Shown here: in pieces, positions 1 to 64,000 of the stretch | Layout of the letters: every line of letters begins with the position of its first letter | How positions within the stretch are numbered: the stretch's first letter is position 1 | Source: Eubacteriales bacterium | GTDB lineage: Bacteria; Bacillota; Clostridia; Oscillospirales; CAG-382 | Length of the DNA: 64,000 nucleotides | Assembly (NCBI GenBank): GCA_045536535.1 | Contig: JAZSNS010000019.1 | Location: 18,826 to 82,825 of the forward strand | Direction of reading: 5' to 3' | Program-made: the position numbers and the translations under genes | The notes under the pieces: model-generated | What the model was told of the DNA's origin: nothing | The model's database searches: none | What the model saw: only the letters and a program-made list of their open reading frames with translations

Positions 1-999
1 CGCTGTTCAAATCCAACGCGCGAAGCCTTTGAAAAATCGCTTGCGTCGCTTGAATGCGGGAAATATGCTTTTGCGTTTTCCTCGGGGTTGGCGGCGGTGA
101 ATTCGGTTTTTTCTCTGCTAAAAAGCGGCGACAGAGTTATAGTTTCCGATGATCTTTATGGCGGTACATATCGCATGATAACGCAAATTTATGAAAAATA
201 CGGGATAGAATTCATATTTGCGGATATGACCGATGCCGAAAACGTTGCCATTGCGCTTCACGGCGGGGCGGAAATGGTTTTTGCCGAAACACCGACGAAC
301 CCGATGATGAAGATCGCGCCGATCGCCGATATCGCATCGCTTTGCCGCGATGCGGGCGCGATTTTTGTTGTTGACAACACCTTTTTAACGCCATATTTCC
401 AAAATCCGATCGCGCTCGGCGCCGACATCGTGCTTCATTCTGCAACGAAATTCATTTCGGGGCATCACGATTGTGTCGCAGGCGCGGTCATCACCGATGA
501 TAAAAAACTCGCCGAAAGACTTCGCATGATCTCAATGACGCTCGGCAACGCGCTCTCCTCGTTCGATTCATGGCTTGCTTTGCGCGGATTGAGAACCTTG
601 CCGATGAGAATGGAAAAGCATCAGGAAAACGCGATTGCGGTCGCGGAATTCCTGAAAACGCTTCCCGAAGTCGATCGGGTGATCTATCCGGGTCTGAAAG
701 AACATTTCGGGCACAGCCTTTGTAAAAAGCAGGCGAAAGGTTTTGGCGGGGTTGTTTCTTTCACGGTTAAAAACGGCGAGAGCATCAAAAAATTGCGCCA
801 AGGCGGAAAGATAATCAAATTTGCCGAAAGTCTGGGAGGGTTCAGAAGCCTCATAACCTATCCGTTAACACAGACACATGCATCGATTCCCGAAGGTATA
901 AGGGAGAAAATCGGGATAACCGACAAACTTTTCCGCCTTTCGTTAGGTCTTGAAAACATAAAAGACATCAAAACCGACCTGATTGGTATGCTCGACTGA
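1..999 (+). CDS. PLP-dependent Cys/Met-metabolism enzyme (cystathionine beta-lyase / gamma-synthase family), 5'-truncated by the window edge
   Basis: Frame 1 is open from base 1 (RCSNPTREAFEKSLASLECGKYAFAFSSGLAAV...) and continuous with listed ORF 88-999. Family motifs seen: DDLYGGT, ETPTNP, DNTF, HSATKFISGH (PLP lysine context). Confidence 0.85.
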   Translation, partial: RCSNPTREAFEKSLASLECGKYAFAFSSGLAAVNSVFSLLKSGDRVIVSDDLYGGTYRMITQIYEKYGIEFIFADMTDAENVAIALHGGAEMVFAETPTNPMMKIAPIADIASLCRDAGAIFVVDNTFLTPYFQNPIALGADIVLHSATKFISGHHDCVAGAVITDDKKLAERLRMISMTLGNALSSFDSWLALRGLRTLPMRMEKHQENAIAVAEFLKTLPEVDRVIYPGLKEHFGHSLCKKQAKGFGGVVSFTVKNGESIKKLRQGGKIIKFAESLGGFRSLITYPLTQTHASIPEGIREKIGITDKLFRLSLGLENIKDIKTDLIGMLD

Positions 1000-1006
1000 C
1001 AAATTC

Positions 1007-1035
1007 TTGACATTGTATGGAAAACGCGGTATAAT
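1007..1035 (+). promoter_or_regulatory. sigma-A-like promoter (TTGACA-17-TATAAT)
   Basis: TTGACA at 1007-1012 and TATAAT at 1030-1035 with a 17-nt spacer, about 30 nt upstream of the 1067 start. Confidence 0.55.
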
Positions 1036-1066
1036 TTATAGGTAATAAAGAAAAAGGAGTATGACC

Positions 1067-1795
1067 ATGAAAAGATTTTCCGCATTTTTACTCGCGTTGA
1101 TCATCGTTTGTCTTGCCGTACCCTTTGCAGGCGTTTCTGCCGCAGAGCAAAAACAACTTTGGGTAACTCATTACAACAGCAGCGCCGTTGAGGGCGCAGG
1201 TGTTATCATGACCGACCCTAACATCAAATTTGAATGGCGCATAAGCGTTGCTTTCTCTCCTGTTGCCGGCGAAGAAAATACTTACAGAGTCGCTAAAATC
1301 GTTGATTATCTTACCACGAACGAGGTCACCACAAAACTTCCCGTTCCGACCGGCGGCTTTGTTTATCAGGTAAATCGCGGCAATAACTATGCCGAGATAA
1401 ACGGCGGTATTGATTATACCAACGACGGTGTCGATTCCATGATCCTCGATATCAATACCTGGGCGGTCGGCGACGTTTTCGTGATCGAAGGTATCGACCT
1501 TCAAACTCAAACCGTTCCGACAAGCACTCCGAACGTGAACTGGTATGAAGATTCCTATGTTTGCACCGCAACCTACAAAGAATTTGTAGAGGGCGAAAAT
1601 GCCGATTCCGAGACCGTCGAAAGCGAAGAACCGACTGACGAGCCCGAAAGTTCGCTCGTTGATGAATCGGAAGACGAAGAAAAAGACAATGACGGTTCGG
1701 TCCTTACCATCGTTCTTTGGTCTGTCGCCGGTGTCGTTATCGTTGCAGTTATCGCGGCGATCGTTATAATTGTTTTGACCAAGAAAAAGAAATAA
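1067..1795 (+). CDS. Secreted, C-terminally membrane-anchored protein (signal peptide, unassigned beta-rich ectodomain, acidic linker, TM, KKKK tail)
   Basis: ORF 1061-1795. AAGGAG lies 7 nt before the second ATG (1067). Signal peptide MKRFSAFLLALIIVCLAVPFAGVSA, D/E-rich linker, TM VLTIVLWSVAGVVIVAVIAAIVIIVL followed by TKKKK. Confidence 0.7.
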   Translation: MKRFSAFLLALIIVCLAVPFAGVSAAEQKQLWVTHYNSSAVEGAGVIMTDPNIKFEWRISVAFSPVAGEENTYRVAKIVDYLTTNEVTTKLPVPTGGFVYQVNRGNNYAEINGGIDYTNDGVDSMILDINTWAVGDVFVIEGIDLQTQTVPTSTPNVNWYEDSYVCTATYKEFVEGENADSETVESEEPTDEPESSLVDESEDEEKDNDGSVLTIVLWSVAGVVIVAVIAAIVIIVLTKKKK

Positions 1796-1807
1796 CGAAT
1801 TGACAAA

Positions 1808-1837
1808 AAGAGGCTGATTTTTCAGCCTCTTTTCTTT
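1808..1837 (+). terminator. Rho-independent terminator
   Basis: 10-bp stem AAGAGGCTGA/TCAGCCTCTT with a TTTT loop, followed by a T-rich tail. Confidence 0.75.
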
Positions 1838-1847
1838 GTTACATTTA

Positions 1848-1877
1848 TTGACAACAAAGGGAGATATGGCTTATAAT
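1848..1877 (+). promoter_or_regulatory. sigma-A-like promoter (TTGACA-18-TATAAT)
   Basis: TTGACA at 1848-1853 and TATAAT at 1872-1877, upstream of the 1909 start. Confidence 0.5.
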
Positions 1878-1908
1878 AAAGAAAGAAACATCAATGGAGG
1901 TAGCTATT

Positions 1909-2502
1909 ATGGACTATATCATTCGCGCCGAAAAAGAGATCGACTTTACCCGTGCGGAAAAAGCGATGATCTCAAATTACAAATGGACCGAGGGCTATGC
2001 GCCCGAAGCGTTTGCGCAACTTATTTATGTTGAGGGCAGAGGCTTCGCGCTTCGCATGACGGCGGTCGAGTCGGATCCTAAAGCGGTTTACACCAAATTT
2101 GACGAACCTGTTTATAAAGACAGTTGCCTCGAATTTTTTGTGAATTTCAATAACGGCGATAAATATATGAACTTCGAGATGAACTCGAACGGCGCATTCC
2201 TTGCCGCAGTTCGTACCGACCGTTACAACAAAACTTCGATCAAGATGCTTGCTCCGCTTCCGAAGGTCAAACCTTTCAAAGAGGATGACCGCTGGGGCGT
2301 TGAAGTCTTTTTCTCGAACGATTTCATCGGCAAGACCTTCGGCAAATTCAGTTTTGCTCGCGGCGAAAGCTTCAAGGGCAACTTCTACAAATGCGGTGAC
2401 GAAACCGAAATTCCCCATTTCGGCATGTGGTCGCCCGTTGACAACGAAACTCCCGATTTCCACCGCCCCGAGTTCTTCGGAACGCTCACCATCGAGGCAT
2501 GA
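1909..2502 (+). CDS. Carbohydrate-binding family 9-like (CBM9/DOMON-like) protein, no signal peptide
   Basis: ORF 1894-2502. GGAGG lies 8 nt before the ATG at 1909. The motif pattern DSCLEFFVNF...YMNFEMNSNGA...W.VE..F recalls CBM9_2-type proteins. Assignment is from memory, not a search. Confidence 0.6.
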   Translation: MDYIIRAEKEIDFTRAEKAMISNYKWTEGYAPEAFAQLIYVEGRGFALRMTAVESDPKAVYTKFDEPVYKDSCLEFFVNFNNGDKYMNFEMNSNGAFLAAVRTDRYNKTSIKMLAPLPKVKPFKEDDRWGVEVFFSNDFIGKTFGKFSFARGESFKGNFYKCGDETEIPHFGMWSPVDNETPDFHRPEFFGTLTIEA

Positions 2503-2522
2503 TTTAAACTAAAACAAAGGAA

Positions 2523-3680
2523 ATGAACAAAATGAAAAAGACGTTAGCTTTCGTGCTTGCACTTTCGGTTCTTTTGGCCTGTTTTCCGTTCGTTGCTTCC
2601 GCCGGGGAAGATCTGCCGGTCATCAGTTGGTTCACCGTTGGAATGACGGTAAAGGATGCAAAATCAATTTCGCCTGCGTTGAAAGGTTTTACGCATAACG
2701 GCAAAACACTTTCGAATGACGATCTGCTTTCAACGGGCGATGTTGCAACCACCGACAACGGCGATTATCAGATCATCGTTTGCGGCGACGTTTGCGGCGA
2801 GGGGAAAGTCAGCGCAAGGGGTTATATCAACATCAAACGCTCGGTTCTCGGCACTCGTGAACTCAGCGAGGTTGAATTCCTTGCCGCAGACCTCAACAAA
2901 GACGGAAAGATAAGCTCGCTTGATTATATCCGCGCAAAGCGCTTGGTTTTGGGCACCTATAAAATGGAAAAACCCGAAAACGCGGAAAATGTGCCTGTTT
3001 TGCTTTATCACCACATTCTTCCCGATGCAGACAGAAACACTTCTCAATGGAGAGGCAACGAAATCACCATCGCGACGAGCGAATTCACCCGTCACATGCA
3101 GATGTTGACCGACGGCGAACATTACGTTGCAACGGTTGAAGAGGTCGTCCAATACGTTCGCGGCGAGATTCTTTTGCCCAAGGGCTCGATCTGCCTGACC
3201 TTTGACGACGGTTATAAGTCCAACACCTATTACGCCGCGCCGATTCTCAGAGACTTCGGTTTCAAGGCAACCGTTTTTGCGATCACAAGTTTTTATGATG
3301 ATGAATACCAGGCTGATTATGATGCGACTTCGCTTCAACATATGACCGAAAGGGACCTTGAATCTGCCGCAGACGTTATCGATCAGCAAAGCCACACCTG
3401 GTATAACCATAACCAGCTTTCGAGCCAAAGTTATAACGAAATCTATAATGATCTGATGCTCTCGCAGAGCGTTGACGAAAATCGGTTCTTTGCTTATCCT
3501 TACGGTATGTATAACTCGACCGTCATCAACGCCGTGCGCGACGCAGGGTTCGAGGCGGCATTCACGACCGAGCGGGACGGCGCAAGACCCGGTGATGCGA
3601 TCTATGAGATTCCGCGTTACACCATCACATCGCCGCTGTCGGACAGCGAATATCTCGCTTATCTTGCAAAAGCAAAATAA
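2523..3680 (+). CDS. Secreted polysaccharide deacetylase (NodB/CE4 domain) with an N-terminal dockerin-like module
   Basis: Signal peptide MNKMKKTLAFVLALSVLLACFPFVASA. Dockerin-like pair GDVCGEGKVSARGYINIKRSVLG and ADLNKDGKISSLDYIRAKRLVLG. NodB motifs LLYHHI and LTFDDGY. Confidence 0.8.
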   Translation: MNKMKKTLAFVLALSVLLACFPFVASAGEDLPVISWFTVGMTVKDAKSISPALKGFTHNGKTLSNDDLLSTGDVATTDNGDYQIIVCGDVCGEGKVSARGYINIKRSVLGTRELSEVEFLAADLNKDGKISSLDYIRAKRLVLGTYKMEKPENAENVPVLLYHHILPDADRNTSQWRGNEITIATSEFTRHMQMLTDGEHYVATVEEVVQYVRGEILLPKGSICLTFDDGYKSNTYYAAPILRDFGFKATVFAITSFYDDEYQADYDATSLQHMTERDLESAADVIDQQSHTWYNHNQLSSQSYNEIYNDLMLSQSVDENRFFAYPYGMYNSTVINAVRDAGFEAAFTTERDGARPGDAIYEIPRYTITSPLSDSEYLAYLAKAK

Positions 3681-3700
3681 GTTTAAAATCAATTTGAAAA

Positions 3701-3727
3701 GACTCCCCGAAAAAGGGGAGTCTTTTC
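3701..3727. terminator. Bidirectional Rho-independent terminator
   Basis: GACTCCCC-GAAAA-GGGGAGTC hairpin with an A-run 5' and TTTT 3'. It lies between convergent genes (2523-3680 on + and 3755-3847 on -). Confidence 0.75.
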
Positions 3728-3754
3728 GATTGCGTTAAAATCGCTTATGTCGGT

Positions 3755-3847
3755 TTAGCCGCAGCAGCAGCACAGGATGACGATCGCGATCAGGATAATG
3801 ATCCAGCAGCAATTGTTGTTGCCGAAGAACGAATCAAAGCAGCCCAT
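3755..3847 (-). CDS. 30-aa Cys-rich hydrophobic micro-protein (tiny-TM / YjcZ-like sporulation peptide type, tentative)
   Basis: Not in the ORF track (under 60 aa). Minus strand reads ATG...TAA = MGCFDSFFGNNNCCWIIILIAIVILCCCCG, with GGGAGG 7 nt upstream of the ATG. Confidence 0.55.
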   Translation of the reverse strand: MGCFDSFFGNNNCCWIIILIAIVILCCCCG

Positions 3848-3992
3848 TGCAAAGCCTCCCTTCACTACTTTAAGAATATGTTATCGGGAGGTTATGTGTT
3901 ACAACGCCGCTAAGAGTTTAAAAAACCCGGGCCGGAATTTGAAAAGCCTGCCGCGCTCGCTGTCAAGCCGGAGGGAAATGCCATAAGGACCG

Positions 3993-4823
3993 TTATTTGT
4001 CACCGAAGATATTTCTTTCGCGGTAGAAAAGATATTGCTGTGCGATGCCTGCATATTCGCCCAAAGAGTTCGGGTTGAAGTTTTCACCGTAGTATTTCGT
4101 GATAACGCGCTTTACCCAAACGTCGATCGGGAAGGCTTCGTAATATCCAAACCCGAACAAAAGCACACAGTTTGCGACCTTGTCACCGACGCCCTTGATT
4201 TTTTTGAGTTCGTTCAGCGCCTCGGCATATCCGCAAACGGCGATTTTTTCAAGCGAAACCTCGCCCGAAACGACCTTTTCGGCGGCGTCGATGATGTATT
4301 TTGCGCGGAAACCGCTTTTTATCGGAGCGAGCCCTTCGATTCCCGCGTTTCTGATACTTTCGGCATCGGGAAATGAATAAAACCCGTTTTCTTCTTTGCC
4401 GAGCAAACGGCAAAGCGATTCGATGATCTTCTTAATGCGCGGTATGTTGTTGTTTTGAGAGATGATGAACGAAATCAATGTTTCCCAAGGATCTTGGCGG
4501 AAAATGCGGATCCCGTTTCCGAGCTTTGCGGCATCGCTTATCTCGGCATCATCGGAATAGCGGTTGATGATCGCGGAATAATCGCGCGAGAGGTCAAAAT
4601 AATCAAAAAAACTGTTTTTGAATTCGACTTCGTCAATATCCGAAAAAAGCCAACCGCCGTCAGCCTTTTTTATGTCGAGCTTTCTGCCTTTGGCAAAAAG
4701 GATATATTCGGTTTCATCAATTTTTGTAAAACGGAAGCATTGACCGCATTCACAGGAAACAAAAGGGTCGAAATTTTCGCAACCGAGCAGCAAAAGTCCG
4801 TTTTTTGTGTTTTGGAATTCCAT
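3993..4823 (-). CDS. ogg: 8-oxoguanine DNA glycosylase / DNA-(apurinic site) lyase (HhH-GPD, Ogg-type)
   Basis: DPWETLISFIISQNNNIPRIKKIIESLC, the helix-hairpin-helix GVGDKVANCVLLFG, and FPIDVW. Confidence 0.8.
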   Translation of the reverse strand: MEFQNTKNGLLLLGCENFDPFVSCECGQCFRFTKIDETEYILFAKGRKLDIKKADGGWLFSDIDEVEFKNSFFDYFDLSRDYSAIINRYSDDAEISDAAKLGNGIRIFRQDPWETLISFIISQNNNIPRIKKIIESLCRLLGKEENGFYSFPDAESIRNAGIEGLAPIKSGFRAKYIIDAAEKVVSGEVSLEKIAVCGYAEALNELKKIKGVGDKVANCVLLFGFGYYEAFPIDVWVKRVITKYYGENFNPNSLGEYAGIAQQYLFYRERNIFGDK

Positions 4824-4895
4824 AATATTTGTGCCTCTTGTAATTTGGCATTGAATGATATATAATAAAAACAGTAAATTTCAGGAGTGATGAAG

Positions 4896-5588
4896 ATGAA
4901 AGAGCATATTTATACAATCCCCGTCACCGAGGCGTTTGCCGAACATAAGGATTGCTGTCCTTTTTGCAAACTTTTTGAGAAATTGGAACGCGACGAACTT
5001 GAAATAATCCTCGGCGCATCAATGATGGAGCCCGATGTGCGAAGCGAAACCAACCGAAACGGCTTTTGCAAACGTCATTTTTCAAAAATGTTTGAGATGA
5101 AGAACCGTTTGGGACTTGCGCTTATGCTCGAAAGCCATCTCGAATCGCTCAAAAAAGAACTTAAAACGGGCAACGTTTTTTCTCGCGACATCGCTCAAAA
5201 GAGCGTCGACCGCATTGAATCGCTGAACGGAAGTTGCTATGTCTGCACCCGTATTGACGATAAGATTTCAAAAATGTTCACAACGGCATCTTATCTTTAC
5301 AAAGAAGAAAAGGATTTTCGCGAATCGTTTTCCGAGGTCAGATATTTCTGCCTTGACCATTATCGCGAATATATGCTCGCGGCAAAAAGGGTTCTCGGCA
5401 AAGAGGATTATGCCGAACTTGTCCGCGCAGCCAACGGAAAAGTGATCGATTATCTCAACAGCCTTAAAGATGACGTTTCGCTTTTCTGCAAAAAGTTTGA
5501 TTACCGCTTTGACGACCTTCCTTGGGGCGAATCCAAGGATTCTGTTGAGCGCTCGATAAAGTTTTTGGTTGGCGACGATTTCAAGTGA
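4896..5588 (+). CDS. Conserved Cys-rich hypothetical protein (possibly DUF6062-type)
   Basis: ORF 4887-5588. AGGAG lies 8 nt before the ATG at 4896 (MKEHIY). Cys motifs: DCCPFC, FCKRH, SCYVC, FCLDH. The family name is from recall only. Confidence 0.65.
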   Translation: MKEHIYTIPVTEAFAEHKDCCPFCKLFEKLERDELEIILGASMMEPDVRSETNRNGFCKRHFSKMFEMKNRLGLALMLESHLESLKKELKTGNVFSRDIAQKSVDRIESLNGSCYVCTRIDDKISKMFTTASYLYKEEKDFRESFSEVRYFCLDHYREYMLAAKRVLGKEDYAELVRAANGKVIDYLNSLKDDVSLFCKKFDYRFDDLPWGESKDSVERSIKFLVGDDFK

Positions 5589-5600
5589 TAAATGATTATC

Positions 5601-5636
5601 AAGGGTTTTCCGATAAAATCGGAAAACCCTTTTTTG
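5601..5636 (+). terminator. Rho-independent terminator
   Basis: AAGGGTTTTCCGAT-AAA-ATCGGAAAACCCTT stem-loop followed by TTTTT. Confidence 0.8.
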
Positions 5637-5811
5637 TTGCACGGATCTGTAATTTGAAACGGTATCGAAAGATAAACACCGCCCGCCCTTTGCGCCGCGT
5701 CATGCAACGCTTCGTTTCGGGAAAATCATCGCCTTTTCTTGCTTAATATACAAAAATTATACACCGCAAGGGTTGACATAATTCGTGGAAGATTTTGCGT
5801 TATTTAAACGG

Positions 5812-5926
5812 GTTTTCCACTTATTCCACCGAGTTTTCCACAACCAAAACCTGGAAAAGGCTTGTTTTTCGGTAATTCGACTTTGAGTTTTCCACTTTCT
5901 CCACCGAGTTTTCCACATTTTCCTCA
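5812..5926 (+). repeat. Cluster of seven same-orientation DnaA-box-like 9-mers, built from a duplicated 31-nt unit
   Basis: TTTTCCACA at 5834 and 5909 fit TTWTNCACA exactly. TTTTCCACT (5813, 5888) and TTTTCCTCA (5918) have 1 mismatch; TATTCCACC (5822) and TTCTCCACC (5897) have 2. The 31-nt unit at 5812-5842 repeats at 5887-5917 with 29/31 identity. Confidence 0.45.
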
Positions 5927-5967
5927 AAACATTATGTAATATTCAAGAATGAATAATCGGTGAAATT

Positions 5968-6978
5968 TCAGACCGATTTTGTTGCAAAAGCGTTGAGATT
6001 TGTGTCTCCCAACACCCCTTTTTTGTATTCAAAATACCCCTGCGAAGCGATCATAGCGGCGTTATCTCCGCAAAGTTTCAAAGGGGGAAGAAAGAGTTTT
6101 GCGCCGAACTTGTCTGCCGTTTTTTCGACCGCTTTTCTCAGATGGGAGTTTGCGGCAACGCCGCCTGCAAGAACAATGTTGCAACCGCCCTCACGCGAGA
6201 GAAGAAGTTCAAGACGCGAGTCAATGGTGCGAATGAGAGTTTCGGTAAAGGACGCCGCAACGTCTGCGCGGAATTCGTCGTCGATAACTCTGCCGCGCTG
6301 GGTCTCGCTGTGAACGAGGTTTATCACCGCCGTTTTAAGTCCCGAGAAAGTAAAATCATATTCAGCGCCGTCAACGCTGCCCGCCGTGAATTTGTATTTA
6401 TGTTTGTCGCCGAGCGAAGCGAGCCTGTCCATAGCCGCGCCGCCGGGATAGGGAAGTCCGAGCACGCGCGCGCATTTGTCAAATGCTTCGCCTGCCGCGT
6501 CGTCACGGGCCTGTCCGATGAGACTGTATTCGGTATAATCGCTGACGCGCATCAGCGAGGTGTGACCGCCCGAAACGACGAGCGAAACAAAAGGCGGTTC
6601 AAGATCGGGGTGTGCAAGATAATTTGCCGCAACGTGACCGCGAATATGATGAACCGGCACGAGCGGTTTTCCGCTTGAAAACGCCAGCCCTTTTGCAAAA
6701 GAAAGACCTGTCAGCAAAGCGCCGATAAGACCGGGAGCGTTCGTGACGGCAATTGCGTCGATATCGTCAAGCGTCACTTCCGCCTGTGCGAGCGCGCTTT
6801 CGACAACACCGCAGATAGCCTCGGTGTGCGCTCTCGATGCGATTTCGGGAACAACACCGCCATAGGCCGCGTGGATATCAATTTGTGATGCGACAACGCT
6901 TGAAAGCAGATTTCTGCCGTCTTCAACGACAGCTGCCGCAGTTTCGTCACATGATGATTCTATGCCAAGTATCTTCAT
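5968..6978 (-). CDS. tsaD: tRNA N6-adenosine threonylcarbamoyltransferase TsaD
   Basis: MKILGIESSCDETAAAVV...GGVVPEIASRAHTE...HHIRGH..., the typical Kae1/TsaD signature. Confidence 0.95.
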   Translation of the reverse strand: MKILGIESSCDETAAAVVEDGRNLLSSVVASQIDIHAAYGGVVPEIASRAHTEAICGVVESALAQAEVTLDDIDAIAVTNAPGLIGALLTGLSFAKGLAFSSGKPLVPVHHIRGHVAANYLAHPDLEPPFVSLVVSGGHTSLMRVSDYTEYSLIGQARDDAAGEAFDKCARVLGLPYPGGAAMDRLASLGDKHKYKFTAGSVDGAEYDFTFSGLKTAVINLVHSETQRGRVIDDEFRADVAASFTETLIRTIDSRLELLLSREGGCNIVLAGGVAANSHLRKAVEKTADKFGAKLFLPPLKLCGDNAAMIASQGYFEYKKGVLGDTNLNAFATKSV

Positions 6979-7067
6979 TTTATTTCTCCGTATTCAGCAA
7001 CAACAAAAAATTTCGATTCATGTGAAGGGCTTGCCCCTTCCGAGTGATTTCGGAACGACTTTTGTGT

Positions 7068-7496
7068 TCAAATCGTTTTATCCATTAAGATCGCGTCGGC
7101 ATCGCCGTAAAAGCCTTTTCGTTTTCCGACCGTGAAAAATCCTAACTTTTCATAAAGCGCAACGGCGGATTTATTGTTTTCGGCAACTTCAAGAGTTACG
7201 GTTTTGCAATTTTTCTCTTTTGCTCTTTCGAGAAGCCGGTTCATAAGCGAATTTGCAATGCCTTTTCGGCGGAATTTTTCGGAAACCGCAACGTTCATGA
7301 TCTGCCCTTCGTCAAGCAGGCAATACATCGAGGCGATCCCGCACATTTCTTCACCATCAAACGCAACGAGATAAACGGCATTCTCGGGGAGTTCGGTTAT
7401 CTGCTTTTCCGTCCATGCGGTTTTAAGGCATTCTCTCTCGATAGCGGCCGCTCTTTCGGCTTCGTCTTTCGCGACATTGCGAACGGTTATACTCAT
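7068..7496 (-). CDS. rimI: Ribosomal-protein-alanine N-acetyltransferase (GNAT, RimI-type)
   Basis: GNAT core NVAVSEKFRRKGIANSLM and synteny directly upstream of tsaD. The start MSITV at 7496 overlaps the upstream stop as TAATG; the listed ORF extends to 7535. Confidence 0.8.
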   Translation of the reverse strand: MSITVRNVAKDEAERAAAIERECLKTAWTEKQITELPENAVYLVAFDGEEMCGIASMYCLLDEGQIMNVAVSEKFRRKGIANSLMNRLLERAKEKNCKTVTLEVAENNKSAVALYEKLGFFTVGKRKGFYGDADAILMDKTI

Positions 7497-8182
7497 TATT
7501 CGCCGACCATCCTGACGGTTATCTCGTTGGGACATACGACCGTTTTGCCCGTCGCGCGGTCGCGGAGATAATATCTTCCGGTGCCGTTGCCGAAGAATAC
7601 GACGAGATAATAAAGACCGGGGTATTTTTTTGAAAGAAGACGGATAAAGAACATATCCTCGGTCGAGATGTTATCAACCGCGACGTCTTCGCCGTTCTCT
7701 ATTGCGGTTGCAATGCTTTGGCAAAGCGCGCTGTCGCGGTCGCCCACAACGCCGTTTTTCTCATCTTCGGGGAGATATTTTTCGTCGGCATAAAAGGTCG
7801 TGACCTTAACTGCGTTGGTTTCGTTATAAACTTCCGCCGCGATGGGTTCAAAGGTATAAAGAGTCGGTTCTTCGATATCCTTGTTGCGGACAAGCAGATA
7901 TTCGCCGCTGTCTTCAATGCAAAGGAACTCGTTGGGGTCTTCAAGTAAAAGCTCGTAATATATCATTTTGCTGCTGCCCGAGCCTACTGTGATATATTCC
8001 TTGATGTATTTCTTGCTCGGCACCGAGGCATAAAGCCCGAAGGGCGCGACGTCAACATATTCTATATCGGTGTTTTTGTCTATAAATCCGTAAAGGGTTT
8101 CTTCGCCGCGCTTTTGAAAGCAGGAAGTGAGCGAAAACAGCATTAAAACGGCAAGTGAAATTGCAAGAATTCTTTTTGTCAT
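7496..8182 (-). CDS. Lipoprotein, function unknown
   Basis: Lipobox signal MTKRILAISLAVLMLFSLTSC. Overlaps the rimI start by 1 nt. Confidence 0.75.
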   Translation of the reverse strand: MTKRILAISLAVLMLFSLTSCFQKRGEETLYGFIDKNTDIEYVDVAPFGLYASVPSKKYIKEYITVGSGSSKMIYYELLLEDPNEFLCIEDSGEYLLVRNKDIEEPTLYTFEPIAAEVYNETNAVKVTTFYADEKYLPEDEKNGVVGDRDSALCQSIATAIENGEDVAVDNISTEDMFFIRLLSKKYPGLYYLVVFFGNGTGRYYLRDRATGKTVVCPNEITVRMVGE

Positions 8183-8186
8183 GAGC

Positions 8187-8675
8187 TTAATATCCTATCT
8201 GTCCCAAACTGTCGTCGTTTTCAATCCAGTCCGAAACGTTGAAAATCGTATAATCATCTTTGGTATTACGAACGATAACGCGCGCAATACCCGCGTTTAT
8301 GACCAGACGTTTGCACATCTGACAGCAACTCGTTCCGCCGACAAGTTCGCCGGTTTTAGCATCAATACATGCGAGATAAAGGTCTGCACCGAGCATTCTG
8401 TCACGCGGAGCGGCAATGATGGCGTTCGCTTCGGCGTGGACCGAGCGGCAGAGCTCATATCTTTCGCCGCGCGGAATGCTCATCTGTTCGCGCAGGCAGA
8501 ATTCGAGATCACAACAGTTTTGCCTTCCTCTCGGCGCGCCTGCGTAACCTGTGGAAACGATAACGTCATCTTTAACGATGATAGCGCCGAATCTGCGGCG
8601 AAGACAGGTTCCTCGCTCGGTAACGGTTTGTGCGATGTCGAGATAATAGTTTATTTTGCTTCTTCTTTCTTCCAT
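8187..8675 (-). CDS. comEB: dCMP deaminase (ComEB-type cytidine/deoxycytidylate deaminase)
   Basis: Zinc motifs VHAEANAI and CCQMCKRLVINAGI; length about 160 aa. Confidence 0.85.
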   Translation of the reverse strand: MEERRSKINYYLDIAQTVTERGTCLRRRFGAIIVKDDVIVSTGYAGAPRGRQNCCDLEFCLREQMSIPRGERYELCRSVHAEANAIIAAPRDRMLGADLYLACIDAKTGELVGGTSCCQMCKRLVINAGIARVIVRNTKDDYTIFNVSDWIENDDSLGQIGY

Positions 8676-8703
8676 TTTTCTGTTCTCCGTTCAATTTGTT
8701 TTT

Positions 8704-9204
8704 TTACATAACGCAGACGAAGACCATTCTGTCTCCGCCGTCGGGATAGTTGCCTTTGAAGGTCTTTGTATGCATGAATCCGCATTTTTTCATGACCGAT
8801 TGCATACGCGTGTTTTTTGTCGAGACGTCAGCATAAACACGGGTTATGCCGAGAGTATCTTTTATGTAATCCTTTGCGAGCATTAACGCCTCGGTTCCGA
8901 TACCTCTGTTGCGGTAGGTTTCGCTTGCGAGCATCATTCTTATCTCGCAACGTTTTTCCGAAACGACGATCCTTTCGATAACGACCATTCCGACAACTTC
9001 GTTGTTTTTTGTGAAGATGCCCATCGTCGGCTCGGTTTTTTCGCGTTCGACCATGCGTTCATAAGCCGCGTCGACAACTTCTTCGTTGTAGACATAAGGC
9101 TTCTCGCCCGAATCGGGCGCAGGAGTATATTTGCGCCAGAGCGCGCGCATTTCTTTTTGCGACATCGTTTTGAGAGTGATGTTTTTGTTGGTGAGTTCGG
9201 GCAT
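8704..9204 (-). CDS. GNAT family N-acetyltransferase
   Basis: ORF 8704-9240. AAGGAG lies 8 nt before the ATG at 9204 (MPELT). GNAT core RNRGIGTEAL. Confidence 0.75.
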   Translation of the reverse strand: MPELTNKNITLKTMSQKEMRALWRKYTPAPDSGEKPYVYNEEVVDAAYERMVEREKTEPTMGIFTKNNEVVGMVVIERIVVSEKRCEIRMMLASETYRNRGIGTEALMLAKDYIKDTLGITRVYADVSTKNTRMQSVMKKCGFMHTKTFKGNYPDGGDRMVFVCVM

Positions 9205-9209
9205 GATTT

Positions 9210-9482
9210 TTACTCCTTTAATTTGAAGATTAGCAGACAAATCAATAATATATGCAAAACAAGCATCAAAGGCATCGAAAGCCTGAAAACTAACTTTTTC
9301 GTTTTGTGGCGGAAGATCATCATTGCAAGCAACCCGCCGAGCGAGCCGCCGATGAACGAAACGAAAAGAAGAGTTGCTTCTCTGATCCGTCTTTTCTTTT
9401 TCACCGCTTTTCGCTTGTCAGACGCAAAAAGCAGAAACGCCAAAAGGTTAATTATCGCGAGATATATATAAAGCCAATGCAT
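9210..9482 (-). CDS. DUF1294 family small membrane protein
   Basis: MHWLYIYLAIINLLAFLLFASDKRKA...RIREATLL..GGSLGGLLAMMIFRHKT. AAGGAG lies upstream of the ATG at 9482; the listed ORF extends to 9557. Confidence 0.75.
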   Translation of the reverse strand: MHWLYIYLAIINLLAFLLFASDKRKAVKKKRRIREATLLFVSFIGGSLGGLLAMMIFRHKTKKLVFRLSMPLMLVLHILLICLLIFKLKE

Positions 9483-9513
9483 GTCGACTCCTTTTTTTGT
9501 TCGGTGAACGAAT

Positions 9514-10656
9514 TTAGTCGTCAAAAGCGCGTGTGAGACACACAACATTTTCGACATGGTCCGTAAACGGGAACATATCGACCGGCTGAATCTTCTTCAC
9601 CTTATATCCGCCCTTGCGGAGCGCAAACAGATCGCGCGAAAGAGTTTCGGGGTTACAGGAAACGTAAACGATTTTTTCGGGCGAAAGGGAAAGCAGGCTC
9701 TTGATAAACTTAATGCTGCAACCGGCTCGCGGTGGATCGGTTATCACGGCATTGATCTTCTCGCCCTTTTCGGCAAGAGATTGCATGAACTCGCCTGCGT
9801 CGGAGTTAATGAATCTTGCGTTTTTAATGCCGTTGAGCCTTGCGTTTTCGATCGCGTCGGCAACCGCGTCGGGATTGACCTCAACGCCGATGATCTCTTT
9901 TGCACCGCGCGCCGCCGTGAGCCCGATAGTGCCTGTGCCGCAATAGGCGTCGATAACCTTTTCCTTGCCCGAAAGGGCTAAAAATTCGCGCACTTTCGCA
10001 TAAAGTATCTCGGTCTGGATCGGGTTGACTTGATAAAAAGAGTTCGGACTGATACGGAATTTCAATCCGCTAAGCACATCGGTTATATAACCGTTTCCGT
10101 ACAGTATCTCGCTTTTTTCACCGAGGAAAAGCGGTGTGCTCGTTGGGTTGATGTTCCAAACGAGGGTCGTGATCTCGGGGTGCTTTTTCAGAAGCGCATC
10201 GGCAAAATCCTTTTTGTGCGGAAACTCGCCCTTTGCCGTGACGATGACCGCCATAATTTCGCCGCTTTTGAAGCCGCGCCTTATGAGCACATGGCGCATA
10301 AATCCTTTTCCGTTTGTCAGATCATAGGATTTGATCTTAAAAGCGTTGCAAAGATCTTTAACCGTTTTGACGATCGCGCCTGCGTTTTTGTCTTCGAGCA
10401 GACAGGTTTCAACAGGAACAACGCGCCTCGTCGCCGATTGATAAATCCCACAGACGGTTTTTCCGTTGCGGAAGGAAAACAAAGATTGAACCTTGTTTCG
10501 GTAATAAAACGGCTCGTTCATGCCGATTATTTCGTCCACATGGCAATATTTACCGACAAGTCGGATTATTTTTGCCTGCTTCATGCTCAATTGTTCTTCA
10601 TATGTAAGATTTTGCAGACTGCATCCGCCGCATTTTTTGGCATAAGGACAAAGCAT
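9514..10656 (-). CDS. RumA/TrmA-family RNA (uracil-C5)-methyltransferase lacking the N-terminal TRAM domain
   Basis: The 4Fe-4S Cys cluster starts at residue 3 (CPYAKKCGGC). FYQVN, DAYCGTGTIG and DPPRAG motifs are present. Catalytic Cys context VYVSCNP. Confidence 0.85.
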   Translation of the reverse strand: MLCPYAKKCGGCSLQNLTYEEQLSMKQAKIIRLVGKYCHVDEIIGMNEPFYYRNKVQSLFSFRNGKTVCGIYQSATRRVVPVETCLLEDKNAGAIVKTVKDLCNAFKIKSYDLTNGKGFMRHVLIRRGFKSGEIMAVIVTAKGEFPHKKDFADALLKKHPEITTLVWNINPTSTPLFLGEKSEILYGNGYITDVLSGLKFRISPNSFYQVNPIQTEILYAKVREFLALSGKEKVIDAYCGTGTIGLTAARGAKEIIGVEVNPDAVADAIENARLNGIKNARFINSDAGEFMQSLAEKGEKINAVITDPPRAGCSIKFIKSLLSLSPEKIVYVSCNPETLSRDLFALRKGGYKVKKIQPVDMFPFTDHVENVVCLTRAFDD

Positions 10657-10697
10657 TTTGATACCGCCTTAGGTTATTTTGAGGGAGTTGTTTTTTC

Positions 10698-11768
10698 TTA
10701 CTCTTTCGGGGTTGCCGCTTTATGTACGAGCAATTTTTTATATCCGCTCAGAATAAGTTTGTTAAGCATGCAGAAAAGTTTTGCAAAAACAACCGAGCAG
10801 ATTATTGCAACAACGGCATATAACAGGTCGTTTTGAATAACAAGCTGAGTTTTGAATAGTTTTAAAAATATTTCGTGGCAAAGATAAAGTTCCAACGAAA
10901 TTCCGCCGATAAAATCAAGCACGGGATTGCCGATATTGCATTTAAGCAACAGAAGAAGAACGCAAAGAACAAACAAAACCGACAAAATGATATTATCGCC
11001 GAATAAGTCAACTAATCCAAACGCGTAAGACAATCCGATGTAGGCACCGAAGATCAGCAAAGCGGTGACCCAATAAAATTTCTTGACGATCGCTGATATT
11101 TTTTCCTCGAATATCGCCCAAAACATTCCGACGATAAGAAGATGCGTGCTGACGTACCACCATGCGCCGTAATTCATTTTAAGACAAAACAGCACGTAAA
11201 CGACATAGTAAACCGTTCCGCCGACAAACATGAGCCAATAACGTTTTTTGCAGATCAACATTAACAGCCAAAAGACGATATAAAACGCCAGAATACTTAA
11301 AACGTACCAGGAATGCGCCACCACGGGTTCCCCGTTTATGAACACTTTGAAAAAATCCGAAACGGTGTAGGGCTTGTCCGAGGCAATGCCAATCACCCAA
11401 TAAACGAGGTTGATGATTATATAAGGAAATAAAACCGCGGGCAGCCGTTTAAGCAAAAAGCCCTTTTTGTAATTTTCGTTTGAAATATATTGCTTTTGCA
11501 GACCGTAGCCCGAAATGAAGAAGAACACTGCCACGGCAAGAAAGCCGAGATTGTTGAACAAACGGAACGTCAAACCTCCGTTTAAGGGATCGATATGGTT
11601 TGTAATATGATGCAGAACGATCGCAATCGCAAGCAGGCCGCGCAGGGATTTGCCTGTTTTTACCGAAAGATATTCATCGTTTATGCCGTTTGTTATCGGC
11701 TTCGCAGGCTTGATTTTAACGAGCATTAAGCCCAAAAACACCAACGGCAACAGATCAATTAAAGCCAT
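10698..11768 (-). CDS. Membrane acyltransferase (acyltransferase family 3)
   Basis: About 10 predicted TM segments. N-terminal LRGLLAIAIVLHH motif. AT-rich relative to neighbours. Confidence 0.8.
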   Translation of the reverse strand: MALIDLLPLVFLGLMLVKIKPAKPITNGINDEYLSVKTGKSLRGLLAIAIVLHHITNHIDPLNGGLTFRLFNNLGFLAVAVFFFISGYGLQKQYISNENYKKGFLLKRLPAVLFPYIIINLVYWVIGIASDKPYTVSDFFKVFINGEPVVAHSWYVLSILAFYIVFWLLMLICKKRYWLMFVGGTVYYVVYVLFCLKMNYGAWWYVSTHLLIVGMFWAIFEEKISAIVKKFYWVTALLIFGAYIGLSYAFGLVDLFGDNIILSVLFVLCVLLLLLKCNIGNPVLDFIGGISLELYLCHEIFLKLFKTQLVIQNDLLYAVVAIICSVVFAKLFCMLNKLILSGYKKLLVHKAATPKE

Positions 11769-11869
11769 GGTTTTTGTCTCCGAAATAATCAGTAAATTTT
11801 TGTTTATAAACGAATTTTTGTTTCATCAGACAGGAAATCTATCAGGGTGTTTGACATATTGGAATTTGC

Positions 11870-12196
11870 TTATTTGGTTTTTCGTTGATTCAAATAGTCC
11901 CAAATTACTTTAAAATCTTTTTTGTGTTTGAAAGAAAACTTAAATTCCTTTCCTTCGATGTCAACGATTCGCAACCCACCACCCGGAAGATAGGTGTATT
12001 TATCAAAGAGAGCGATGTTTTCGAGAGGTATCATTATATGGTCCTCTGTGGCAGCATTCATTGCACCAAATGCCAAATATGACGTAGCGGATTTATTCCA
12101 AATCAATGCTGCATCTGTTAATGTTAAATCCCCATATCCACGAAAAACAAAAGTCACCCTTGTCTTAACGATCGTCTGTGTTCCCATTGCATTCAT
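11870..12196 (-). CDS. Hypothetical small cytoplasmic protein (possible bacterial PH-like fold)
   Basis: 108-aa ORF with no recognisable catalytic motif. The fold guess is weak. Confidence 0.45.
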   Translation of the reverse strand: MNAMGTQTIVKTRVTFVFRGYGDLTLTDAALIWNKSATSYLAFGAMNAATEDHIMIPLENIALFDKYTYLPGGGLRIVDIEGKEFKFSFKHKKDFKVIWDYLNQRKTK

Positions 12197-12298
12197 TACA
12201 ACACTCTCGCTTTCATAGCATGTATTAAATATACAAATTCAAGTTTGTCGGTCAGTTCATACTCGCTTTCAAATCTTTTGTATGAACAGAAACGCGGA

Positions 12299-13660
12299 CT
12301 AATCATCGGCTTTTTCCCGACTTAAACAGACCACCGTTTCAACATGCCCGGTTCTTGGGAATAAGTCAAACGGAGTTGCTTCTTTCGTTTTGTATCCGTT
12401 TTCGGCAAAAATCGCGCAATCGCGCGCAAGTGTCGCGGGATCGCAGGAGATATAGACGATCTTTTCGGGGCTTGCGTTAACGACGGTTTCGATAACAGCT
12501 CTGTCAAGCCCCTTTCGGGGAGGATCGACGATGATAATTCCGGGGTTTCCGAATTTCTCGCGGCATTTTTGCACGCCGATATTCGCGTCGCCGCAGACGA
12601 AAAGAGTGTTTTCATCGTTTCTGCCGTTCCTGACCGAGTTTTGCTTTGCATTTTCGATCGCGGCTTCGATAATTTCAACGCCGCAGAGCTTGTCGTTTTT
12701 GTTCGCAACGCAAAGACCGATCGTTCCCGCTCCGCAATAAAGGTCAAGGATGATGCTCCCGTTTTCTTTGGGCGAGGCGAGTTTTACCGCATGGTTATAA
12801 AGTTTTTCCGCCATTTCGGCGTTGACCTGATAAAATGCACGCGGCGAAACGTCAAACGTTTTTCCGCAAAGTTCGTCGGTGAGTGCGTCTGCGCCGAGCA
12901 GTTTTTTCGTAACCTCGCCGAAAATAACGTTGTCGCGTTTTTTGTTTATGTTAAGATGAACGCCGATGACGGATTTGAACCTTTCGCTCATCAATTCGGC
13001 AAGAATTTGCAGTTTTTTATCCTCTTTTGCCGCAACGATGCAGACAAGTATCTCACCTTTTCGGTTTTTCCTCATGACGATATGGCGCAAAACGCCCCTG
13101 CCTGTCAATTCGTCATATGCGTTGATGTAAAGACTGTCTGCGGTTTTGGCACAGAAGTCGGCGAGTTCGGTAAAAATTTTGTCCTGCAAAAGACATTCGC
13201 CGTGCGAAACGATTCTGTGCGAACGGCGCGCATAATATCCGAAAGCGCATTTTCCGTTTTCGTCGGGCGCAAAAGGATATTGCACTTTGTTGCGGTAACG
13301 TTCGGGAGAACCGAAAACCGTTTCGTTGACGGTGATATCAATGTTTCCGATCCGCGAAAATGATTGTTTGACGATATTTCTTTTGAGCCTTAATTCGGCT
13401 TCATAGGAAATGTGACGGAAAACACAGCCGCCGCATTTTTGCGAAACGGCGCAATCGGCCGCGATTCGGTCGGGAGAGGGGGTAATGACCTCAACGACTT
13501 TCGCGAACGAGCGGTTTTTGAGTTCTTTAAGCACAAGCGCGCTTATTTTATCCCCGATCGCTGTATCGGCAACGAAAAAAACCTTGCCGTCAAGCCGTCC
13601 CACGCCGAACCCTTCGGGCGTCACGTCGGTTATTTCAAGTGTGATGATGTCATTCTTCAT
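12299..13660 (-). CDS. rlmD: 23S rRNA (uracil-C5)-methyltransferase RlmD/RumA with TRAM domain
   Basis: TRAM N-terminus (ITLEITDVTPEGFGVGRLDGKVFFV), Cys cluster CAVSQKCGGC, FYQVN, DLYCGAGTIG, DPPRKG and YISCDP. Confidence 0.88.
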   Translation of the reverse strand: MKNDIITLEITDVTPEGFGVGRLDGKVFFVADTAIGDKISALVLKELKNRSFAKVVEVITPSPDRIAADCAVSQKCGGCVFRHISYEAELRLKRNIVKQSFSRIGNIDITVNETVFGSPERYRNKVQYPFAPDENGKCAFGYYARRSHRIVSHGECLLQDKIFTELADFCAKTADSLYINAYDELTGRGVLRHIVMRKNRKGEILVCIVAAKEDKKLQILAELMSERFKSVIGVHLNINKKRDNVIFGEVTKKLLGADALTDELCGKTFDVSPRAFYQVNAEMAEKLYNHAVKLASPKENGSIILDLYCGAGTIGLCVANKNDKLCGVEIIEAAIENAKQNSVRNGRNDENTLFVCGDANIGVQKCREKFGNPGIIIVDPPRKGLDRAVIETVVNASPEKIVYISCDPATLARDCAIFAENGYKTKEATPFDLFPRTGHVETVVCLSREKADD

Positions 13661-13661
13661 G

Positions 13662-14666
13662 TTATTTTCTCAAAAAACTCTTTTGGGGTTTTTCTTCGTT
13701 CAATGCTCTCGGCTGAGTGAATTTTTCGATAAAAGGAGACAGCGCGTTAAGCACAAGCACAACGAAATAGCCCCATTCAAAACCGCCGCCGAATTTGCGG
13801 AAGACAAAAATCAAAACGCCGCAGATTGCACCGAAAACGATTTTGCCGAGTTTGGTGATCGGAACGGTTGAACTTTCGCCGAGCGCAAAGACAGAGAGAA
13901 AAACGACCGCGCCCGAGAAGAGGACGCTGAATGCATAATAATTGCTTTCGGCGTCGGCAGACGGGAATATCAGAGCCAGCAACAAAACAGGAATAAGCAT
14001 CGAAGCCGTTGCATAAGGATCAAGCGCTTTGCGAACAAAAAGCCAGACCGCGGAAAGAATTATCGCGGTGATCGCGATCTCTCCGATATGTCCCGAGGCG
14101 AATCCGTAAAGCTGTGCAAGAACACCGTCTTCATAAACGCTTCCGTCAGCCATATATTGAAGCGGGGAAATAACGCGGTAATTATCCAAAAGAATCGGGT
14201 CGATGTTTATATCGAACGCCGAAAAATAGGCGAAAGGCTTTGTGAAAGCCGTCATGATCTTCGGGAAGACGACGTTAAGCATTGCCGCCGAAAAAACGAA
14301 AGGATTGAAGAGCCGCTTCGAGCGGAAAACATAAATGTTTTTTGCCGCAACGACGAGGATCGCCGAAAGAGTCGGAAACCAAAGCGGAACCGAAACCGGC
14401 ATGGTGAAAACCGCGAGAATCGCATAAACACAAGCGGAAATTTCAACTCTCGTTCCTTTTGCGCGCTTGAAAAGATATCGTTGGATCGGGTAATCGAGCG
14501 CAAGTGCGCCGGCCGCGCCGACGATACAGAGCGTTATAACTCTTGCACCGAACATAAAAACCGCCCAAACAAGGACCGGTGCGATCGCGACAAGCCAATC
14601 AAACGCGAGATAATTATGATTCTCTTTGGTGTGCACAAAGGGTGCGCGGTTTGTTTTTGCCGTCAC
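13662..14666 (-). CDS. RnfD/NqrB-family membrane subunit homologue (divergent)
   Basis: Collinear with E. coli RsxD by manual alignment: PFVHT N-terminus, LFNPFVF, and C-terminal LFSGAVVFLSVF...GKIVFGAICGVLIFVFRKFGG. GTG start with GGAGG 7 nt upstream, overlapping the upstream stop as GTGA. Confidence 0.85.
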   Translation of the reverse strand: MTAKTNRAPFVHTKENHNYLAFDWLVAIAPVLVWAVFMFGARVITLCIVGAAGALALDYPIQRYLFKRAKGTRVEISACVYAILAVFTMPVSVPLWFPTLSAILVVAAKNIYVFRSKRLFNPFVFSAAMLNVVFPKIMTAFTKPFAYFSAFDINIDPILLDNYRVISPLQYMADGSVYEDGVLAQLYGFASGHIGEIAITAIILSAVWLFVRKALDPYATASMLIPVLLLALIFPSADAESNYYAFSVLFSGAVVFLSVFALGESSTVPITKLGKIVFGAICGVLIFVFRKFGGGFEWGYFVVLVLNALSPFIEKFTQPRALNEEKPQKSFLRK

Positions 14667-15910
14667 AATAACACCTCCGGATCCTCCGACTCGCGCGGAG
14701 TTTCGTTAAATGCGGTCAACGGGTTTATGAGCGAGAGCAAAGGGATACCGCTCGGGCAGACAAACTCACAGGCGCCGCACGAAATGCAATATTTACGCAA
14801 CTTTCCGTTTTTGTCGGAAAGAATGTCAGAGGGAATAAGTTTCACAGGGCAGGCTTCGGCGCATTTTCCGCAGGAAATACAAGCCGTTCTCTTTTTGGTT
14901 TTGGGGAGGAGCGATATAACGGCACGCGTCGAATCGGAAAGCGCGCCTTGGGCGACGTTTCCGGTGAGACGGCTGTTTGCAACAAGAGTGCGGCTCTTTT
15001 TTGCCGCTTTGCGAACCTCAACAAGGTCGTGCATCGTTATTCCTCGCGGAACTTTGAAATTTCCGGTGTGTTCAAGACCGTTTCCGCAGACCGAAACATA
15101 TCTGTCCAAAAACGGAGTTCCGTTCACCATCGCGTCGTAAAACGTGATCGCGGTCTCGGCGCCGATAATGCAAACGCCGTAATCAAGCGGAGTTTCGTTT
15201 CGCAAAAGCGGTTTCACATAGAGAGCATACATAAGTGTGAAATCGTTGAAAGGATATTTTTCATCGAGTTCCGCCATCGCGAAGAGCTTTTCGTCATTTG
15301 CAAATTCAAGCAACGAGCCAAAAGCCGCTTTGCGGTAATGTTCCGCCGCGAAAACGCATTTGAGCGCACCCGTCGAGCGGAGCAAAACTTTCGCGCCGCC
15401 GATGAGCGATTTTGCCTTTTCGATGCAAAGACGGTAATTTATCGCGCTTTCCGCATCGGGTTCTGTGCAATCAATGATCAGTCTTCGGCATTTGTTTCCG
15501 GCTTCTTCGAGGATCTCCCAAAGCGGCCTTCCGCTTCTTGTGTCAATAATGCCGAATTTTTGTGCGCATTCAATTATATCATCGGTCGTCATTTGTGTGA
15601 GCGATCGGCTTTCGGGCGCGAAAAGTCGCTTTTCCCCCTTTTCGCCGCTGTTGATGATGACGAAATATTTCCTTCCGCCGATCTCGGCAACGCCGTTGAA
15701 TTTTCCGGCGACCGGGGCAAAAACGGGAGTGCCCGCGTTTTCGCCGATAAGGCTTCCGCGATCAACGGTCTCGCCTTCTTTGGCGACAATGCCGAAATCA
15801 TCAAACGCTTCAATGCACACAGCAGAGCAGTCGGTTATATTTTCGATCGGCTTTTTACCGATACGCGTTCTTTCGTCGGGGCGCGCTCCGCCCGGAAAAC
15901 GTAAAATCAT
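14663..15910 (-). CDS. RnfC-family subunit homologue with two [4Fe-4S] motifs and degenerate nucleotide/FMN motifs
   Basis: Start MILRFPGGARP at 15910 (AAAGGAAG upstream; listed ORF extends to 16042). Barrel-sandwich segment GETVDRGSLIG...PVFAPVAG. Cluster motifs CISCGKCAEACP and CISCGACEFVCP. Confidence 0.8.
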   Translation of the reverse strand: MILRFPGGARPDERTRIGKKPIENITDCSAVCIEAFDDFGIVAKEGETVDRGSLIGENAGTPVFAPVAGKFNGVAEIGGRKYFVIINSGEKGEKRLFAPESRSLTQMTTDDIIECAQKFGIIDTRSGRPLWEILEEAGNKCRRLIIDCTEPDAESAINYRLCIEKAKSLIGGAKVLLRSTGALKCVFAAEHYRKAAFGSLLEFANDEKLFAMAELDEKYPFNDFTLMYALYVKPLLRNETPLDYGVCIIGAETAITFYDAMVNGTPFLDRYVSVCGNGLEHTGNFKVPRGITMHDLVEVRKAAKKSRTLVANSRLTGNVAQGALSDSTRAVISLLPKTKKRTACISCGKCAEACPVKLIPSDILSDKNGKLRKYCISCGACEFVCPSGIPLLSLINPLTAFNETPRESEDPEVLL

Positions 15911-16095
15911 TTTTCTCTTCCTTTTTGTTGCCGTTTTGGCAGAACGGCTTCGTTGATCTTCCCACACGGCACGACGGCAGGGATCGCATGCCGTTTCGCC
16001 GCCGTATGCGAAGAAACATTTCAAATAAATATATATATACAAAATAAGTATACCACATATGGCTTATTTTTCAAGTGAAACTTTCAATCCTCTTA

Positions 16096-16124
16096 TTGAA
16101 ATATTTGTAAGAATGATGTATAAT
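16096..16124 (+). promoter_or_regulatory. sigma-A-like promoter (TTGAAA-17-TATAAT with a TG extension)
   Basis: TTGAAA at 16096-16101 and TGTATAAT ending at 16124, upstream of 16210. Confidence 0.5.
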
Positions 16125-16209
16125 ATGTTGAATAATTATATGCTATGTAAAAAATTGCCGAAAAAACGCGTTTGAAAGTCGTTTTCAAAGCGCGATAAAG
16201 AGGTTTGAA

Positions 16210-16752
16210 ATGAAACTCGCAAACAGTATCGACGTCAAAGTTTTCATACTTTACCTTTTGAATAACGTTGGAATGCCGCTTGAATTCGATACCGTCAACG
16301 ATATCGTTCTTCAAGACGAGTTCGTCAATTATTTTGATTTCGCGATCTGCTTTTCGGAGCTTCTCGACAACGGTCAGATCACCGAGATCAAAGACGGCGA
16401 AAAGATTCTTTACATCATTTCCGAAAGCGGAAAAGAAACGCTTGAAAGTTACGAGAGCGAGCTTTTGCCGATAACGAAAGAACGCGCATTGAGAAGTGCG
16501 TTGAGGCTTATTTCGTTCAAACTCAACGGCAACCGCATTCAGAGCTCGATCACCGAATCCGCAAACGGCGGTTATAACCTGAACTGTTCGATCGTTGATA
16601 AAGAAAAAACGCTTTTTTCGCTCAACGTTCATCTTAACGACAAGAATTATGCCGAAAAGATGCGTGCGAATTTCGAGGACCGCGCCGAGATAATCTATCG
16701 CGGCTCGCTTTCGCTCCTTTCGGGCGATGTGAATTTTATTTTTGATGATTGA
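16210..16752 (+). CDS. DUF4364-type protein (putative winged-helix regulator)
   Basis: N-terminal KVFILYLLNNVGMPLEFDTVNDIV...ELLDNGQI pattern. The family name is from recall. Confidence 0.6.
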   Translation: MKLANSIDVKVFILYLLNNVGMPLEFDTVNDIVLQDEFVNYFDFAICFSELLDNGQITEIKDGEKILYIISESGKETLESYESELLPITKERALRSALRLISFKLNGNRIQSSITESANGGYNLNCSIVDKEKTLFSLNVHLNDKNYAEKMRANFEDRAEIIYRGSLSLLSGDVNFIFDD

Positions 16753-16804
16753 GGGCTCTCCGCTTTTCCCCAAAAACGCTTTGATTTAAACATTTTGTTG
16801 ATTT

Positions 16805-17449
16805 ATGGACTTGAAAACAAAAGCAGAAAAGATAATAAACGCGCTTGAAACGCTTTACCCCGAGCCCGCTTGCGGGCTTTTCTGGGAAGGCGATCCTTAC
16901 AGATTGCTCATCATGGCGATCCTTTCGGCGCAATGTACCGACGCGCGCGTGAATATCGTCGCGAAAACGCTTTTTCTTCGATTTCCGACGGTTTACGATA
17001 TGGCGAAAGCCGATCTGAGCGACATCGAAAACGAGATCCGCTCGGTCGGTCTTTACCGATCAAAGGCGGTTGCGCTCAAAGAATGCTCGGCGCGTGTCTG
17101 TGAGGTCTACGGAGGAGAGGTTCCGCGCGAAATGGAGGATCTTCTCACGCTTCGCGGCGTCGGAAGAAAGGTTGCAAATCTGTTAAGAGGCGACATTTTC
17201 GGGCTTGGCGGAATCGTTGCCGATACCCATTGTATCCGAATTTCGGGGAGATTGGGGCTTGCCGACGGAAAGGATCCGATCAAAACCGAGCGTTCGCTTT
17301 CAAAACTTGTTCCTCTTGAAAAACAGAGCGATTTTTGCCACAGAATGGTGCTTTTCGGCCGCGAAGTATGCGTTGCCCGATCGCCGAAATGCGGCGAATG
17401 TCCGCTCAAAGAATTTTGTATGTATGATAAAAAGGTGAAGAATGATTGA
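16805..17449 (+). CDS. nth: Endonuclease III (DNA-(apurinic or apyrimidinic site) lyase)
   Basis: HhH-GPD (LTLRGVGRKVANLL) and the C-terminal FeS loop CVARSPKCGECPLKEFC. Confidence 0.9.
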   Translation: MDLKTKAEKIINALETLYPEPACGLFWEGDPYRLLIMAILSAQCTDARVNIVAKTLFLRFPTVYDMAKADLSDIENEIRSVGLYRSKAVALKECSARVCEVYGGEVPREMEDLLTLRGVGRKVANLLRGDIFGLGGIVADTHCIRISGRLGLADGKDPIKTERSLSKLVPLEKQSDFCHRMVLFGREVCVARSPKCGECPLKEFCMYDKKVKND

Positions 17450-18164
17450 TCCCAAGGCGTTGCAAAAACTCATGTCATTCACTCGGCGCGCTGTTGAGAA
17501 ATATGACATGATTGAAGACGGTGACAGAATCGCTGTCGGCGTTTCGGGCGGCAAGGACAGCCTTGCTCTGCTTTGTGCGCTTAACGGACTCAAAAGATTT
17601 TATCCCAAAAAATTCGAAATCGTTCCGATAAACCTGAAAATGGGATTCCCGAATGAGGACGATTCGGTCTCGCGCAGTCTTTGCGAAGAATTGGGGCTTG
17701 AACTCAAAACCGTCGGAACGGGCGAGATATATCAGGTTGTTTTTGAGGTCAGAAAAGAAAAACACCCATGCTCGCTTTGCTCAAACATGCGTCGCGGCGG
17801 ACTTCATAACGCGGCGAAGGAACTCGGTTGCAACAAACTTGCGCTCGGGCATCATTTCGATGATGCTGTTGAAACGATAATCATGAATTTATTTATCGAG
17901 GGGCGGTTTGATTGTTTCCGTCCCGTCACCTATCTTGATCGAAGCGACATGACTGTCATTCGACCGTTGCTTTATGCTCCCGAAAAGGAAATTTCTCATT
18001 TTGTCCGCGCGAGCGGAATAACTCCCGTTCCGAAAAATTGTCCTGCCGACGGCAATACCCGCCGCGAGCAGGCAAAGAACGCGCTTGCCGAACTTGAACG
18101 CAACGATCGCGGCGTGAAACAGCGTGTTTTTAATGCGTTTTTCGAGAAATATGATAAAGAATAA
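17442..18164 (+). CDS. PP-loop ATPase, tRNA 2-thiocytidine synthetase TtcA-like
   Basis: PP-loop VGVSGGKDS, followed by CSLCSNMRRG and a CPADG Cys pair. Overlaps nth by 8 nt. Confidence 0.78.
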   Translation: MIDPKALQKLMSFTRRAVEKYDMIEDGDRIAVGVSGGKDSLALLCALNGLKRFYPKKFEIVPINLKMGFPNEDDSVSRSLCEELGLELKTVGTGEIYQVVFEVRKEKHPCSLCSNMRRGGLHNAAKELGCNKLALGHHFDDAVETIIMNLFIEGRFDCFRPVTYLDRSDMTVIRPLLYAPEKEISHFVRASGITPVPKNCPADGNTRREQAKNALAELERNDRGVKQRVFNAFFEKYDKE

Positions 18165-18190
18165 ATCAAAAAAGAGAAAGGGAAAGTCAC

Positions 18191-19228
18191 ATGAAAAAAG
18201 CGTTATCTTTCATTCTTGCCGCAGTAATGCTCTGCGCGATGCTTGTCCTGCCTTCTTCGGCGGCGGACAACGTTAATTATCAAGAGGAATTTTGGTATGT
18301 CAAAACTGCTCCGAAGATCGACGGTGTCGTTAAAACGACGGAATACGGCCCCATTTTTCCCAATGATACCGAAAAGCCGATGGGAAGTATCCCCGCCCAC
18401 CTCGCTGACAAGACTCATCTCGTTATCGACAAAGTGAACAGCCCGATAACCGGAGAAGATTCGATGCTCATAACAGATATATCGGGAATCTACAATTATA
18501 ATCTGGATTGGGCATATTGTATGCTTTTGGAACCCATTTATTACGGATCGAGTGTTTATAGACTTATTGATATCTCGTATCCGACGGGCTACGTTCCCGC
18601 TTTCGATACGGAATTCGTTCAAGGTATGCTCATCGTTGCGGTCCATTCCGACGGACAGCAAGCAGGGGCGGATCGCGCAAATCTTGCAAAATCCATCCCG
18701 GTAGGCACCACGTTCGGGCTTTGGGAGATCGACCTCAACAACGACGATACAAATTATAAAAACTCCTCGATCTATGTTATCGACAGACCCGATATTGAAG
18801 GCGGTGTTGTTGATCCCGACGTATCAATGCCCGACACCGAAGACGTTTCGGACGACGTTTCGGACGACGTTTCGGACGATGTTTCGGACGACGGCTCGGT
18901 CGATATGAGCATCGTAATCCGTCCCGACACTTCGTTCGATAGCGACGCTGTAAAGGGCGAGACCGTTTTCGGTGAAGGCATCACTGAAAACGCAGAATCC
19001 ATTTCAGGCAAAACAGGCATTCCTGTCTTGGCCGTTATTGTGATCATCGTAATTTTGCTTCTCCTCTTCCTCGCAGTTCTGCCTTTGGTCATTGTTATCG
19101 TTATAATTATCGTCATCGTCAAAATCGTCAAGAAAAACAAAGCGAAGAAAGCGGCGGCGTTGGCGGCGGCAGAGGCTGAGGCTTATGAACCCGTTCAAGA
19201 AAACCCGACCGAAAGCGAAGGCGAATAA
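18191..19228 (+). CDS. Secreted, C-terminally membrane-anchored protein with a (DVSD)n acidic repeat
   Basis: Signal peptide MKKALSFILAAVMLCAMLVLPSSAA. The ectodomain is collinear with the 1067-1795 module. DVSD occurs 4 times, followed by a long TM and a KKNKAKK tail. Confidence 0.7.
   Translation: MKKALSFILAAVMLCAMLVLPSSAADNVNYQEEFWYVKTAPKIDGVVKTTEYGPIFPNDTEKPMGSIPAHLADKTHLVIDKVNSPITGEDSMLITDISGIYNYNLDWAYCMLLEPIYYGSSVYRLIDISYPTGYVPAFDTEFVQGMLIVAVHSDGQQAGADRANLAKSIPVGTTFGLWEIDLNNDDTNYKNSSIYVIDRPDIEGGVVDPDVSMPDTEDVSDDVSDDVSDDVSDDGSVDMSIVIRPDTSFDSDAVKGETVFGEGITENAESISGKTGIPVLAVIVIIVILLLLFLAVLPLVIVIVIIIVIVKIVKKNKAKKAAALAAAEAEAYEPVQENPTESEGE
18842..18901 (+). repeat. In-frame 12-nt tandem repeat (GACGTTTCGGAC, 4 copies plus one degenerate copy)
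   Basis: gacgtttcggac gacgtttcggac gacgtttcggac gatgtttcggac gacggctcggtc, encoding DVSD repeats. Confidence 0.9.
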
Positions 19229-19287
19229 TAAGTCATTCTTTAACAATCCCCCTCAATAACTCCTCGAACGAAAAAGGAGAAAAATCC

Positions 19288-20859
19288 ATGAAAAAGTTTT
19301 TATCTGTTCTGATCGTATCCTTGATGATATTTGCGCTTGTGCCTTTCGCGGCGTCCGCCGAGAGCGTTGACGTTATTGTTGCGGTCGCCGACGGCGGAAG
19401 CGTTGAGGCAAACGGCGTTGAGATTTACGGCGGCGAATCGGTTGTTTCGGTCACGAACGGAACGCTTAACTGTGTTTCGACTTCTTATGATACATCCAAG
19501 GTCGTCAGAGCGTTTGTTAACGGCGAGGAAATCCCGGCACCGAACGGAGAGTTCTCTGTCAACAACGTCACATCAGCAACGAGAGTTTATGTTGCGTTTG
19601 CCTATCTTTATGTCGACGATATGGGCATTGAAATCGATGATGTCGATTGGACCGCCGAGAATATCGTTATTCCCGTGAGTTCTTCCGAGCCTGTGGTCGA
19701 CGAGGTTTTTCATAAAATCGCTGCGATTCCCGAAGGGAAGTTTGTCGAATTCAAAAGCGCGCTCGGCAGCATTTTCATACCTACCGGCAGGCTCATGTAC
19801 TTCGTCGAAACTTCTTATATGAACGTCGGCGATATTGTCGGCGGAAACCGTTATGAGAACATCAGATCGGCGATGCAGCTTCGCGGTGAAGAAAACACGA
19901 ATTTTGCGGCTTTCGGTTTTCTTGCGTCCTGCGTTTTCCCGAGCGGAACCGAGGTTTCTTTCAACCTTGGTGAAAAATACGCAAATTCGACAACTCAGGT
20001 CTTTGATTACGACGACGATTTGAAATATGTTTATTCAAAAGCCGAGGTCGGCGTTTCGGAAACCGGCGTAACGGAAAGAATCGTTTATGATAACGAATCG
20101 GTTCTTGTGTGTGCCCTTAACGAGGCGATCAGATACAGTATCTATATTTCGGCCAACGGAGAGGGCGGAAGCGTTTCTCCCGAAGGCGTTCAGAGCGTCA
20201 TTTATAAAGACTCTCTTGAAGTTAACGCCAAGGCGGACGAAGGGTTTGTTATAAAGAGAATCCTTGTTGACGGCGCGGAAATCGAGATCGAAAAAAATCT
20301 TACCGATTACACCCATTCGTTTTCGGAAGTCGAAGCTAATCATACCTTTTCGGTCGAATTTAAAGAGAAAGAAGCAGAACCTGTGACGATCATCGTCAAC
20401 GTTGACGATGATATCGACGTTGATCCGACGGATGAGTCGAAAACCGAATTAAGACCGATCGCGATATTTTTGATCATTGTCGGTGTTCTTCTCTTGCTCT
20501 TTGGGTTGCTGATTATAATAATCGTTATCATCATCGTTGCGATGCGCAAAAAGAAGAAAAAACGCGAACGTCTTGCGGCAGAAAACGTTGCGGCGGCAAA
20601 TGTTGCGCCGGCGGCAGGCGCCGCGGAAGAAAACGCGGAAAATTCAAATCCGGAGATCGTTGAAGGTTCTGTTGCCGATGATGCCGTTTGCGCGGCCGCG
20701 GCAAAAGACGCGTCCGAATGCGCTGATGAATCCGACGGCGCAAACGACGAAGCGCCTGCCGTTGCGGCAGACGTGTCCGAATTTAAATTCTGCTCGAACT
20801 GCGGAACAAAACTCGAACCCAACAGCGAGATTTGCCATAACTGCGGAAACAAGCAATAA
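19288..20859 (+). CDS. Bitopic surface protein: signal peptide, repeated beta-modules, TM, and a cytoplasmic tail ending in a zinc ribbon
   Basis: Signal peptide MKKFLSVLIVSLMIFALVPFAASA. Two ..GGSV....F modules sit near the ends of the ectodomain. TM IAIFLIIVGVLLLLFGLLIIIIVIIIV is followed by KKKKKR. C-terminus FCSNCGTKLEPNSEICHNCGNKQ. Confidence 0.72.
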   Translation: MKKFLSVLIVSLMIFALVPFAASAESVDVIVAVADGGSVEANGVEIYGGESVVSVTNGTLNCVSTSYDTSKVVRAFVNGEEIPAPNGEFSVNNVTSATRVYVAFAYLYVDDMGIEIDDVDWTAENIVIPVSSSEPVVDEVFHKIAAIPEGKFVEFKSALGSIFIPTGRLMYFVETSYMNVGDIVGGNRYENIRSAMQLRGEENTNFAAFGFLASCVFPSGTEVSFNLGEKYANSTTQVFDYDDDLKYVYSKAEVGVSETGVTERIVYDNESVLVCALNEAIRYSIYISANGEGGSVSPEGVQSVIYKDSLEVNAKADEGFVIKRILVDGAEIEIEKNLTDYTHSFSEVEANHTFSVEFKEKEAEPVTIIVNVDDDIDVDPTDESKTELRPIAIFLIIVGVLLLLFGLLIIIIVIIIVAMRKKKKKRERLAAENVAAANVAPAAGAAEENAENSNPEIVEGSVADDAVCAAAAKDASECADESDGANDEAPAVAADVSEFKFCSNCGTKLEPNSEICHNCGNKQ

Positions 20860-20881
20860 ATCCAAAGAGAATGTAAAATTT

Positions 20882-21934
20882 ATGAAAAAGATAACTGCTG
20901 TAATTATAACCGTTGTTGCCGTTCTTGCGCTTGCCCTTCTTCCGACGTTGGCAAGCGTCGAGAGCGATATGAAGAATGCGGTCGGGAGCGAAAATTCGGC
21001 CGCCGAGTTTAAATTGAATATCAATGCGCCCGATACGTACAAAGCGGGGGAAACCGTCAACGTTTCGGTTACGGTCGACAGCATCACCCATCAAGGCGGA
21101 CTGACCTCGGTCGAATTCGAGTTCGTTTATGACAAGGACAAACTTGTTCTTAAAAACGAAGCCGACAGCGAAAACGCGCTCGACTGCATCAAAAAACAGC
21201 CGAACGACGATTGGGAAAATCTCACGAGCGCCGACAGAACAAACGGCGTGATAAACTGCTCGTTGCTCACGATGGGTTTTGAAGAAAGTGCTGCGAAAAA
21301 CAACGGCGACGTTACATTTTCCTTTGATTTTGAGGTGAAATCCGATTCGGTCGGAGATATCGGTTTTTACATAGAACACAAAACCGTTTACGGCAGTTTG
21401 AACGTTGATCGGACCATTGAAGATTTCGTCGGCAACGGCGGTTATGCCGTTATGACTGAATTTGTAAATCAGGAAAGTTCCGAAACGGAATCTTCAAACA
21501 CCGAAAATTCAAAAGAGGACACCTCTTCGGGCGTTTCGAGCGAAGGCTCTGAGAATTCAAACGCGAGCAACACTTCTTCATCCGCCCCCGAAAGCTCCTT
21601 GAACTCCGACCCTGAAAGTTCTTTGAGTTCCGAACCCGAAACGTCGGTCGGAACCTCTCAAAATTCCCAACAAAGCCATGACTCTCGCCCCGAATTCCCC
21701 TGGAACGGAAACACCGACGATTCAAAACCCTTCTCGCCGAGCGCTTGGTCATCCGACGAAAGCGATGCGGTTGAAGAAAAGAACGGGCTTCCCGATTTCG
21801 TCATTCCGGTCATGATCATTGGTGCGATAGTTCTCGTTATCGTCATAGCGGTCATCGTTATTTTTGCGCTTGAAAAGAAAAAGGAGCGCGATGCGCTCGA
21901 CGAAATAAAAGACGAGATCGAAAACGAAAGATAA
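20882..21934 (+). CDS. Membrane-anchored protein with a cohesin-like domain and a Ser-rich linker
   Basis: True start MKKITAVIITVVAVLALALL at 20882; listed ORF 20537-21934 is a 5' over-extension running through the upstream gene. Cohesin-like pattern KAGETVNVSVTVDSITHQGGLTSVEFEFVYDKDKLVL...GDVTFSFDFEVKS, then an S/E-rich linker and a C-terminal TM. Confidence 0.65.
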   Translation: MKKITAVIITVVAVLALALLPTLASVESDMKNAVGSENSAAEFKLNINAPDTYKAGETVNVSVTVDSITHQGGLTSVEFEFVYDKDKLVLKNEADSENALDCIKKQPNDDWENLTSADRTNGVINCSLLTMGFEESAAKNNGDVTFSFDFEVKSDSVGDIGFYIEHKTVYGSLNVDRTIEDFVGNGGYAVMTEFVNQESSETESSNTENSKEDTSSGVSSEGSENSNASNTSSSAPESSLNSDPESSLSSEPETSVGTSQNSQQSHDSRPEFPWNGNTDDSKPFSPSAWSSDESDAVEEKNGLPDFVIPVMIIGAIVLVIVIAVIVIFALEKKKERDALDEIKDEIENER

Positions 21935-21949
21935 TTTGATCCTGCATCA

Positions 21950-21984
21950 AACCCGAGCGATTTTAACGTCGCTCGGGTTTTTTG
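21950..21984 (+). terminator. Rho-independent terminator
   Basis: 11-bp stem AACCCGAGCGA/TCGCTCGGGTT followed by TTTTT. Confidence 0.8.
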
Positions 21985-22241
21985 TTGACGTTCAAACGTT
22001 GTTTCCGAGAAAAAAGCAAAAACGCAAAAACCCAATATATAGAGAGTGAATAAGTTCAAACCGCATTCTGTGGGACTTGACAAGGTGTGATATAATAGTA
22101 TTCGGGTTAACTTGCGCCATTGGCAGAAATTGGTTTTTTGTCAAAAAGCAGGAATGTTTTCCGAGGATGTCGCATATAATATCTTGGTATAAACTGTTAA
22201 TTCGAGCGGCTTCCGAAAAAATTTAAGGAGAGAATTTATCT

Positions 22242-22733
22242 GTGAAGAAATTTATCATTCCGCTTGTCATCGTTGCGCTTTGTCTTGCGTTGATTCCCGT
22301 TGCGGCGATGAACACGTTTGCGGAGGGTGGTTCTGACGAGGTTTCTATCCCCGACAACACGCTTATTGATTACGGTTATCTTAAAACCTTTAAAGAACAG
22401 CTCAGGCAGGAACTCATCGAAGAACTTACTGCTTCGGGCGGAATTACCGTCAACACCACTTATGAAGACGTTTCCTTGAAGGAAGGTCAATTCATAATAC
22501 TTTCGCCCGACAGCGAAGTCATCTATCGCGGCGGCGGCGCGGTCGTTATTTCCTCGTCGAACGCCGAGAACGAAGGCATTACCGATATGTCAAAAGGCAC
22601 CGAACTTTTTTCGGGTGAGTCTTTGGAATACGGACATATCTATTACGCATCGGCGACCGAATCAAAAAAAGCAGTGCTCGTCACAGGCAGCAAGGCATAT
22701 TTTACGGTAAGGGGAAGTTATGAGATCGTTTAA
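22242..22733 (+). CDS. Secreted hypothetical protein
   Basis: GTG start preceded by AAGGAGAG. Signal peptide KKFIIPLVIVALCLALIPVAAMNTFA. Overlaps the next gene by 14 nt. Confidence 0.6.
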   Translation: MKKFIIPLVIVALCLALIPVAAMNTFAEGGSDEVSIPDNTLIDYGYLKTFKEQLRQELIEELTASGGITVNTTYEDVSLKEGQFIILSPDSEVIYRGGGAVVISSSNAENEGITDMSKGTELFSGESLEYGHIYYASATESKKAVLVTGSKAYFTVRGSYEIV

Positions 22734-24348
22734 GCCCTGCCGTTTCATCGGTTTCGCGCTGGCATTCGTATTCTGCTTCGGCGCGGCGGTAACGCCTTTC
22801 GGCACAACCACTTTTGCAAAATCGGACAGTTACAAAGAACCTAACGTTCAGGTCGGAATGTATGTTTCGACTCCTTTGCTTGACACAAAACGTTTTTCCT
22901 CGAAGAACGTTTCGTCGAGCGGTTTTGAGATCGGATATGTTTCCGGTGAAAGTTTCAAACTTCTTCATTCGCTCGATAACAAATCAATAATTTTGATTCC
23001 GCAGGTCAATGCGAATTTCAACGGCGGCAACGTTAAGGCTGACTCCAACGGCGATATCGGCGCATACAGCGCGGTCATGGGCAGTTATCAAAGCGCGTCG
23101 AGTGCATTTTCCGCCGCAAAAAGTTCGGGCGGATTCGTCGCTTTCGTAAAGGGCGGTTATGAGGTCCGCAAATTCGCTTCGGTCACTGCCGAAAAGGCGA
23201 AAAAGGCTTCAAACGGCAGAGAGATCGCTTCGCCCGTTTCGGGTGGCTTGACGGTTCTCGATGCCGAAAACGGCAAGATACTCTTCACCTTTGAGGATTC
23301 TTCGCACAAACTTGCGATCCGCGCAAAGAACGGCGGAACGGTCAATCTCCCCATGAAACACCGTTCGGGAAGCGAAAACAGTTACGATTATCGCGGTATT
23401 TTTGTTTATTCGGTTTCGGGCGGATTGCTCCAAATGGTCAATATTCTCGGTTTGGAGGAATATACCCGTTGCGTAATGGCGAACGAAATCGGCACGAACT
23501 TCTCGGTCGAGACCCGCAAGGCTTTTGCGGTTCTCGCGCGCACGGTCCCGCTTAACAGCAAACATTCAAAACTCGGGTTTGACGTTTGTTGCAACTCTGC
23601 TTGTTGCCAGGTCTATTACGGAACCTACCGCATGAGCGAGGCAAACAACAAGATCGTCGATGCAACTCGCGGACTTGTCTGTACCTATCAGGGTGCACCT
23701 ATTACCGTTCTTTATCATAACTCAAACGGCGGCGCAAGTTGTTCGTCGGTTGCGGCTTGGGGCGGTGTTGAAGTTCCTTATCTTACCACCGTTTTCCAAG
23801 AGGAATTTGAAGACGGCGACAAATGGGAACGCGTTTACACAAAGCAAGAATTTTTTGAATATATCCGCTCGCGCAACGCTTTTTCTTCGTTGAGCGACGA
23901 TGAAATTTCGATGAAGATTCTCGGCAAAGATCCTTACGGCTCGGATTATATCACCGTTCTCTCGGTCAGTGACGGAAAAGGCAACACAGTCACCGTTGAA
24001 ACCAGCGAAGATATCCGCGCGGCGTGCGGATTCACCAGCGCGAATTTCGAGATTGAATACAGCGTTGAAATTCCTGTTCTGTCCTCGGACGGAAAGGTCG
24101 AGACCCGACCGATCAGCGGCGTTCTCACCGCCGAAGGTTACAAACCGTTTGAAGGCTTCGGCGACGGCGTGAAAACCGCCCAAGGCGTTGAATACAAAGC
24201 AGAAAAGATCGCGATCAAAGGCTCGGGCGTCGGTCACGGCGTTGGATTCTCGGCAACGGGAAGCGAAAAACTTTCGCAAGACGGATATAGTTATAAATAT
24301 ATCCTCACTTTCTTCTTCAACGGCACAAAACTTGAATATGCAAAATAA
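22720..24348 (+). CDS. SpoIID/LytB domain-containing secreted protein
   Basis: LEEYTRCVMANEIG...ETRKAFAVLARTV...CCNSACCQVYYG...YHNSNGG motifs typical of the SpoIID/LytB amidase-enhancer domain. An N-terminal signal is present. Confidence 0.8.
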   Translation: MRSFKPCRFIGFALAFVFCFGAAVTPFGTTTFAKSDSYKEPNVQVGMYVSTPLLDTKRFSSKNVSSSGFEIGYVSGESFKLLHSLDNKSIILIPQVNANFNGGNVKADSNGDIGAYSAVMGSYQSASSAFSAAKSSGGFVAFVKGGYEVRKFASVTAEKAKKASNGREIASPVSGGLTVLDAENGKILFTFEDSSHKLAIRAKNGGTVNLPMKHRSGSENSYDYRGIFVYSVSGGLLQMVNILGLEEYTRCVMANEIGTNFSVETRKAFAVLARTVPLNSKHSKLGFDVCCNSACCQVYYGTYRMSEANNKIVDATRGLVCTYQGAPITVLYHNSNGGASCSSVAAWGGVEVPYLTTVFQEEFEDGDKWERVYTKQEFFEYIRSRNAFSSLSDDEISMKILGKDPYGSDYITVLSVSDGKGNTVTVETSEDIRAACGFTSANFEIEYSVEIPVLSSDGKVETRPISGVLTAEGYKPFEGFGDGVKTAQGVEYKAEKIAIKGSGVGHGVGFSATGSEKLSQDGYSYKYILTFFFNGTKLEYAK

Positions 24349-24352
24349 AAAA

Positions 24353-24376
24353 ACCGCCCTTTGTGGGCGGTTTTCT
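24353..24376. terminator. Bidirectional Rho-independent terminator
   Basis: ACCGCCC-TTTGT-GGGCGGT flanked by an A-run and a T-run, between convergent genes. Confidence 0.78.
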
Positions 24377-24381
24377 TTGTT

Positions 24382-24966
24382 TTATTCAAAAATCCAATTC
24401 GGCTTTATGCCATGCTCGTTAAGGAAAGCATAGACCTGCCTGACGGGAAGCCCGATAACGTTGAAGAAATCGCCCTCGACGCGGTCAACGAAAAGGCAAG
24501 CGCGTTCCTGAATCGCATATGCTCCTGCTTTGTCATAACATTCATTCGTTGCGATGTAAGAATCTATCTCGCTGTCGGTCAGTTCTTTGAAAAAGACCTT
24601 TGTTTCGCAAACCCCCGAGCTTTCACCCAAACCGCTGACAACGGCAAAACCTGTCAAAACCTCGTGAACACTGCCCGAAAGGTTTTTGAGCATCTCTCTT
24701 GCGCCCTGTTCTCCGTCCGGTTTGCCGAGAATTTTATCGCCGAGACAAACGACGGTATCTGCGCCGAGAATCACGCTTTCGCTGCCCGAACGCGCAAAAA
24801 CCTCGCGCGCTTTCAAAAGCGCGTTGATACGCACAAGGTCAGCGGCAGACGAACCGTCTGTGATTTCTTCCGCGCATGAGGGAACGACCTCATGGTCATA
24901 CCCTGCGAGAGTCAAAAGTTCGCGTCTTCTCGGCGAGGCGGAAGCGAGGATCAGTTTTTTGTTCAT
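24382..24966 (-). CDS. maf: Maf-like nucleoside triphosphate pyrophosphatase (septum formation protein)
   Basis: LILASASPRRRELL N-terminus and AGAYAIQ motif. Confidence 0.9.
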   Translation of the reverse strand: MNKKLILASASPRRRELLTLAGYDHEVVPSCAEEITDGSSAADLVRINALLKAREVFARSGSESVILGADTVVCLGDKILGKPDGEQGAREMLKNLSGSVHEVLTGFAVVSGLGESSGVCETKVFFKELTDSEIDSYIATNECYDKAGAYAIQERACLFVDRVEGDFFNVIGLPVRQVYAFLNEHGIKPNWIFE

Positions 24967-25058
24967 ATATTTTATCTCCCGTTCAAAAAAGCCTTGATTA
25001 TTTTAATATATTATATTATAATTCTAAATTATTGAAAGTAAATATTCAAGGTGAAAAA

Positions 25059-25853
25059 ATGAAAATATCGGTAGAAAATTTCAAAAGAGTCGTTGTTAAA
25101 GTCGGAACTTCAACCCTGACTCACGGCTCGGGATATATAAATATTCGCAAGGTCGAAAAACTCGTGACATGCCTTGCCGACCTGCACAACAGCGGCAAAC
25201 AGATCGTTCTTGTTTCGTCGGGTGCGGTAAGCTGCGGTCTTGCCAAGATCGGTTTTGACCGCGCAACGTTGACCACCGAGCAAAAACAGGCCGCTGCCGC
25301 TGTCGGTCAGTGCCAACTTATTGATATGTATGCGCGTCGCTTTGCCGATCACGGCGCAACGATCGGACAGATTCTGCTCACCAGAAGCGTTATCGACGAT
25401 AAAGAACGCCGCGCTCATGCAAGCACAACGCTCGAACTTCTTCTCGGTCAGGGTATTATTCCGATCGTTAACGAAAACGACACCCTTTCAAACGAGCAGA
25501 TCAAAATCGGAAGTAACGATACCCTTGCCGCAACGGTCGCAAGGCTTTGTAACGCCGATCTGCTGATTAATATGACGGACATCGACGGTCTTTACGACGG
25601 CGATCCCAGAATTAACGAAAACGCGAAATTCATCGAGTTTGTTCCCGAGGTGACCGATGCTATCTTTTCCTACGGCGCGGGCGCGGGTACTGCTCGCGGT
25701 ACGGGCGGCATGGCGGCGAAACTCGAAAGCGCGAAATATGTCACCGAGCGCGGTATCCCGATGATTATTATCAACGGCGCCGACCCCGAAATTCTTTATG
25801 ACGTGTTTGACGGCGATTTTGTCGGAACCTATTTCGCCGCAAAAAACAAATAA
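25059..25853 (+). CDS. proB: Glutamate 5-kinase (no PUA domain)
   Basis: Start MKISVENFKRVVVKVGTSTLT at 25059; the listed ORF start at 24876 is an over-extension. LVSSGAV and NENDT motifs present. Confidence 0.92.
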   Translation: MKISVENFKRVVVKVGTSTLTHGSGYINIRKVEKLVTCLADLHNSGKQIVLVSSGAVSCGLAKIGFDRATLTTEQKQAAAAVGQCQLIDMYARRFADHGATIGQILLTRSVIDDKERRAHASTTLELLLGQGIIPIVNENDTLSNEQIKIGSNDTLAATVARLCNADLLINMTDIDGLYDGDPRINENAKFIEFVPEVTDAIFSYGAGAGTARGTGGMAAKLESAKYVTERGIPMIIINGADPEILYDVFDGDFVGTYFAAKNK

Positions 25854-25868
25854 ACGGAGTGAATCAGA

Positions 25869-27098
25869 ATGCTCATAAACATGTGTGCCGAGGCAAGAAA
25901 GGCTTCTGCCGTTCTTGGCTCTGCCGATGAAACCACAAGGAACAAAGCGTTAAAAGCAATGGCAGATGCGCTTTCTGCGCGTTCTTCGGAGATCATTGCC
26001 GCAAACGAGGTCGATCTGACGCGCGCAAAAGAAAACGGAATGAGCAACGCGATGCTCGACCGATTAACGCTTACCGATGACCGCATTAAAGCGATCGCTT
26101 CGGCAGTCGAAAAGGTTATCGTTCTCCCCGATCCGCTCGGCGGAAGCGAAAGTTGGACTCGTCCCAACGGGCTGGTTATCGAGAAAAAACGCGTTCCGTT
26201 CGGTGTTATCGCGATAATTTACGAGGCGCGCCCGAACGTCACCGCCGATGCGGCGGCGCTTTGCGTCAAATCGGGTAACGCTGTTATTCTTCGCGGCGGT
26301 AAAGAGGCGATAAGTTCCAACGTTGCCGTTGCAACCGTGCTTTCCGACGCGCTCTTTTCGGTCGGTCTTCCGAGGGAGTGCATTCAGATCGTTTCCGATA
26401 CCTCGCGCGAGACAGCGAACGCTTTGATGAAGATGAAGGGCGGCATTGATCTTTTGATTCCGCGCGGCGGCAAATCGCTCATTCGCTCGGTGGTTGAAAA
26501 CGCGACGGTTCCCGTTATCGAGACCGGCGCAGGCAATTGCCATGTCTTTTTCGACGAAAGCGCCGATTTCGGTGTTGCGCTTGACGTTATCGACAACGCA
26601 AAACGCCAACGCCCCTCGGTTTGTAACGCGGCAGAAAGTCTGCTCGTTCATGAAAAGATCGCCGAACAGATCCTTCCTCTTGTCAAGACCCGTCTTGACA
26701 ACGTTGAACTTCGCGGTTGCGAAAAAACCCGCTCTGTCATTCCCGACATAAAGGTTGCGACCGATGACGACTTCTTTACCGAATATAACGATTATATCCT
26801 CGCGGTCAAGGTCGTTTCGGGCGTTGAGGAAGCGGTTGAGCACATCAATCTTCACGGAACGGGTCACAGCGAAGCGATCATCACCCAAAACAGCGAAAAC
26901 GCCGAATATTTCTGCAACAATATCGACGCCGCAGCGGTTTATGTTAATGCTTCGACGCGTTTCACCGACGGCGAAGAGTTCGGATTCGGCGCAGAGATTG
27001 GCATCTCAACCCAGAAAATGCATGCTCGCGGTCCGATGGGCTTGCGCGAAATGACGACCTATAAATATGTCATTCACGGCAACGGTCAGATCAGATAA
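25869..27098 (+). CDS. proA: Glutamate-5-semialdehyde dehydrogenase (gamma-glutamyl phosphate reductase)
   Basis: GVIAIIYEARPNVT, CNAAESLLVH, HGTGHSEAI and NASTRFTDG. Confidence 0.95.
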   Translation: MLINMCAEARKASAVLGSADETTRNKALKAMADALSARSSEIIAANEVDLTRAKENGMSNAMLDRLTLTDDRIKAIASAVEKVIVLPDPLGGSESWTRPNGLVIEKKRVPFGVIAIIYEARPNVTADAAALCVKSGNAVILRGGKEAISSNVAVATVLSDALFSVGLPRECIQIVSDTSRETANALMKMKGGIDLLIPRGGKSLIRSVVENATVPVIETGAGNCHVFFDESADFGVALDVIDNAKRQRPSVCNAAESLLVHEKIAEQILPLVKTRLDNVELRGCEKTRSVIPDIKVATDDDFFTEYNDYILAVKVVSGVEEAVEHINLHGTGHSEAIITQNSENAEYFCNNIDAAAVYVNASTRFTDGEEFGFGAEIGISTQKMHARGPMGLREMTTYKYVIHGNGQIR

Positions 27099-27118
27099 AA
27101 CGAAAAAGATAACAAAAA

Positions 27119-27146
27119 ACGGTTTGGTTTCCCAAACCGTTTTCTT
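27119..27146. terminator. Bidirectional Rho-independent terminator
   Basis: AACGGTTTGG-TTTC-CCAAACCGTT flanked by an A-run and a T-run. Confidence 0.75.
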
Positions 27147-27988
27147 TATTTACAAAGCCAAACTTTGAGTTCTTCAACGCAGTTCTCGGCACTTCTCACG
27201 CCGGCGTCGTAAGCGGATTTTACCTTTTCGGGGTCGTGCTCCATTCTTCCGATGTCAAGCGGATTTTCGGGACGGATAACGAATATCTCGCCTCGTTTTT
27301 CGAGTTCGGCAATTCGCGCTGCCGTGCGGTTGTAGACTTCGTGACGGTTGGCGAGAACCGACACAAATTCGGGATATTTGCGATAGATGAGTTTCGGCAA
27401 AAAACGAAGTTCTTTCTTTTTGATGTAAGATGCGGGCCGGGTGAGAATGACAACGTTCTTCGTATAACCCATTTCGCGGAAGGCGTCGATCGGAACGCTG
27501 TCGGCACAGCCGCCATCGAGATATTTTTTGCCGTCAAGTTCGACGATGCGCGAAAGATATGGAAGCGTTGCCGACGCGCGAAGATAGTCGATGTCTTCAA
27601 GCATATCGTTCATTTTTATGTATTCCGCCTTGCCCGTTTCAAGGTTGGTGGCAACGACGTAAAACGGAATTTTGCATTTGTCGAACGCGTCATAATCATA
27701 GGGAACAAGTTTCTCGGGAAGCTCGTGATAGGCGAACTCCACCCCGACAACGTCGCCCGTTTTCAAAAAGCTCTTAAAACTCATAAAACGCGGATCGTTG
27801 CAATATTTGATGTAATAATTTATGCTTCTGCCCTTTTGTGATGAAAGGAAAGAGCAACCGTGCACCGCGCCCGCCGAAACACCGATAACACCGTCAAAAG
27901 AGATGCCGTGATCGAGAAAAACGTCGAGCACGCCTGCTGTATAGATGCCTCGGAAACCTCCGCCTTCCAGAACAAGTCCTGTTTTCAT
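27146..27988 (-). CDS. Patatin-like phospholipase
   Basis: GLVLEGGGFRGIYTAGVL oxyanion motif, GVSAGA nucleophile elbow and a DGG Asp motif. Confidence 0.85.
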   Translation of the reverse strand: MKTGLVLEGGGFRGIYTAGVLDVFLDHGISFDGVIGVSAGAVHGCSFLSSQKGRSINYYIKYCNDPRFMSFKSFLKTGDVVGVEFAYHELPEKLVPYDYDAFDKCKIPFYVVATNLETGKAEYIKMNDMLEDIDYLRASATLPYLSRIVELDGKKYLDGGCADSVPIDAFREMGYTKNVVILTRPASYIKKKELRFLPKLIYRKYPEFVSVLANRHEVYNRTAARIAELEKRGEIFVIRPENPLDIGRMEHDPEKVKSAYDAGVRSAENCVEELKVWLCK

Positions 27989-28108
27989 AAAAACCTCTCA
28001 ATGAATTCGGTTCATTATATCATCTTTGTTTTCATAATTCAAGCATTGCATAATTTTGCCGTTTTTGCGGAAAATAAAAACGCAAAAAACAAACAAGGGG
28101 TTTAAAAT

Positions 28109-28885
28109 ATGAAAAAACTTTTGGTTTCGGCGGTTTTGTGCTTTTTGATCTTAGGCACCTGCAACGCTTCGGCGGAGGACACAAAACCGATCTCCGAGGG
28201 CAGGGATTATTCTCTGATCACGCCTGCTTCGACCGCTTATCCCGACGACGGAATAAAACTCACCGATGGGATTTTCGGTACGATTCCCGACGGCAAAACA
28301 AGTTATTATTCAAGCAATTCCTACGTCGGCTTCAACAAGACCGACGTTGACGGAAACGGAAATTTCGTTATCATTCTCGACCTCGGAAAAACCGTTGACG
28401 TTTCCTCGCTTTCGCTGGGGTTTCTGAACGAAACTTCGGCGGGAATCTATGCGCCGAGATCGGTTGAGTTTGCTATATCTAAAACCCGAAACGGCAAATA
28501 TAACAGTCTCGGTTCGGTCAAAACCGAAAAAAGCACGGTTTCGAGCGCGAGCGAGACCTATGCCGCATCGCTTGATGCGGACCGATCGGGTCGGTTTGTC
28601 CGCGTTACCGTAACTCCGCTGACGGATTTTATTGACGACGGCGGTGAAATTGTAAATGCCGATTGGACATTTATTGACGAGATCAGTGTTTTCGGGACCG
28701 TGTCCGCCGATACTTCCGACGACACAAACGGCAAAGAACCGTTTGCGGACGGAAGCGCGGACGGCGATTCAAAGCCCGAAACTGGCGATTCGAGCGTTGG
28801 GATCATCGTGTTCATTCTGCTTGCCGTTTCGGCGGTGACGATGATGTTTGCGCTGTTCACAAATAAAAAAGAAAAGGATTTTTAA
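28109..28885 (+). CDS. Secreted, C-terminally membrane-anchored protein with a discoidin (F5/8 type C, CBM32-like) domain
   Basis: Signal peptide. LTDGIFG...VIILDLGKTVDVSSLSLGF...PRSVEFAISK...FVRVTV...WTFIDEISVFG pattern. Acidic linker and C-terminal TM. Confidence 0.65.
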   Translation: MKKLLVSAVLCFLILGTCNASAEDTKPISEGRDYSLITPASTAYPDDGIKLTDGIFGTIPDGKTSYYSSNSYVGFNKTDVDGNGNFVIILDLGKTVDVSSLSLGFLNETSAGIYAPRSVEFAISKTRNGKYNSLGSVKTEKSTVSSASETYAASLDADRSGRFVRVTVTPLTDFIDDGGEIVNADWTFIDEISVFGTVSADTSDDTNGKEPFADGSADGDSKPETGDSSVGIIVFILLAVSAVTMMFALFTNKKEKDF

Positions 28886-28917
28886 AGAACATCTTCGCGG
28901 AGATGACCGAACAAACA

Positions 28918-28955
28918 AAACCGATTTGATTTAATTCATCAAATCGGTTTTTTTG
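28918..28955. terminator. Bidirectional Rho-independent terminator
   Basis: CCGATTTGAT-TTAATTC-ATCAAATCGG followed by TTTTTTT, with an A-rich 5' flank. Confidence 0.72.
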
Positions 28956-28989
28956 TTTGTATTTCAAAGTTTATCCGGATTGATTCGGT

Positions 28990-29688
28990 TCACGCAATCT
29001 CCAAACAGAGCTTTATCATATCGTCAAAGCCCATCTGGCGTTCTTCGGTCGAAAGTTCTTCCTTTGTGAACATGTGGTTGCTGACCGTGCAGACACAAAG
29101 CGCTTTTGCTTTCGCCTTTGCGGCAATCATATAAAGAGCGGCGGCTTCCATTTCGACGCCGAGAATTCCCATTTCTTTCCATTGCGAATTGACTTCCTCG
29201 GGCGCATAAAAAACATCGGTGGAATAAATGTTGCCGACGCGCGCATTGATGCCGAGTTCTGCGGCTTTTGCATCGGCGGCTTTGAGCAGCCCGAAATCCG
29301 CGATCGGCGCAAAAGTTCCGGGGAGGTTATATTGCCAAGCAAAATTGCTGTCGTGGCAGACTCCCTGCGCGATGATTATGTCACGGACGTTCACGCCCTC
29401 GCCGATACCGCCCGCGCTTCCTGCGCGGATGATCTGCTTGACGCCGTAATGGTTATAAAGTTCATAAGCATAAATGCCGATCGAAGCCATGCCCATGCCG
29501 TGTCCCATGACCGAAACGCGCTTGCCTTTGTAAAAACCCGTGTAACCGAGCATTCCGCGAACTTCGTTGAAGCAAACCGCATTTTCAAGATAGGTTTCGG
29601 CGATGTATTTGACGCGCAACGGGTCGCCGCACATAACGACCGATTCTGCAATATCGCCGATTTTAGCTGAATTGTGGGGAGTAGACAT
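28990..29688 (-). CDS. deoD: Purine nucleoside phosphorylase, DeoD type
   Basis: TPHNSAKIGDIAESVVMCGDPLR...GHGMGMASIGIY...GVEMEAAALY. Confidence 0.92.
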   Translation of the reverse strand: MSTPHNSAKIGDIAESVVMCGDPLRVKYIAETYLENAVCFNEVRGMLGYTGFYKGKRVSVMGHGMGMASIGIYAYELYNHYGVKQIIRAGSAGGIGEGVNVRDIIIAQGVCHDSNFAWQYNLPGTFAPIADFGLLKAADAKAAELGINARVGNIYSTDVFYAPEEVNSQWKEMGILGVEMEAAALYMIAAKAKAKALCVCTVSNHMFTKEELSTEERQMGFDDMIKLCLEIA

Positions 29689-29840
29689 ATAAAAACCTCC
29701 GGTGTTTTTTTGAAAAATATACCTATGAGTTCCGATGATTCGGATAAGACCTCAGGCCTCGCACGAATTCTGCGCGAGCTAACGGAACTCTTAAAACTCA
29801 ATCAAAAACAGGTGTTTTCGATTGAAAAGCGTCGGCGGTC

Positions 29841-31091
29841 TCAATGCTGCCAAGCGCTTAAATATTTTTTCTGATTTTCGGAAAGAACGTCAATCTCGCA
29901 ACCCCAGAAAGCAAGTTTGCGGCGAGCGACTTCTTCATCGACCTCACGCGGAACGCGAATGATCTTTTCTTGGAGTTTTCCTTGGTTGTTGACAAGATGG
30001 AGAGCCGAAAGCGCTTGGATCGCGAACGACATGTCCATGATCTCGGCAGGGTGACCGTCACCCGCGCAGATGTTGACAAGTCTGCCCTCGGCGATGACGT
30101 AAACCGTGTTGCCGGTGGGGAGTTTGTATCCGATGATGTTGTTGCGCGCTTCGAAGGTCTCGGTTGCATATTCGCGCAGAGCCTTCATATCGACTTCAAC
30201 GTCAAAGTGACCTGCGTTGGTAAGGATCGCGCCGTCTTTAAGAAGAGGGAAGTGTTTGGTGGTGAGGATTTCGCAGTTGCCGGTAACCGTGCAGAAGAAA
30301 TCGCCGATCTTTGCGGCTTCTTCCATCGGCATAACGGCAAAACCGTCCATGACCGCTTCCATTGCGCGAATAGGATCGACTTCGGTAACAACGACCGACG
30401 CGCCCAGCCCTTTTGCACGCATCGCAACACCCTTGCCGCACCAGCCATATCCTGCGACAACGACTTTTTTGCCTGCGACAATAAGGTTCGTCGTGCGGTT
30501 GATGCCGTCCCAAACCGATTGACCCGTGCCGTAGCGGTTATCGAAAAGATGTTTACAGTCGGCATCGTTGACGAGCACCATCGGGAATTCAAGAATGCCC
30601 TCGCGCGCCATTGCGTGGAGACGGATTATGCCCGTTGTGGTTTCTTCGCAACCGCCGATAACGTTCGGAAGAAGTTCGCGGTATTTGGTGTGGATAAGAT
30701 TGACAAGGTCGCCGCCGTCATCGATGATGATGTTCGGTTTACCCTCGGCGATAACGCGCGAGGTATGTTCTTCATATTCCTCGTCGGTACAGCCGTGCCA
30801 TGCATAGACGTTCAATCCGCCGTGAACGAGCGCTGCGGCAACGTCGTCCTGGGTGGAGAGGGGGTTAGAACCCGTGATATACATTTCTGCGCCGCCTGCG
30901 GCGAGCACACGGCAGAGGTAAGCGGTTTTTGCTTCAAGATGTACGGAAAGCGCAACGCGAAGACCCGCAAAAGGCTTGGTTTTGCTGAATTCTTCTTCGA
31001 TTCCGCGAAGAAGGTCCATGTTGTTTTTAACCCATTGAATCTTTTTTTCGCCGCTTTCCCAAAGCGAAATATCTCTGATATCGTAAGACAT
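29841..31091 (-). CDS. ahcY: Adenosylhomocysteinase
   Basis: YDIRDISLWESGEKKIQWV, GYGWCGKG NAD fold and NAGHFDVE. Confidence 0.95.
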   Translation of the reverse strand: MSYDIRDISLWESGEKKIQWVKNNMDLLRGIEEEFSKTKPFAGLRVALSVHLEAKTAYLCRVLAAGGAEMYITGSNPLSTQDDVAAALVHGGLNVYAWHGCTDEEYEEHTSRVIAEGKPNIIIDDGGDLVNLIHTKYRELLPNVIGGCEETTTGIIRLHAMAREGILEFPMVLVNDADCKHLFDNRYGTGQSVWDGINRTTNLIVAGKKVVVAGYGWCGKGVAMRAKGLGASVVVTEVDPIRAMEAVMDGFAVMPMEEAAKIGDFFCTVTGNCEILTTKHFPLLKDGAILTNAGHFDVEVDMKALREYATETFEARNNIIGYKLPTGNTVYVIAEGRLVNICAGDGHPAEIMDMSFAIQALSALHLVNNQGKLQEKIIRVPREVDEEVARRKLAFWGCEIDVLSENQKKYLSAWQH

Positions 31092-31102
31092 ATTTTTACT
31101 CC

Positions 31103-32365
31103 TTAATTATCAAGAAAATCAACGATTTTGTTAACTTCGTAATAAAGTTTTTCTTCGTCAATGGTGGTGAGTTGCTTATTTTTCAAAACCACCTTGCCGC
31201 CGATGATGAGCGTGTCGGTCTCGCTGCCGTCGCAGCAATAGCAGATCGCGGCATAATAGTTGCGGATCGGCTTCATCTGGGGAACGTTTGTGTCAAGCAG
31301 TGCGATATCGGCTTTCCAGCCCGCTTCGATTTTGCCCAATTTTTCAAAACCGAGCGCCTTTGCGCCGTTAACGGTTGCGAAATCGAGCGCTTTTTTCGCG
31401 GGGATCGCGGTCGAATCGTAATTCGTGCCTTTGTGGAGAAGCGTCATATAATTGAGTTCGGAGAACATATTGAGCGCGTTGTTGGAAGCAGCCGAGTCGG
31501 TGCCGATACAAACGTTGACGCCCGCTTGGTCAAGCTGATAGATCGGAGCGATGCCGTTGCCGAGTTTCAAATTGCTCTTCGGGTTTGAAGCAACGCTGAC
31601 GCCATGCTTTGCAAGAAGCGAGATGTCGTTTTCGGTAAGTTGAACGCAATGCGCCGCAAGGGTTTTGTTTTCGAAAAGACCGAGGCTTGCGCAATATTCG
31701 GTCGGGGTACAGCCGTTGTCGCGCATGCAGTCGGAAAATTCCGCCTTGCTTTCCGAAAGGTGAATGTTCAACCCCAAACCGAGACGTTTTGCCTCGCCCG
31801 AAATTTTAAGAAGATATTCTTTGTCACAGGTGTAGATCGCGTGAGGCGCGAGCATGAATTTTATGTTGTCATGACCCGACCATTCCTCGATTTCCTGAAA
31901 TTGCTCATCGAGGCGTTTCTGGCCGCCTTCGCTTCCGACAAGACCTCTGCTCACGACAGCGCGCATACCCGATTCGACCGCCGCTTTTGCCGAAGCGCCG
32001 GGGAAGAGATGCATGTCGCAAAAAGTGCCGCAACCGCGCTTTATCATCTCGGCACATGCGAGAAGTGAGCCCCAATAAGCCTGTTCGTTGTTAAGTCTGT
32101 CCTCTTTCGGCATAACGCCTTCAAAGAGCCATTGCATGAAAGGAAGATCGTCAGCCGCGTTGCGGAGAACCGACATATAAGCATGAGTGTGCGCGTTGAC
32201 GAACGCAGGCATGGCAATTCTGCCCTGACCGTCGATCGTTTCGTCAGCGACGAAATCCGTCGGAGCGTTTCCGATCGAAACGATCGTATCGCCCGAAACG
32301 TAAATGTCTGTGCCGACGGGCTTGTCACCCTCGGGCAGAAGAACGTTTTTGATAAGAAGGTTCAT
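31103..32365 (-). CDS. mtaD: Amidohydrolase, 5-methylthioadenosine/S-adenosylhomocysteine deaminase type
   Basis: NAHTHAYMS metal motif, HLSES and GTDSAASNN. Size and order match MtaD. Confidence 0.82.
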   Translation of the reverse strand: MNLLIKNVLLPEGDKPVGTDIYVSGDTIVSIGNAPTDFVADETIDGQGRIAMPAFVNAHTHAYMSVLRNAADDLPFMQWLFEGVMPKEDRLNNEQAYWGSLLACAEMIKRGCGTFCDMHLFPGASAKAAVESGMRAVVSRGLVGSEGGQKRLDEQFQEIEEWSGHDNIKFMLAPHAIYTCDKEYLLKISGEAKRLGLGLNIHLSESKAEFSDCMRDNGCTPTEYCASLGLFENKTLAAHCVQLTENDISLLAKHGVSVASNPKSNLKLGNGIAPIYQLDQAGVNVCIGTDSAASNNALNMFSELNYMTLLHKGTNYDSTAIPAKKALDFATVNGAKALGFEKLGKIEAGWKADIALLDTNVPQMKPIRNYYAAICYCCDGSETDTLIIGGKVVLKNKQLTTIDEEKLYYEVNKIVDFLDN

Positions 32366-32597
32366 AACAGTCCTCCGTAATAATGATTGATTTAAGTATA
32401 ACCGAATTTGCCGAAAATTACAATAAAAAATCTCGAGAGATGACGACTTTACCGAATTCTCGGAATTATATCATTATTATACAATGGAAATATTTGAAAA
32501 TCAACGAAAATTGAACAAAAAAACATTGCCAAGAGGGTATTTTGGTGTTATAATTATAAAATCCATGAAAATCGCTTTGAAATCAGGTGTATTGATT

Positions 32598-33440
32598 ATG
32601 TTTAAAATTGTTTCAAAGGCGGCGCTTAATCCGACCGTTTCGAAAATGGTCGTTTATGCTCCTCAAATTGCAAAAAAAGCCGAGCCCGGTCAGTTCATAA
32701 TTCTTCGTGTCGATGACGACGGCGAACGCATTCCTCTTACTATTGCGGATTACGACGCAAAAGAGGGAACCGTTACCATTATTTATCAGATCGTCGGCGC
32801 AACGACCAAAAGGCTCGATGCCAAAAAAGAAGGCGAATATATTTCCGACTTTGTCGGCCCGTTGGGCAGACCTACCGAAACCGAAGGGATCAAAAAGGTT
32901 GCCGTTATCGGCGGCGGCGTCGGGTGCGCGATCGCGCTTCCCGTTGCTAAAAAGCTCCACGAACTCGGCGCGGAGGTTCATTCGGTCGTCGGATTTCGTA
33001 ACAAGGACCTTGTTATTCTCAGCGACGAATTCACTGCTTGCAGCGATAAATACATCATCATGACCGACGACGGCTCGATCGGCGAAAAGGGTCTTGTTAC
33101 CGATGCGCTGCGCAAGTTGATCGAAAGCGGCGAACAATATGACGAAGTTATCGCGATCGGTCCGGTGATCATGATGAAGTTCGTCTGCAAACTCACCAAG
33201 GAATTCGGAATCAAAACCACCGTCAGCATGAACCCGATCATGATCGACGGAACAGGTATGTGCGGCGGTTGCCGTCTTACCGTCGGCGGCAAGGTCAAGT
33301 TCGCATGTGTTGACGGCCCCGATTTTGACGGTCACGAGGTCGATTTTGACGAGGCTATGGATCGCGGCTCGATGTATCGCGATTTTGAACGCCATAAATA
33401 TGAAGAAACCTGCAACCTTCTTAACAAGTCGGTTGAATGA
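32598..33440 (+). CDS. nfnA: Ferredoxin-NADP+ reductase-like FAD/[2Fe-2S] subunit (NfnA; PyrK-like)
   Basis: Start MFKIVSK at 32598; the listed ORF start at 32484 is an over-extension. GQFIILRV..GERIPLTI. C-terminal CGGCR..C cluster. Paired with nfnB. Confidence 0.8.
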   Translation: MFKIVSKAALNPTVSKMVVYAPQIAKKAEPGQFIILRVDDDGERIPLTIADYDAKEGTVTIIYQIVGATTKRLDAKKEGEYISDFVGPLGRPTETEGIKKVAVIGGGVGCAIALPVAKKLHELGAEVHSVVGFRNKDLVILSDEFTACSDKYIIMTDDGSIGEKGLVTDALRKLIESGEQYDEVIAIGPVIMMKFVCKLTKEFGIKTTVSMNPIMIDGTGMCGGCRLTVGGKVKFACVDGPDFDGHEVDFDEAMDRGSMYRDFERHKYEETCNLLNKSVE

Positions 33441-33460
33441 ACGATGGGGAGGAATCACTA

Positions 33461-34846
33461 ATGCCTAATATGTCTTTAAAAAAGAACGAAATGCCCCATC
33501 AGGCTCCCGAGGTACGCGCTCGTAATTTCGAGGAAGTTGCGCTCGGTTATACCCCCGAACAGGCGATCGACGAGGCACAGCGTTGCCTCAACTGCAAAAA
33601 CCGTCCCTGCGTTTCGGGTTGCCCCGTTAATATCGCTATCCCCGAATTTATCGCGCTTGTTGCAGAGGGCGATTTTGAAGCTGCATATAACGTTATCAGC
33701 CGTCAGAGTTCGCTTCCCGCCGTTTGCGGCAGAGTTTGCCCGCAGGAATCGCAATGCGAAAGCAAATGCGTGCGCGGGATCAAGGGCGAACCGGTTGCTA
33801 TCGGCAGGCTTGAACGGTTTGTTGCCGATTGGCATAACGCTCATTGCGACGTTCTTCCCGAACGTCCCGAAAGCAACGGACACCGCGTTGCGGTCATCGG
33901 ATCCGGTCCTTCCGGTTTGGCTTGCGCGGGCGACCTTGCAAAGAAAGGTTATGAGGTCACCGTTTTTGAAGCACTTCACGTTGCCGGCGGCGTTCTTGTT
34001 TACGGTATTCCCGAATTCCGCCTTCCCAAGGCGATCGTTGCCAAAGAGATCGAGACCCTTAAAGCCCTCGGCGTTGAGATCAGAACCAATTCGGTTGTCG
34101 GCAAACTTATCTCGGTAGACGAACTTTTTGAAGAAGGCTTTGAAGCTGTGTTCATCGGCTCTGGCGCAGGCCTGCCCAGATTCATGGGCATTGAGGGCGA
34201 AAACCTCAAAGGCGTCTATTCCGCGAACGAATTTCTGACAAGAATAAATCTCATGAAAGCCTACCGCGAGGAGAGCAACACTCCTATTTTCCGTGCAAAG
34301 AAGGTTGCGGTCTGCGGCGGCGGTAACGTTGCTATGGATGCGGCAAGAAGCGCGCTCCGTCTGGGCGCTGACGAGGTTTATATCGTCTATCGCCGCGGCG
34401 AAAACGAACTTCCCGCACGTGCCGAAGAAGTTGAACACGCAAAGGAAGAGGGCATCATCTTCAAACTTCTCACCAACCCCACCCGTATCCTCAAAGGCGA
34501 AAACGGCTTTGTCGGCGGCATGGAATGCGTTGAGATGACGCTTGGTGAACCCGATGCGTCGGGCAGAAGAAAGCCTGTCGTTAAGGAAGGCAGTGAATTT
34601 GTGCTTGACGTTGATTGCGTGATCATGGCGATCGGTACATCACCCAACCCCCTCATCAAATCAACCACCGAAAACCTTGCGACCGAAAAATGGGGCGGCA
34701 TTATTGCCGACGAAAACGGCTTGACCTCGCGTGAAAACGTCTATGCGGGCGGCGACGCCGTCACGGGCGCGGCAACCGTAATTCTCGCGATGGGCGCGGG
34801 CAAGACCGCGGCCGATGCGATCGACAAGAAACTTTCGGGCAAATAA
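33461..34846 (+). CDS. nfnB: Glutamate synthase small-subunit-like NADPH oxidoreductase (NfnB)
   Basis: GGGGAGG lies 8 nt before the ATG at 33461. FeS motifs CLNCKNRPC and CPV. Two dinucleotide folds, VAVIGSGPSG and VAVCGGGNVAMD. Confidence 0.85.
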   Translation: MPNMSLKKNEMPHQAPEVRARNFEEVALGYTPEQAIDEAQRCLNCKNRPCVSGCPVNIAIPEFIALVAEGDFEAAYNVISRQSSLPAVCGRVCPQESQCESKCVRGIKGEPVAIGRLERFVADWHNAHCDVLPERPESNGHRVAVIGSGPSGLACAGDLAKKGYEVTVFEALHVAGGVLVYGIPEFRLPKAIVAKEIETLKALGVEIRTNSVVGKLISVDELFEEGFEAVFIGSGAGLPRFMGIEGENLKGVYSANEFLTRINLMKAYREESNTPIFRAKKVAVCGGGNVAMDAARSALRLGADEVYIVYRRGENELPARAEEVEHAKEEGIIFKLLTNPTRILKGENGFVGGMECVEMTLGEPDASGRRKPVVKEGSEFVLDVDCVIMAIGTSPNPLIKSTTENLATEKWGGIIADENGLTSRENVYAGGDAVTGAATVILAMGAGKTAADAIDKKLSGK

Positions 34847-34862
34847 AATTCCATGATTTTCG

Positions 34863-34900
34863 GAACCGCTTGGAAAAACCAAGCGGTTCTTTGTTTTTTT
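34863..34900 (+). terminator. Rho-independent terminator
   Basis: 11-bp stem GAACCGCTTGG/CCAAGCGGTTC with an AAAAA loop and a T-rich tail. Confidence 0.8.
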
Positions 34901-34934
34901 ACAATTATTATATGGGCAAAAAGCCAAAAAACTG

Positions 34935-34963
34935 TTGACTTTGTGCATGCGATTTTGTATAAT
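34935..34963 (+). promoter_or_regulatory. sigma-A-like promoter (TTGACT-17-TATAAT)
   Basis: TTGACT at 34935-34940 and TATAAT at 34958-34963. Confidence 0.6.
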
Positions 34964-34991
34964 ATACAAAAATAAAACAAAGGAGATTATT

Positions 34992-37250
34992 ATGAAATTT
35001 ACAAAAAGATTTCTCGCGTTTGTTCTCGCGGCGTTGATGCTCGTTTCTGTTTGCGTCGTGGTCGTTTCCGCTGAATCTTACGTTCTCGGTGACGTTACAC
35101 GCGACGGAAAAATCAACGCAAGAGACTACATTAAGGTAAAACGTCATTGCCTTAAAACCACGACTCTTACCGATGAAGAGTTTAACCTTGCTGACATTAA
35201 CCGCGACGGCAGGGTAAATGCTCAGGACTACATCAAAATCAAGCGTCATTGTCTCGGCACAGCCATCATTGAAAACACTTTGTTCTCAATGACTCCTCAG
35301 GGCGATGTCGTTGAAATCGACGATAACGTTTATTATCAGTATTACACCGTTCAGAGCGGCGAAGCAAATCGCACCGAAACCGTTGTTTCGATGGAATTTG
35401 ACCCTGCTGACGGTTATATCCCGATGGTATTCTCGGGTCAGGCATGTAATTATTGGGATTACGATTCGGGCATCCTCTCTACGCAATATGATATCGCTAC
35501 CCAGAAATACGGTTATGACGTAGTAGGTGTTATCAACGGCTCGTTCTTCTCGATGGACACCGCTTATGGTCAATACGGTCTTCTTAACGGAAATATCATT
35601 TCCAACGGCAAGGTCGTTTCCGCACATGCAGGCCACTATGATACAGTTGTTGCTTTCGATTCGGACGGCAGCATGAATTTTGTCAACAGCCAGCTTGAAT
35701 TCAAACTGTTCCTCGGCGGCAAGGAAGTGCCCAACGGTATTTATTACATCAACAAGCACTCCGGCCATTTGAACGGAGCTAACTGGAGCAACAGATTCTA
35801 TTATTTCGATACCTCTTGCGGCAGCAACGCCACGACCTATGCTGTATGCCCGGGTTACGAAGTGGTTTGCGAAAAGGTAAACAACTCCGAACTTGCTGTC
35901 GGCGATATGCTTTACGGCAGAATTATCGAAATCAAAGAAAATTCCTACGGCACTGCTCTTTCGGACGGCGAATACGATATGTCCGATAAGTTCGTTCTCT
36001 TCGTAGCTGACGATTCGCCTTATGCAAGTTATGTCGAAGACCTTGTTTTAGGTGACATCGTTAACATTCAGGTTAACGAAACCGTTGCGGCTTCCAAAGA
36101 AATCATGGAAAACGCAAACAGCGTTATCCCCAACGTCGGCTTCCTCGTTAAGGACGGCGTTGACCAGACTCAGATCAAATCCACGATCGGCACTCACGAC
36201 GTTACTCTCGCTGCTCGTTGGACTGCATTCGGTCAGAAGGCAGACGGCTCTTACGTATTCTTCACCTCCGAAGGCGGCTCTACCGGCGAAACCAGCAGAT
36301 CGATCACCCTCCGCGACGTTGCGAAGTTCATGATCGAAAAGGGCTGCGTTAACGTTATCCGTATGGACGGCGGCGGATCGAGCGCAATGTACGTTAAAGA
36401 CACCGGCGACGGCGAACCCGGTTATCTCCAAAGCAGCACTCGCGACGTTGGCGACTGTATCCTCGTTGTCAAGGCCGACAGCACCAAGAGCGAAGACCTT
36501 GAAAACATTCTTTCTGCCAGAATAGCCGAAGCAAAAGCTATCGTTGCAAGCGAACCCAACGCAACTATTTCTGCCGCAATCGCAGAAGCAGAAGCGATTC
36601 TCGCGCTTGACAACCCCGTTTCGGGCGATGTTCGCCGCGAAATCTGCGACCTTGATGATGCTATGTCCGGCAGAGACAGAATCGCTGATCTTATCGAGCA
36701 GGCAAACGGCGTTAAATTCACCGAATTCAGCGTTACAAACCTCGATGCTCTCCGCAATGCTTATGCGGACGCGGTTGCGGCTCTTAACGCTCCCGACGTT
36801 ACATATGGAGAATCGAAATATATCTGCGATACTCTCGAAGCGCTTCTTGAAACCAAAGGCGAAGGCGAACTTGTTGAAAACGGCATTTTCATCACCGGCT
36901 TCAACAGCTCCATTCTCGCAGGCGATGCCACCATTTTCACTCCCGATTTCGGCGAGATCTCTCACTCTACCGCAAACCACAAATGGACGCAGAACATGAT
37001 TCTCACCTGGGATGATTTGATGGGCGGTTATGTCGTTACCGAAATGTTCCATGGCAACGGCGATGCAAAGACGGTCAACCTCGAAGAAAATCAGTTGTTC
37101 ATCGCGCTTCACCGGGACAGCTCTGTTCCCGACAGCATTCCCAATATGGACGCATTCAGTCAGGCAACCGTAGGCCAGAGACTTATTATCAACGGCATCG
37201 ACATTGAAAATAAGACGATCGGCTTCCTCGCTTATATTAAATTTGTATAA
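34992..37250 (+). CDS. Secreted dockerin-bearing phosphodiester glycosidase (NAGPA/DUF2233-like) with a C-terminal unassigned module
   Basis: Start MKFTKRFLAFVLAALMLVSV at 34992 with GGAG upstream. Dockerin pair GDVTRDGKINARDYIKVKRHCL and ADINRDGRVNAQDYIKIKRHCLG. NAGPA-like GVINGSFF...RWTAFGQKADGSYVFFT...IRMDGGGSSAMYV. Confidence 0.75.
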   Translation: MKFTKRFLAFVLAALMLVSVCVVVVSAESYVLGDVTRDGKINARDYIKVKRHCLKTTTLTDEEFNLADINRDGRVNAQDYIKIKRHCLGTAIIENTLFSMTPQGDVVEIDDNVYYQYYTVQSGEANRTETVVSMEFDPADGYIPMVFSGQACNYWDYDSGILSTQYDIATQKYGYDVVGVINGSFFSMDTAYGQYGLLNGNIISNGKVVSAHAGHYDTVVAFDSDGSMNFVNSQLEFKLFLGGKEVPNGIYYINKHSGHLNGANWSNRFYYFDTSCGSNATTYAVCPGYEVVCEKVNNSELAVGDMLYGRIIEIKENSYGTALSDGEYDMSDKFVLFVADDSPYASYVEDLVLGDIVNIQVNETVAASKEIMENANSVIPNVGFLVKDGVDQTQIKSTIGTHDVTLAARWTAFGQKADGSYVFFTSEGGSTGETSRSITLRDVAKFMIEKGCVNVIRMDGGGSSAMYVKDTGDGEPGYLQSSTRDVGDCILVVKADSTKSEDLENILSARIAEAKAIVASEPNATISAAIAEAEAILALDNPVSGDVRREICDLDDAMSGRDRIADLIEQANGVKFTEFSVTNLDALRNAYADAVAALNAPDVTYGESKYICDTLEALLETKGEGELVENGIFITGFNSSILAGDATIFTPDFGEISHSTANHKWTQNMILTWDDLMGGYVVTEMFHGNGDAKTVNLEENQLFIALHRDSSVPDSIPNMDAFSQATVGQRLIINGIDIENKTIGFLAYIKFV

Positions 37251-37266
37251 TCCCAAAATAAGAAAA

Positions 37267-37300
37267 GAAGGTTTTCCTCAACGGAAAACCTTCTTTTTTT
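37267..37300 (+). terminator. Rho-independent terminator
   Basis: GAAGGTTTTCC-TCAAC-GGAAAACCTTC followed by TTTTTTT. Confidence 0.82.
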
Positions 37301-37338
37301 GACGTTGTTGCGAAACCGAAACGTCAAACCTAAAAGGA

Positions 37339-37366
37339 TTGACTTTTTGGCAAAAACATTTATAAT
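37339..37366 (+). promoter_or_regulatory. sigma-A-like promoter (TTGACT-16-TATAAT) driving only a 12-codon gene fragment
   Basis: TTGACT at 37339-37344 and TATAAT at 37361-37366. A GAGGAA RBS and the ATG at 37396 follow. Confidence 0.5.
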
Positions 37367-37395
37367 GTTCAAAAAACGGTTGAGGAATTTGTTTT

Positions 37396-37434
37396 ATGAC
37401 GAGAATCATGTTTGTCTGTCACGGCAAGATTTAA
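37396..37434 (+). pseudogene. 5' fragment of a low-molecular-weight protein-tyrosine-phosphatase gene (MTRIMFVCHGKI, then stop)
   Basis: Encodes the start of the CX5R P-loop (FVCHG). It shares the 14-nt core GTCTGTCACGGCAA with the intact gene at 38368. The frame ends after codon 12. Confidence 0.55.
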
Positions 37435-37613
37435 GCCAGCCACGGCACACCAAGCTATGCCACCTTATACTACCCTTTGCAACGGGTTGACCTCATTTGT
37501 ACTACTCGCATACTACTTTTGAAAACAACCACATTTTGCCCCAATATGACGAAATAGCACAGCCGCCTCCATCACGGAGGCGGCTGTTTTTATCATTTCG
37601 ATACCTAATACTT

Positions 37614-38057
37614 TTAACCTACACCCAGAACTACTTGGAATAAAGAAAAGCCAATACCTTGATTGTCGGAAAGGTAAACCACATTTAGGAAAACTACGGC
37701 ACCATCAGTCAGCGTAACTTGGTAAGTTACTTGCTCTTGTCTGGTTTTTCCAGCTGTGCCAGTGGAGGTATTGACGGTGATACTTTTCAATTCAATGGCA
37801 CTTGCTTTTCTACCTGCCAGGTAGGCACTCATTTGGGCGATAGCATTATCGGATGTTTCTGCAACCTGGGGATGTAGCAAGGCTTTGGCATCGGATGCGT
37901 TATCATCAGCTAATGCTGCCATCATTTCCTCTACTTTCGGAGTAGCTTCTGCCTCGCCTGCTATCGCACCTGACATATTTTGTGTAAAGTTACAGGCGGT
38001 CAAGCAGCCAAGTAGTGCAAATAGGACCAGGGTAAGGCGAATTATCTTTTTCATCAA
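37614..38057 (-). CDS. Lipoprotein, function unknown, in a compositionally distinct cassette
   Basis: Lipobox MMKKIIRLTLVLFALLGCLTAC. Codon choice visibly differs from neighbours (few NCG codons). An RBS (AAAGGAG) lies upstream. Confidence 0.7.
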   Translation of the reverse strand: MMKKIIRLTLVLFALLGCLTACNFTQNMSGAIAGEAEATPKVEEMMAALADDNASDAKALLHPQVAETSDNAIAQMSAYLAGRKASAIELKSITVNTSTGTAGKTRQEQVTYQVTLTDGAVVFLNVVYLSDNQGIGFSLFQVVLGVG

Positions 38058-38367
38058 TAGGACTCCTTTCGTTTTTTATCAAACTGTTTGCCTAATTGAA
38101 TTATATACCGCCAACTCACAGAAATCAAGAAATTTCGTATCAATCCCCAATTACCGCTGCCCGTCCATATCTGCAAAAGTAGCTATGATGATGGTAGTGG
38201 GATTTTTGTTTTCAGCATTTACCCCGTCAGCCAAAAGCCGTTTTTTCGGCTTCTACTTTAGATGCGTAACTCTTGCCGACGGAAAAGCCTTCCCCTCAAG
38301 GGGAAAGCCTTTGTTGCAATCTTTGGGCGGCTGTGTTACAATATTCCTTCGAAAGCGAGGAAAAGTT

Positions 38368-38832
38368 ATGAATAAGATATTATTCGTCTGTCACGGCAAC
38401 ATCTGCCGCTCTCCTATGGCGGAATTTATTTTCAAAAACATGCTTTCGGAACGCGGACTTTCTTCGGATTTTTACGTATGTTCAAGCGCAACGAGCAGCG
38501 AGGAGATTTGGAACGGCAGAGGCAATCCCGTTTATCCTCCCGCGAAAGCCGAACTTTTAAAACACGGAATCACCTGCGAGGGCAAGACCGCGGTTCAGCT
38601 CAAAAAGGCAGATTATGACAATTATGATCTTTTCGTCGGAATGGACAGCGCAAACATTCGCAATATGCACCGTATTTTCGGAAGCGATGCCGACGATAAG
38701 ATAAGAAAACTCATGGATTACACCTCTCGCGGGGGCGACGTTGCCGACCCTTGGTATTCCGACCGTTTTGATGTTGCCTATCGCGATATTTTCGACGGTT
38801 GTAAAGCGCTTCTTGCTGAATTGATAAAATAA
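38368..38832 (+). CDS. Low-molecular-weight protein-tyrosine phosphatase
   Basis: Start MNKILFVCHGNICRSPMAE at 38368 (P-loop CX5R(S)). DP motif DVADPWY. The listed ORF start at 37885 is an over-extension. Confidence 0.88.
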   Translation: MNKILFVCHGNICRSPMAEFIFKNMLSERGLSSDFYVCSSATSSEEIWNGRGNPVYPPAKAELLKHGITCEGKTAVQLKKADYDNYDLFVGMDSANIRNMHRIFGSDADDKIRKLMDYTSRGGDVADPWYSDRFDVAYRDIFDGCKALLAELIK

Positions 38833-39003
38833 AAGGAAAAAAGTGTTTTGATTTGCAAAGCACTTTTTTAAAATTTCGGGGGGGTTGTTTAAGTTTTGCT
38901 TTTATCCTCTTGAAAAACGGAAAAAAATATGATAGAATAATGCAATATATAATGTGTTATTATGGCTTAAAATGTCGAAAGTGCAACCGTTTGGGAGATT
39001 TGC

Positions 39004-39861
39004 ATGAATATAGGATTGGTTTTGGCGGGGGGAATGGCCAAGGGCGCTTATGAAGTGGGCGCGCTGAAAGCCTTGGCTGAATTCGTACCGAAAGACGAAA
39101 TTAAATATATGAGCTGTTCTTCAATCGGAACTCTTAACGGTTATGCTTATATGACTGACCGAATGGATTGGATGGACAGCGTTTGGGATACAATCTGCGG
39201 AGACAAGGATCGTCAGATATTCACGCGTGTTCTTCGTTCCGATCTGCTTGACAGCAAGGTTGATGAACTTGACCTTGCCGAAGACAAATTGGATTTTGTG
39301 TTTTATACCTCGATGCTCGATCTTGGAAAAACGCAGATAAATTATAAAGATATCGCAAACGTTCCGCCCGAAAAACGCAGGGAATATCTCCTTGCAAGCG
39401 CGGCGTTCCCGATTTATCGCAAGCCTGTTAAAATCGGCGATCGAAAGTATTATGACGGCGCGTTGATAGATAACATACCCGTTTATCCGATGATGAAACA
39501 CGAAATGGATTATATAATTTGCATCCATTTTGACGATACCGCATATAAATTCGAGAACCCCGAGTTTGATAATAAGATCATCGAGATCACCTTTTATGAT
39601 GATACGATCTTCAAAGACTATTTCATTTTCAACAAAAAAGATATCGAGCGAATGAAGGAACAGGGTTACGAAAAAACGAAACGCGTTCTTTCCGACGTTT
39701 TTGCTCAGGGTTATGACAATAAAGAAGCGGTCTATGAGGGCATAATCAGGAATGATGAGCAAAATGCCAAGAGCCGTAAACTTCGCCTGACCACCGACGT
39801 TGTCGTGTCAAACTTCAACAAACTCACTCAAAAATTTACAAAACGGCGCATCACGCCGTAG
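39004..39861 (+). CDS. Patatin-like phospholipase (second copy, divergent)
   Basis: GLVLAGGMAKGAYEVGALKAL, and a nucleophile elbow that reads CSSIGT (G-x-S-x-G position reads CSSIG). DGALIDN Asp motif. Confidence 0.78.
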   Translation: MNIGLVLAGGMAKGAYEVGALKALAEFVPKDEIKYMSCSSIGTLNGYAYMTDRMDWMDSVWDTICGDKDRQIFTRVLRSDLLDSKVDELDLAEDKLDFVFYTSMLDLGKTQINYKDIANVPPEKRREYLLASAAFPIYRKPVKIGDRKYYDGALIDNIPVYPMMKHEMDYIICIHFDDTAYKFENPEFDNKIIEITFYDDTIFKDYFIFNKKDIERMKEQGYEKTKRVLSDVFAQGYDNKEAVYEGIIRNDEQNAKSRKLRLTTDVVVSNFNKLTQKFTKRRITP

Positions 39862-39890
39862 TTGACAATAGGATTTATCTGTGATATGAT
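39862..39890 (+). promoter_or_regulatory. sigma-A-like promoter for tRNA-Ala (TTGACA-17-TATGAT)
   Basis: TTGACA at 39862-39867 and TATGAT at 39885-39890, 10 nt before the tRNA 5' end. Confidence 0.55.
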
Positions 39891-39899
39891 AAATCTCAC

Positions 39900-39975
39900 G
39901 GGGCATTAGCGCAGCTGGGAGCGCACAACACTGGCAGTGTTGGGGTCAGGGGTTCGAATCCCCTATGCTCCACCA
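39900..39975 (+). tRNA. tRNA-Ala (anticodon GGC), CCA encoded
   Basis: Cloverleaf folds by hand. Acceptor GGGGCAT/ATGCTCC includes the G3:U70 alanine identity pair. Anticodon loop CTGGCAG, T-loop TTCGAAT, 3' ACCA. Confidence 0.92.
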
Positions 39976-39977
39976 AA

Positions 39978-40009
39978 AAACGACAGGTTTTGACCTGTCG
40001 TTTCTTTTT
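39978..40009 (+). terminator. Rho-independent terminator
   Basis: CGACAGGT-TTTG-ACCTGTCG followed by TTTCTTTTT. Confidence 0.75.
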
Positions 40010-40054
40010 GTGCATTGACCTCTCGTTGTTCTCGCTTTTTCTCTGATCGTCGTT

Positions 40055-40975
40055 TCAATGACAACGAGAGGAGGGAATTGCGCTGCCCTGAATGATGTTT
40101 CGTTTTTCCATTTCGCGCTTTATTGTGTTCATGACGGTTTTCTTATCCGCGCTCCAAAGCGGCGAAACAAGGTGCGCTTTCGGCGCGTCGCCCGTGATGC
40201 GGTGAACAACGATATTTTCGGGCAGACGGTTGATGCAGGCAAAAAGGATCTCCATATATTCATCAAGAGAAAGCGCATTGAATCCGCCCGATTCAAAATC
40301 GGCACAAAGGTCGGTGCCGCGAAGAACATGAAGAAGTTGAAGTTTTATCCCTTTTGTACCCGATTTTACGGCAAGGTCGACCGAATCAAGTGCGTCGGCA
40401 ACCGTTTCGCCGGGCAGCCCGAGGATTATGTGGGTTATGACTTCAATGCCGTTCGCATTAAGGTCGGAAACCGCTTTTTCAAAAGCTTCGTTTTTGTAAC
40501 AGCGCCTTATGTATTCGGCGGTCTTTTCGTTTGCGGTCTGCAACCCGAGTTCGACCCAAACGGGTTTTATTCTGTTCAGCTCGGCGAGCATTGCAACGGT
40601 TTCTTCGGGCAGGCAATCGGGACGCGTCGCGACAGAAATCGCAACGATATCGTCGCGTTTTAAAACTTCCGAAAACACGTTTTTCAAAAAGTCAACGGGC
40701 GCATAGGTGTTTGTGAAACTTTGAAAATATGCAATGAATTTCTGTGCATCGGTCTTTTTTGAAATGAGTTTTTTCGCTTCTTCAATACGGGCGTGGACAT
40801 CGCCGTTCTGCTTTGCGAAATGGGACGAACCTTCAAGACAGAAAATGCAACCGCGAGTGTCAAGCGTTCCGTCGCGGTTAGGGCAGGTAAGCCCCAGATC
40901 GAGCGAAATTTTATAGACCTTCTCGCCGAAGGTCTTTTTCAGATATTCGTTCAAAGAATAATATCGGTTTTGCAT
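40055..40975 (-). CDS. Radical SAM protein, TIGR01212 family
   Basis: N-terminal YYSLNEYLKKTFGEKVYKISLDLGLTCPNRDG...GCIFC, characteristic of this family. Confidence 0.85.
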   Translation of the reverse strand: MQNRYYSLNEYLKKTFGEKVYKISLDLGLTCPNRDGTLDTRGCIFCLEGSSHFAKQNGDVHARIEEAKKLISKKTDAQKFIAYFQSFTNTYAPVDFLKNVFSEVLKRDDIVAISVATRPDCLPEETVAMLAELNRIKPVWVELGLQTANEKTAEYIRRCYKNEAFEKAVSDLNANGIEVITHIILGLPGETVADALDSVDLAVKSGTKGIKLQLLHVLRGTDLCADFESGGFNALSLDEYMEILFACINRLPENIVVHRITGDAPKAHLVSPLWSADKKTVMNTIKREMEKRNIIQGSAIPSSRCH

Positions 40976-41055
40976 TTTGTTTCACCGCCCGAAAACAATT
41001 ATAACAAAAACCTCTTCGCTTTACAATAGAAAAGCGATTTTGACAAACGATTCTC

Positions 41056-41084
41056 TTGACAAAAAAATGAGGTTGGGTTATAAT
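41056..41084 (+). promoter_or_regulatory. sigma-A-like promoter for tRNA-Gly (TTGACA-17-TATAAT)
   Basis: TTGACA at 41056-41061 and TATAAT at 41079-41084. Confidence 0.6.
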
Positions 41085-41104
41085 TCTTCTCACAAAACAA
41101 AAAC

Positions 41105-41178
41105 GCAGGCGTAGTTTAGTGGCAGAACTTCAGCTTCCCAAGCTGACTGTGCGGGTTCGATTCCCGTCGCTTGCTCCA
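41105..41178 (+). tRNA. tRNA-Gly (anticodon CCC), CCA encoded
   Basis: Acceptor GCAGGCG/CGCTTGC, anticodon stem TCAGC/GCTGA with loop TTCCCAA, T-loop TTCGATT, discriminator T plus CCA. Confidence 0.9.
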
Positions 41179-41244
41179 AAAGAAAAAGAGACGCAAGGTC
41201 TCTTTTTTTCTTTTGGATTACAAAAATGGAGGGAATCGAAGGGC
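41177..41244 (+). repeat. 68-nt direct repeat, copy 1 (tRNA-Gly 3' flank)
   Basis: Matches 42044-42111 at 67/68 positions; the single difference is T41227 versus C42094. Confidence 0.9.
41183..41210 (+). terminator. Rho-independent terminator after tRNA-Gly
   Basis: AGAGAC-GCAAG-GTCTCT followed by TTTTTT. Two more hairpin+T-run structures follow at about 41248-41276 and 41368-41410. Confidence 0.72.
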
Positions 41245-41345
41245 AGTAAAAAAACAGTCCGGTGGACTGTTTTTTCTGCCACAGGGGAGAGAGCGAAAAG
41301 GCGAGAGCGAGCGGAGCGCAGCGGCAAGCCTTGAAAGCGAACGGA

Positions 41346-41365
41346 GATTCCCGTCGCTTGCTCCA
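41346..41365 (+). repeat. 20-nt perfect direct repeat of the tRNA-Gly 3' end (att-like remnant)
   Basis: GATTCCCGTCGCTTGCTCCA at 41346-41365 is identical to tRNA positions 41159-41178. Confidence 0.88.
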
Positions 41366-41410
41366 ACAAAAAAGTCTCTTTTGTCTATCAGACAAAAGAG
41401 ACTTTTTTCA

Positions 41411-41580
41411 ATGATATCCGTTCCCTGCGGTCGCAGATGATACAGCAAACGCTATGATATCTGCTTCGCAGATGATATACGCTTCGCGTATGAAGGAACG
41501 GATATTATATCATGCTTGCGGAGCAAGTATATCATACGGCGATAGCCGTATATCATGTCGCGTCAGCGATATATCATTGA
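41411..41580. repeat. Array of short hairpin units separated by ATC/GAT trinucleotides, in two opposed orientations
   Basis: Right half: ATC + ATGCTTGC-GGA-GCAAGTAT (41512-41530), ATC + ATACGGC-GATA-GCCGTAT (41534-41551), ATC + ATGTCGC-GTCA-GCGATAT (41555-41572), ATC. Left half, inverted: ATCTGC-TTC-GCAGAT (41459-41473) and ATACGC-TTC-GCGTAT (41477-41491), plus two imperfect units. An outer 13/14 inverted repeat pairs 41411-41424 with 41495-41508. Confidence 0.6.
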
Positions 41581-41605
41581 ATACTGCAATAATTCATGGT
41601 ATAAT
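41577..41605 (+). promoter_or_regulatory. sigma-A-like promoter (TTGAAT-17-TATAAT) abutting the hairpin array
   Basis: TTGAAT at 41577-41582 and TATAAT at 41600-41605, 22 nt upstream of the ATG at 41628. Confidence 0.5.
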
Positions 41606-41627
41606 CATTTCGAAAGGAGAATGCGAA

Positions 41628-41984
41628 ATGAAAAAATTATATATTATATTACTTGTCGTTGTTTTGATTTTTAATCTCACTGCTTGTGATGAGGATTTGG
41701 TAAAAGGAAGTATTGTAAACCAAGCAAACAACACAACAGCAGAACTTGATATTATGCCTCAAAAACTGTTTGAATTTGCAGAGATTGGCGATATAGTTGT
41801 GGTAACTGCTGGGAATTTCAAAGCAGAAATGCCCCTTGTTGATGAATTGATTGCAGAAGAAGGCAAATTGCAATTATTTTATGATGCAAATGAACATACA
41901 TTAAACATATGTTCTTACAATCAAAACTTTTTTGAAACTTGTGATGTTTCATCCGATGACAAGGTTAAAATTAACAAAAAGTGA
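41628..41984 (+). CDS. Small lipoprotein, function unknown (AT-rich cargo gene)
   Basis: Start MKKLYIILLVVVLIFNLTAC at 41628 with a GGAGA RBS; the listed ORF start at 41454 reads through the hairpin array. Hand count of 41641-41700 gives 18/60 G+C. Confidence 0.65.
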   Translation: MKKLYIILLVVVLIFNLTACDEDLVKGSIVNQANNTTAELDIMPQKLFEFAEIGDIVVVTAGNFKAEMPLVDELIAEEGKLQLFYDANEHTLNICSYNQNFFETCDVSSDDKVKINKK

Positions 41985-42043
41985 ATACACTACTTTTGGT
42001 CGTTTTTACCCCCCCACTTATACACCTTTTGGTCGTTCTTTCG

Positions 42044-42111
42044 CAAAAGAAAAAGAGACGCAAGGTCTCTTTTTTTCTTTTGGATTACAAAAACGGAGGG
42101 AATCGAAGGGC
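42044..42111 (+). repeat. 68-nt direct repeat, copy 2
   Basis: 67/68 identical to 41177-41244. It includes a second copy of the AGAGAC/GTCTCT terminator hairpin. The preceding about 15 nt weakly resemble the tRNA 3' end. Confidence 0.9.
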
Positions 42112-42183
42112 GCGTGTTGAATGAAGGAGGGACAAGACCTTTCCTCGCATTATTATATCTATATGTTGATCAAATCACAAAAA

Positions 42184-42220
42184 GATAAAAAAGGTTTTCC
42201 GCTTTTGACGGAAAACCTTC
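42184..42220 (-). terminator. Rho-independent terminator (minus strand)
   Basis: AAGGTTTTCCG/CGGAAAACCTT stem. On the minus strand it is followed by TTTTTT. Confidence 0.75.
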
Positions 42221-42236
42221 TATAATTATTTATTAT

Positions 42237-43814
42237 TCATTTTTGGTTATTCATCAAAACAAATTCCTCCGCCGAGCGCAAACCGTCGATCGCGGCCGAA
42301 ATAATGCCGCCGGCATATCCTGCGCCCTCGCCGAGAGGGAAGATACCCTTGATGTTGCTCTGGCGGTCGTCAGAACGTTTGATCCTTATCGGGGAACTCG
42401 TTCGGCTTTCGACGGCGGTGATGACCGCGCCCGAATCGTCAAAGCCTTTTATCTTTCTGCCGAAATCGATAAGCGCTTCGCGGAACGATGCATTCATCTC
42501 GTCGGAGAAAAGTGATGCGACGTCGCAAATACGTACTCCGCGCGGATAGGTCGGGTCGACCTTTCGGTTTGCCTTTTCGGTTATTCCCAGATAATCCCCG
42601 ACGCTCATCGCAGGCGCGGTGAAATCGTTTCCGCCGAGTTCAAACGCCGCTTTTTCGAGCCGTTCGCGATAGTCATAGCCTGCGAAAATGCCGTCGCCCA
42701 GATCTTCCGGCAAGACTTCGCAAAGTATCGCGCTGTTGGCGTTTTTACCGTCGCGCGCGTGGTAACTCATGCCGTTTGTGACAAGCCGTTCATTTTCGCT
42801 CGCCGCCGCGACAACGTGGCCGCCGGGACACATGCAAAAACTGTAAACGGTTCTGCCCGTTGAGCAATGCCTGAAAAGTTTATATTCCGCAGGAGGCAAA
42901 AAGCGAAGAAAATCGTTTTTGCCGTATTGCGCGATGTCAATGCATTTTTGCTCATGTTCAATACGGAATCCCACCGAAAACGGCTTTTTTTCCAATTCCG
43001 CACCATGAGAATAAAGCATTTCGGCGACATCTCTCGCCGATTGTCCCGTTGCGAGGAAAAGAGTTTCGGTCTTTATGTTTTCGCCGTTTGCGATAACGGC
43101 TTTGAGACGTCCGTTTTCGGTAACGATGTTTTCGAGTTTGGTTTCAAACCGAATCTCTCCGCCGAGTGCGATGATCTCTTTGCGCAGATTTTCCACAACG
43201 TTGCGGAGCAGATCGGTGCCGATGTGCGGTTTTGCGATATAAAGCGTTTCCTGCGGCGCGCCGGCGTCAACGAGAGTTTTGAGAACAAACTGACCGCGAA
43301 AGCTTTTGTCTTTGACAAGGGTGTTGAGTTTTCCGTCGGAAAACGCGCCTGCGCCGCCCTCGCCGTATTGAATGTTGGAATCGGGGTTGAGTTCTCCGCC
43401 CGAGAAAAACGAGTCGACATCTTTTTTCCGTTCATGGCCGATTTTTCCGCGTTCGAGAACGATCGGCTTCAAACCCGCCCTTGCGAGCATGAGCGCGGCA
43501 AAAATACCCGCAGGACCGAAACCTGCGACAACAGGGCGGTTTTCGGGCATGAAACGCGCTTCGGGGAATTTATATTCCTCCTCCGAAAGCATAACAGTGC
43601 CGCCGCAACGCGAGGCGATTTTTTCCTCGTCTGACCCGTTTGCGAAAACATCAACGGTATAGACGAATTTCGCCTTGTTACGGCGCGCGTCGAGAGATTT
43701 TTTCTTTATTTCATAATCAAATCCGCCGATTTCAAGCCCCGTCAATTCCGAAAGAGCCGATTCGAGGGAAAGAGCGTCCTCTTTCGGAGAACGCTCGAAT
43801 GTAACCCTTATCAT
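42237..43814 (-). CDS. FAD-dependent protein, COG2509-type uncharacterised dehydrogenase
   Basis: N-terminal ferredoxin-like leader with KKSLDARR, then the dinucleotide fold VVAGFGPAGIFAAL. Length about 525 aa. Confidence 0.78.
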   Translation of the reverse strand: MIRVTFERSPKEDALSLESALSELTGLEIGGFDYEIKKKSLDARRNKAKFVYTVDVFANGSDEEKIASRCGGTVMLSEEEYKFPEARFMPENRPVVAGFGPAGIFAALMLARAGLKPIVLERGKIGHERKKDVDSFFSGGELNPDSNIQYGEGGAGAFSDGKLNTLVKDKSFRGQFVLKTLVDAGAPQETLYIAKPHIGTDLLRNVVENLRKEIIALGGEIRFETKLENIVTENGRLKAVIANGENIKTETLFLATGQSARDVAEMLYSHGAELEKKPFSVGFRIEHEQKCIDIAQYGKNDFLRFLPPAEYKLFRHCSTGRTVYSFCMCPGGHVVAAASENERLVTNGMSYHARDGKNANSAILCEVLPEDLGDGIFAGYDYRERLEKAAFELGGNDFTAPAMSVGDYLGITEKANRKVDPTYPRGVRICDVASLFSDEMNASFREALIDFGRKIKGFDDSGAVITAVESRTSSPIRIKRSDDRQSNIKGIFPLGEGAGYAGGIISAAIDGLRSAEEFVLMNNQK

Positions 43815-44782
43815 TATTTAGTGAAGTTTTTGTCGAGCCAAGCTTTATAGTCGTTATAAAGTTGGATCGAGCCGGGATGGCCGCAGAAAGCGGTGGTGCC
43901 GGGTTTGTTGAACATACCGAGATATTGATAGATGAGGATCTCGTCAACGTAAGGAGAGATGCTCTTGATCTGTTGATCGATTCTGTCCATAGCGGCGGGA
44001 CAAAGCGCGCTTCGGTAAACGTCGCCCTCGAATTCAAACACTTCCATGTCAGCCCAAAGCGCAGCTCTGCCTGCTTTGTCGTGAGCCTTGCGAAGCGCTT
44101 CGTAATATGCGGGAGTTTCGTGGGGTTTAGCCTTGCGGACGCCGATCTCGTCCTGATATGCGATGATATCGCAATCGAGTCTTTCGAGCTGGCTGACAAA
44201 GTTATCGTCGGCTTTGAGGCTGTTTGTACCGTAAGGAGCGATGAGAACTTTGAGGTTCGGGTCGAAGCTCTTGCCGTATTTGGTGTAAAGATTGGTGTAT
44301 TCGATGAAAGTGTCGGGATAGTAGGGGTAGATGCCGAGCTCATCGGGGAGATACCAGCCATAGAAGGACTTGTGGTGGCCGTACTGTGCATAAAGCTGGT
44401 CCATAGCCTTAAATGCGCGCTTGGTAACCTCGGGGCTTGTCATATTATTAACGGTATCGGTCCAGAGGCCGTAGAAGCCTGTGCCCATAAAGATCTTCAT
44501 ATCGTGGCGATCAGCCGCACGATACATTGCCTCCATAGGATCGGACGCGCCCATTTTCGCCATGGGATAGATGTCTGTCTTGAAGTATGCCTCGCAGGAA
44601 TCCTCATAGACCAGCGCGCTTGCCATAAGCACGATATATTTCATGCCGAGAGAAGCCATTTCTTCCATTTTGGTTTCCCACTGTTCGTCGGAGAAGTGAC
44701 GGCAGATGGGATTCCAATATTTTCCCTCGGGAAGATTGTGATGGTGGAATTCAAACCAAGTACCTGTGATGGGTTTAAGCAT
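43814..44782 (-). CDS. DUF4434-type glycoside-hydrolase-like protein
   Basis: PITGTWFEFHHHN...EGKYWN...W...M...GMKYIVL pattern. Family name is from recall. Overlaps the downstream gene by 1 nt. Confidence 0.6.
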   Translation of the reverse strand: MLKPITGTWFEFHHHNLPEGKYWNPICRHFSDEQWETKMEEMASLGMKYIVLMASALVYEDSCEAYFKTDIYPMAKMGASDPMEAMYRAADRHDMKIFMGTGFYGLWTDTVNNMTSPEVTKRAFKAMDQLYAQYGHHKSFYGWYLPDELGIYPYYPDTFIEYTNLYTKYGKSFDPNLKVLIAPYGTNSLKADDNFVSQLERLDCDIIAYQDEIGVRKAKPHETPAYYEALRKAHDKAGRAALWADMEVFEFEGDVYRSALCPAAMDRIDQQIKSISPYVDEILIYQYLGMFNKPGTTAFCGHPGSIQLYNDYKAWLDKNFTK

Positions 44783-44877
44783 AGCAAAAATTTCCTTTCC
44801 TTGAATTTATTACCTTTTACAGAATAACATTTAGATGTGTTTTTTTCAATAGTTTTTCATAAAAAAGCCGCGCGTTT

Positions 44878-45531
44878 TTATATAATACCGTTCATCGAAA
44901 GTATGAACAGAACACATGTGGCGATTATCGCGCCGGCGAGGATAAAAAGACCGATCGGGAACTTCTTTTTTGTGCCGGAAGAAGAATTATCAACAAGATT
45001 TGCTTTCCGTAAAGCCGTGACAACAGGACGGTAAAGCAAAAAGGTGAAACCTGCGTTAAGTCCGGCTTTCAAAAGGTTGAACGGTAAAAATGCGGGCAGC
45101 AGAAGTTCGACGACCGCCTCGCGCGGGTAACCCATATAAAGCGGCGTGATGAGGTAATTCCAAAGCATCATCACCGCGACCATAAGAACGCTTCCGACAG
45201 CCAAACCGATGACCGCGCCCCAAAGGGTGCGCTTCTTTTTATAGATAAAAGCGGCTGTGCAGGCGAACGAGCAGGACGACAAAACATTCATCACCAATCC
45301 GATGAACCCCGTTTCGCTCGCAAACGCCATTTCGATCAGCGAAACGATCAACGAAACCGAAAACGATATCCAAGGACCCCAAATGAAACCGCCGAGAGCG
45401 ATGATGATGTCCTTCGGGTCATATTTCAAAAACAGCGTCACGGGGATCCTGCCGACCAACATGACGATATACGCCAAGGCGCAGAGCATGGCGGTTATTG
45501 AAATTATTTTTATTCTGTTTTTGTTTTTCAT
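44878..45531 (-). CDS. ribU: ECF transporter S component, riboflavin-specific (RibU-type)
   Basis: Start MKNKNRIKIISITAMLCALAYIV at 45531 with an AAGGTG RBS. Six TM segments. Directly preceded by an FMN riboswitch. Confidence 0.82.
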   Translation of the reverse strand: MKNKNRIKIISITAMLCALAYIVMLVGRIPVTLFLKYDPKDIIIALGGFIWGPWISFSVSLIVSLIEMAFASETGFIGLVMNVLSSCSFACTAAFIYKKKRTLWGAVIGLAVGSVLMVAVMMLWNYLITPLYMGYPREAVVELLLPAFLPFNLLKAGLNAGFTFLLYRPVVTALRKANLVDNSSSGTKKKFPIGLFILAGAIIATCVLFILSMNGII

Positions 45532-45546
45532 AAAGCTCACCTTAAT

Positions 45547-45730
45547 AAAAAATCCCCGAAAGCATAAAACTTTCGGGGGAATTTGCAAAATGACGCAAAA
45601 CTTAAAAACGCGAAATCTCTGCTTCTTTTATCCAGACTTTACTGTTGGTTTCGGAATCGCACCGAATCATGCAAAAACGCTCGCGGACTTTACCGCCAAT
45701 CGGGAATCACACCCTGCCCCGAAGCAATAT
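45547..45730 (-). promoter_or_regulatory. FMN riboswitch (RFN element) with a terminator expression platform
   Basis: Minus strand reads GCTTCGGGGCAGGGTGTGATTCCCGATTGGCGGTAAAGTCCGCGAGC...GATTCGGTGCGATTCCGAAACCAACAGTAAAGTCTGGATAAAAGAAGC, then TCCCCGAAAG-loop-CTTTCGGGGA plus TTTTTT. This matches the conserved RFN core. Confidence 0.88.
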
Positions 45731-45791
45731 TCGTTTGTGTATTTATATTATAATTACAGAACAGAATATGTCAAGAGGATAAATTAAGATA

Positions 45792-45820
45792 TTGAAAAAA
45801 CGAAAAAAATGTGCTATAAT
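45792..45820 (+). promoter_or_regulatory. sigma-A-like promoter (TTGAAA-17-TATAAT, TG-extended)
   Basis: TTGAAA at 45792-45797 and TGTGCTATAAT ending at 45820, upstream of trkA. Confidence 0.6.
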
Positions 45821-45864
45821 ACACGACAAATCGAGCATCGAACTTTGTTTTAACGAGGTTTTTT

Positions 45865-47223
45865 ATGAAGATAATTATTGTCGGATGCGGAAAAGCAGGC
45901 ACTTCGATTCTCGCCAGCCTTGTCGGAGAGGGCAACGACGTTGTTGCCATTGACTCTTCGCCTGCCGTTATCGAAGAAATCAGCAACGTTTATGACGTTA
46001 TGTGTGTTTGCGGCAACGGCGCGGACACCGAAACGCTTGAAGAAGCTGAGGTTTCAAAGGCTGAGCTTTTTGTTGCTGCCACCAAATCGGACGAGCTTAA
46101 CATGCTCGCCTGCTTTGTCGCCGAAAGAATGGGCGCAAAGCATACCATTGCGCGCATCCGCAACCCTGAATATAACGATCGCAGTCTTGATTTTCTCCGC
46201 AAACATCTCGGTCTTACCGTTTCGGTCAACCCCGAATGGATGGCGGCGAAAGAACTTTATAACATTTTAAAACTGCCCGCGGCGGTCAATATCGAAAGCT
46301 TTTCGGGCGGCAACCTTGAAATGGTCGAGATCCGCCTTAAACAGGATTCGATTCTCGACGGCATGAACCTTATCGAACTTCGACGTCAATACAAAGCGAA
46401 GTTCCTTATTTGCGCGGTTCAGCGCGAGAACGATGTTTATATCCCCGACGGCAATTTTGTGCTTAAAAGCGGTGACAGGATAGGTCTTTCCGCATCTGCG
46501 AGCGAAATCCAAAAGATTTTGCGCATGTGGGGGCTTGTTCAGAAATCGGCAAGAAGCGTTATGATCCTCGGCGCGAGCCGAACCTCATATTATCTCGCAA
46601 AACGTCTTATTGCAAGCGGAAACAGCGTTAAGATAATCGACGAGGACGAAAAACGCTGCCGTGAATTCGCCGAAAAACTTCCCGAAGCGGTCGTCATCTG
46701 CGGCGACGGCGCCGAACAGGAACTGCTTCTTGAAGAAGGGCTCGGCTCTACCGATGCGTTTGTCGCGCTCACGGGCAAGGACGAACTTAACATCCTCATT
46801 TCGATCTTTGCGGCGTCTCAGAACGTACCAAAAGTCATTCCCAAAGTAAACCGCGCCGAACTTGCGGCAATGGCGGAAAATCTGGGTTTGGATTGTATTA
46901 TTTCTCCGAGAAAGATCGTTTCCGACGTTCTTGCGCGTTACGCAAGAGCGATCAAGAACTCGGTCGGCAGTAACATCGAAACGCTTTATAAGCTCATGGG
47001 CGGAAGCGTTGAGGCTTTGGAATTTAACGTAAGTCCCGATTTCAAGGGCGCGAATATTCCTCTTAAAGACCTCGCGATGAAACCGAACATTTTGATTGCG
47101 GGAATAATTCGCGGACGAAAAGCGATCATACCTTCGGGCGACGACATGATCCAGCCCGGCAACCGAGTTGTCGTTATCGTTTCCGGTCAGCAATTGGTCG
47201 ATCTTTCGGATATTCTTCAATAA
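45865..47223 (+). CDS. trkA: Trk potassium uptake system, NAD-binding subunit TrkA
   Basis: Two RCK/NAD folds (MKIIIVGCGKAGTS and VMILGASRTSYYLA), each followed by an RCK_C segment. Confidence 0.92.
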   Translation: MKIIIVGCGKAGTSILASLVGEGNDVVAIDSSPAVIEEISNVYDVMCVCGNGADTETLEEAEVSKAELFVAATKSDELNMLACFVAERMGAKHTIARIRNPEYNDRSLDFLRKHLGLTVSVNPEWMAAKELYNILKLPAAVNIESFSGGNLEMVEIRLKQDSILDGMNLIELRRQYKAKFLICAVQRENDVYIPDGNFVLKSGDRIGLSASASEIQKILRMWGLVQKSARSVMILGASRTSYYLAKRLIASGNSVKIIDEDEKRCREFAEKLPEAVVICGDGAEQELLLEEGLGSTDAFVALTGKDELNILISIFAASQNVPKVIPKVNRAELAAMAENLGLDCIISPRKIVSDVLARYARAIKNSVGSNIETLYKLMGGSVEALEFNVSPDFKGANIPLKDLAMKPNILIAGIIRGRKAIIPSGDDMIQPGNRVVVIVSGQQLVDLSDILQ

Positions 47224-47242
47224 AAAGGCGGTCGTTTGATAT

Positions 47243-48691
47243 ATGAACCGAAAAATGGTATTTTATATGTTCGGCCGTATCGGGCAGATCGTTGCTTTGA
47301 TGATGCTTCTGCCCGCGCTCGTCGCGATCGTTTACGGCGAGATGTCTCAGATGTGGTCGTTCATCGTCACCGCGCTTTGTGCGGCGGCGTTGGGCACGCT
47401 TTGCGCGGTTGTTTTCCGAACGAAAGACAGAGTTATTTATGCAAAAGAGGGCTTTGCGGTCGTTGCTTTGGCATGGCTTGCAATGTCGGGTTTCGGCGCG
47501 TTGCCTTTTGTTATCAGCGGCGAAATTCCCTCTTATGTCGATGCGTTTTTTGAAACGGTCAGCGGTTTCACAACGACCGGCGCTTCGATTTTGACCGATG
47601 TTGAAGCAATGAGTTACAGCATGCTCTTTTGGCGCAGTTTCACCCATTGGGTGGGCGGTATGGGCGTGCTCGTCTTCGTGATGGCGGTGGTCTCAAACAT
47701 GACCGACCGTTCGATTCACATCATGCGCGCAGAAATTCCGGGACCTGTCGTCGGCAAACTTGTTCCGCGCGCGAGGGACACCGCGAAGATACTTTATCTT
47801 ATTTATATCGCGATGACTTTCATTCAGATACTGTTGCTTTATGCGGGCGGAATGCCGATGTTTGACAGCATCATTCACACTTTCGGCACTGCGGGCACGG
47901 GCGGTTTCGGCGTTAAGTCGGACAGCATTGCGGGATATAGCGTTTATTGCCAGAACGTTATCGGTGTTTTCATGATATTGTTCGGCATTAACTTCAATAT
48001 TTATTATCTTTTGATCATCCGACGTTTCAAAACGGTCTTCAAAAGCACCGAACTTTGGGTTTATCTCGGCGTGATAGCCGTTTCGGTGGTTCTTATAACC
48101 CTTAATCTCTATTCGGTCAACCGCAACGTTCCCGATTCTTTAAGGCTTTCGTTCTTTCAGGTTTCGTCGATCATCACGACAACGGGATTCTCAACCGCCA
48201 ACTTCAACGCATGGCCGTCACTTTCAAAGGGCATATTGCTCGTGTTGATGTGCCTTGGCGCATGTGCGGGCTCGACGGGCGGCGGACTTAAAGTTTCGCG
48301 CGCGGTAATTCTTTTCAAACTCATTCTCCGCGAGATAAAGCGCATGCTTCATCCGCGTTCGGTGACTTCGGTCAGGTTTGAAGGCAAAGCCGTCGATGAT
48401 CAGACGTTGAGCAGCGTCGCGACCTATTTTGCCTGCTATGCTTTATGCGTCATCGCCGCATTTTTGTTGATTTGTATCGAGCCGTCTGATTTTGAAACCG
48501 ATTTTTCTGCGGTTCTTGCAACCTTCAATAACATCGGCCCCGGTTTCGGCGAGGTTGGACCTGCGGGAAGTTTTGCGAACTATTCGGCGTTCTCAAAGCT
48601 CGTTCTGGCGTTCGGCATGTTGCTCGGCAGACTTGAAATTTTCCCGATAATCATCGCTCTTTCTCCCTCGACTTGGAGAAAAGAGGGCTGA
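47243..48691 (+). CDS. trkH: Trk/Ktr potassium transporter membrane subunit TrkH
   Basis: Polytopic. Repeated selectivity-filter-like TTTG/TGG segments (SGFTTTGAS, GTAGTGGFG, ITTTGFS, GSTGGGLK). Confidence 0.92.
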   Translation: MNRKMVFYMFGRIGQIVALMMLLPALVAIVYGEMSQMWSFIVTALCAAALGTLCAVVFRTKDRVIYAKEGFAVVALAWLAMSGFGALPFVISGEIPSYVDAFFETVSGFTTTGASILTDVEAMSYSMLFWRSFTHWVGGMGVLVFVMAVVSNMTDRSIHIMRAEIPGPVVGKLVPRARDTAKILYLIYIAMTFIQILLLYAGGMPMFDSIIHTFGTAGTGGFGVKSDSIAGYSVYCQNVIGVFMILFGINFNIYYLLIIRRFKTVFKSTELWVYLGVIAVSVVLITLNLYSVNRNVPDSLRLSFFQVSSIITTTGFSTANFNAWPSLSKGILLVLMCLGACAGSTGGGLKVSRAVILFKLILREIKRMLHPRSVTSVRFEGKAVDDQTLSSVATYFACYALCVIAAFLLICIEPSDFETDFSAVLATFNNIGPGFGEVGPAGSFANYSAFSKLVLAFGMLLGRLEIFPIIIALSPSTWRKEG

Positions 48692-48711
48692 AAAAAGATA
48701 AAACGGCAACA

Positions 48712-48747
48712 AAAAAATCTCCCGAAAATCGGGAGATTTTTGTTTTT
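48712..48747. terminator. Bidirectional Rho-independent terminator
   Basis: ATCTCCCGA-AAA-TCGGGAGAT flanked by an A-run and a T-run, between convergent genes. Confidence 0.78.
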
Positions 48748-48751
48748 AAAA

Positions 48752-49474
48752 TCAGCCGTTGTAAGCGTCTTTATCGACGATAATAACGGTGTCGGGGTGA
48801 ACGTTGAGAAGCGTTGCGGGGTTTTGGGTGGTGATAGCGCCGCTCAAAAGTTCTGCGACCGCGTCATGCTTTGCCTTGCCGGTAGCAAGAAGAATGATCT
48901 TCTTTGCCTTCATGATAGAGCCGATACCCATCGTAACCGCTTGGGTGGGAACGTCTTCTTTCTTTTCAAAGAAACGAGCGTTAGCATTGATGGTGCTTTC
49001 GGTGAGCGAGGTGAGGTGGGTGCCGCAAACGAGTTTTTCATCGGGTTCGTTGAACGCGATGTGACCGTTCTGGCCGATGCCGAGAACCTGAATGTCAACG
49101 CCGCCGGCCGCATCAATAGCAGCATCGTATGCCTTGCCCATTTCAGCGGGATCGGCAGCCATGCCGTCGGGAACGCGGGTGTTAGCTTTGTCGATGTCAA
49201 TATGATCGAAGAAGTTAACGTTCATGAAGTAACGGTAACTCTGATCGTGGTCGGGAGCGAGGGGATAATATTCATCAAGGTTGAAGCTCTTGCAGTCCTT
49301 GAACGAAATTTCGCCCTTTTGGTTCATATCGGCAAGAATCTTATACATGCCGACGGGGGTAGAACCGGTAGCAAGACCGAGAACCGAGTTGGGCTTCATA
49401 TAAACCTGTGCCGCAAAAAGCTTCGCAGCTTCTTTGGAAACTTCTTCGTAGTTTTCGCAAACAATAACTCTCAT
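48752..49474 (-). CDS. nagB: Glucosamine-6-phosphate deaminase
   Basis: LGLATGSTPVGMY, FNLDEYY and GIGQNGHIAFNEP. Confidence 0.93.
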   Translation of the reverse strand: MRVIVCENYEEVSKEAAKLFAAQVYMKPNSVLGLATGSTPVGMYKILADMNQKGEISFKDCKSFNLDEYYPLAPDHDQSYRYFMNVNFFDHIDIDKANTRVPDGMAADPAEMGKAYDAAIDAAGGVDIQVLGIGQNGHIAFNEPDEKLVCGTHLTSLTESTINANARFFEKKEDVPTQAVTMGIGSIMKAKKIILLATGKAKHDAVAELLSGAITTQNPATLLNVHPDTVIIVDKDAYNG

Positions 49475-49630
49475 TTTTCAATCCTCCGAAAAATTTTTAT
49501 CTATCACGAATTATATCATTTTGTTTCGAAAAAGTCAATAGATAACGAGGTTTTAGAAGCTCCACTTGACAAGGTTTTGCTCGTATGATAAAATGTTTGT
49601 GATAAAATAAATGATAAGGAGAACCGCACC

Positions 49631-51130
49631 ATGAATCTGAAACGTTTTCTTTCAATATTGGTTTGTCTTGTTTTGTGTTCCTCGATGTTGCTCGTTTCGT
49701 GCAGCGACAAAAAGGAAGAAGAAATGGACAAAGGCGAACTTGTCGGCGAATGGATTGATAAATATACCGATCTTGCCGAATTCAAATGGGAAGACCGTGA
49801 TGAGTTTCACATTTTGATTTCCGACGATAAGGCCGACCCGACATATTTCTGCGAAGACGTTGTGCCCGACCTTTATTCGACGACCGACAACCTTCTTAAC
49901 GAAGCGGTTGCAACGCGTAACGACGAAATTTTCAGCCGTTACGGAGTTACGATCAAAGCAACCACAACCAACAGCGTTAAAAGCGACCTTGAAAAAGACC
50001 GCGCCGCAACGCTCAATACCTATGACGCTGCGCTTCCTTTTGTTCGTGAGGCAACTTCTCTTGCCGAAGGCGGATATCTTTATGACCTCAACGACGATAT
50101 TTTTGACGGTTATATTCATCTTGATCAGAAATGGTGGGACCAGAAAGCGACCGAATCTTTCTCGATCGGCAACCACCTCTATTTCACGACGGGCGATATC
50201 TCGATAATGCCCAAAATCGTTTCGACGGCGATCACCTTCAACAAGAAGATGCTCGAAACCTATTTCGGCGATGAAAATATGCTTTATGATGCTGTCAGAA
50301 ACAAAACCTGGACATTTGACAAAATGGTCGAAATGGCAACCGAAGTCACCTCTGATACCGATGGCAGAGCAGGCATGACTTTTGAAGACACTTGGGGCCT
50401 TTCCGGTTCTTATCAGGATATCAATACCTTCTTCATCGGTTCGGGCAGAAATTTCGTTGTCAAGGATGGCGACGATCTCCCTGTTCTTGTTATTGAACAG
50501 ACCGCTTCGGTCAACGTTGCGGGCAAACTTCTCGAAGAACTTCAAAAACCCAACACCTGGGTATGGCATTGCGACACAGTGACTGACGGTACTCAATGGG
50601 TCAAATCGCTCGACATCTTCGGCCAAAACCGCGCTCTTTTCAGAACCAGCGCATTCTCTGCTATCAAGAAACTCCGCGCTTATACCGATGCCGAGGAGTT
50701 CGGAATCATTCCTCTTCCGCTTGTCACCGAAGAGCAGGATTCTTATTACACCTCTTGCGGCGCAACCATGGCGTTTGCTGCCGTTATCCCCGCTTCGCTC
50801 AGCACCGAAGAGGCACAGTTCTCTGCATATATTCTTGACGCAATGGCGTTCGGCGGTATGAAGCACATCACTCCCGCTTATTATGAGACCACTCTTAAAC
50901 ACCGCGATCTGCGTGACTCGGAATCCGAGGAAATGCTTGACAACTATATTTTCAACAACATCGTTTATGACCTTGGTGTCGTTTATAACTTCGGCAACAT
51001 CACCGGCATCATGACAAATGTAATGACGTTGAAAAAGACCTCGATCGCTTCCGATATCCAAACTAATAAAAACGTTATTCAGGCGGCGATCGACGATTGC
51101 GTCGAGGCGTTCGAAAAACACGCTCAATAA
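49631..51130 (+). CDS. Large lipoprotein, extracellular solute-binding-protein-like (orphan; paralogue of 60343-61806)
   Basis: Lipobox LVLCSSMLLVSC. Blocks shared with the paralogue: WWDQ, TGDIS/CGDIN, RDSESEEML/RDSESEKML. No adjacent permease or ATPase genes. Confidence 0.7.
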   Translation: MNLKRFLSILVCLVLCSSMLLVSCSDKKEEEMDKGELVGEWIDKYTDLAEFKWEDRDEFHILISDDKADPTYFCEDVVPDLYSTTDNLLNEAVATRNDEIFSRYGVTIKATTTNSVKSDLEKDRAATLNTYDAALPFVREATSLAEGGYLYDLNDDIFDGYIHLDQKWWDQKATESFSIGNHLYFTTGDISIMPKIVSTAITFNKKMLETYFGDENMLYDAVRNKTWTFDKMVEMATEVTSDTDGRAGMTFEDTWGLSGSYQDINTFFIGSGRNFVVKDGDDLPVLVIEQTASVNVAGKLLEELQKPNTWVWHCDTVTDGTQWVKSLDIFGQNRALFRTSAFSAIKKLRAYTDAEEFGIIPLPLVTEEQDSYYTSCGATMAFAAVIPASLSTEEAQFSAYILDAMAFGGMKHITPAYYETTLKHRDLRDSESEEMLDNYIFNNIVYDLGVVYNFGNITGIMTNVMTLKKTSIASDIQTNKNVIQAAIDDCVEAFEKHAQ

Positions 51131-51147
51131 AAACATAAAAGGCAAAT

Positions 51148-51176
51148 AAAAAAGAACCGCTTTGGTTCTTTTTTAT
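51148..51176. terminator. Bidirectional Rho-independent terminator
   Basis: AAAGAACC-GCTTT-GGTTCTTT flanked by an A-run and a T-run. Overlaps the stop of the minus-strand giant gene. Confidence 0.72.
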
Positions 51177-54100
51177 TTGCCTTTTTGTGTCGAGATGAAC
51201 AGACCGATCGAACCGAAAGCGATCAGCGACAAGATCACGGCGACGATTGCCGTTATCGCTCTGTCGTCTTTGATGTCGGGCGAACTGTATTCGGGGATCA
51301 AAGAAACGTTTATCTTGTAGATCATGGTTTCGCCGTCAGGCGTCACGACGGTGATCTCAATAACTTTCGGCACGCCGTAAAGTTTTGTATCCCCGATTAT
51401 GACTTCCGCTGTCGGGTTCTGAGCCGAGCAGAAAATGTTGATTTTTGAGGTCCTGCGCGGAACCGAAATGCTGTATTCCGTGATATCGGGAGAGAACGCG
51501 GGATTGAGTTTGAAGCCTTCGATTTCAAGCGATGAGAGCCGGCAGTTCGTGTCAAACACAGGCTCTTTTCTGCGTGAGACCTTGATGGTGTAGAAAGATG
51601 AACTTCCGTCTTCATCGTTGCGCCGAACAATGACAGTTGAAGCTCCCGAATCCGGAACGACAAGCCCCGAAACCGAAACGGTTTGGTTTTCTTCGTGAGA
51701 AACTTTGACATCTGCGAGCGCGCTGTCGTAAGGGATCGTGACTTCATATTCATACTTTTCGGGGTCGAATTTGAAGGAATCGGCGTTAAGGATATCGATC
51801 CCGAACTCTCCGTGAGTTTGTCGATTCACTTTGAACTTTTTGTTTTCAAATTTGACAACACGTGCGCCGTCGGGGAACGAAACGGTGATTCCGTCGGAGG
51901 AAACCGCGAGGGTTTCGGTTGCGTTTTCGGCAACCCTGAACCGAAGCGTTATCAGCGTTTTGAATGCCTTTCCGCAGGATTCGCCGTTTTCACCGTAAGC
52001 ATAGAAACAGATTTCGTTTTCGTTGTCGCGGAATCCGACTTCCCAACCCGTGCTCTCGCCTTCGATGAATTCAAGCCCTTTCGGATATCGAACCGCTCCG
52101 CTTGCGCCGAGGGCATATTTACAGCCGCCGAGGCAGATAACGACATCGATCGTATCTCCGCGTTCGATATAAGAAACCGTTTGTGCGGTTGTGTTGCCGA
52201 AAAGGTTTTTGCTCGGTGTTCCGAGCGGTGTTTGATCGCGGCGGAGGAGAACATTCCTCAGCGCGCGGTAATCGTTATCGGCGACAACGCCGTTTTTGTT
52301 CATGTCTGCCGAAGCATAAAATTCGGCGGGATAATCATATCCGCGAAGAATACGTTCGTGAACGTAAAGGTCATAAGCCGAGATGCAACCGTCGCCGTCG
52401 GTATCGCCGGTGACAACGGCGATCAGTTCGTCGGAGGGAAGACCGTCTTTATAAAGAATGATCTTATAACCGGTCGCGATAAACCCGTTTGCGTTCTTGC
52501 CGTTGGGAAGAACGATATCGACCGATTTGCCGCCTTTGAACATCTTTTCAACGGCCGAAACGTCAGTTCCTGCGGCGAACCCGAGAGCCAAGCCTCGGTC
52601 GCGATCGACGGTGATACCGCTGTCGTCGGGGAAGGTCAAAAGGTCGTCGCGAACCGTGATGACCGCTTTTGCGGTGAATCTGCCGTAATCGGTGTTGACG
52701 GTTGCGGTGACTGTGTATTTACCTACGGCGAGCGCTGTGACCTCGCCGTTTTCGTTGATTTTGATCCCTTTCGAGTCGCATTTGAAACTGACGGGCAGCG
52801 ACGATGCGCCTTCGGGCAGGTATCTGACTCTGAGAGATACCGTCTCGCCGACAGACATGATTCTGTCAGCGACAAGGAACTCGATTTTTGAGATTTTGGA
52901 TTCGACTTTGAATTTCAAAGAAACGCTGTTGCCGCAAGGGAGCGAGATCATGAAGATATGTTCGCCCGCAAGGGTCACCGAACTTCCCGAATCGAAAGGT
53001 TTGCCGTCAAGATAACCGATACCTCGACTGTATGATATCGGTGCGCTGCCGAGATAAACCCCGCCGTCTTCAACACCCGTGATTTCGGGAACAAGGGTGA
53101 TTTCGCTTCCGTCACCGTATGAACATATCGAGATAATGCCGTTTCCGATCGTGATCGCCGAGTTGTCGGGTGCGATCGTTGCGATTTCTGCGAAAACACC
53201 GACGTTACCGATATAACGGTTGAGATCAAGCCCGAAAACTCCGTTTTTGGTTATAACTGTGTTCCCGCGAAAAGCAAGAACTTCGGTGCCAAGCGTGATT
53301 TTTTCGCTGAGTTGGTCACCGAGGAAAACCTCTTTTCCGACAGCAACGCCGTTGCCGATATAAAGGCTTTCTCCGTTTGCCGTTATTCTGCGAACACGGC
53401 TGAGCGATTTGTTGTAAACCGAAAGAGCGTTTCCGTCAAGGACGTAAATATATTCATTGTCTGCGGCCGCCGAATCCGCGCTGATGCTCGTTGCCGAAAC
53501 CGCTCCGCCGCCGACGGGGCAATAGGCAAGTCTGCCGTTTGAAACGGCATAAAGACGACCGTCAAACGCGAACGCGGAGTCGCAATTCGATGCAAATTCG
53601 ATATAATCGCCGTTTTCCGCATCATCAACAGGCGCGAGATAAACGAAAGGCGAGTTTTCAAAAGCGACCGCAACTCGGTCTTCCGAAACCGAGATGCTTT
53701 TCGGCGCAAATTTCAAAGGAACGGGCAGGTTTTCTTCGAGAGAGCTGTTGTTGAAACTGTAAATCGAATTTTTGTTGCCGAAAATCAAAAACGTCGTTTC
53801 CGATGAAGCGGCGACCGAAATCGGTTCTGAATAAACGTCATAAAAAAGATGATCGCGGTAAGCGTTGATGGTTTCGGATTTTGAAACGGCTCGGTCGAGC
53901 CTTTCCGCCGCACCGTAGGCGGCGATGCCTTCGGCACCGTTTTTGATTATTGCGAACGTCTTTTCAAATCCGAAAAGATATACCGCATCGTTCCCGACAA
54001 CCATATCCGACACCGAGAAAGGAAAACTGCCGAGTTCTGTGCCCGATGAGATATCAATAAGCCCGCTTTCGGTGAAAAGAATGCCGTCCTCGATCATTAA

Positions 54101-56566
54101 TGCGGCATTGGAAGCGAATTCAAGAATCATTTCTCCGGTTGCGAGGTCAAAAAGCCGATTTCCGACAGCAAAATGATCATCATCGAAATAGAGATTCATT
54201 CCGATGAGCGGGGTGCTGACGTTCAGCGAGATTTGGTCGGATGTGTTAACGTTGTAAAAACGGGCAACGCCGTCATCCTCTTTCGAAACAAGACAGAAAA
54301 CACCGTTTGAATAAAGCGCCGATTCGCAATCGAACCCGAGTTCGGACAGCAATTCGGTTTCGCCGCTTTCGATATCGAGCGCATAAATGCTCTCGTTTCC
54401 GAAGCAGTAGGCGGTTCCGTCTTCAAAAGCGTAATACAGCATTCCTTCGACAGAAACCGTCGATACGATCGCAGGTTCGCCGTCAAGCACGGTTGATCGG
54501 TCGAGAACCGTAATGCCCGCATCACCGACAAGGATCAGGTTTTCGCCGACGAATTCGTGAGAATAAATCCGACCGAGAGGAAGAAAATGAATGTATTTTT
54601 CGGGGGAGCCGATATCATAAATTCTTGCGCCGACGAGAGAATCACCATAAAGGCACATATAGCCGTTTTCTTCATCGACCGCCGCCGATGCGTCGGCAAG
54701 GTCCGAGCCGATTATCTCGGCAAAGGGAAAGTTGATTTCAAAAGAGTAGGTCTCGGTTTTTGCACCGTTTCCGCTCCTGACGGTGAGGAGATGCTTTCCG
54801 TTTTTCGCAACTGCGGTTTCGCCGTAAATTTCTTTTCCGTCGAGCGTTGCGCTTCCGTCGCCGACGATTCTGATATCGACCGGCGCGTTATAAACTCCGC
54901 CGTTTTCGATCCCGTAAACCGTCGGGAGAGTATATTGCAGATAGATTTCCTTTTCGAGAGCCTCGTCGCCGTCGGCAAGGGTGAAATAATGCCTGCCCGA
55001 AGAGGTGATTCTGTCACCCGAGTTGTAGGGAAATCCGTCGAGAGTGGCTGTTCCGCGTGAAAATTCAAAATATGAAAACCCGGCAAATTCTTTGAATTTG
55101 TAATCAAGAGGGTCATAGTTCAGCCTGAATACAATGGTGCGCGAAAAATCACCGTCGGTCACTTCAAGCAGGTGTGTTCCGTTTGAAAAGACCGTTTCGC
55201 CGTCTTCAATAGGCTCGCCGTCGAGGATCGCAGTTCCTCTGTTGAAGCCGATGCGAACGCTGTTGTTATATCTTCCGTTGTTTACAACGCCCGTGATTAT
55301 CGGTTCGAGCGATTTGTTGACGATCTGCTCGGCGTTGATGATTCCATATCCGAATTCATCGTCGCGTTTGCTTCCGAGACAGTTGATTATCAGCGCGAGG
55401 AATTCGTCGTTCCCGAATCTTGCCGAACCGTCGATTTGCGAAGCCGCAAGCGCGGCGATCCCGCTCACGAACGCGCAGGAATAACTTGTGCCCGAATCGT
55501 AGCGGTAGACGGATCTTCCGTCTTCGACGAAGGGCATCGGAATGTTTTCGCCGTATGCGGCAACGTCAACGGCATCGTTGAATTGCGAGAAAGCACTTCT
55601 TTCTCCGTTTTCGTCGCAGGATGCAACAGATATAACCCCTTCGTAAGACGCAGGATAACTTTTTTGGTCGGCATAAGGACGGTTTCCTCCGTTGCCCGCC
55701 GCCGAGATGAGAATACAACCTTTTGAGATGGCATAATCGATCGCGTCTTGCTCGGCATAAGAGGACGAATAACCGCCGACAGACATGTTGATGATCTTTG
55801 CGCCTGCATCTGCCGCGAAACGAATGCCGGAAATCAGGTCGGAGGAATAGATCGTGGTGCCGCTCGAAGAAACTTTGACCGGCAAAACGGTGACGCCGTG
55901 AGCAATCCCCGCAATACCGACGTTGTTGTCGGCGGTCGCGGCGATAAGACCGATAACCCCCGTTCCGTGTCCCGCTTCGTCTCCTTTCACGCCTGCCGTG
56001 CGAAGAACCGCATCATATCCTGCGAGTATCTTTGCGTCTTTAAGGTCTTCATGAGAGCGGTCCACGCCGGTATCGAGAACAGCAACAATAACTTCCGACG
56101 ATGCTTTAACGGTGTTCCAAACTTTATAAACGCCGAGCGGTTCATAGGCGGGAACAGTTGCGGGGTCGTTGGTCGTTGCGAGCGTTCCGCGAATCAGGTC
56201 GGGTTCGTAATAATCAATGATTTCTTCGTTTGTTTTGAGAAAGCTCTCGCTTTCGGGAACAACCGCAAAAAGCCGTTGTTCGCTTTCGGCGAGAATGCGG
56301 TAAGGCGTGCTCCCAAGCGCGCGTTCGATTTCGGAAAGCGAAGCGCTTTGTTTGAATTTGACGATAAACCGCTCTCCGTCCGGGAGTTTTTCCTGCCCCT
56401 TTTGGTTCGGCGTTTCTTCGCCCAGCGCGTAATAAAGCGAGTTTTCCCGATTTTCATCAGAAACATCAAAAGGCGATTTGGGCGCAAAAAGAACACTGCC
56501 TGCCGCAATCACGACGGGCAGAATCAGCAGTGTTATTAAAATTGCCGAAACCGTTCTTTTTGTCAT
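51173..56566 (-). CDS. Giant (1797 aa) multidomain subtilisin-like S8 serine protease. Its segments, in order, are a propeptide, repeat modules, a propeller-like region, Big_2, a dockerin, a cohesin-like module, a cadherin-like module and a C-terminal TM.
   Basis: Catalytic triad contexts VAVLDTGVD, HGTGVIGLIAA and SGTSYSCAFVSGIAAL. Big_2-like VGETVSLRVRYLPEGA...VTALAVGKYTVTATV. Dockerin GDTDGDGCISAYDLYVHERIL...ADMNKNGVVADNDYRALRNVLL. Cohesin-like GDTIDVVICLGG...AVRYPKGLEFIE...LITLRFRV. C-terminal TM AIVAVILSLIAFGSIGLFI. Confidence 0.85.
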   Translation of the reverse strand: MTKRTVSAILITLLILPVVIAAGSVLFAPKSPFDVSDENRENSLYYALGEETPNQKGQEKLPDGERFIVKFKQSASLSEIERALGSTPYRILAESEQRLFAVVPESESFLKTNEEIIDYYEPDLIRGTLATTNDPATVPAYEPLGVYKVWNTVKASSEVIVAVLDTGVDRSHEDLKDAKILAGYDAVLRTAGVKGDEAGHGTGVIGLIAATADNNVGIAGIAHGVTVLPVKVSSSGTTIYSSDLISGIRFAADAGAKIINMSVGGYSSSYAEQDAIDYAISKGCILISAAGNGGNRPYADQKSYPASYEGVISVASCDENGERSAFSQFNDAVDVAAYGENIPMPFVEDGRSVYRYDSGTSYSCAFVSGIAALAASQIDGSARFGNDEFLALIINCLGSKRDDEFGYGIINAEQIVNKSLEPIITGVVNNGRYNNSVRIGFNRGTAILDGEPIEDGETVFSNGTHLLEVTDGDFSRTIVFRLNYDPLDYKFKEFAGFSYFEFSRGTATLDGFPYNSGDRITSSGRHYFTLADGDEALEKEIYLQYTLPTVYGIENGGVYNAPVDIRIVGDGSATLDGKEIYGETAVAKNGKHLLTVRSGNGAKTETYSFEINFPFAEIIGSDLADASAAVDEENGYMCLYGDSLVGARIYDIGSPEKYIHFLPLGRIYSHEFVGENLILVGDAGITVLDRSTVLDGEPAIVSTVSVEGMLYYAFEDGTAYCFGNESIYALDIESGETELLSELGFDCESALYSNGVFCLVSKEDDGVARFYNVNTSDQISLNVSTPLIGMNLYFDDDHFAVGNRLFDLATGEMILEFASNAALMIEDGILFTESGLIDISSGTELGSFPFSVSDMVVGNDAVYLFGFEKTFAIIKNGAEGIAAYGAAERLDRAVSKSETINAYRDHLFYDVYSEPISVAASSETTFLIFGNKNSIYSFNNSSLEENLPVPLKFAPKSISVSEDRVAVAFENSPFVYLAPVDDAENGDYIEFASNCDSAFAFDGRLYAVSNGRLAYCPVGGGAVSATSISADSAAADNEYIYVLDGNALSVYNKSLSRVRRITANGESLYIGNGVAVGKEVFLGDQLSEKITLGTEVLAFRGNTVITKNGVFGLDLNRYIGNVGVFAEIATIAPDNSAITIGNGIISICSYGDGSEITLVPEITGVEDGGVYLGSAPISYSRGIGYLDGKPFDSGSSVTLAGEHIFMISLPCGNSVSLKFKVESKISKIEFLVADRIMSVGETVSLRVRYLPEGASSLPVSFKCDSKGIKINENGEVTALAVGKYTVTATVNTDYGRFTAKAVITVRDDLLTFPDDSGITVDRDRGLALGFAAGTDVSAVEKMFKGGKSVDIVLPNGKNANGFIATGYKIILYKDGLPSDELIAVVTGDTDGDGCISAYDLYVHERILRGYDYPAEFYASADMNKNGVVADNDYRALRNVLLRRDQTPLGTPSKNLFGNTTAQTVSYIERGDTIDVVICLGGCKYALGASGAVRYPKGLEFIEGESTGWEVGFRDNENEICFYAYGENGESCGKAFKTLITLRFRVAENATETLAVSSDGITVSFPDGARVVKFENKKFKVNRQTHGEFGIDILNADSFKFDPEKYEYEVTIPYDSALADVKVSHEENQTVSVSGLVVPDSGASTVIVRRNDEDGSSSFYTIKVSRRKEPVFDTNCRLSSLEIEGFKLNPAFSPDITEYSISVPRRTSKINIFCSAQNPTAEVIIGDTKLYGVPKVIEITVVTPDGETMIYKINVSLIPEYSSPDIKDDRAITAIVAVILSLIAFGSIGLFISTQKGK

Positions 56567-56570
56567 TCTT

Positions 56571-57320
56571 TTATCTTTCGTTTCTTTCGCCGAAACGGGC
56601 GTAAATATTTTTCAATTCCTCGGTTTCCGAAGAATGTGTCCGGTCTTTATAGATGATAAGGTCGTTTTCATAGATCAAGCCTTCGCGTGCGTCCTTTTTT
56701 CCTTCGACAAGCACAAGAGAGGGTTTTTTGCCCTCCGAGGGGACGACGGCGCGCAGCCTTTTCGGCTCGATACCGTTGTCGCGCATGGCGCAGAGAAGTG
56801 TGACGAGCCTGTCGGGACGGTAAACGGCAAAAAACTGACCGCCGCTTTTCAAACACCAAGATGCCGCTTTGCAAAACAACTCGGCGCCGCCGCTTACCTC
56901 GCGCCTTGCGATCGCAAGCGAGAGCGAATCGTTGCTTTTTCCGCAATCGTCGCGCATGTAAGGTGGATTTGTTATGCAGTAATCGGCTTTGCCGCATTCA
57001 AAAAGAGTTCTGTGGTCAGCCGCGTCGCCGCAGATAACTTTGAATCTTTCCGAAAAACCGTTTTCTTTGGAATTTTCGGCGGCAATGCCCGCATGCTCCG
57101 GTTGGAGTTCAAGCCCGACGAAATCGGCTTTGCTTCCCGCAGAGAGAAGCAAAAGCGGAATAACGCCCGAGCCCGTGCCGAGATCGATGCAGGTTCCGCG
57201 CCGAATCGAATCGGCGGCGAAATCGGAAAGCAAAAGCGCATCTGTTCCGAAACGAATCCCGCCGCCGGGCTCTTTTAAACTTATGCCGGCGTTTATTTTT
57301 GTGTCGGTTATATCTATCAT
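56571..57320 (-). CDS. SAM-dependent N6-adenine methyltransferase, tRNA1(Val) m6A37 (TrmN6/YfiC)-like
   Basis: SAM motif DLGTGSGVIPLLL and catalytic NPPY (CITNPPYM). Confidence 0.72.
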   Translation of the reverse strand: MIDITDTKINAGISLKEPGGGIRFGTDALLLSDFAADSIRRGTCIDLGTGSGVIPLLLLSAGSKADFVGLELQPEHAGIAAENSKENGFSERFKVICGDAADHRTLFECGKADYCITNPPYMRDDCGKSNDSLSLAIARREVSGGAELFCKAASWCLKSGGQFFAVYRPDRLVTLLCAMRDNGIEPKRLRAVVPSEGKKPSLVLVEGKKDAREGLIYENDLIIYKDRTHSSETEELKNIYARFGERNER

Positions 57321-57474
57321 AATGGTTTTTCCGTTAAAAAACTGTAATTCTTTGTCGAATGCATTGAAACATCATCCGCCCCCAGAAAAACCCGGTTTTT
57401 CGGGGAGGGTGAAGCGACAAAAACAATAATGCGCCCACAGGAACCTGTGAACGCATTAAGGTTTAAGCCCTAAA

Positions 57475-57648
57475 TTACGCCTGAGGAGCGTCTACGGGGC
57501 AAACGCCTGCACAGGCGCCGCAATCAATGCAGAGTTCTGCATCGATGATGTACTTGCCGTCGTCGGCGACGGTGATAGCGCTAACGGGGCATTCAGCCTC
57601 GCAGGTGCCGCAACCGATGCAAGTTTCGTTGTTGATAGAATATGCCAT
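57475..57648 (-). CDS. 2x[4Fe-4S] ferredoxin
   Basis: GGAGG lies 8 nt before the ATG at 57648 (MAYSINNETC). CIGCGTCEAECP and CIDCGACAGVCP. Confidence 0.88.
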   Translation of the reverse strand: MAYSINNETCIGCGTCEAECPVSAITVADDGKYIIDAELCIDCGACAGVCPVDAPQA

Positions 57649-57756
57649 GGGAAACACCTCCGATTAATATTACATATGATAATATCATAACTTTTTATGA
57701 AATTCAATAGGTTATTCGACACTTTTAGATAAAAGTTATTTCCAAATTTGAAATTT

Positions 57757-59043
57757 TCATCCAAAGGTTTTTTCAAGCGCCGATTTTATGTCGTTCATGA
57801 TGTCATCGATATCCTCGATCCCGACCGAAATGCGGATGAGACCTGCATCAATACCTGCCGCAACGAGCATTTCGTCGCTCAACTGACGGTGAGTCGAACT
57901 TGCGGGGTGAAGAACGCAGGAATGAACCGTTGCAACGTGGACCGCGTTGACGAACATCGAAAGCGAATTCATGAACTTTTCTGCTTTTTCTCTGCCGCCC
58001 TTGATGCAGAACGAGACAACGCCGCTCGTGCCTTTGGGGAGATATTTTTTCGCGAGAGCGTTGTATCTGTCGCTTTCAAGCGCAGGATAATTGACATATT
58101 CGGCATAGCCGCTGTCTTCAAGGAACTTCGCGACTTTGTAAGCGTTTTCGCAATGACGCGCAAGGCGAACGTCGAGCGTTTGGATGCCGAGGTCGAGAAG
58201 AAACGCGGCTTGTGCGGTCGGATAAACGCCGAGGTCGCGGACAAGCTGAACACGCATTTTCGTGATATAAGCGAGTTTTCCGAACGATTCGGTATAAATC
58301 AAACCGTGATAGGAATCGTCGGGAGTGCAGAGCCCTTGGAACTTGTCATTTTGAGTCCAGTCAAAGTTGCCGCTGTCGATAACACAGCCGCCGAGTTGGA
58401 CAGCGTGACCATCCATATATTTCGAGGTGGAAAGAACAACGATGTCCGCGCCGAAATCGATAGGCCTGCAAAGCACACCCGTCGCAAAGGTGTTGTCAAC
58501 GATAAGAGGGATGCCCGCCTCGTGCGCAACGCTCGCGATACGTTCGATATCAAAAACCGAAAGCGCGGGGTTTGCAATGGTCTCTCCGAAGATGAGTTTT
58601 GTATTCGGTTGGATGAGATTTTTGAGTTCTTCGCTCGGAATGTCCTGATCGAAGAAGGTGCAATCGATGCCGAACCGTTTGAGAGTCACGGCGAAAAGGT
58701 TTGTTGTGCCGCCGTAGATCTTTGAAGACACGAGAATATGGTCGCCCGCAGATGCGATATTCGTGACAGCGAGGAAGGACGCTGCTTGACCCGAGTTGGT
58801 GCAGAGCGCGGCAACGCCGCCTTCAAGCGCGGCGATCTTTTCTTCAACGCAGGCAACCGTCGGGTTGGAAATGCGCGAGTACATATGACCGTCTGCCGTG
58901 AGGTCGAAAAGTTTTCCGATCTCTGTGGGCGAGCTGTAAGAATAGGTCGTGCTTTGATAGATCGGAAGGGCGAGCGGTTCGCCGTTTTCGGGGTGGTATC
59001 CCGAATGAATACATTGAGTTGCGGGAGAAAGTTCTTTTTTCAT
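57757..59043 (-). CDS. metY: O-acetylhomoserine aminocarboxypropyltransferase / sulfhydrylase
   Basis: IHSGY...PIYQSTTY...YSRISNPT...STSKYMDGH (PLP Lys); about 428 aa. Confidence 0.9.
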   Translation of the reverse strand: MKKELSPATQCIHSGYHPENGEPLALPIYQSTTYSYSSPTEIGKLFDLTADGHMYSRISNPTVACVEEKIAALEGGVAALCTNSGQAASFLAVTNIASAGDHILVSSKIYGGTTNLFAVTLKRFGIDCTFFDQDIPSEELKNLIQPNTKLIFGETIANPALSVFDIERIASVAHEAGIPLIVDNTFATGVLCRPIDFGADIVVLSTSKYMDGHAVQLGGCVIDSGNFDWTQNDKFQGLCTPDDSYHGLIYTESFGKLAYITKMRVQLVRDLGVYPTAQAAFLLDLGIQTLDVRLARHCENAYKVAKFLEDSGYAEYVNYPALESDRYNALAKKYLPKGTSGVVSFCIKGGREKAEKFMNSLSMFVNAVHVATVHSCVLHPASSTHRQLSDEMLVAAGIDAGLIRISVGIEDIDDIMNDIKSALEKTFG

Positions 59044-59075
59044 TTTTTATTACCTGCGATTTTTAAAACTTGATC

Positions 59076-60098
59076 TCAGCGATTGTAGCGGCCGTCGTAA
59101 TCACGAAGAGCAGCAACGCCCGACTGCCAGGTCGAGGGGTAGGTATAACGATAATATTTGTGAGAGAAAATCGTTGCAACGTGCTTTTCTGCAACGGCTT
59201 TTGTCAGGTTTGTATCGCTGATCGAAATGATCTCCGAAAACTTCGCGGCGCTTTGCGTTGCGAATTGTTGCGCAAAGAACTGCGCCATCAATTCTTTTGA
59301 AATCTCGGCATAAAGTTTGTTTTTGTTGCTTCCGACAGCATCTTTTTCGGATTCGAGAAGCCATTGAAGCTTTGTCTTGCCGTGAATCTCCGAGGTAAGA
59401 GAAACTCTTCCGCCTTCGTTTTCGATAACGAACGTGCTTTCGGCAGGCGGTTGTGATTGATCGGGAGTCGATGTGTTCTGATTGTTTTCGGGGGTGCCTT
59501 CGGGTTCGGTGGGAAGGTTTTCGTTTTCCGCTCCGGGCAACGTTATCATGACGGGGGAATTGAGAGATATAGAGGCATCGGTGATGCGCGAAGCGATGGC
59601 TCCCATGTCGCTTTTTGTGAAACGAAGGCAATAATCGGTTTGGATACCGGTAAGCGCGGTAACGCTGTCACAGATCGCCTCGTGGGACATGGTTCCGAAA
59701 GCAACGTCGATAGGAACGGGGTTGCCGATCTCGTTGGTTATCTTCGTCGATGTGGGAATCGAGCAATGGATATATCTGTTGGTTTTTGCGTTTGCGTCAA
59801 TGAAAGCGCAGTTGACAACGCGATCGCTGTCGTCAACGCAAAAAACGACGGCGGTAAAGATATCGCCTTTTTCGTTGTAATAGTTGTCGTTCAGATCGGG
59901 CGCTTGATTGTTATCGACCGAAACGTCACTGCCCGAAGTTTCGCTTGTTTCGGGGGTTGAAACGTCTTCGGGAGTGTCTTTTTTGCCGATCCCCAAAACG
60001 AGGTCGGTGAGCCACCCGCGAGCCTGAAAACCGAGGAAAGCGAAAATCACAAGACAAATTGAAAAGGTAATGAAGAAATTTTTAAATGCGGAGGACAA
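59076..60098 (-). CDS. Membrane-anchored extracytoplasmic protein, possibly a degenerate LytR-CpsA-Psr-like fold
   Basis: ORF 59076-60170. AAAGGAG lies 8 nt before the TTG at 60098 (start uncertain). N-terminal TM FFITFSICLVIFAFLGF. Loose resemblance to LCP blocks (DSDRVVNCAFID...HCSIPTST...LTGIQTDYCLRF). Confidence 0.45.
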   Translation of the reverse strand: MSSAFKNFFITFSICLVIFAFLGFQARGWLTDLVLGIGKKDTPEDVSTPETSETSGSDVSVDNNQAPDLNDNYYNEKGDIFTAVVFCVDDSDRVVNCAFIDANAKTNRYIHCSIPTSTKITNEIGNPVPIDVAFGTMSHEAICDSVTALTGIQTDYCLRFTKSDMGAIASRITDASISLNSPVMITLPGAENENLPTEPEGTPENNQNTSTPDQSQPPAESTFVIENEGGRVSLTSEIHGKTKLQWLLESEKDAVGSNKNKLYAEISKELMAQFFAQQFATQSAAKFSEIISISDTNLTKAVAEKHVATIFSHKYYRYTYPSTWQSGVAALRDYDGRYNR

Positions 60099-60342
60099 AT
60101 CCTCAACTCCTTTTTGATTGAAATCACAATTTTTCACGTTGATTATACACCAACAAAAAACATTTGTCAATTCATTGTTTCTTATATATGTTTATGAACC
60201 GACCCCGAACGAAAACACAAAAAACAAAAACCGTTTTGATGCATGCCTTGACAATTCGTGAATAATGTTTATAATATAATACTGAAAGAAAATAGGAAGA
60301 TTCTGTAAAGGATTCTTACCGTAATAAAGAAAGGAAAATATC

Positions 60343-61806
60343 ATGAAGAAATTGCTCATTTGCCTGTTGGCAATGTGTCTTCTCGTGCCGTTTCTCGTAG
60401 CGTGCGACAAGGATGACGACGGCGACAAGTCGGTTGAACTCGACGAAACTCTCACCGTTGAACCTATCGATCTCGGCGGCGATAAGATCAACGTTCTTTG
60501 CAGAGCGTTCGGCGCAGAAACAAAGTCGATTCTCGGCTACACCGGCGAAATTATTTTTGACGAAGAAAACCCCAGCACGGTTGACGAAGCAAAGAGAGAA
60601 GTGGCTGAATACATCGAAGGTGCATTCAATTGCGAAATCGTAGGAATGCAGACGACCGATTCGATCAGCGAAATCATCACACGTCAGATCACATCTAACC
60701 TTCGCGACTATGACATTTATTTCGATTCGTTCCGCAATTCCGCTCAAATCGCGACTGCGGGCTATTCGCTCGATCTCAATCAGGTTCCCAACCTTGACCT
60801 TTCCGATTCCTGGTGGGACCAGAACGCAGTCGCAGATCTTTCGGTCAACAACAAACTCTTTTTCGTCTGCGGCGATATCAACACCTATGACGATCAGGGT
60901 ACATGGTGCGTTCTCTTCAACAAGGAACTCAAAAACACTCTTAACATCGAAGAAGATTTCTATGAACTTGCCGATAGCGGCAAATGGACTTTCGAAAAGT
61001 TCACTGAGATCTGTGCCGAAAGCGGCGCAACGCTTGACTTGACCGGCAACGGACAGGACGAACACGACAGATGGGCGTTCGGTACCGAAACCTACAACCT
61101 TTACGTTCATGCGGTTGCGGCAGGTTACAAGATCGCTCAGAAGGACGAAAGCACAGACCTTCCTTATCTCACCATCAACAAACAGCCTTCCGGCACCTAC
61201 AAGGTTCTTCAAGACGCTGTTGATTTCTATTCCAGCAAAGACGTTATGGTTGCCAACGGCGGCAAATATACTTATGACAACGTTTGGGAAGAAACCGTAC
61301 ATAAGGCATTTATCGAAGGCCGCGAACTTTTCTACATGTGCGGTCTTATCAACGTTGCTTCCTTCCGTCAGATGGATGACGAATTCGGCATTCTTCCCGT
61401 TCCGAAGTTCTATGACACGCAGGACAGATATTATCACACCGTTTCGGTCGATAACTCTTCCTTCATGTTCCTCCCGATCAACATCGCTGATGACGAACTT
61501 GCAAAACTCGGCACAGTTATCTCCGCTATCGCAGAACTTTCTCAGAAAAAAGTTACTTATGCTTACAGAGAAGTTCAGCTCAAATACCGCGATGCGCGTG
61601 ACAGCGAATCCGAAAAGATGCTTGAAATCATCTTTGGCACCCGTACCTTCGACCTCGGCTGTGCATTCAACTGGGGCGGAATCCTTGACGAATACATGAA
61701 ACTTTCCGGCTCGCCCGAATCTAACTTCTCGGCGATCAAGACCAAGGCTCAGACCGAAATGGAAAAAACCATTGAGAAACTGAAACTTGACGAAAAGGCC
61801 GAATAA
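60343..61806 (+). CDS. Large lipoprotein, extracellular solute-binding-protein-like (orphan; paralogue of 49631-51130)
   Basis: Lipobox LLVPFLVAC. Collinear conserved blocks with the 49631-51130 product. No adjacent transporter genes. Confidence 0.7.
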   Translation: MKKLLICLLAMCLLVPFLVACDKDDDGDKSVELDETLTVEPIDLGGDKINVLCRAFGAETKSILGYTGEIIFDEENPSTVDEAKREVAEYIEGAFNCEIVGMQTTDSISEIITRQITSNLRDYDIYFDSFRNSAQIATAGYSLDLNQVPNLDLSDSWWDQNAVADLSVNNKLFFVCGDINTYDDQGTWCVLFNKELKNTLNIEEDFYELADSGKWTFEKFTEICAESGATLDLTGNGQDEHDRWAFGTETYNLYVHAVAAGYKIAQKDESTDLPYLTINKQPSGTYKVLQDAVDFYSSKDVMVANGGKYTYDNVWEETVHKAFIEGRELFYMCGLINVASFRQMDDEFGILPVPKFYDTQDRYYHTVSVDNSSFMFLPINIADDELAKLGTVISAIAELSQKKVTYAYREVQLKYRDARDSESEKMLEIIFGTRTFDLGCAFNWGGILDEYMKLSGSPESNFSAIKTKAQTEMEKTIEKLKLDEKAE

Positions 61807-61848
61807 CACATAACGGTTCCGCATCAGCGGAAGAGAGGCAGGCTCGTT

Positions 61849-62694
61849 TTGGGCGTTTTTGAAGCAATTATTTACGGAATAATTCAAGGCATCGCCGAAT
61901 TTTTGCCGATATCAAGTTCGGGGCATCTCGCGTTGGCGCAGAATATTTTCAGCGCAAACACCGAAAATGCCGACCATTTCGCGTTCAACATCGCGCTTCA
62001 CCTTGCGACGTTGGTCTCGGTTTGCGTGGTCTACCGTAAAGACGTGCTCGCGCTCATCAAAGGTTGCTTCTCGTTAATCAAAAAACTTTTCACCGGCAAA
62101 ATAAAATCGGGGCTCGACAAGGGCGAAAAGATGTTTCTGATGCTTTGCGTCGCAACGCTTCCGCTCGTTCCCGTTAAATTGCTCGGTCTGGACGATGCCG
62201 TTGAGGCGCTGAGCGGTTTCAGCTGGGCGATCGGCATTCTCCTCATCATCAACGGAATAATGCTTGTTATAAGCGACCGCCTCCGCGACGGAGGAATCAC
62301 CGCCGAAAACGGCGGATTCCTCCGCCCTTTGGGGGTTGGTGTTATGCAAGCGCTTCTGGGCGTTATGCCCGGTATTTCCCGCTCGGGTTCAACGATCACG
62401 GGCGGCAAGATCTTCGGTTTTTCCCGCGAGGAAGCCGTTAGATTTTCTTTCCTCATGTCTATCCCCGCGATTATCGGCGCATGCGTTGTTGAATTGCCCG
62501 AATTTTTCGAGAAAAGCGTCGGGATCGAAATGCTCGCTCCCGTCCTTGCGGGCGCGGTGACTGCGGCTGTGGTGGGATTTTTCGCCATCAAGCTGCTCCA
62601 ATATCTTACAAAAAACAAAAGTTTTACTTTCTTTGCGGTCTATTGCATCGTTATCGGTGTTGCCGCAATCGTAGCGGACATTTTCTTTGTTTAA
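61849..62694 (+). CDS. uppP: Undecaprenyl-diphosphate phosphatase
   Basis: GIIQGIAEFLPISSSGHL and PGISRSGSTI motifs. TTG start. Confidence 0.92.
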   Translation: MGVFEAIIYGIIQGIAEFLPISSSGHLALAQNIFSANTENADHFAFNIALHLATLVSVCVVYRKDVLALIKGCFSLIKKLFTGKIKSGLDKGEKMFLMLCVATLPLVPVKLLGLDDAVEALSGFSWAIGILLIINGIMLVISDRLRDGGITAENGGFLRPLGVGVMQALLGVMPGISRSGSTITGGKIFGFSREEAVRFSFLMSIPAIIGACVVELPEFFEKSVGIEMLAPVLAGAVTAAVVGFFAIKLLQYLTKNKSFTFFAVYCIVIGVAAIVADIFFV

Positions 62695-62720
62695 AGTTCC
62701 GCTTCTGACAGGAGAAAAAA

Positions 62721-64000
62721 GTGGCAGGAAGAAAAAATAACAACTCTGCAAAATCAACTTCGAAAAAAACCTCAAACTCCAAAAAGAGCGAGAGTTCAAA
62801 GAAAAAACAGAACGAGATAAAGGTCGACCGAAGCGAGATCATTCGCTGGGTGGTCGGCTTTCTCGCGTTTTTTATAATATTGACGTTTATCCCTGCGATT
62901 AACAGCGGTGTCGTCGGAAATTTCGCGGCAAACTTTTTGAAAGGCCTTTTCGGACCGATGTATTATGTCGTGCCGTTCATTATCCTTGCCGTTGTTATTT
63001 TTTGGGGACGCGACCGCGCAAACAATGTCGCGGGAATCAAATATTTGCTTTATACGCTTGAATTTATTTTCATCTCGATCATCGCCCATTTTTGCGTTGC
63101 AGGCGGGAACGAGATTGCTTACGGCGAACTTTATGAGACCGGCAAGTCACTCCATAGCGCGGGACTCATAAGCGGCTCTGTCGCTGTGTTGTTTAACAGC
63201 CTTATCGGCGCGACGGCATCGCTCGTTCTTGCGATACTCGGCATTTTCATTTGCACAGTGCTTCTTTGCGGAAAGACACCGAAGGATACCATCATGGCGA
63301 TCGTCGGTTGGATCCGCGATCTGATCGAACGCAAAAAAGAAGAACGTGCCGAAAAAACGGAGGACGAAGAAGAGGAAGAACCGGAAGTCGTTCCCGTTGT
63401 CAAGAAAACGCGCAAAAAGGAACCCGAACCCATTCCCGACGAGCTTCCCGAGGATCCTGCCGATGAAAACGAAGCGGAGGATAACGGGTTTTACGTCATT
63501 TCCGAATATAACGCCGAACCTTTCGAACAACCCGAACCTCAACCCGAACCCGAACCTGTCGGCGAACTTGTTGAGGATATCTTCCCCGAAGAACCGGTTT
63601 CCGAACCGAACGCTTTTGAGGAAGAGGACGACGAGGAACTTTGCCTTGAACCGATCGAGGACACTCCTTACGTATTCCCTCCGATCTCGCTTCTTACTGC
63701 CGACGAGGGCATAAGCGGAGGTCCGTCGTCCTTCGAGGTCGAGAGGACAAGCCGCAAGCTCGAAGAAGTTCTTGCGAGTTTCAACGTCAAGGCGAAGGTA
63801 ATAAATTCGACTTTCGGACCGACCGTCACCCGATATGAAGTTCAACCCGAAACGGGCGTCAGAGTCAAGTCGATCGCAAATCTCGCCGACGATATCGCGC
63901 TTCACCTTGCCGCGACGGCGATCAGAATTGAAAATATCCCCGGCAAAGCCGCGATAGGCATTGAAATACCCAACCGAACCGTTTCAACGGTGCGTTTGCG
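62721..64000 (+). CDS. ftsK: DNA translocase FtsK/SpoIIIE, 3'-truncated by the window edge
   Basis: Not in the ORF track because it runs off the window. GTG at 62721 follows AGGAG. The frame is open to 64000. It has N-terminal TM segments, an acidic P/E linker, then [34 protein letters not shown]...[13 protein letters not shown]. Confidence 0.88.

Follow-up and report, generated by a model that had tools for sequence, protein, structure and literature searches.

The RnfC-like and RnfD-like proteins analysed here (termed C' and D') are a new reduced form of the six-subunit Rnf machine. They are encoded side by side within the window (that is, the whole 64-kb stretch of Eubacteriales DNA that was analysed), and it is well supported that they constitute a discrete, conserved family, the sole survivors of an Rnf-type operon; in the literature searched, no description of a module consisting of RnfC and RnfD only was found. 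The best explanation, held about as firmly as it is doubted, is that these survivors would serve as a membrane iron-sulfur (FeS)-flavin electron wire that has dispensed with NADH.

The locus consists of three minus-strand genes, whose boundaries were confirmed by an open reading frame check: C', an RnfC-like cytoplasmic iron-sulfur subunit (14663..15910; 415 aa from the ATG at 15910); D', an RnfD-like polytopic membrane subunit (13662..14666; 334 aa), whose GTG start overlaps the C' stop; and an rlmD-type 23S rRNA U5-methyltransferase gene with TRAM and methyltransferase domains (12299..13660; TIGR00479, 348 bits, over the cutoff). Both junctions are as given in the preliminary description: the C' stop and the D' start share a GTGA, with a Shine-Dalgarno GGAGG upstream, and a single base separates the D' TAA from the ATG of rlmD, the translation of which is probably coupled to that of D'. 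A conserved divergent unit on the plus strand starts with a DUF4364 gene (16210..16752; PF14277, 133 bits), whose product has no PDB sequence match and for which no function was found in the literature searched. It is followed by nth, encoding a [4Fe-4S] endonuclease III (16805..17449; phmmer against E. coli Nth, E 1e-38; Pfam HhH-GPD and EndIII_4Fe-2S domains), and by a gene for a TtcA-like PP-loop ATPase (17442..18164; PF01171), which is kept in the core family loci. A promoter-like site (TTGAAA-16-TG-TATACT; 16047..16074, minus strand) was located by consensus scan roughly 130 nt ahead of the ATG of C'. A search of the C' leader for a riboswitch or other leader RNA found no Rfam element; CRISPR-repeat matches that it returned at 16081-16104 were set aside as sub-threshold noise.

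That only two of the six Rnf subunits occur here, as first proposed from the window alone, was confirmed by phmmer --max searches in any frame of the 64 kb: RsxA, RsxE and RsxG have no match and a true RsxB is absent, the Fer4 matches being C' itself and a 62-aa ferredoxin only. A neighbourhood survey then recovered the conserved pair beside rlmD in 45 species-level metagenome-assembled genomes (MAGs) of uncultured gut Clostridia (Eubacteriales/Oscillospiraceae); intact C'D' open reading frames also occur in over 100 metagenomic clusters. Essentially all 45 loci share the arrangement ttcA<-nth<-DUF4364 | C'->D'->rlmD: rlmD lies downstream of D' in every one, and DUF4364 is divergent from C' in 41, with contig ends cutting three of the remaining four. 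No RnfA, RnfB, RnfE or RnfG is encoded within 8 kb of C'D' in these related loci, and neither the window nor the 8 kb around any relative's locus yielded an ApbE, FMN-bind or other extracytosolic partner. Remnants of G', E' or A' were likewise sought in loci with C'D' only; no phmmer or Pfam match was obtained, including for the 189-aa membrane protein encoded after D' in locus L053.

C' is recognizable as an RnfC homologue both by sequence and by predicted structure. It scores 131 bits against TIGR01945 rnfC (E 4e-38; under the 246-bit cutoff) and 32.5 bits, slightly over the cutoff, against Pfam Complex1_51K; it also matches the Fer4 dicluster models and aligns with 7zc6_C at E 2.7e-28 (phmmer). 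Its AlphaFold model is a confident RnfC fold (pLDDT 89.9) that Foldseek places at TM 0.86 to RnfC 9eri_C and at 0.70-0.72 to full-length NqrA. There is a sharp gap in identity, from at least 42% within the C' family to about 25% to canonical RnfC, and 39 of the 111 canonical-invariant RnfC columns are kept in C'. Motifs were checked using phmmer alignments to solved Rnf structures together with family alignments, and the earlier manual readings (DTRSGRPLW, DCTEPDA and an intact pair of CxxCxxCxxxCP motifs) proved correct by profile and structure alignments. Residues 123-131, DTRSGRPLW (15518..15544, minus strand), stand in place of the glycine-rich FMN/NADH loop GxGGAxFPT in alignments to 7zc6_C and E. 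coli RsxC, and the replacement is itself conserved: among 133 relatives D occurs in 122, R in 126, S in 112, G in 129, P in 126, L in 132 and W in 116. Residues 147-152, DCTEPD (15455..15472, minus strand), similarly replace N-A-A-E-C-E-P-Y, with D in 131, C in 114, T in 130, E in 121 and D in 110 of the same relatives. Both elements of the FMN/NADH site, GxGGAxFPT and ECEP, are thus replaced in 133/133 relatives, and all eight cluster cysteines are kept in 133/133, four invariant ones in the first CxxCxxCxxxCP (C344-P355; 14846..14881, minus strand) and four in the second (C375-P386; 14753..14788, minus strand). Judging from these alignments, the NADH/flavin site of C' is lost and both iron-sulfur cluster motifs are kept. 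C28, C32, C148 and C162 were considered as a third cluster site and rejected: they are conserved at only 81-87%, and C148 and C162 tend to vanish together, and therefore they are not obligatory ligands.

D', which is labelled 'RnfABCDGE type electron transport complex subunit D' by NCBI, scores 172 bits against PF03116 (NQR2_RnfD_RnfE; E 2.5e-50; gathering threshold 27.7 bits) and 137 bits against TIGR01946 rnfD (under the 207-bit cutoff), aligns with 8ahx_D at E 1.4e-28 (phmmer), and is modelled by AlphaFold as a confident RnfD fold (pLDDT 80.4; Foldseek TM 0.82 to RnfD 8ahx_D); 33 of the 108 canonical-invariant RnfD columns are kept. The stretch of residues 177-196 is its most conserved, yet is of low confidence in the model. 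Where RnfD carries its covalent-FMN threonine, D' has a family signature, residues 163-181 (YRVISPLQYMADGSVYEDG; 14124..14180, minus strand), which includes S167; this serine aligns with T156 of A. woodii; among 147 relatives this position is Ser in 135 and Thr in 12--that is, a hydroxyl residue in all--and Y163, V165, P168, G175 and G181 are near-invariant. The canonical DGISQAT / TTATPL does align with DNYRVIS, as the preliminary description had it, and the terminal hydroxyl that it pointed to is retained in all 147 relatives; the Asp that it also took to be kept is not conserved across the family. Specifically, the ApbE motif D-x-x-[ST]-G-A-[ST] reads x-x-Y-R-V-[IL] before the acceptor Ser/Thr, so that the conserved Asp is missing and Val-Ile/Leu takes the place of the Gly-Ala ahead of the acceptor. 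The flavin-attachment site thus appears altered, not clearly abolished, because the acceptor hydroxyl never varies in the family and flavinylation is no more than lowered by published single substitutions within the ApbE motif (PMC12052999). The riboflavin ligands of A. woodii RnfD are N123 and D249 (PMC11889175); by alignment their equivalents are N121 (14304..14306, minus strand; Asn in 137/147 relatives, 93%) and E264 (13875..13877, minus strand; Glu in 124/147, Asp in 23/147), and both of these putative ligand positions are kept.

How such a pair arose is suggested by a sister clade (loci L055, L138/139 and L140/141), in which a C-D-G'-E-A cluster without B fills the same slot between DUF4364-nth and rlmD. 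DUF4364 is present in every intermediate and five-gene locus, and rlmD adjoins the cluster downstream in the five-gene clade too; neither these genes nor nth occur near 80 canonical rnfCDGEAB loci, a control set taken from operons found in a metagenome scan with 'intermediate' RnfD sequences. Within the five-gene clade the NADH/FMN loop of RnfC, the flavinylation motifs of RnfD and RnfG, and the [2Fe-2S] cysteines of RnfA/E are already eroding, and its C and D proteins are 31-35% identical to the window's, as against 21-26% for canonical ones. A neighbour-joining tree gathers all C'D'-type RnfD sequences into one long-branch clade that is not placed sister to the five-gene clade, and therefore the reduction series rests on shared synteny and pairwise identity. 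On these grounds the C'D' pair is most likely the end point of a stepwise reduction: a canonical rnfCDGEAB operon would first have lost B, leaving the C-D-G'-E-A of the sister clade, and would then have lost G', E and A in the window's clade. Because the same slot holds the five-gene cluster, the adjacency to rlmD predates the reduction to two genes and may be inherited synteny; hence the operon with rlmD that was initially reported is real, and a function shared with C'D' need not follow from it.

If the retained parts still work together, C' would dock on D' from the cytoplasmic side in the manner of RnfC on RnfD (binding being assumed from homology), carrying two [4Fe-4S] clusters and no longer binding FMN or NADH, and D' would keep the ligands of a cytoplasm-side riboflavin pocket along with a hydroxyl-bearing residue at the FMN site that faces outward. 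This would leave one half of the electron path of Rnf, RnfC-cluster - riboflavin - FMN(D), and it is because half of the path remains that the pair is read as a short, non-pumping transmembrane electron wire. Such a wire would run from a cytoplasmic one-electron partner (a ferredoxin, such as the one encoded at 57478-57663 of the window, or another FeS protein), which would make use of the remodelled C' pocket, to an outer-face flavin site. Weighing against this reading are the badly degraded ApbE motif of D' and the absence of an ApbE, FMN-bind or other extracytosolic partner from the window and from the 8 kb around each locus. Precedents are found in partial, one-way Nqr/Rnf-like systems and in NqrA, a cofactor-less homologue of RnfC (PMC8238504, PMC10979944, PMC11889175). 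The first account of the window proposed a 'repurposed' module; the intact, conserved pair stands, and the repurposing is what we infer from it.

A broader and distinctly less likely proposal is that C'D' and the B-less five-gene clusters together make up an unrecognised Rnf-derived class that lacks ferredoxin:NAD+ oxidoreduction and puts the [4Fe-4S]-riboflavin-(FMN) half-path to new use. Such a class may carry electrons outward or inward through the membrane in gut Clostridia that are strictly fermentative, or it may service or sense the redox state of the [4Fe-4S] nucleic-acid enzymes encoded alongside, namely RlmD, Nth and the TtcA-like protein--an option that echoes the linkage of rsx to nth in E. 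coli and the role of E. coli Rsx in reducing SoxR.

The same neighbours lend some weight to the strongest rival, an improbable one in which C'D' transfers no electrons but senses redox state or iron, regulates, or acts as a scaffold, its FeS clusters being structural or sensory; for example, it might tether or modulate the co-transcribed [4Fe-4S] RlmD, or act with Nth and TtcA. In its favour are the position of rlmD 1 nt past D' (and downstream in each of the 45 loci as well as in the five-gene clade), the constancy of nth and the TtcA-like gene as neighbours, the rsx-nth linkage that E. coli also has, and the erosion of the flavin, NADH and [2Fe-2S] motifs along the series, which is expected if electron transfer had stopped mattering. 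Gene order within a single clade, however, cannot tell function from ancestry, and in loci L043, L048, L050 and L053 a distance of 0.8-1.6 kb separates rlmD from D' (other genes intervene in L053). Moreover, RlmD carries out SAM-dependent U5 methylation, which needs no reductant, and the conserved riboflavin ligands and eight cluster cysteines fit electron transfer better.

It is unlikely that D' is instead a channel or transporter gated by C' as a cytoplasmic FeS protein. The RnfD/NqrB fold does resemble Amt/Rh and urea channels, and the outer-face motif of D' is strongly conserved; but the Foldseek matches of D' to Rh, Amt and urea transporters, which follow those to RnfD and NqrB, are marginal (E 0.01-0.5, TM 0.3-0.4), the operon offers no transported-substrate context, and molecular dynamics and mutagenesis of the A. 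woodii Rnf gave no ion path through RnfD (PMC11889175). Slightly less likely still is that C'D' works inside a complete ferredoxin:NAD+ Rnf pump whose RnfG, RnfE, RnfA and RnfB are encoded elsewhere in the genome. The DNA inspected, which comprises 64 kb here and 8 kb on each side in relatives, leaves room for such genes, but the C' NADH/FMN loops are replaced throughout the family, B and the [2Fe-2S] ligands are already gone from the sister clade, the six genes stay together in canonical Clostridial operons, and a second complete operon would carry its own C and D. That the pair is a functionless, pseudogenising remnant is very improbable: C' and D' do diverge more quickly than the adjacent genes (medians of 53% and 57% identity to the window proteins, versus 70-84%) and have lost hallmark motifs, but the genes are full-length in every locus not cut by contig ends (C' in 42/45, D' in 45/45) and recur intact across the metagenomic clusters, hardly any variation is seen in the replacement motifs or in any FeS ligand, synteny is conserved and both AlphaFold models are confident, which bears out the original view that this is not a decaying operon.

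One practical consequence is that C'D' should not be counted as "Rnf present": marker-based MAG reconstructions could score abundant rumen and gut Clostridia as Rnf-positive (and thus energy-conserving) though the pump core is absent. More generally, the locus provides a natural stepwise series, from six genes to five to two, that reveals which half of Rnf is able to survive by itself, and that has a parallel in the passage from Rnf to Nqr, during which the cofactors of NqrA were lost. Should C'D' prove to be a working FeS-flavin wire, it would be a minimal, tractable model of the RnfC-RnfD electron path and a candidate new route of transmembrane electron transfer in Gram-positive gut anaerobes.

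Compared with Rnf itself (RnfABCDGE/RsxABCDGE), C' and D' share the RnfC and RnfD folds (TM 0.86 and 0.82), both [4Fe-4S] motifs known from RnfC, the positions that in RnfD ligate riboflavin, and an arrangement of overlapping genes with C before D. They differ in numbering two subunits of six (in the 64 kb and in the 8 kb around the 45 related loci), in the replaced NADH/FMN loops of C' and the degraded ApbE motif of D', and in falling under the NCBIfam rnfC and rnfD cutoffs (131 vs 246 and 137 vs 207 bits). Beside C'D' there is no pump core (RnfA/E and its [2Fe-2S] cluster), no RnfG and no RnfB, the subunit of ferredoxin entry, and this precludes the pair from being an ion-pumping Fd:NAD+ oxidoreductase. 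PrdC of proline reductase is likewise an RnfC-type protein that works outside an Rnf complex; unlike C', it is not paired with an RnfD-type protein, C' scores 52 bits against TIGR04481 PrdC (cutoff 490 bits), and no prd or proline reductase genes were found in the C'D' neighbourhood.

Another parallel is NqrA of Na+-NQR, an RnfC homologue that has lost its cofactors and is still bound to an RnfD-type membrane partner, and to whose full length C' is structurally near (TM 0.70-0.72). NqrA, however, has no cofactor left, its FeS clusters being gone as well, whereas both FeS motifs persist in C'; moreover, NQR has six subunits and uses quinone, and C' and D' score far under the cutoffs of the NCBIfam models for NqrA (NF003761, 29 bits vs a cutoff of 450) and NqrB (NF003756, 55 vs 414). 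In two-subunit NQR/RNF-like systems, which occur mainly in Actinobacteria and CPR, the RnfD-like domain forms a fusion with a NAD-binding domain of the NqrF type (PF00175) and has a flavinylated RnfG/NqrC-like partner (PMC8238504; PMC10979944). Here, by contrast, the partner is an RnfC-like FeS protein, PF03116 is the sole domain of D', no RsxG-like or FMN-bind gene is present in the window or the related loci, and the hosts are Clostridia. The RnfD-like subunit of the two-subunit systems likewise does without the conserved flavinylation Thr, and they too are partial Nqr/Rnf derivatives, for which one-way transmembrane electron transport has been proposed.

The two genes lie on the minus strand, that for the RnfC-like protein (C') at window positions 14663-15910 (415 aa counted from its ATG) and that for the RnfD-like protein (D') at 13662-14666 (334 aa), followed by a co-oriented rlmD-type methyltransferase gene (12299-13660, minus) that clears the rumA/RlmD model at 348 bits. 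Just as the preliminary description had it, the C' stop and D' start share GTGA and a single base separates the D' TAA from the rlmD ATG; GGAGG is found 8 nt upstream of the overlap. Homology to RnfC and RnfD is far beyond chance, yet short of the curated cutoff in both families: 131 bits for C' against TIGR01945 (rnfC; cutoff 246) and 137 bits for D' against TIGR01946 (rnfD; cutoff 207). Pfam PF03116 matches D' at 172 bits. A maximum-sensitivity phmmer search with E. coli RsxA/B/C/D/G/E of every six-frame ORF in the window returned only C' and D' besides Fer4-type matches (C' itself and a ferredoxin at 57478-57663), which upholds the claim that the window holds C and D as its only Rnf subunits. 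The public gene call for D' (protein record P0001, 324 aa) puts the start 10 codons after the GTG overlapping the C' stop. The longer ORF is preferable to it, because the conserved proline of the canonical N-terminal S-P-H motif falls upstream of the called start (14625-14666, minus) and the GTG has GGAGG in front of it.

Phmmer alignments to solved Rnf complexes (7ZC6, 9ERI and 8AHX), together with family alignments, reproduce the motif changes first read by manual alignment. In C', D-T-R-S-G-R-P-L-W replaces the glycine-rich loop G-x-G-G-A-x-F-P-T, and D-C-T-E-P-D-A replaces A-A-E-C-E-P-Y; the two CxxCxxCxxxCP motifs are both intact. In D', D-N-Y-R-V-I-S-P-L aligns to RnfD T-T-A-T-P-L / D-G-I-S-Q-A-T. 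Among 133 unique C' sequences all eight cluster cysteines are invariant, and the substituted loops show conservation of their own (D123, R125, S126, G127, P129, L130 and W131 in the first; D147, C148, T149, E150 and D152 in the second). The flavinylated-Thr position of D' is Ser in 135 and Thr in 12 of 147 unique sequences, within the near-invariant signature Y-R-V-[IL]-S-P-L-Q-Y-M-A-D-G-S-V-Y-E-D-G, and S167 is a candidate covalent flavinylation site. The riboflavin ligands of A. woodii RnfD are N123 and D249 (PMC11889175), whose aligned D' equivalents are conserved as Asn (137/147) and as an acidic residue, Glu or Asp (147/147). One-residue changes to the ApbE motif do no more than reduce flavinylation (PMC12052999), whereas D' is altered at several positions; no ApbE gene was found near the pair. 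Canonical Clostridial rnf operons have 111 RnfC and 108 RnfD columns with conservation of 90% or more, of which 39 and 33, respectively, are kept.

The AlphaFold models are confident (pLDDT 89.9 for C', 80.4 for D') and match RnfC with TM 0.86 and RnfD with TM 0.82, respectively, the next-best structural matches being NqrA and NqrB. No part of the D' family is more conserved than residues 177-196 (window 14079-14138, minus; VYEDG...GxIGE), yet they are the sole internal segment of D' with pLDDT below 50, which may reflect a need for a cofactor or partner in folding. Natural RnfC-RnfD fusions lend independent support to C and D acting as a unit: protein record P0253 (775 aa), which the exhaustive search returned, joins a full RnfC (RnfC_N, Complex1_51K, Fer4) to RnfD in one polypeptide. 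Other RnfD-domain proteins (450-780 aa) carry N-terminal extensions lacking a Pfam match.

Homology and folds, intact FeS ligands, lost NADH/FMN loops and gene coupling are thus demonstrated for the pair, and D' retains riboflavin-ligand positions and a hydroxyl at the FMN site. C' would bind D' as in Rnf, and two [4Fe-4S] clusters with riboflavin and possibly FMN in D' would constitute the half of Rnf's electron path that survives; as C' has no FMN/NADH site, the cytoplasmic partner would have to be a one-electron carrier or protein. Current Rnf models route Na+ through RnfA/E and not RnfD (PMC11889175), so that without RnfA/E the pair would not pump. A non-pumping membrane FeS-flavin wire is therefore the favoured reading, held at about even odds for the pair's identity together with this general mode of action. 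An NfnAB-like pair (32484-33440, DHODB_Fe-S_bind; 33437-34846, Fer4_20 plus Pyr_redox_2; both plus) and the 62-aa 2x[4Fe-4S] ferredoxin (57478-57663, minus) indicate ferredoxin-based redox metabolism, the latter being a candidate partner of C'. An FMN riboswitch (RF00050, 104 bits; 45616-45730, minus) immediately precedes the gene for an ECF-transporter S component (PF12822; 44878-45588, minus) that presumably imports riboflavin in the manner of RibU; this organism appears to take up flavin from its surroundings. The window also has an ORF of 1797 aa whose product bears a signal-like hydrophobic segment at its N terminus (51173-56566, minus), and several further secreted-looking proteins are encoded at 18191-20859 and 22242-24348.

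Among the species-representative genomes scanned, 45 MAGs carry the pair; they bear the labels Eubacteriales, Clostridia or Oscillospiraceae and come from the gut of ruminants, chickens and humans. In essentially all 45 loci the genes run ttcA-like <- nth <- DUF4364 / C' -> D' -> rlmD, a conserved CD pair beside rlmD. A rival but less probable explanation, in which the pair senses or scaffolds in connection with RlmD, Nth or TtcA, is to be weighed with this order on one side and the retained FeS and riboflavin ligand positions on the other. A channel is an improbable alternative. Membership in a dispersed complete Rnf is likewise improbable; no RnfA/B/E/G lies within 8 kb of the pair at any of the 45 loci. 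A dead relic, finally, might be suspected from the altered motifs, but full-length ORFs in the MAG loci (wherever the contig permits), invariant cluster cysteines, conserved replacement loops and recurrent gene order bear out the view that the pair is not decaying.

Protein searches of gut and rumen metagenomes yielded ~120 D' and ~100 C' clusters, C' matches falling sharply from at least 42% identity to ~25% with canonical RnfC. Measured against the window's own proteins, C' has a median identity of 53% and D' one of 57%, as against 70% for RlmD, 67% for DUF4364, 76% for Nth and 84% for the TtcA-like protein; C' and D' are evolving faster than their neighbours, yet are clearly constrained. 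C'D' is a discrete, conserved family.

The DUF4364 gene (16210-16752, plus), the most constant neighbour of C', is divergent from it in the core family, intermediates and the five-gene clade described below; its product has no PDB sequence match, NCBIfam match or literature, and may regulate the locus. Most loci of the family also have, 1-5 kb downstream of rlmD, a second U5 methyltransferase gene without TRAM and with an N-terminal CxxxxxCGGC motif (in the window at 9514-10656, minus). In E. coli (L005, NC_000913 1705767-1712158) nth ends the rsxABCDGE-nth operon, and in the window (16805-17449) it lies within the divergent unit adjoining the Rnf-derived pair, with none near canonical Clostridial rnf loci (0/80); its occurrence as an Rnf-type neighbour in two phyla is either coincidence or an FeS-related link. 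Sub-threshold Rfam CRISPR direct-repeat matches in the divergent promoter region (16081-16104; 31.5 bits, gathering score 37) correspond to no array and are most likely noise, with an AT-rich palindrome as its source.

Distant RnfD-like representatives were taken from an exhaustive profile search. Loci L051/L052 and L054 have C'-D' in the same slot; in L053 an unrelated 189-aa membrane protein follows, and rlmD is 1.5 kb off. A sister clade (~35 protein clusters; sampled as L055, L138/L139 and L140/L141) has the order nth <- DUF4364 / RnfC -> RnfD -> G-like -> RnfE -> RnfA -> rlmD, with no RnfB in these loci. In this five-gene clade RnfC has already lost the glycine loop, RnfD has lost the ApbE motif but kept Ser/Thr, RnfA lacks the first and RnfE the second Cys of the [2Fe-2S] ligands, and RnfG has lost SGAT in 2/3 examples: S-G-A-T is kept in L140 (9974-10534) and reads G-A-E-G-C-C in L055 (5881-6462) and G-S-R-G-C-D in L138 (9968-10522), so that sister lineages show cofactor loss at different stages. 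Its C and D share 31-35% identity with the window's, as against 21-26% for canonical proteins, and none of 80 metagenome loci with canonical rnfCDGEAB has DUF4364, nth or rlmD nearby. The simplest reading of these comparisons is stepwise reduction, from six genes to five to two, in one chromosomal slot. The proposed operon with rlmD is real, and on this reading the adjacency would predate the two-gene state. The series draws on synteny and pairwise identity, since in a neighbour-joining tree every RnfD of the C'D' type falls into a single long-branch clade that is not placed beside the five-gene clade.

C'D' is a genuine descendant of Rnf, reduced and conserved but uncharacterised. In practice it matters first for how MAGs are annotated, and its mechanism poses a question that can be tested. 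Searches of the literature turned up no account of a module made of RnfC and RnfD alone. It is distinct from the two-subunit NQR/RNF-like system that Meheust et al. described, in which an RnfD-like domain is fused to an NAD-binding domain and has an RnfG-like flavoprotein as partner (PMC8238504, PMC10979944). C'D' is not a member of PrdC or of Nqr, although NqrA provides a precedent for cofactor loss in the Rnf/Nqr lineage. Nor is it a member of Rnf, from which it departs in the subunits present, in its NADH/FMN site and in falling short of the curated cutoffs; it is proposed, rather, to work most like the RnfC-RnfD sub-module of that complex.

Follow-up and report, generated by a model that had tools for sequence, protein, structure and literature searches.

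A membrane-anchored single-cohesin protein and dockerin-bearing enzymes in a genome of uncultured Clostridia

Described single-cohesin anchors and the locus under study

Scaffoldins made of a single cohesin and a C-terminal transmembrane (TM) helix have been described in H. luporum, C. cibarium, and the presumably non-cellulolytic Lachnoclostridium sp. MSJ-17 (PMC11557425), and in Ruminococcus difficilis and R. sp. HUN007, JE7B6, zg921, and zg924 (bioRxiv 10.64898/2026.02.05.704116). The latter survey also reports that many ruminococcal cohesins are missed by sequence methods. In R. bromii, the single-cohesin anchor Sca2 binds dockerins of peptidases as well as amylases, and dockerins are also found on membrane proteins and peptidases (PMC4611034). 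R. flavefaciens FD-1 encodes many dockerin-bearing peptidases and esterases (PMC2930009), and non-cellulosomal cohesin and dockerin modules were, according to the citation in that paper, treated by Peer et al. 2009. TM-anchored monovalent scaffoldins and non-cellulolytic cohesin-dockerin systems are therefore already published (2024 and 2026 surveys); what is new here is a lineage that those surveys leave out.

We analysed a stretch of 64 kb of DNA (hereafter the window), in which an earlier note had read the gene at 20882-21934 as an anchoring scaffoldin. Its product resembles the TM-anchored scaffoldins of the two surveys in having one cohesin, attachment by a TM helix and not by SLH or sortase, and a cohesin that is hard to find by profiles. 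The genomes in those surveys carry many dockerin proteins, mostly not cellulases, which is a further likeness. Unlike them, it comes from an uncultured Clostridia host and its cohesin is longer by about 30 residues, with a helix at the N-terminus, the two sets being placed side by side by description only. R. bromii Sca2 and the ScaE proteins of R. flavefaciens and R. champanellensis also use a single cohesin for tying dockerin proteins to the cell, as we propose here, and the best structural match of the cohesin is R. flavefaciens ScaC (5lxv). Sca2 and ScaE are covalently attached to peptidoglycan by sortase through LPXTG-type signals, whereas the present protein ends in a 27-residue helix and a 20-residue charged tail. 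With OlpA, OlpB, and SdbA of Acetivibrio thermocellus it shares the cohesin fold (3ul4, the OlpA cohesin, is at Foldseek rank 4) and, as far as sequence indicates, two-F-hand Ca-dependent dockerins as partners. Unlike these proteins, which attach by SLH and have glycoside hydrolases as cargo, it has no SLH, and the window encodes neither an SLH domain nor a dockerin-bearing glycoside hydrolase. The cohesins of the Clostridium perfringens toxin complexes (2jh2, 2vo8, and 2ozn; Foldseek ranks 2 and 5-7) are likewise cases of cohesin-dockerin pairing outside plant-fibre degradation, but they are parts of large glycoside hydrolases and have FIVAR-dockerins as partners, whereas the cohesin studied here is in a stand-alone membrane protein.

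Layout of the protein and identity of its cohesin

The open reading frame 20882-21934 (plus strand) translates into 350 residues, which include the strings quoted in the earlier note, AGETVNVSVTVDSITHQGGLTSVEFEFVYDKDKLVL and NNGDVTFSFDFEVKS. Its parts and the other features discussed below are given in Table 1. By Kyte-Doolittle hydropathy, the protein is hydrophobic in just two segments, formed by residues 1-29 and 301-335. The first covers the signal peptide, of which positions M1, K2, L20, P21, and A24 are invariant in five orthologs. The second contains the TM helix, preceded by the sequence ...EEKNGLPDFVIPV... and by a stalk rich in Ser (31%), Glu (13%), and Asn (10%). The equivalent linkers of the orthologs are acidic, Ser-rich, or Pro-rich. 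Sortase anchoring was considered and discarded because there is no LPXTG motif and the tail consists of 20 residues of mixed charge. The protein hence combines the layout elements of an anchoring scaffoldin, i.e., a cohesin, a secretion signal, and surface attachment, the latter by a TM helix and not by SLH or LPXTG. Sequence and hydropathy thus bear out the layout claimed in the earlier note (signal peptide, single cohesin, Ser-rich stalk, TM helix).

Table 1. Features of the window, in order of position
Feature	Positions	Strand	Basis and remarks
Signal peptide, X module, acidic linker, TM helix	1061..1795	+	X profile 68 bits, E 1.8e-20
CBM9-like gene	1894-2502		CBM9_2 5.8e-33; downstream of 1061-1795, upstream of the dockerin-deacetylase
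Secreted CE4 polysaccharide deacetylase, internal dockerin (about 2784-2945)	2523..3680	+	Polysacc_deac_1 7e-18
Signal peptide, N-terminal region, X module, acidic linker, TM helix	18191..19228	+	X profile 34 bits, E 4e-10; two genes upstream of the cohesin gene
Single-pass membrane protein, cytoplasmic C-terminal zinc ribbon	19288..20859	+	Zn_Ribbon_1 25.8 bits
Sec-type signal peptide	20882..20953	+	Residues 1-24, MKK...PTLA|SV; hydrophobic segment 1-29
Cohesin module	20954..21478	+	Residues 25-199 (175 aa); PF00963, PDB profile, AF2, Foldseek
Ser/Glu/Asn-rich low-complexity stalk	21479..21790	+	Residues 200-303 (104 aa); composition
Single C-terminal TM helix	21791..21871	+	Residues 304-330; KD19 peak 3.6
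Charged cytoplasmic tail EKKKERDALDEIKDEIENER and stop codon	21872..21934	+	Direct reading
Intrinsic terminator-like hairpin	21949..21980	+	13-bp stem, 7 GC pairs, T-run; just 3' of the stop codon
Secreted NAGPA-type phosphodiester glycosidase, N-terminal dockerin (about 35085-35249), C-terminal X module (about 36870-37247)	34992..37250	+	NAGPA 3e-22
1797-aa S8 subtilase	51173..56566	-	Peptidase_S8 4e-45; N-terminal signal or anchor, Big_2, Cadherin-like domains, C-terminal TM helix
Candidate cohesin-like segment of the S8 subtilase	51800..52222	-	Residues 1449-1589, after the dockerin; reads like a cohesin
Internal divergent dockerin of the S8 subtilase	52244..52408	-	Dockerin_1

The identification of the cohesin rests on profiles and on a predicted structure. 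The Pfam model PF00963, whose gathering cut-off is 24.1 bits, matches residues 25-199 taken alone with 33.1 bits (E 7.5e-8) and residues 1-199 with 32.6 bits. A search of PDB sequences with the protein itself returned nothing. We used an alignment (A1) of 45 domains of the family, gathered in the exhaustive search described below, of which 39 match PF00963 when scanned singly. Searched against PDB sequences, the A1 profile has cohesins alone at the top, led by 4ums (ScaB, 1.9e-5) and 5lxv (R. flavefaciens ScaC, 3.9e-5), with further matches to cohesins of C. acetobutylicum, A. cellulolyticus, and C. perfringens. The AlphaFold2 model computed with A1 is predicted with high scores (pLDDT 97.6, pTM 0.92) and is all-beta with one helix in front. 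Its Foldseek matches in the PDB at ranks 1 to 27 are all cohesins (probability 1.00, TM-score up to 0.77 on the target), the first being 5lxv_C, the ScaC cohesin (E 8e-8). The N-terminal alpha-helix is peculiar to this family, which is about 30 residues longer than the classic cohesins of 140 aa. Sequence profile and predicted fold together identify residues 25-199 as a cohesin, in agreement with the earlier note.

The PF00963 scan proposed in that note gives opposite answers depending on the construct. The isolated domain passes, but neither the construct 25-303 nor the full-length protein is matched even at E<=10, i.e., the match vanishes once the Ser-rich stalk is attached. It is likewise absent from the full-length orthologs (P0004, P0008, P0013, and P0014). 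The low-complexity stalk is the likely cause, and we infer that the composition filters of HMMER are responsible. Since the match is lost with the stalk attached, routine pipelines leave this group of orthologs unannotated ("hypothetical protein"), and the Pfam field of the ortholog genes in look-up tables is indeed '-'. The earlier note had named failure of PF00963 as grounds for dropping the cohesin; read on the full-length protein, this failure would have been a false positive. For annotation this is a pitfall: the Pfam cohesin model recognises the isolated domain here and not the domain with its Ser-rich stalk.

Dockerin-bearing enzymes and X modules of the window

Dockerins were identified with PF00404 (cut-off 22.9 bits) and by their two F-hand repeats with Asp or Asn as Ca ligands at positions 1, 3, 5, 9, and 12. 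The three enzymes named in the earlier note do carry them. The dockerin of the NAGPA protein scores 51.4 bits in the full protein and that of the deacetylase 31.9 bits (36.2 for the module alone), while that of the S8 subtilase passes as an isolated module (28.1 bits; 21.1 in the full protein). A regular-expression search in six frames and a family dockerin HMM run on open reading frames of at least 40 aa agree on exactly three dockerins in the window. A family cohesin HMM run on six-frame open reading frames of the window matched 20882-21934 alone. The census of cohesins and dockerins suggested for the whole genome was run on these 64 kb, where it hence gives three dockerins and one family cohesin.

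The three dockerins are not equivalent. The family dockerin HMM was built solely from dockerins fused to relatives of the cohesin, and it scores the NAGPA dockerin at 82.5 bits, the deacetylase dockerin at 65.8 bits, and the S8 dockerin at 24.6 bits. The former two have K17-R18 in both repeats, and D12-Y13 in all repeats except repeat 1 of the deacetylase. The latter repeat has degenerate Ca ligands (D, C, E, S, G), two of them missing, and is kept in this form in an ortholog with 56% identity. Both repeats of the NAGPA dockerin are near-canonical, with a T at position 3 of repeat 1. The S8 dockerin has E-R and R-N at positions 17-18 and an A at position 9 of repeat 2. By these sequence features, the dockerins of the deacetylase and the NAGPA protein are of the type that accompanies this cohesin family and the S8 dockerin is a divergent outlier.

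Cellulosomes and amylosomes are recognised by dockerins on glycoside hydrolases of plant polysaccharides or starch. The cargo encoded in the window consists of a CE4 deacetylase, a NAGPA-type protein, and an S8 protease, and the scanned proteins of the window include no dockerin-bearing glycoside hydrolase or CBM-glycoside hydrolase protein. The statement that none of the three enzymes is a glycoside hydrolase of cellulosome type is thus upheld by their domains (Polysacc_deac_1, NAGPA, and Peptidase_S8). The closest NCBIfam models of the deacetylase are PgaB and IcaB, which are poly-GlcNAc deacetylases, with scores far below their cut-offs. This likeness hints at exopolysaccharide or wall substrates.

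A second cohesin-like module had been suspected in the S8 subtilase. Residues 1449-1589 have no Pfam match at E<=1 and no cohesin among their PDB sequence matches; the comparison with the cohesin family profile gives an hhalign probability of 5-7%, and phmmer against the family is negative. We found no homologues of the C-terminal region of the protein in metagenome contigs, so the AlphaFold2 model of the segment is based on a single sequence. It has nine strands and a low confidence (pLDDT 53.5). Its top Foldseek match is an archaeal cohesin (2xdh, E 3.5e-3), no match is below 1e-3, and the many cohesins that follow (E 0.02-0.1) are interspersed with YcnI, integrin, and pilin domains. The predicted model is thus suggestive of a second cohesin, which is not established: the sequence methods give it no support, and the weak cohesin matches of a low-confidence model speak for it.

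Another module links the window to the relatives of the cohesin. We built a profile of this X module from the region N-terminal to the cohesins in the relatives (seed: residues 26-185 of P0016), which after three rounds comprised 40 copies in 33 proteins. The module has about 130 aa, has no Pfam family, and has no PDB relative by sequence. Most X proteins are made of a signal peptide, X, a cohesin, and a TM helix, and some are X-Coh(n)-Doc. The profile, made from relatives only, matches three open reading frames of the window: 1061-1795, 18191-19228, and the C-terminus of the dockerin-bearing NAGPA protein (42 bits, E 7e-13). X and cohesin are in one polypeptide in the relatives and in neighbouring genes here, a fusion pattern that links the two functionally. 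The X module, which travels with these cohesins, is a candidate new component of cohesin-dockerin systems.

Relatives, likely partners, and biological role

The exhaustive search with residues 25-199 resulted in 164 cluster representatives at E<1e-3, of which 91 are below 1e-10 and 10 below 1e-30. A word-indexed homology search found no homologue with the cohesin domain as query and two proteins with the 45-sequence profile. Of the 150 relatives listed, 63 carry a TM helix at the C-terminus with basic residues behind it, and at least 25 have a paired-F-hand dockerin there, often preceded by two or three cohesins. Two full cohesin copies are present in 28, and three in P0002. To judge from their sequences, these architectures (cohesin-TM or multi-cohesin-dockerin) are the classic scaffoldin pattern. 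The named relatives are metagenome-assembled genomes (MAGs) labelled "Clostridia bacterium", and their accession series (MBO, MBQ, and MBR) are, we presume, those of ruminant gut MAG projects. The species-representative genome collection yielded no relative, and metagenome contigs no ortholog.

From these data we infer, with a probability of roughly 65%, that the product of 20882-21934 is a monovalent anchoring scaffoldin of the membrane, whose cohesin captures dockerin-tagged secreted proteins at the cell surface. Its signal peptide would be cleaved and its C-terminal helix would keep it in the cytoplasmic membrane as a type I membrane protein. The disordered Ser/Glu-rich stalk of about 100 residues would extend the cohesin through or beyond the wall, where it would bind the Ca2+-dependent dockerins of secreted proteins and thereby retain them at the surface. 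The preferred partners are most likely proteins with dockerins of the 'D-Y-x-x-x-K-R...G-T' sequence type, which in the window would be the CE4 deacetylase and the NAGPA protein. The S8 subtilase is a less likely partner. Its dockerin is divergent, and since the protein brings a membrane anchor of its own (an N-terminal signal or anchor, together with a TM helix at the C-terminus), no cohesin would be required to retain it at the cell. The true partner could also be encoded outside the 64 kb, and the three dockerins of the window may bind other cohesins.

The window is an ordinary piece of chromosome (PLP enzymes, TsaD, nth, a PP-loop ATPase, proB/proA, TrkAH, an FMN riboswitch, and two tRNAs), over which the cohesin and the three dockerin genes are dispersed (at about 2.5, 21, 35, and 51-56 kb). 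A dedicated cohesin-dockerin gene cluster is ruled out, as housekeeping genes lie between all four genes. No operon joins the cohesin and dockerin genes, which counts against the proposed anchoring role. Further points against it are the two Ca ligands missing from the first repeat of the deacetylase dockerin and the empty Pfam scan of the full-length protein. The pair formed by the CBM9-like gene and the dockerin-deacetylase is kept in GCA_045593165.1, whose TsaD is 90% identical.

Elsewhere in the genome, partners could include dockerin-bearing adaptor scaffoldins. This leads to a different arrangement, in which the cohesin stands at the bottom of a hierarchy: it binds the dockerins of multi-cohesin adaptors (like P0002, P0005, P0007, and P0012), which in turn receive the enzymes, an arrangement with a parallel in ScaE and ScaB of Ruminococcus flavefaciens. 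Many relatives are indeed (X)-Coh2-3-Doc proteins with the same KR-type dockerins, and R. bromii and R. flavefaciens provide precedents. However, the window lacks genes for multi-cohesin proteins, and the dockerins of adaptors and enzymes are of the same sequence type. Because they are of one type, sequence cannot separate the two specificities, and both could hold. We regard such a hierarchy as unlikely here, if a serious candidate.

The neighbourhood of the cohesin gene is conserved and is the basis of another interpretation. The gene starts 22 nt after 19288-20859, and the hairpin that follows its stop codon would end the transcription unit, so that it is probably the last gene of a unit. 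This unit probably includes 19288-20859 and perhaps also 18191-19228. The orthologs, which are 39-51% identical and conserve the signal peptide and the layout, lie in a common gene order: nth, PP-loop ATPase, (Zn-ribbon protein), cohesin-TM, a 163-aa protein, and a SpoIID-domain protein. The Zn-ribbon gene is in brackets because it is absent from L002, where the order is nth, PP-loop, cohesin-TM, a 161-aa protein (69% identical), and the SpoIID-domain gene. In L004, a Zn-ribbon membrane protein (31% identity to the product of 19288-20859, E 8e-37) is followed by cohesin-TM, a 161-aa protein, and the next gene.

This conserved order, in which the genes for the 163-aa protein and the SpoIID-domain protein accompany the cohesin gene in three genomes, would fit a protein that has the cohesin fold but does not bind dockerins, e.g., an envelope- or sporulation-associated membrane protein beside a SpoIID/LytB-domain gene, to which the nearby dockerin genes would be unrelated. 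The product has a weak match to the NCBIfam model 'choice-of-anchor V' (E 6e-4), and cohesin-like modules outside cellulosomes exist (2xdh and the C. perfringens entries). Yet the family is repeatedly fused to dockerins and found in tandem arrays, which is hard to explain otherwise. Furthermore, a strong terminator separates the cohesin gene from the SpoIID unit, and the synteny may reflect only the shared ancestry of close genomes. We hence find a role without dockerins quite improbable. The empty full-length Pfam scan and the empty word-indexed search might suggest an open frame that arose by chance, or the remnant of a decayed gene, with a coincidental cohesin pattern. This reading has a negligible probability and is already refuted by the relatives of the gene product (164 significant, with 10 below 1e-30), by orthologs that conserve signal peptide and layout, by the confidently predicted fold, by its conserved genomic position, and by the terminator after its stop codon.

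A monovalent anchoring scaffoldin thus remains our preferred reading, and what it would display is the next matter. The earlier note described a system "devoted to wall or glycan and protein processing", which is an extrapolation from three genes in 64 kb and is not established. A more specific scenario, which we offer as speculation and judge improbable, is a surface system by which uncultured gut or rumen Clostridia would remodel their own envelope or exopolysaccharide, and not dietary polysaccharide. Its enzymes would be a deacetylase resembling PgaB/IcaB, the phosphodiester glycosidase, and the very large subtilase. The system would be built around the undescribed X module of about 130 aa as a targeting or binding element, carried interchangeably on the cohesin anchor, on dockerin enzymes, or on a TM helix of its own.

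The case of 20882-21934 leaves the current picture of cohesin-dockerin biology unchanged. To this picture it adds what sequence and structure prediction indicate to be a well-supported case of cohesin-dockerin display beyond fibre degradation, in uncultured Clostridia, with a cargo that suggests envelope or exopolysaccharide and protein processing.

Genes around the cohesin gene

The cohesin gene (20882-21934, plus strand) codes for a signal peptide, the cohesin, a Ser-rich stalk and a transmembrane (TM) helix, and its neighbours recur in other assemblies. In the product of the gene directly upstream, the N-terminal part is extracellular and a zinc ribbon sits at the cytoplasmic C-terminus; its ortholog lies directly 5' of the cohesin ortholog in one such locus (L004) and is missing from another (L002). 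Downstream, the genes for the 163-aa and SpoIID/LytB-domain proteins form a pair that always follows the cohesin gene in orthologous loci.

Features of the window
Feature	Position	Strand	Remarks
Gene with X module copy	1061-1795	+	signal peptide, X, acidic linker, TM helix
CBM9_2-like protein gene	1894-2502	+	CBM9_2 match, E 5.8e-33
Gene with X module copy	18191-19228	+	signal peptide, X, acidic linker, TM helix
Single-pass membrane protein gene	19288-20859	+	22 nt upstream of cohesin gene
163-aa secreted protein gene	22242-22733	+	conserved; 69% identical in L002
SpoIID/LytB-domain gene	22720-24348	+	start overlapped by 163-aa protein gene
X module copy	about 36870-37247	+	C-terminus of dockerin-NAGPA enzyme
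tRNA-Ala(GGC)	39900-39975		
tRNA-Gly(CCC)	41105-41178		
FMN riboswitch	45616-45730	-	104 bits; upstream of minus-strand ORF 44878-45588

Dockerin enzymes and the X module

Of the 150 listed homologues of the window cohesin, 33 carry an uncharacterised module of ~130 aa, which we call X, fused to the N-terminal side of the cohesin. The window itself contains three copies. The module matched no Pfam family, a search of the PDB by sequence found no relative, and its conserved motifs are VNxxIxGED, NPNWA, IVxxxHS and GDxxTxxGxDL.

The dockerin of the deacetylase (2784-2945, plus strand) has lost two Ca ligands from its first F-hand, with C at position 3 and G at position 12, and retains the YIxIKR helix. 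This degenerate F-hand is also kept in a 56%-identical ortholog at a locus (L001) that preserves the dockerin-deacetylase gene together with the CBM9_2-like gene immediately upstream of it, whose product apparently has no signal peptide.

The S8 protease has an internal dockerin and a C-terminal TM helix of its own. Residues 1449-1589 (51800-52222, minus strand), immediately C-terminal to the dockerin, can be read as cohesin-like: no profile support for a cohesin was found in this segment, a low-confidence single-sequence model gives it nine strands, and Foldseek with that model returned weak matches rich in cohesins.

Profile detection of the cohesin

The cohesin of 20882-21934 gives a Pfam match of ~33 bits, which is lost completely once the query includes the Ser-rich stalk. 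The same loss is observed with stalk-containing queries from four full-length orthologs (P0004, P0008, P0013 and P0014), and the cohesin-TM ortholog group as a whole therefore appears to be left unannotated by pipelines.

Follow-up and report, generated by a model that had tools for sequence, protein, structure and literature searches.

A bipartite array of hairpins and heptamer linkers behind tRNA genes of gut Clostridia: the extent of the Gut-1 element and its coupling to 23S_rRNA_IVP proteins

The hairpin array analyzed here is a degenerate copy of a gut-Clostridia element family. It lies between a tRNA-Gly gene and the predicted promoter of a lipoprotein gene, in a 64-kb stretch of DNA from a member of the Oscillospirales (the whole stretch is referred to as the window). 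What is new here is the bipartite extent of Gut-1, an Rfam family (RF01706) under which the left half of related arrays is filed, its position from the terminator of a tRNA gene to the next promoter, and its coupling to the 23S_rRNA_IVP (IVP) protein family. In gut Clostridia, Gut-1-type arrays and IVP proteins are physically and evolutionarily coupled. The anatomy of the arrays, their family, covariation, genomic context, and linkage to IVP genes were observed directly and are presented below, followed by a possible explanation of what the arrays do.

Reading the sequence from 41411 to 41577 gives nine heptamer linkers, five of the ATGATAT type and then four ATATCAT, with short, differing palindromes between them (Table 1); two of the left-block linkers, ATGATAC (41437) and ATGAAGG (41490), are degenerate. 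An earlier note on this DNA, made from the letters alone, had described constant flanks around stems that vary and still pair, arranged in two opposed blocks, and both its coordinates and its description agree with the sequence. The inverted repeat by which the note closed the left block (41411-41424 with 41495-41508) was found again in a repeat search, as 14 nt with 93% complementarity. The array also ends at the -35 box, as had been claimed, since the last linker and the -35 box share one base, the T at 41577 that is the first base of TTGAAT. The period of 21-22 bp given in the note holds for the right block, in which the linkers are spaced by 22, 21, and 21 nt, and fails for the left block (26, 17, 18, and 18 nt).

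The observation is confirmed and is no artefact. In a pattern scan of the 64-kb window, TGATAT-N9-17-RTGATAT had four matches, all inside the array, against 0.02 expected, and a generic scan for at least three identical 6-mers with hairpin-forming spacers returned the array as its sole match in 64 kb. The plus-strand RNA of the array folds at -73.4 kcal/mol (z = -6.5), and the z scores of the minus-strand RNA and the plus-strand DNA are -5.2 and -5.4 respectively; in the shuffle controls that the note had named, 0 of 200 shuffles fold as well.

Table 1. Positions of the array, its parts, and the surrounding features in the window.
Feature	Position	Strand	Basis and details
tRNA-Gly(ccc), intact	41105..41178	+	ARAGORN; Rfam tRNA 64.4 bits
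Direct repeat A, 68 nt, with tRNA terminator 41181-41209	41177..41244	+	repeat search; terminator scan
Second copy of tRNA-Gly last 20 nt (GATTCCCGTCGCTTGCTCCA)	41346..41365	+	repeat search; sequence
Hairpin 0: 19-bp perfect inverted repeat with A-tract and T-tract	41368..41408	+	repeat search
Left block	41411..41501	+	five linkers, four hairpins (sequence; homologue alignment; covariation)
Left linkers	ATGATAT 41411, ATGATAC 41437, ATGATAT 41454, ATGATAT 41472, ATGAAGG 41490	+	sequence
Left hairpins	CTGC/GCAG 41425-41436; AGC/GCT 41444-41453; CTGC/GCAG 41461-41471; ACGC/GCGT 41479-41489		sequence
Left-block arm CCGTTCC	41418-41424		pairs with distal GGAACGG 41495-41501
Centre ATATTATATCAT	41502..41513	strandless	linker orientation flips here; minus-strand reading TGATATAAT
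Right block	41507..41577	+	ATATCAT linkers at 41507, 41529, 41550, 41571; three hairpins
Right hairpins	GCTTGC/GCAAGT 41514-41528 (loop GGA); ACGGC/GCCGT 41536-41549 (loop GATA); GTCGC/GCGAT 41557-41570 (loop GTCA)		
Sigma-70-type promoter	41577..41605	+	-35 TTGAAT 41577-41582, 17-nt spacer, extended -10 TGgTATAAT 41597-41605
Predicted lipoprotein gene, 118 aa	41628..41984	+	ORF; signal peptide, lipobox LTAC; RBS AAGGAGA 41614-41620
Direct repeat A' (second copy of the 68-nt tRNA-terminator segment)	42044..42111	+	repeat search; terminator scan

The array begins 2 nt past hairpin 0, which looks like a bidirectional terminator and has the conserved core CTTTTGTC-loop-GACAAAAG. A U-tract of the terminator type is present at hairpin 0 only; the array hairpins run into a linker where the T-run of an intrinsic terminator would stand, and the latter was rejected as their identity. 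The second copy of the tRNA-Gly end, upstream of hairpin 0, belongs to a decayed tRNA-like stretch, of which it forms the 3' end; this stretch begins at about 41298 and is absent from the ARAGORN calls. Repeats A and A' are 99% identical with a spacing of 867, and the 867-bp unit closed by repeat A' contains the tRNA fragment, the array, and the lipoprotein gene. The promoter has 10 of 12 consensus matches plus the TG in a promoter scan, and the lipoprotein gene (41628-41984) is the gene that this array-fused promoter is predicted to drive.

The 118-aa lipoprotein has no Pfam or PADLOC family and no record in the protein collection; the proteins of the window likewise are without record there, their nearest relatives having 76-81% identity. 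The tRNA-Gly neighbourhood is missing from both relatives' loci that were compared, and there is no empty-site comparison for the window because synteny around it is not conserved. No IVP gene was found in the 64-kb window, and we regard the window array as a "solo" copy fused to the lipoprotein promoter.

The genome-wide search proposed in the earlier note did bring up other instances. Scanning genomes with a pattern that spans the centre and is anchored on ATATWATATCAY returned at least 120 loci, and 106 of the matches listed are full elements. The carriers among the matches listed are nearly all gut or rumen Clostridia MAGs, mostly Oscillospirales (Acutalibacteraceae, Faecousia, Ruminococcus, and other Oscillospiraceae), with 2-4 arrays seen per MAG. 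On some contigs, paired arrays flank 2-3 kb of small genes (L145, L184, and L150) or arrays stand in tandem (L166).

The copies have a common plan consisting of hairpin 0, five left linkers with four hairpins, an AT-rich centre, and four right linkers with three hairpins, and the family element is always bipartite. Within each array among the matches listed, all 8-9 linkers are one word, inverted between the blocks, and the right-block word is throughout the reverse complement of the left-block word, across the linker types (ATGATAT/ATATCAT, GTGATAT/ATATCAC, ATGAAAT/ATTTCAT, ATGATGT/ACATCAT, and GTGATGY/RCATCAC). The pair ATGAAAT/ATTTCAT is the canonical Gut-1 type (L150). Linker spacing across the family is 16-26 nt, and this variability indicates that the linkers are not helically phased.

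Spacers between the linkers form hairpins in 95% of cases vs. 36% of shuffles, and hairpins of at least 5 bp in 74% vs. 2% (arrays among the matches listed). Covariance analysis on homologous loci, also suggested by the note, was run on 78 aligned left blocks, i.e., that of the window and 77 homologues among the matches listed, and found pairing to be preserved: 94.8% of the cells are paired, vs. 74.6% in column shuffles (0/500) and 29-51% with slid partners, and several left-block pairs show four Watson-Crick types. The stems are about 96-97% Watson-Crick, with G:T 8 vs. A:C 13 in the left blocks, and their lengths vary between copies. An arm beside the first linker can pair in two alternative ways, its partner being either proximal or distal (just before the centre), and covariation is seen for both. 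The loops are closed by C-G almost without exception, and on the ATATCAY strand they are of the G..A type (GAA, GTA, GCA, GCAA, GTAA, or GTCA), so that the favoured strand flips at the centre.

Kissing loops between the two blocks were considered and rejected, as complementary left-right loop pairs are no commoner within arrays than between arrays (p = 0.32 and 0.61). Pairwise pairing of left with right linkers is unlikely as the sole constraint, because there is one word per block and the G/A variation in the second left linker is uncompensated on the right.

The genomic context of the arrays is conserved on both sides. Just upstream, a hairpin of at least 6 bp is present at 96 of 101 arrays among the matches listed, with a gap to the array of 0-2 nt in 64 of the 96, and the core of hairpin 0 recurs ahead of arrays of several linker types. 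(The A-tract of hairpin 0 was rejected as a sign of leftward transcription, with 67% vs. 55% at other terminators of the same loci, i.e., no difference.) Further upstream, 59 of the 106 arrays among the matches listed follow a tRNA or tmRNA gene by no more than 400 nt on their own strand, and genes on the opposite strand are almost never seen there; the tRNAs are of more than 17 identities, and about 45 of the arrays begin 33-46 nt past the tRNA end with hairpin 0 alone between. Orphan tRNA 3' fragments precede several further arrays, as they do the array of the window, and one array closes an rRNA operon, behind 5S rRNA and tRNA-Asn.

On the other side, promoter-like sites are found no more than 57 nt from the right end of 27 of 101 arrays among the matches listed, vs. 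6 of 426 control windows, and in 17 arrays among the matches listed the last base of the last linker (-1) is also the first of the -35 box, which is the register seen in the window. Divergent promoters at the centre were also considered and rejected, as the minus-strand TGATATAAT of TGATAT-type arrays is missing from TGATGT/GTGATGY arrays.

The neighbours of the arrays are mostly ordinary chromosomal or housekeeping genes. Among 493 neighbouring ORFs of the loci listed, no integrase, transposase, recombinase, HUH, or Rep family recurs, and a downstream copy of the tRNA 3' end was not found within the loci. A classical tRNA-integrated island was rejected on these two grounds. No blastn match to the array was found in plasmid and phage collections, a three-linker scan of viral contigs returned only giant-virus tandem repeats and AT-rich noise, and a search of the literature on the linker words and on hairpin repeats in tRNA flanks found nothing relevant.

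The 2010 description of Gut-1 drew on 43 sequences from human-gut metagenomes and rated the motif "Y" for RNA based on covariation; it places Gut-1 in gut metagenomes only, as an sRNA, and gives no organism, context, or function (Weinberg et al., PMC2864571). Its criterion is at least three short hairpins between RUGAWAU linkers with covarying stems, and such hairpins and linkers are present in the window array. In a permissive Rfam scan, the left block of the window scored 29.2 bits against RF01706 (41409-41501, plus strand) and the right block 30.5 bits (41524-41599, minus strand), both short of the 50 bits that Rfam sets as gathering score. This cutoff is passed by the left blocks of related arrays (L124, L186, L182, L127, and others), with 50.9-74 bits and always on the strand of the upstream tRNA. 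Even in the published seed alignment, the flanks of two members show, unannotated, an upstream terminator (and in one also a tRNA), and the same two members have GUGAUAU linkers plus a second, likewise unannotated block of AUAUCAC linkers. The sub-branch of the window array, which includes L141, L157, L159, and L170, falls below the Rfam threshold; therefore, we consider the window copy a degenerate member of a variant missed by the current model. Its closest relative among the matches listed is L141, a Faecousia.

One array neighbour is recurrent, a 117-aa gene that begins about 51 nt past the array and encodes a protein matching PF05635 23S_rRNA_IVP (E = 1e-23 to 1e-28) and TIGR02436 "four helix bundle protein." In array-selected loci among the matches listed, 12 of 13 IVP genes start 28-56 nt after an array. 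In the reverse test, for which loci were chosen by the protein alone from metagenome contigs, an array precedes the gene in full at 40 of 49 distinct IVP loci and in part at 6, and is missing at 3. A tRNA or tmRNA is in place at 26 of the 37 IVP loci with enough upstream sequence, representing at least 15 identities, and in these modules the tRNA and the array are always on the same strand, with a start 33-46 nt after the tRNA end. Further, linker type tracks IVP clade: for the TGATA and TGATG types, identity is 76-77% within and 55% (maximum 63%) between. Seen from the arrays, an IVP gene is adjacent in only about 12% of those among the matches listed in the array-pattern search.

Inserts in rRNA genes and cas loci are the other known setting of the IVP family, and we know of no function for it outside diversity-generating retroelements. 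Relatives of the IVP protein are pentameric: five chains are present in PDB 2rld, and another relative, Xcc0516, appears with "five four-helix bundles" in an entry cited as reference 48 of PMC3936711. No array was found at IVP genes on plasmids of cyanobacteria, Chloroflexota, Bacteroidota, and Monoglobus, where these genes are wedged inside operons (the Monoglobus copy sits between hsdS and hsdR). A universal rule linking IVP genes to arrays is thereby ruled out: the IVP protein needs no array, and the pairing of the two is specific to the clostridial lineage. A Treponema IVP copy has a different opposed array upstream, made of RTGAAAG repeats.

An explanation of the arrays has to cover 8-9 words that change in concert in two orientations, spacers that conserve pairing only, the junction of terminator and -35 box, and the co-divergence with a pentameric protein. 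We tentatively favour the possibility that the linkers are sites for a multimeric factor, the IVP protein being the candidate, that the hairpins are spacers, and that the resulting complex gates or insulates the adjacent promoter. The repeated heptamers would be recognized by a multimeric trans-acting factor, possibly the pentameric four-helix-bundle 23S_rRNA_IVP/TIGR02436 protein, whose gene usually comes right after an array of this kind. The hairpins, short and GC-clamped, would serve purely as structural spacers that, folded in unwound DNA or in a transcript, set successive linkers side by side, so that the stems could differ in sequence and length provided they still pair. The opposed blocks would take the factor head to head, and the complex would occupy the stretch from the end of the strongly transcribed tRNA unit up to the next promoter's -35 box. 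This promoter, in the window that of the lipoprotein gene, would be gated or insulated by the complex; the IVP gene itself may be one target and solo arrays such as that of the window others.

Binding by a multimeric factor covers most of the facts listed above, and we count in its favour the concerted linker words, the IVP linkage, the -35 register, the lack of an RNA-type strand bias, the hairpins and covariation of the spacers, and the want of space for a promoter ahead of the first linker. Binding itself is inferred, as are which factor would bind, whether its sites would be read in DNA or RNA, and what regulatory effect would follow. Several observations speak against it. Hairpin spacers would be superfluous in a double-stranded DNA operator, so that unwound or extruded DNA, or RNA, must be invoked, and the linker spacing has no helical phase. 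A recognizable promoter at the right end is present in only about a third of the arrays listed, and an IVP gene is next to a small minority of them and absent from the window. The co-divergence of linkers and protein could simply mirror their physical linkage, a plain operator leaves the fixed position after tRNA genes unexplained, and the left half carries the covariation-based RNA call of the Rfam curators (PMC2864571).

In a bolder form, which we consider doubtful, the arrays would be the missing ligand of the IVP/Avd-like family, with a pentameric ring reading five hairpin-presented heptamers; they would then act as a terminator-to-promoter switch or insulator and mark tRNA-proximal slots for cassette exchange.

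It is rather unlikely, in our view, that the array is a non-coding RNA as filed by Rfam, with hairpins and single-stranded linkers acting in a transcript, for instance to sponge up a protein or as the RNA ligand of IVP or of a different RNA-binding protein. The transcript would come from read-through of the tRNA unit or would be the 5' leader of the downstream gene. The above-threshold Gut-1 scores of related left blocks on the tRNA strand, the strong covariation with variable stem lengths, the "Y" rating by Weinberg et al. (PMC2864571), and the stable plus-strand fold all point to RNA, and a closing stem with three hairpins is modelled as a compact four-way fold. There are also GNRA/GNA-type loops on the ATATCAY strand, where G:U pairs outnumber A:C (34 vs. 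16). However, the strand favoured by these loops and wobbles flips at the centre and is, for the left block, opposite to the Rfam orientation, and overall there is almost no G:U enrichment, the stems being about 97% Watson-Crick. The 0-2 nt between terminator and first linker leave no room for an upstream promoter, which argues against a stand-alone sRNA promoter, and the array lies upstream, not downstream, of the mapped promoter consensus. A fixed register with the -35 box would not be expected of an RNA, and the central extended -10 of TGATAT-type arrays is missing from TGATGT-type arrays.

The array could instead be a recombination or insertion junction for small gene cassettes that home to tRNA 3' flanks, which we regard as unlikely. 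It would then be a cis site like attC or dif, at which cassettes of promoter plus gene (IVP, lipoproteins, small membrane proteins) are exchanged by a crossover near the AT-rich centre. The module of terminator, array, promoter, and IVP gene does recur on the same strand, at the same distance, in different genomes, where the genes ahead of it include at least 15 different tRNAs and a tmRNA; orphan tRNA 3' fragments precede several arrays; and the paired and tandem arrays, as well as the 68-nt direct repeat that brackets the window unit as after a Campbell-type insertion, would fit such exchange. Similarity of left blocks is poorly correlated with that of right blocks (r = 0.10 and 0.31), with some mosaic pairs, and IVP-carrying inserts in rRNA genes have been called selfish elements (PMC4990558). 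On the other hand, no integrase, transposase, or HUH gene recurs near the arrays, the tRNA end has no downstream direct repeat, phage and plasmid collections are without match and viral contigs gave noise, the flanking genes are mostly housekeeping, and an empty site for comparison is lacking because synteny around the window is not conserved.

Hairpins with GNA/GNNA loops closed by C-G are unusually stable as DNA mini-hairpins, and a passive structure of the REP/BIME type with no sequence-specific partner (a backup transcription barrier, a topological site for gyrase, or a protector of mRNA ends) would agree with such loops in the arrays, with stems that are near-perfect palindromes on both strands, with the position directly after terminators of tRNA, tmRNA, and rRNA operons, and with two orientations that could stop polymerases from both sides, but we consider it improbable, as it leaves unexplained why the 7-nt linkers are strictly conserved and change in concert, as well as the reverse-complementary blocks, the IVP link, and the -35 register, and the array hairpins are without U-tracts.

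The family analysis ties together two orphans, Gut-1 (described in 2010) and the IVP/TIGR02436 proteins (known since 1993), and turns two entities without known function into one testable system. If the coupling is functional, the arrays would be a new type of cis-element, in which short recognition words are presented by sequence-free hairpins, and would account for a pattern that recurs beside tRNA genes in the gut microbiome. As regards annotation, only half of the unit is spanned by the Rfam Gut-1 model, which also overlooks whole sub-branches, including that of the window copy.

Among known systems, CRISPR had been excluded in the earlier note, correctly: CRISPR arrays have direct repeats of 23-47 nt and unique, non-palindromic spacers of similar length, whereas the array here has 7-nt repeats and palindromic spacers of 9-19 nt and thus fits neither feature. 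Its exclusion of classical REP elements also stands, given the varying stems, the lack of GTAG, and palindromes of 11-19 nt. The arrays do resemble REP/BIME/REPIN elements in being clusters of extragenic palindromes in alternating orientation, often after 3' ends, with several copies per genome. However, the stems of the latter are conserved in sequence, measure 20-40 nt, carry a 5' GTAG, and are accompanied by a RAYT gene, while in the arrays the stems vary and have 4-8 bp, the conserved part is the 7-nt linker, and four or five units point one way and then four the other. REP-type elements also come with hundreds of near-identical copies per genome and a cognate RAYT (Y1 transposase); no recurrent transposase-like family was found among the 493 neighbouring ORFs, and 2-4 array copies were seen per MAG; the note's suggestion of hairpin substrates for an HUH/RAYT-like enzyme is not borne out, as no such gene recurs in the array neighbourhoods. 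Its iteron or arm-type sites fared no better, with no Int or Rep gene nearby, no attR repeat found, and no plasmid or phage match, and the proposed spacing of such sites by two helical turns is at odds with the unphased 16-26 nt across copies. A structured RNA, its remaining candidate, agrees with the filing of related left halves as Gut-1; the window copy itself gives sub-threshold hits of 29-30 bits.

Integron attC sites are single long imperfect palindromes with inverted R''/R' core sites, and belong to promoterless cassettes near intI. Identity with attC was rejected, as the hairpin flanks here are direct repeats, the downstream genes have their own promoters, and no intI was seen.

Closer in some respects are heptad operators, such as those of omega of pSM19035 and the parC/ParR-type centromeres, in which contiguous or phased heptad sites are read as double-stranded DNA by ribbon-helix-helix proteins. 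Like the arrays, these have multiple 7-nt sites, direct and inverted, at or overlapping a promoter, including that of the regulator itself, and the type B linker TATCACT fits WATCACW. They differ in that the linkers here are separated by variable hairpin spacers of 9-19 nt and that a four-helix bundle, not a ribbon-helix-helix protein, would be the partner.

The intervening sequences of 23S rRNA that contain IVP (Ralph & McClelland 1993; Coxiella IVS, PMC4990558) share with the arrays a PF05635 gene in or next to stable-RNA genes with inverted repeats; they lie inside rRNA helices and are excised from the transcript by RNase III. Here, in contrast, the IVP gene has a promoter of its own and a position after tRNA genes, and the repeats make up a one-sided bipartite array.

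A further close counterpart is Gut-1 itself, with which the arrays share three or four short hairpins, conserved (G/A)UGA(A/U)AU linkers, and covarying stems. They differ from it in that the whole unit is about twice the Rfam model and comprises a terminator hairpin, the left block, the inverted right block, and often a promoter, and in that they could be placed in named genomes, one of them a complete chromosome (L194), where they follow tRNA genes and precede IVP genes.

The array, a linker/hairpin element of the Gut-1 type, lies in an 867-bp unit bracketed by the two copies of a direct repeat that comprises the terminator of tRNA-Gly and 30 nt more. Inside the unit are a second terminator, a decayed tRNA-Gly end, hairpin 0 (the terminator-like hairpin directly upstream of an array), the array itself and the lipoprotein gene, and the whole resembles the product of either a Campbell-type insertion or duplication in place. 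The intact copy of the decayed stretch's 3' end is located 187 nt upstream, and ARAGORN made no tRNA call for the decayed stretch, which ends 45 nt before the array start, a spacing that matches the usual tRNA-to-array distance. The linker 7-mer ATATCAT/ATGATAT is also enriched outside the array (18 copies vs. ~5.5 expected in the whole window), with neither strand bias nor local clustering of its copies in the window.

Features of the window's array unit and of related loci (L-numbers) in other genomes or contigs
Feature	Position	Description
68-nt direct repeat	window 41177-41244 and 42044-42111	copies 99% identical
tRNA-like decayed stretch	window 41298-41365	final 20 nt = 3' end of intact tRNA-Gly
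Right-flank promoter/5'UTR (the ten loci named below)		~55 nt; TAACTCTTGCACC...TATGCTATAAT...AGGCGGTGA..ATG
Further array type	L198 ~6790-6900 (- strand view)	TATGTAAT-like linkers
Tandem arrays	L166 ~7360-8000 (- strand view)	at least 4, complete
IVP gene between two arrays	L258/L259 ~1180-1500	TGATAT type upstream, TGATGT type downstream
Opposed repeat array	L326 350-650	RTGAAAG/GCGGAAAG repeats
Unannotated IVP homologue	L325 600-700	duplicated AATTAGGAATGAG motif upstream

At ten other loci (L127, L138, L150, L184, L198, L202, L207, L228, L237 and L240), the right array flank carries a conserved promoter and 5'UTR that drive small membrane or secreted ORFs, which differ by locus; ahead of the next hairpin 0 lies a further conserved stretch, the 3' segment GAAAATCCTCGGTTTTCG..CAGTTCTTTTTCGGACACGAATGAC. 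These flanks, downstream of tRNA-Cys and other tRNAs, are organised like cassettes. A different right-flank segment, CAAAGTATGTAACCCACTATGACACTTTCAA, is conserved ~60 nt after the arrays of L182, L189, L195, L238, L168, L176 and L190, all with a hairpin 0 of the GAGGCGCACTCC..GGAAGTGCGCCTC type; read as the reverse complement, this segment resembles a promoter pointing toward the array.

Immediately 3' of the tRNA-Cys terminator, L198 carries another hairpin-array type, whose linkers and unrelated stems suggest that linker families are more numerous than those sampled. Downstream of tRNA-Leu in L166, the tandem arrays have no hairpin 0 between them. In L258/L259, arrays of both linker types flank a single gene for the four-helix-bundle protein IVP, the downstream array having its own hairpin 0; therefore, two linker types share one genome.

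Other sequences also occur upstream of IVP genes. On the Treponema saccharophilum plasmid pTS1 (L326), ~250 nt of contiguous purine-rich repeats are followed by a complementary CTCTCCG/TTTTCCG block, with the IVP gene just downstream; the repeats in this array are likewise opposed, but no hairpins separate them. In Monoglobus pectinilyticus (L325), the IVP homologue sits between hsdS and hsdR in a type I restriction-modification operon, and the duplicated motif takes the place of the array.
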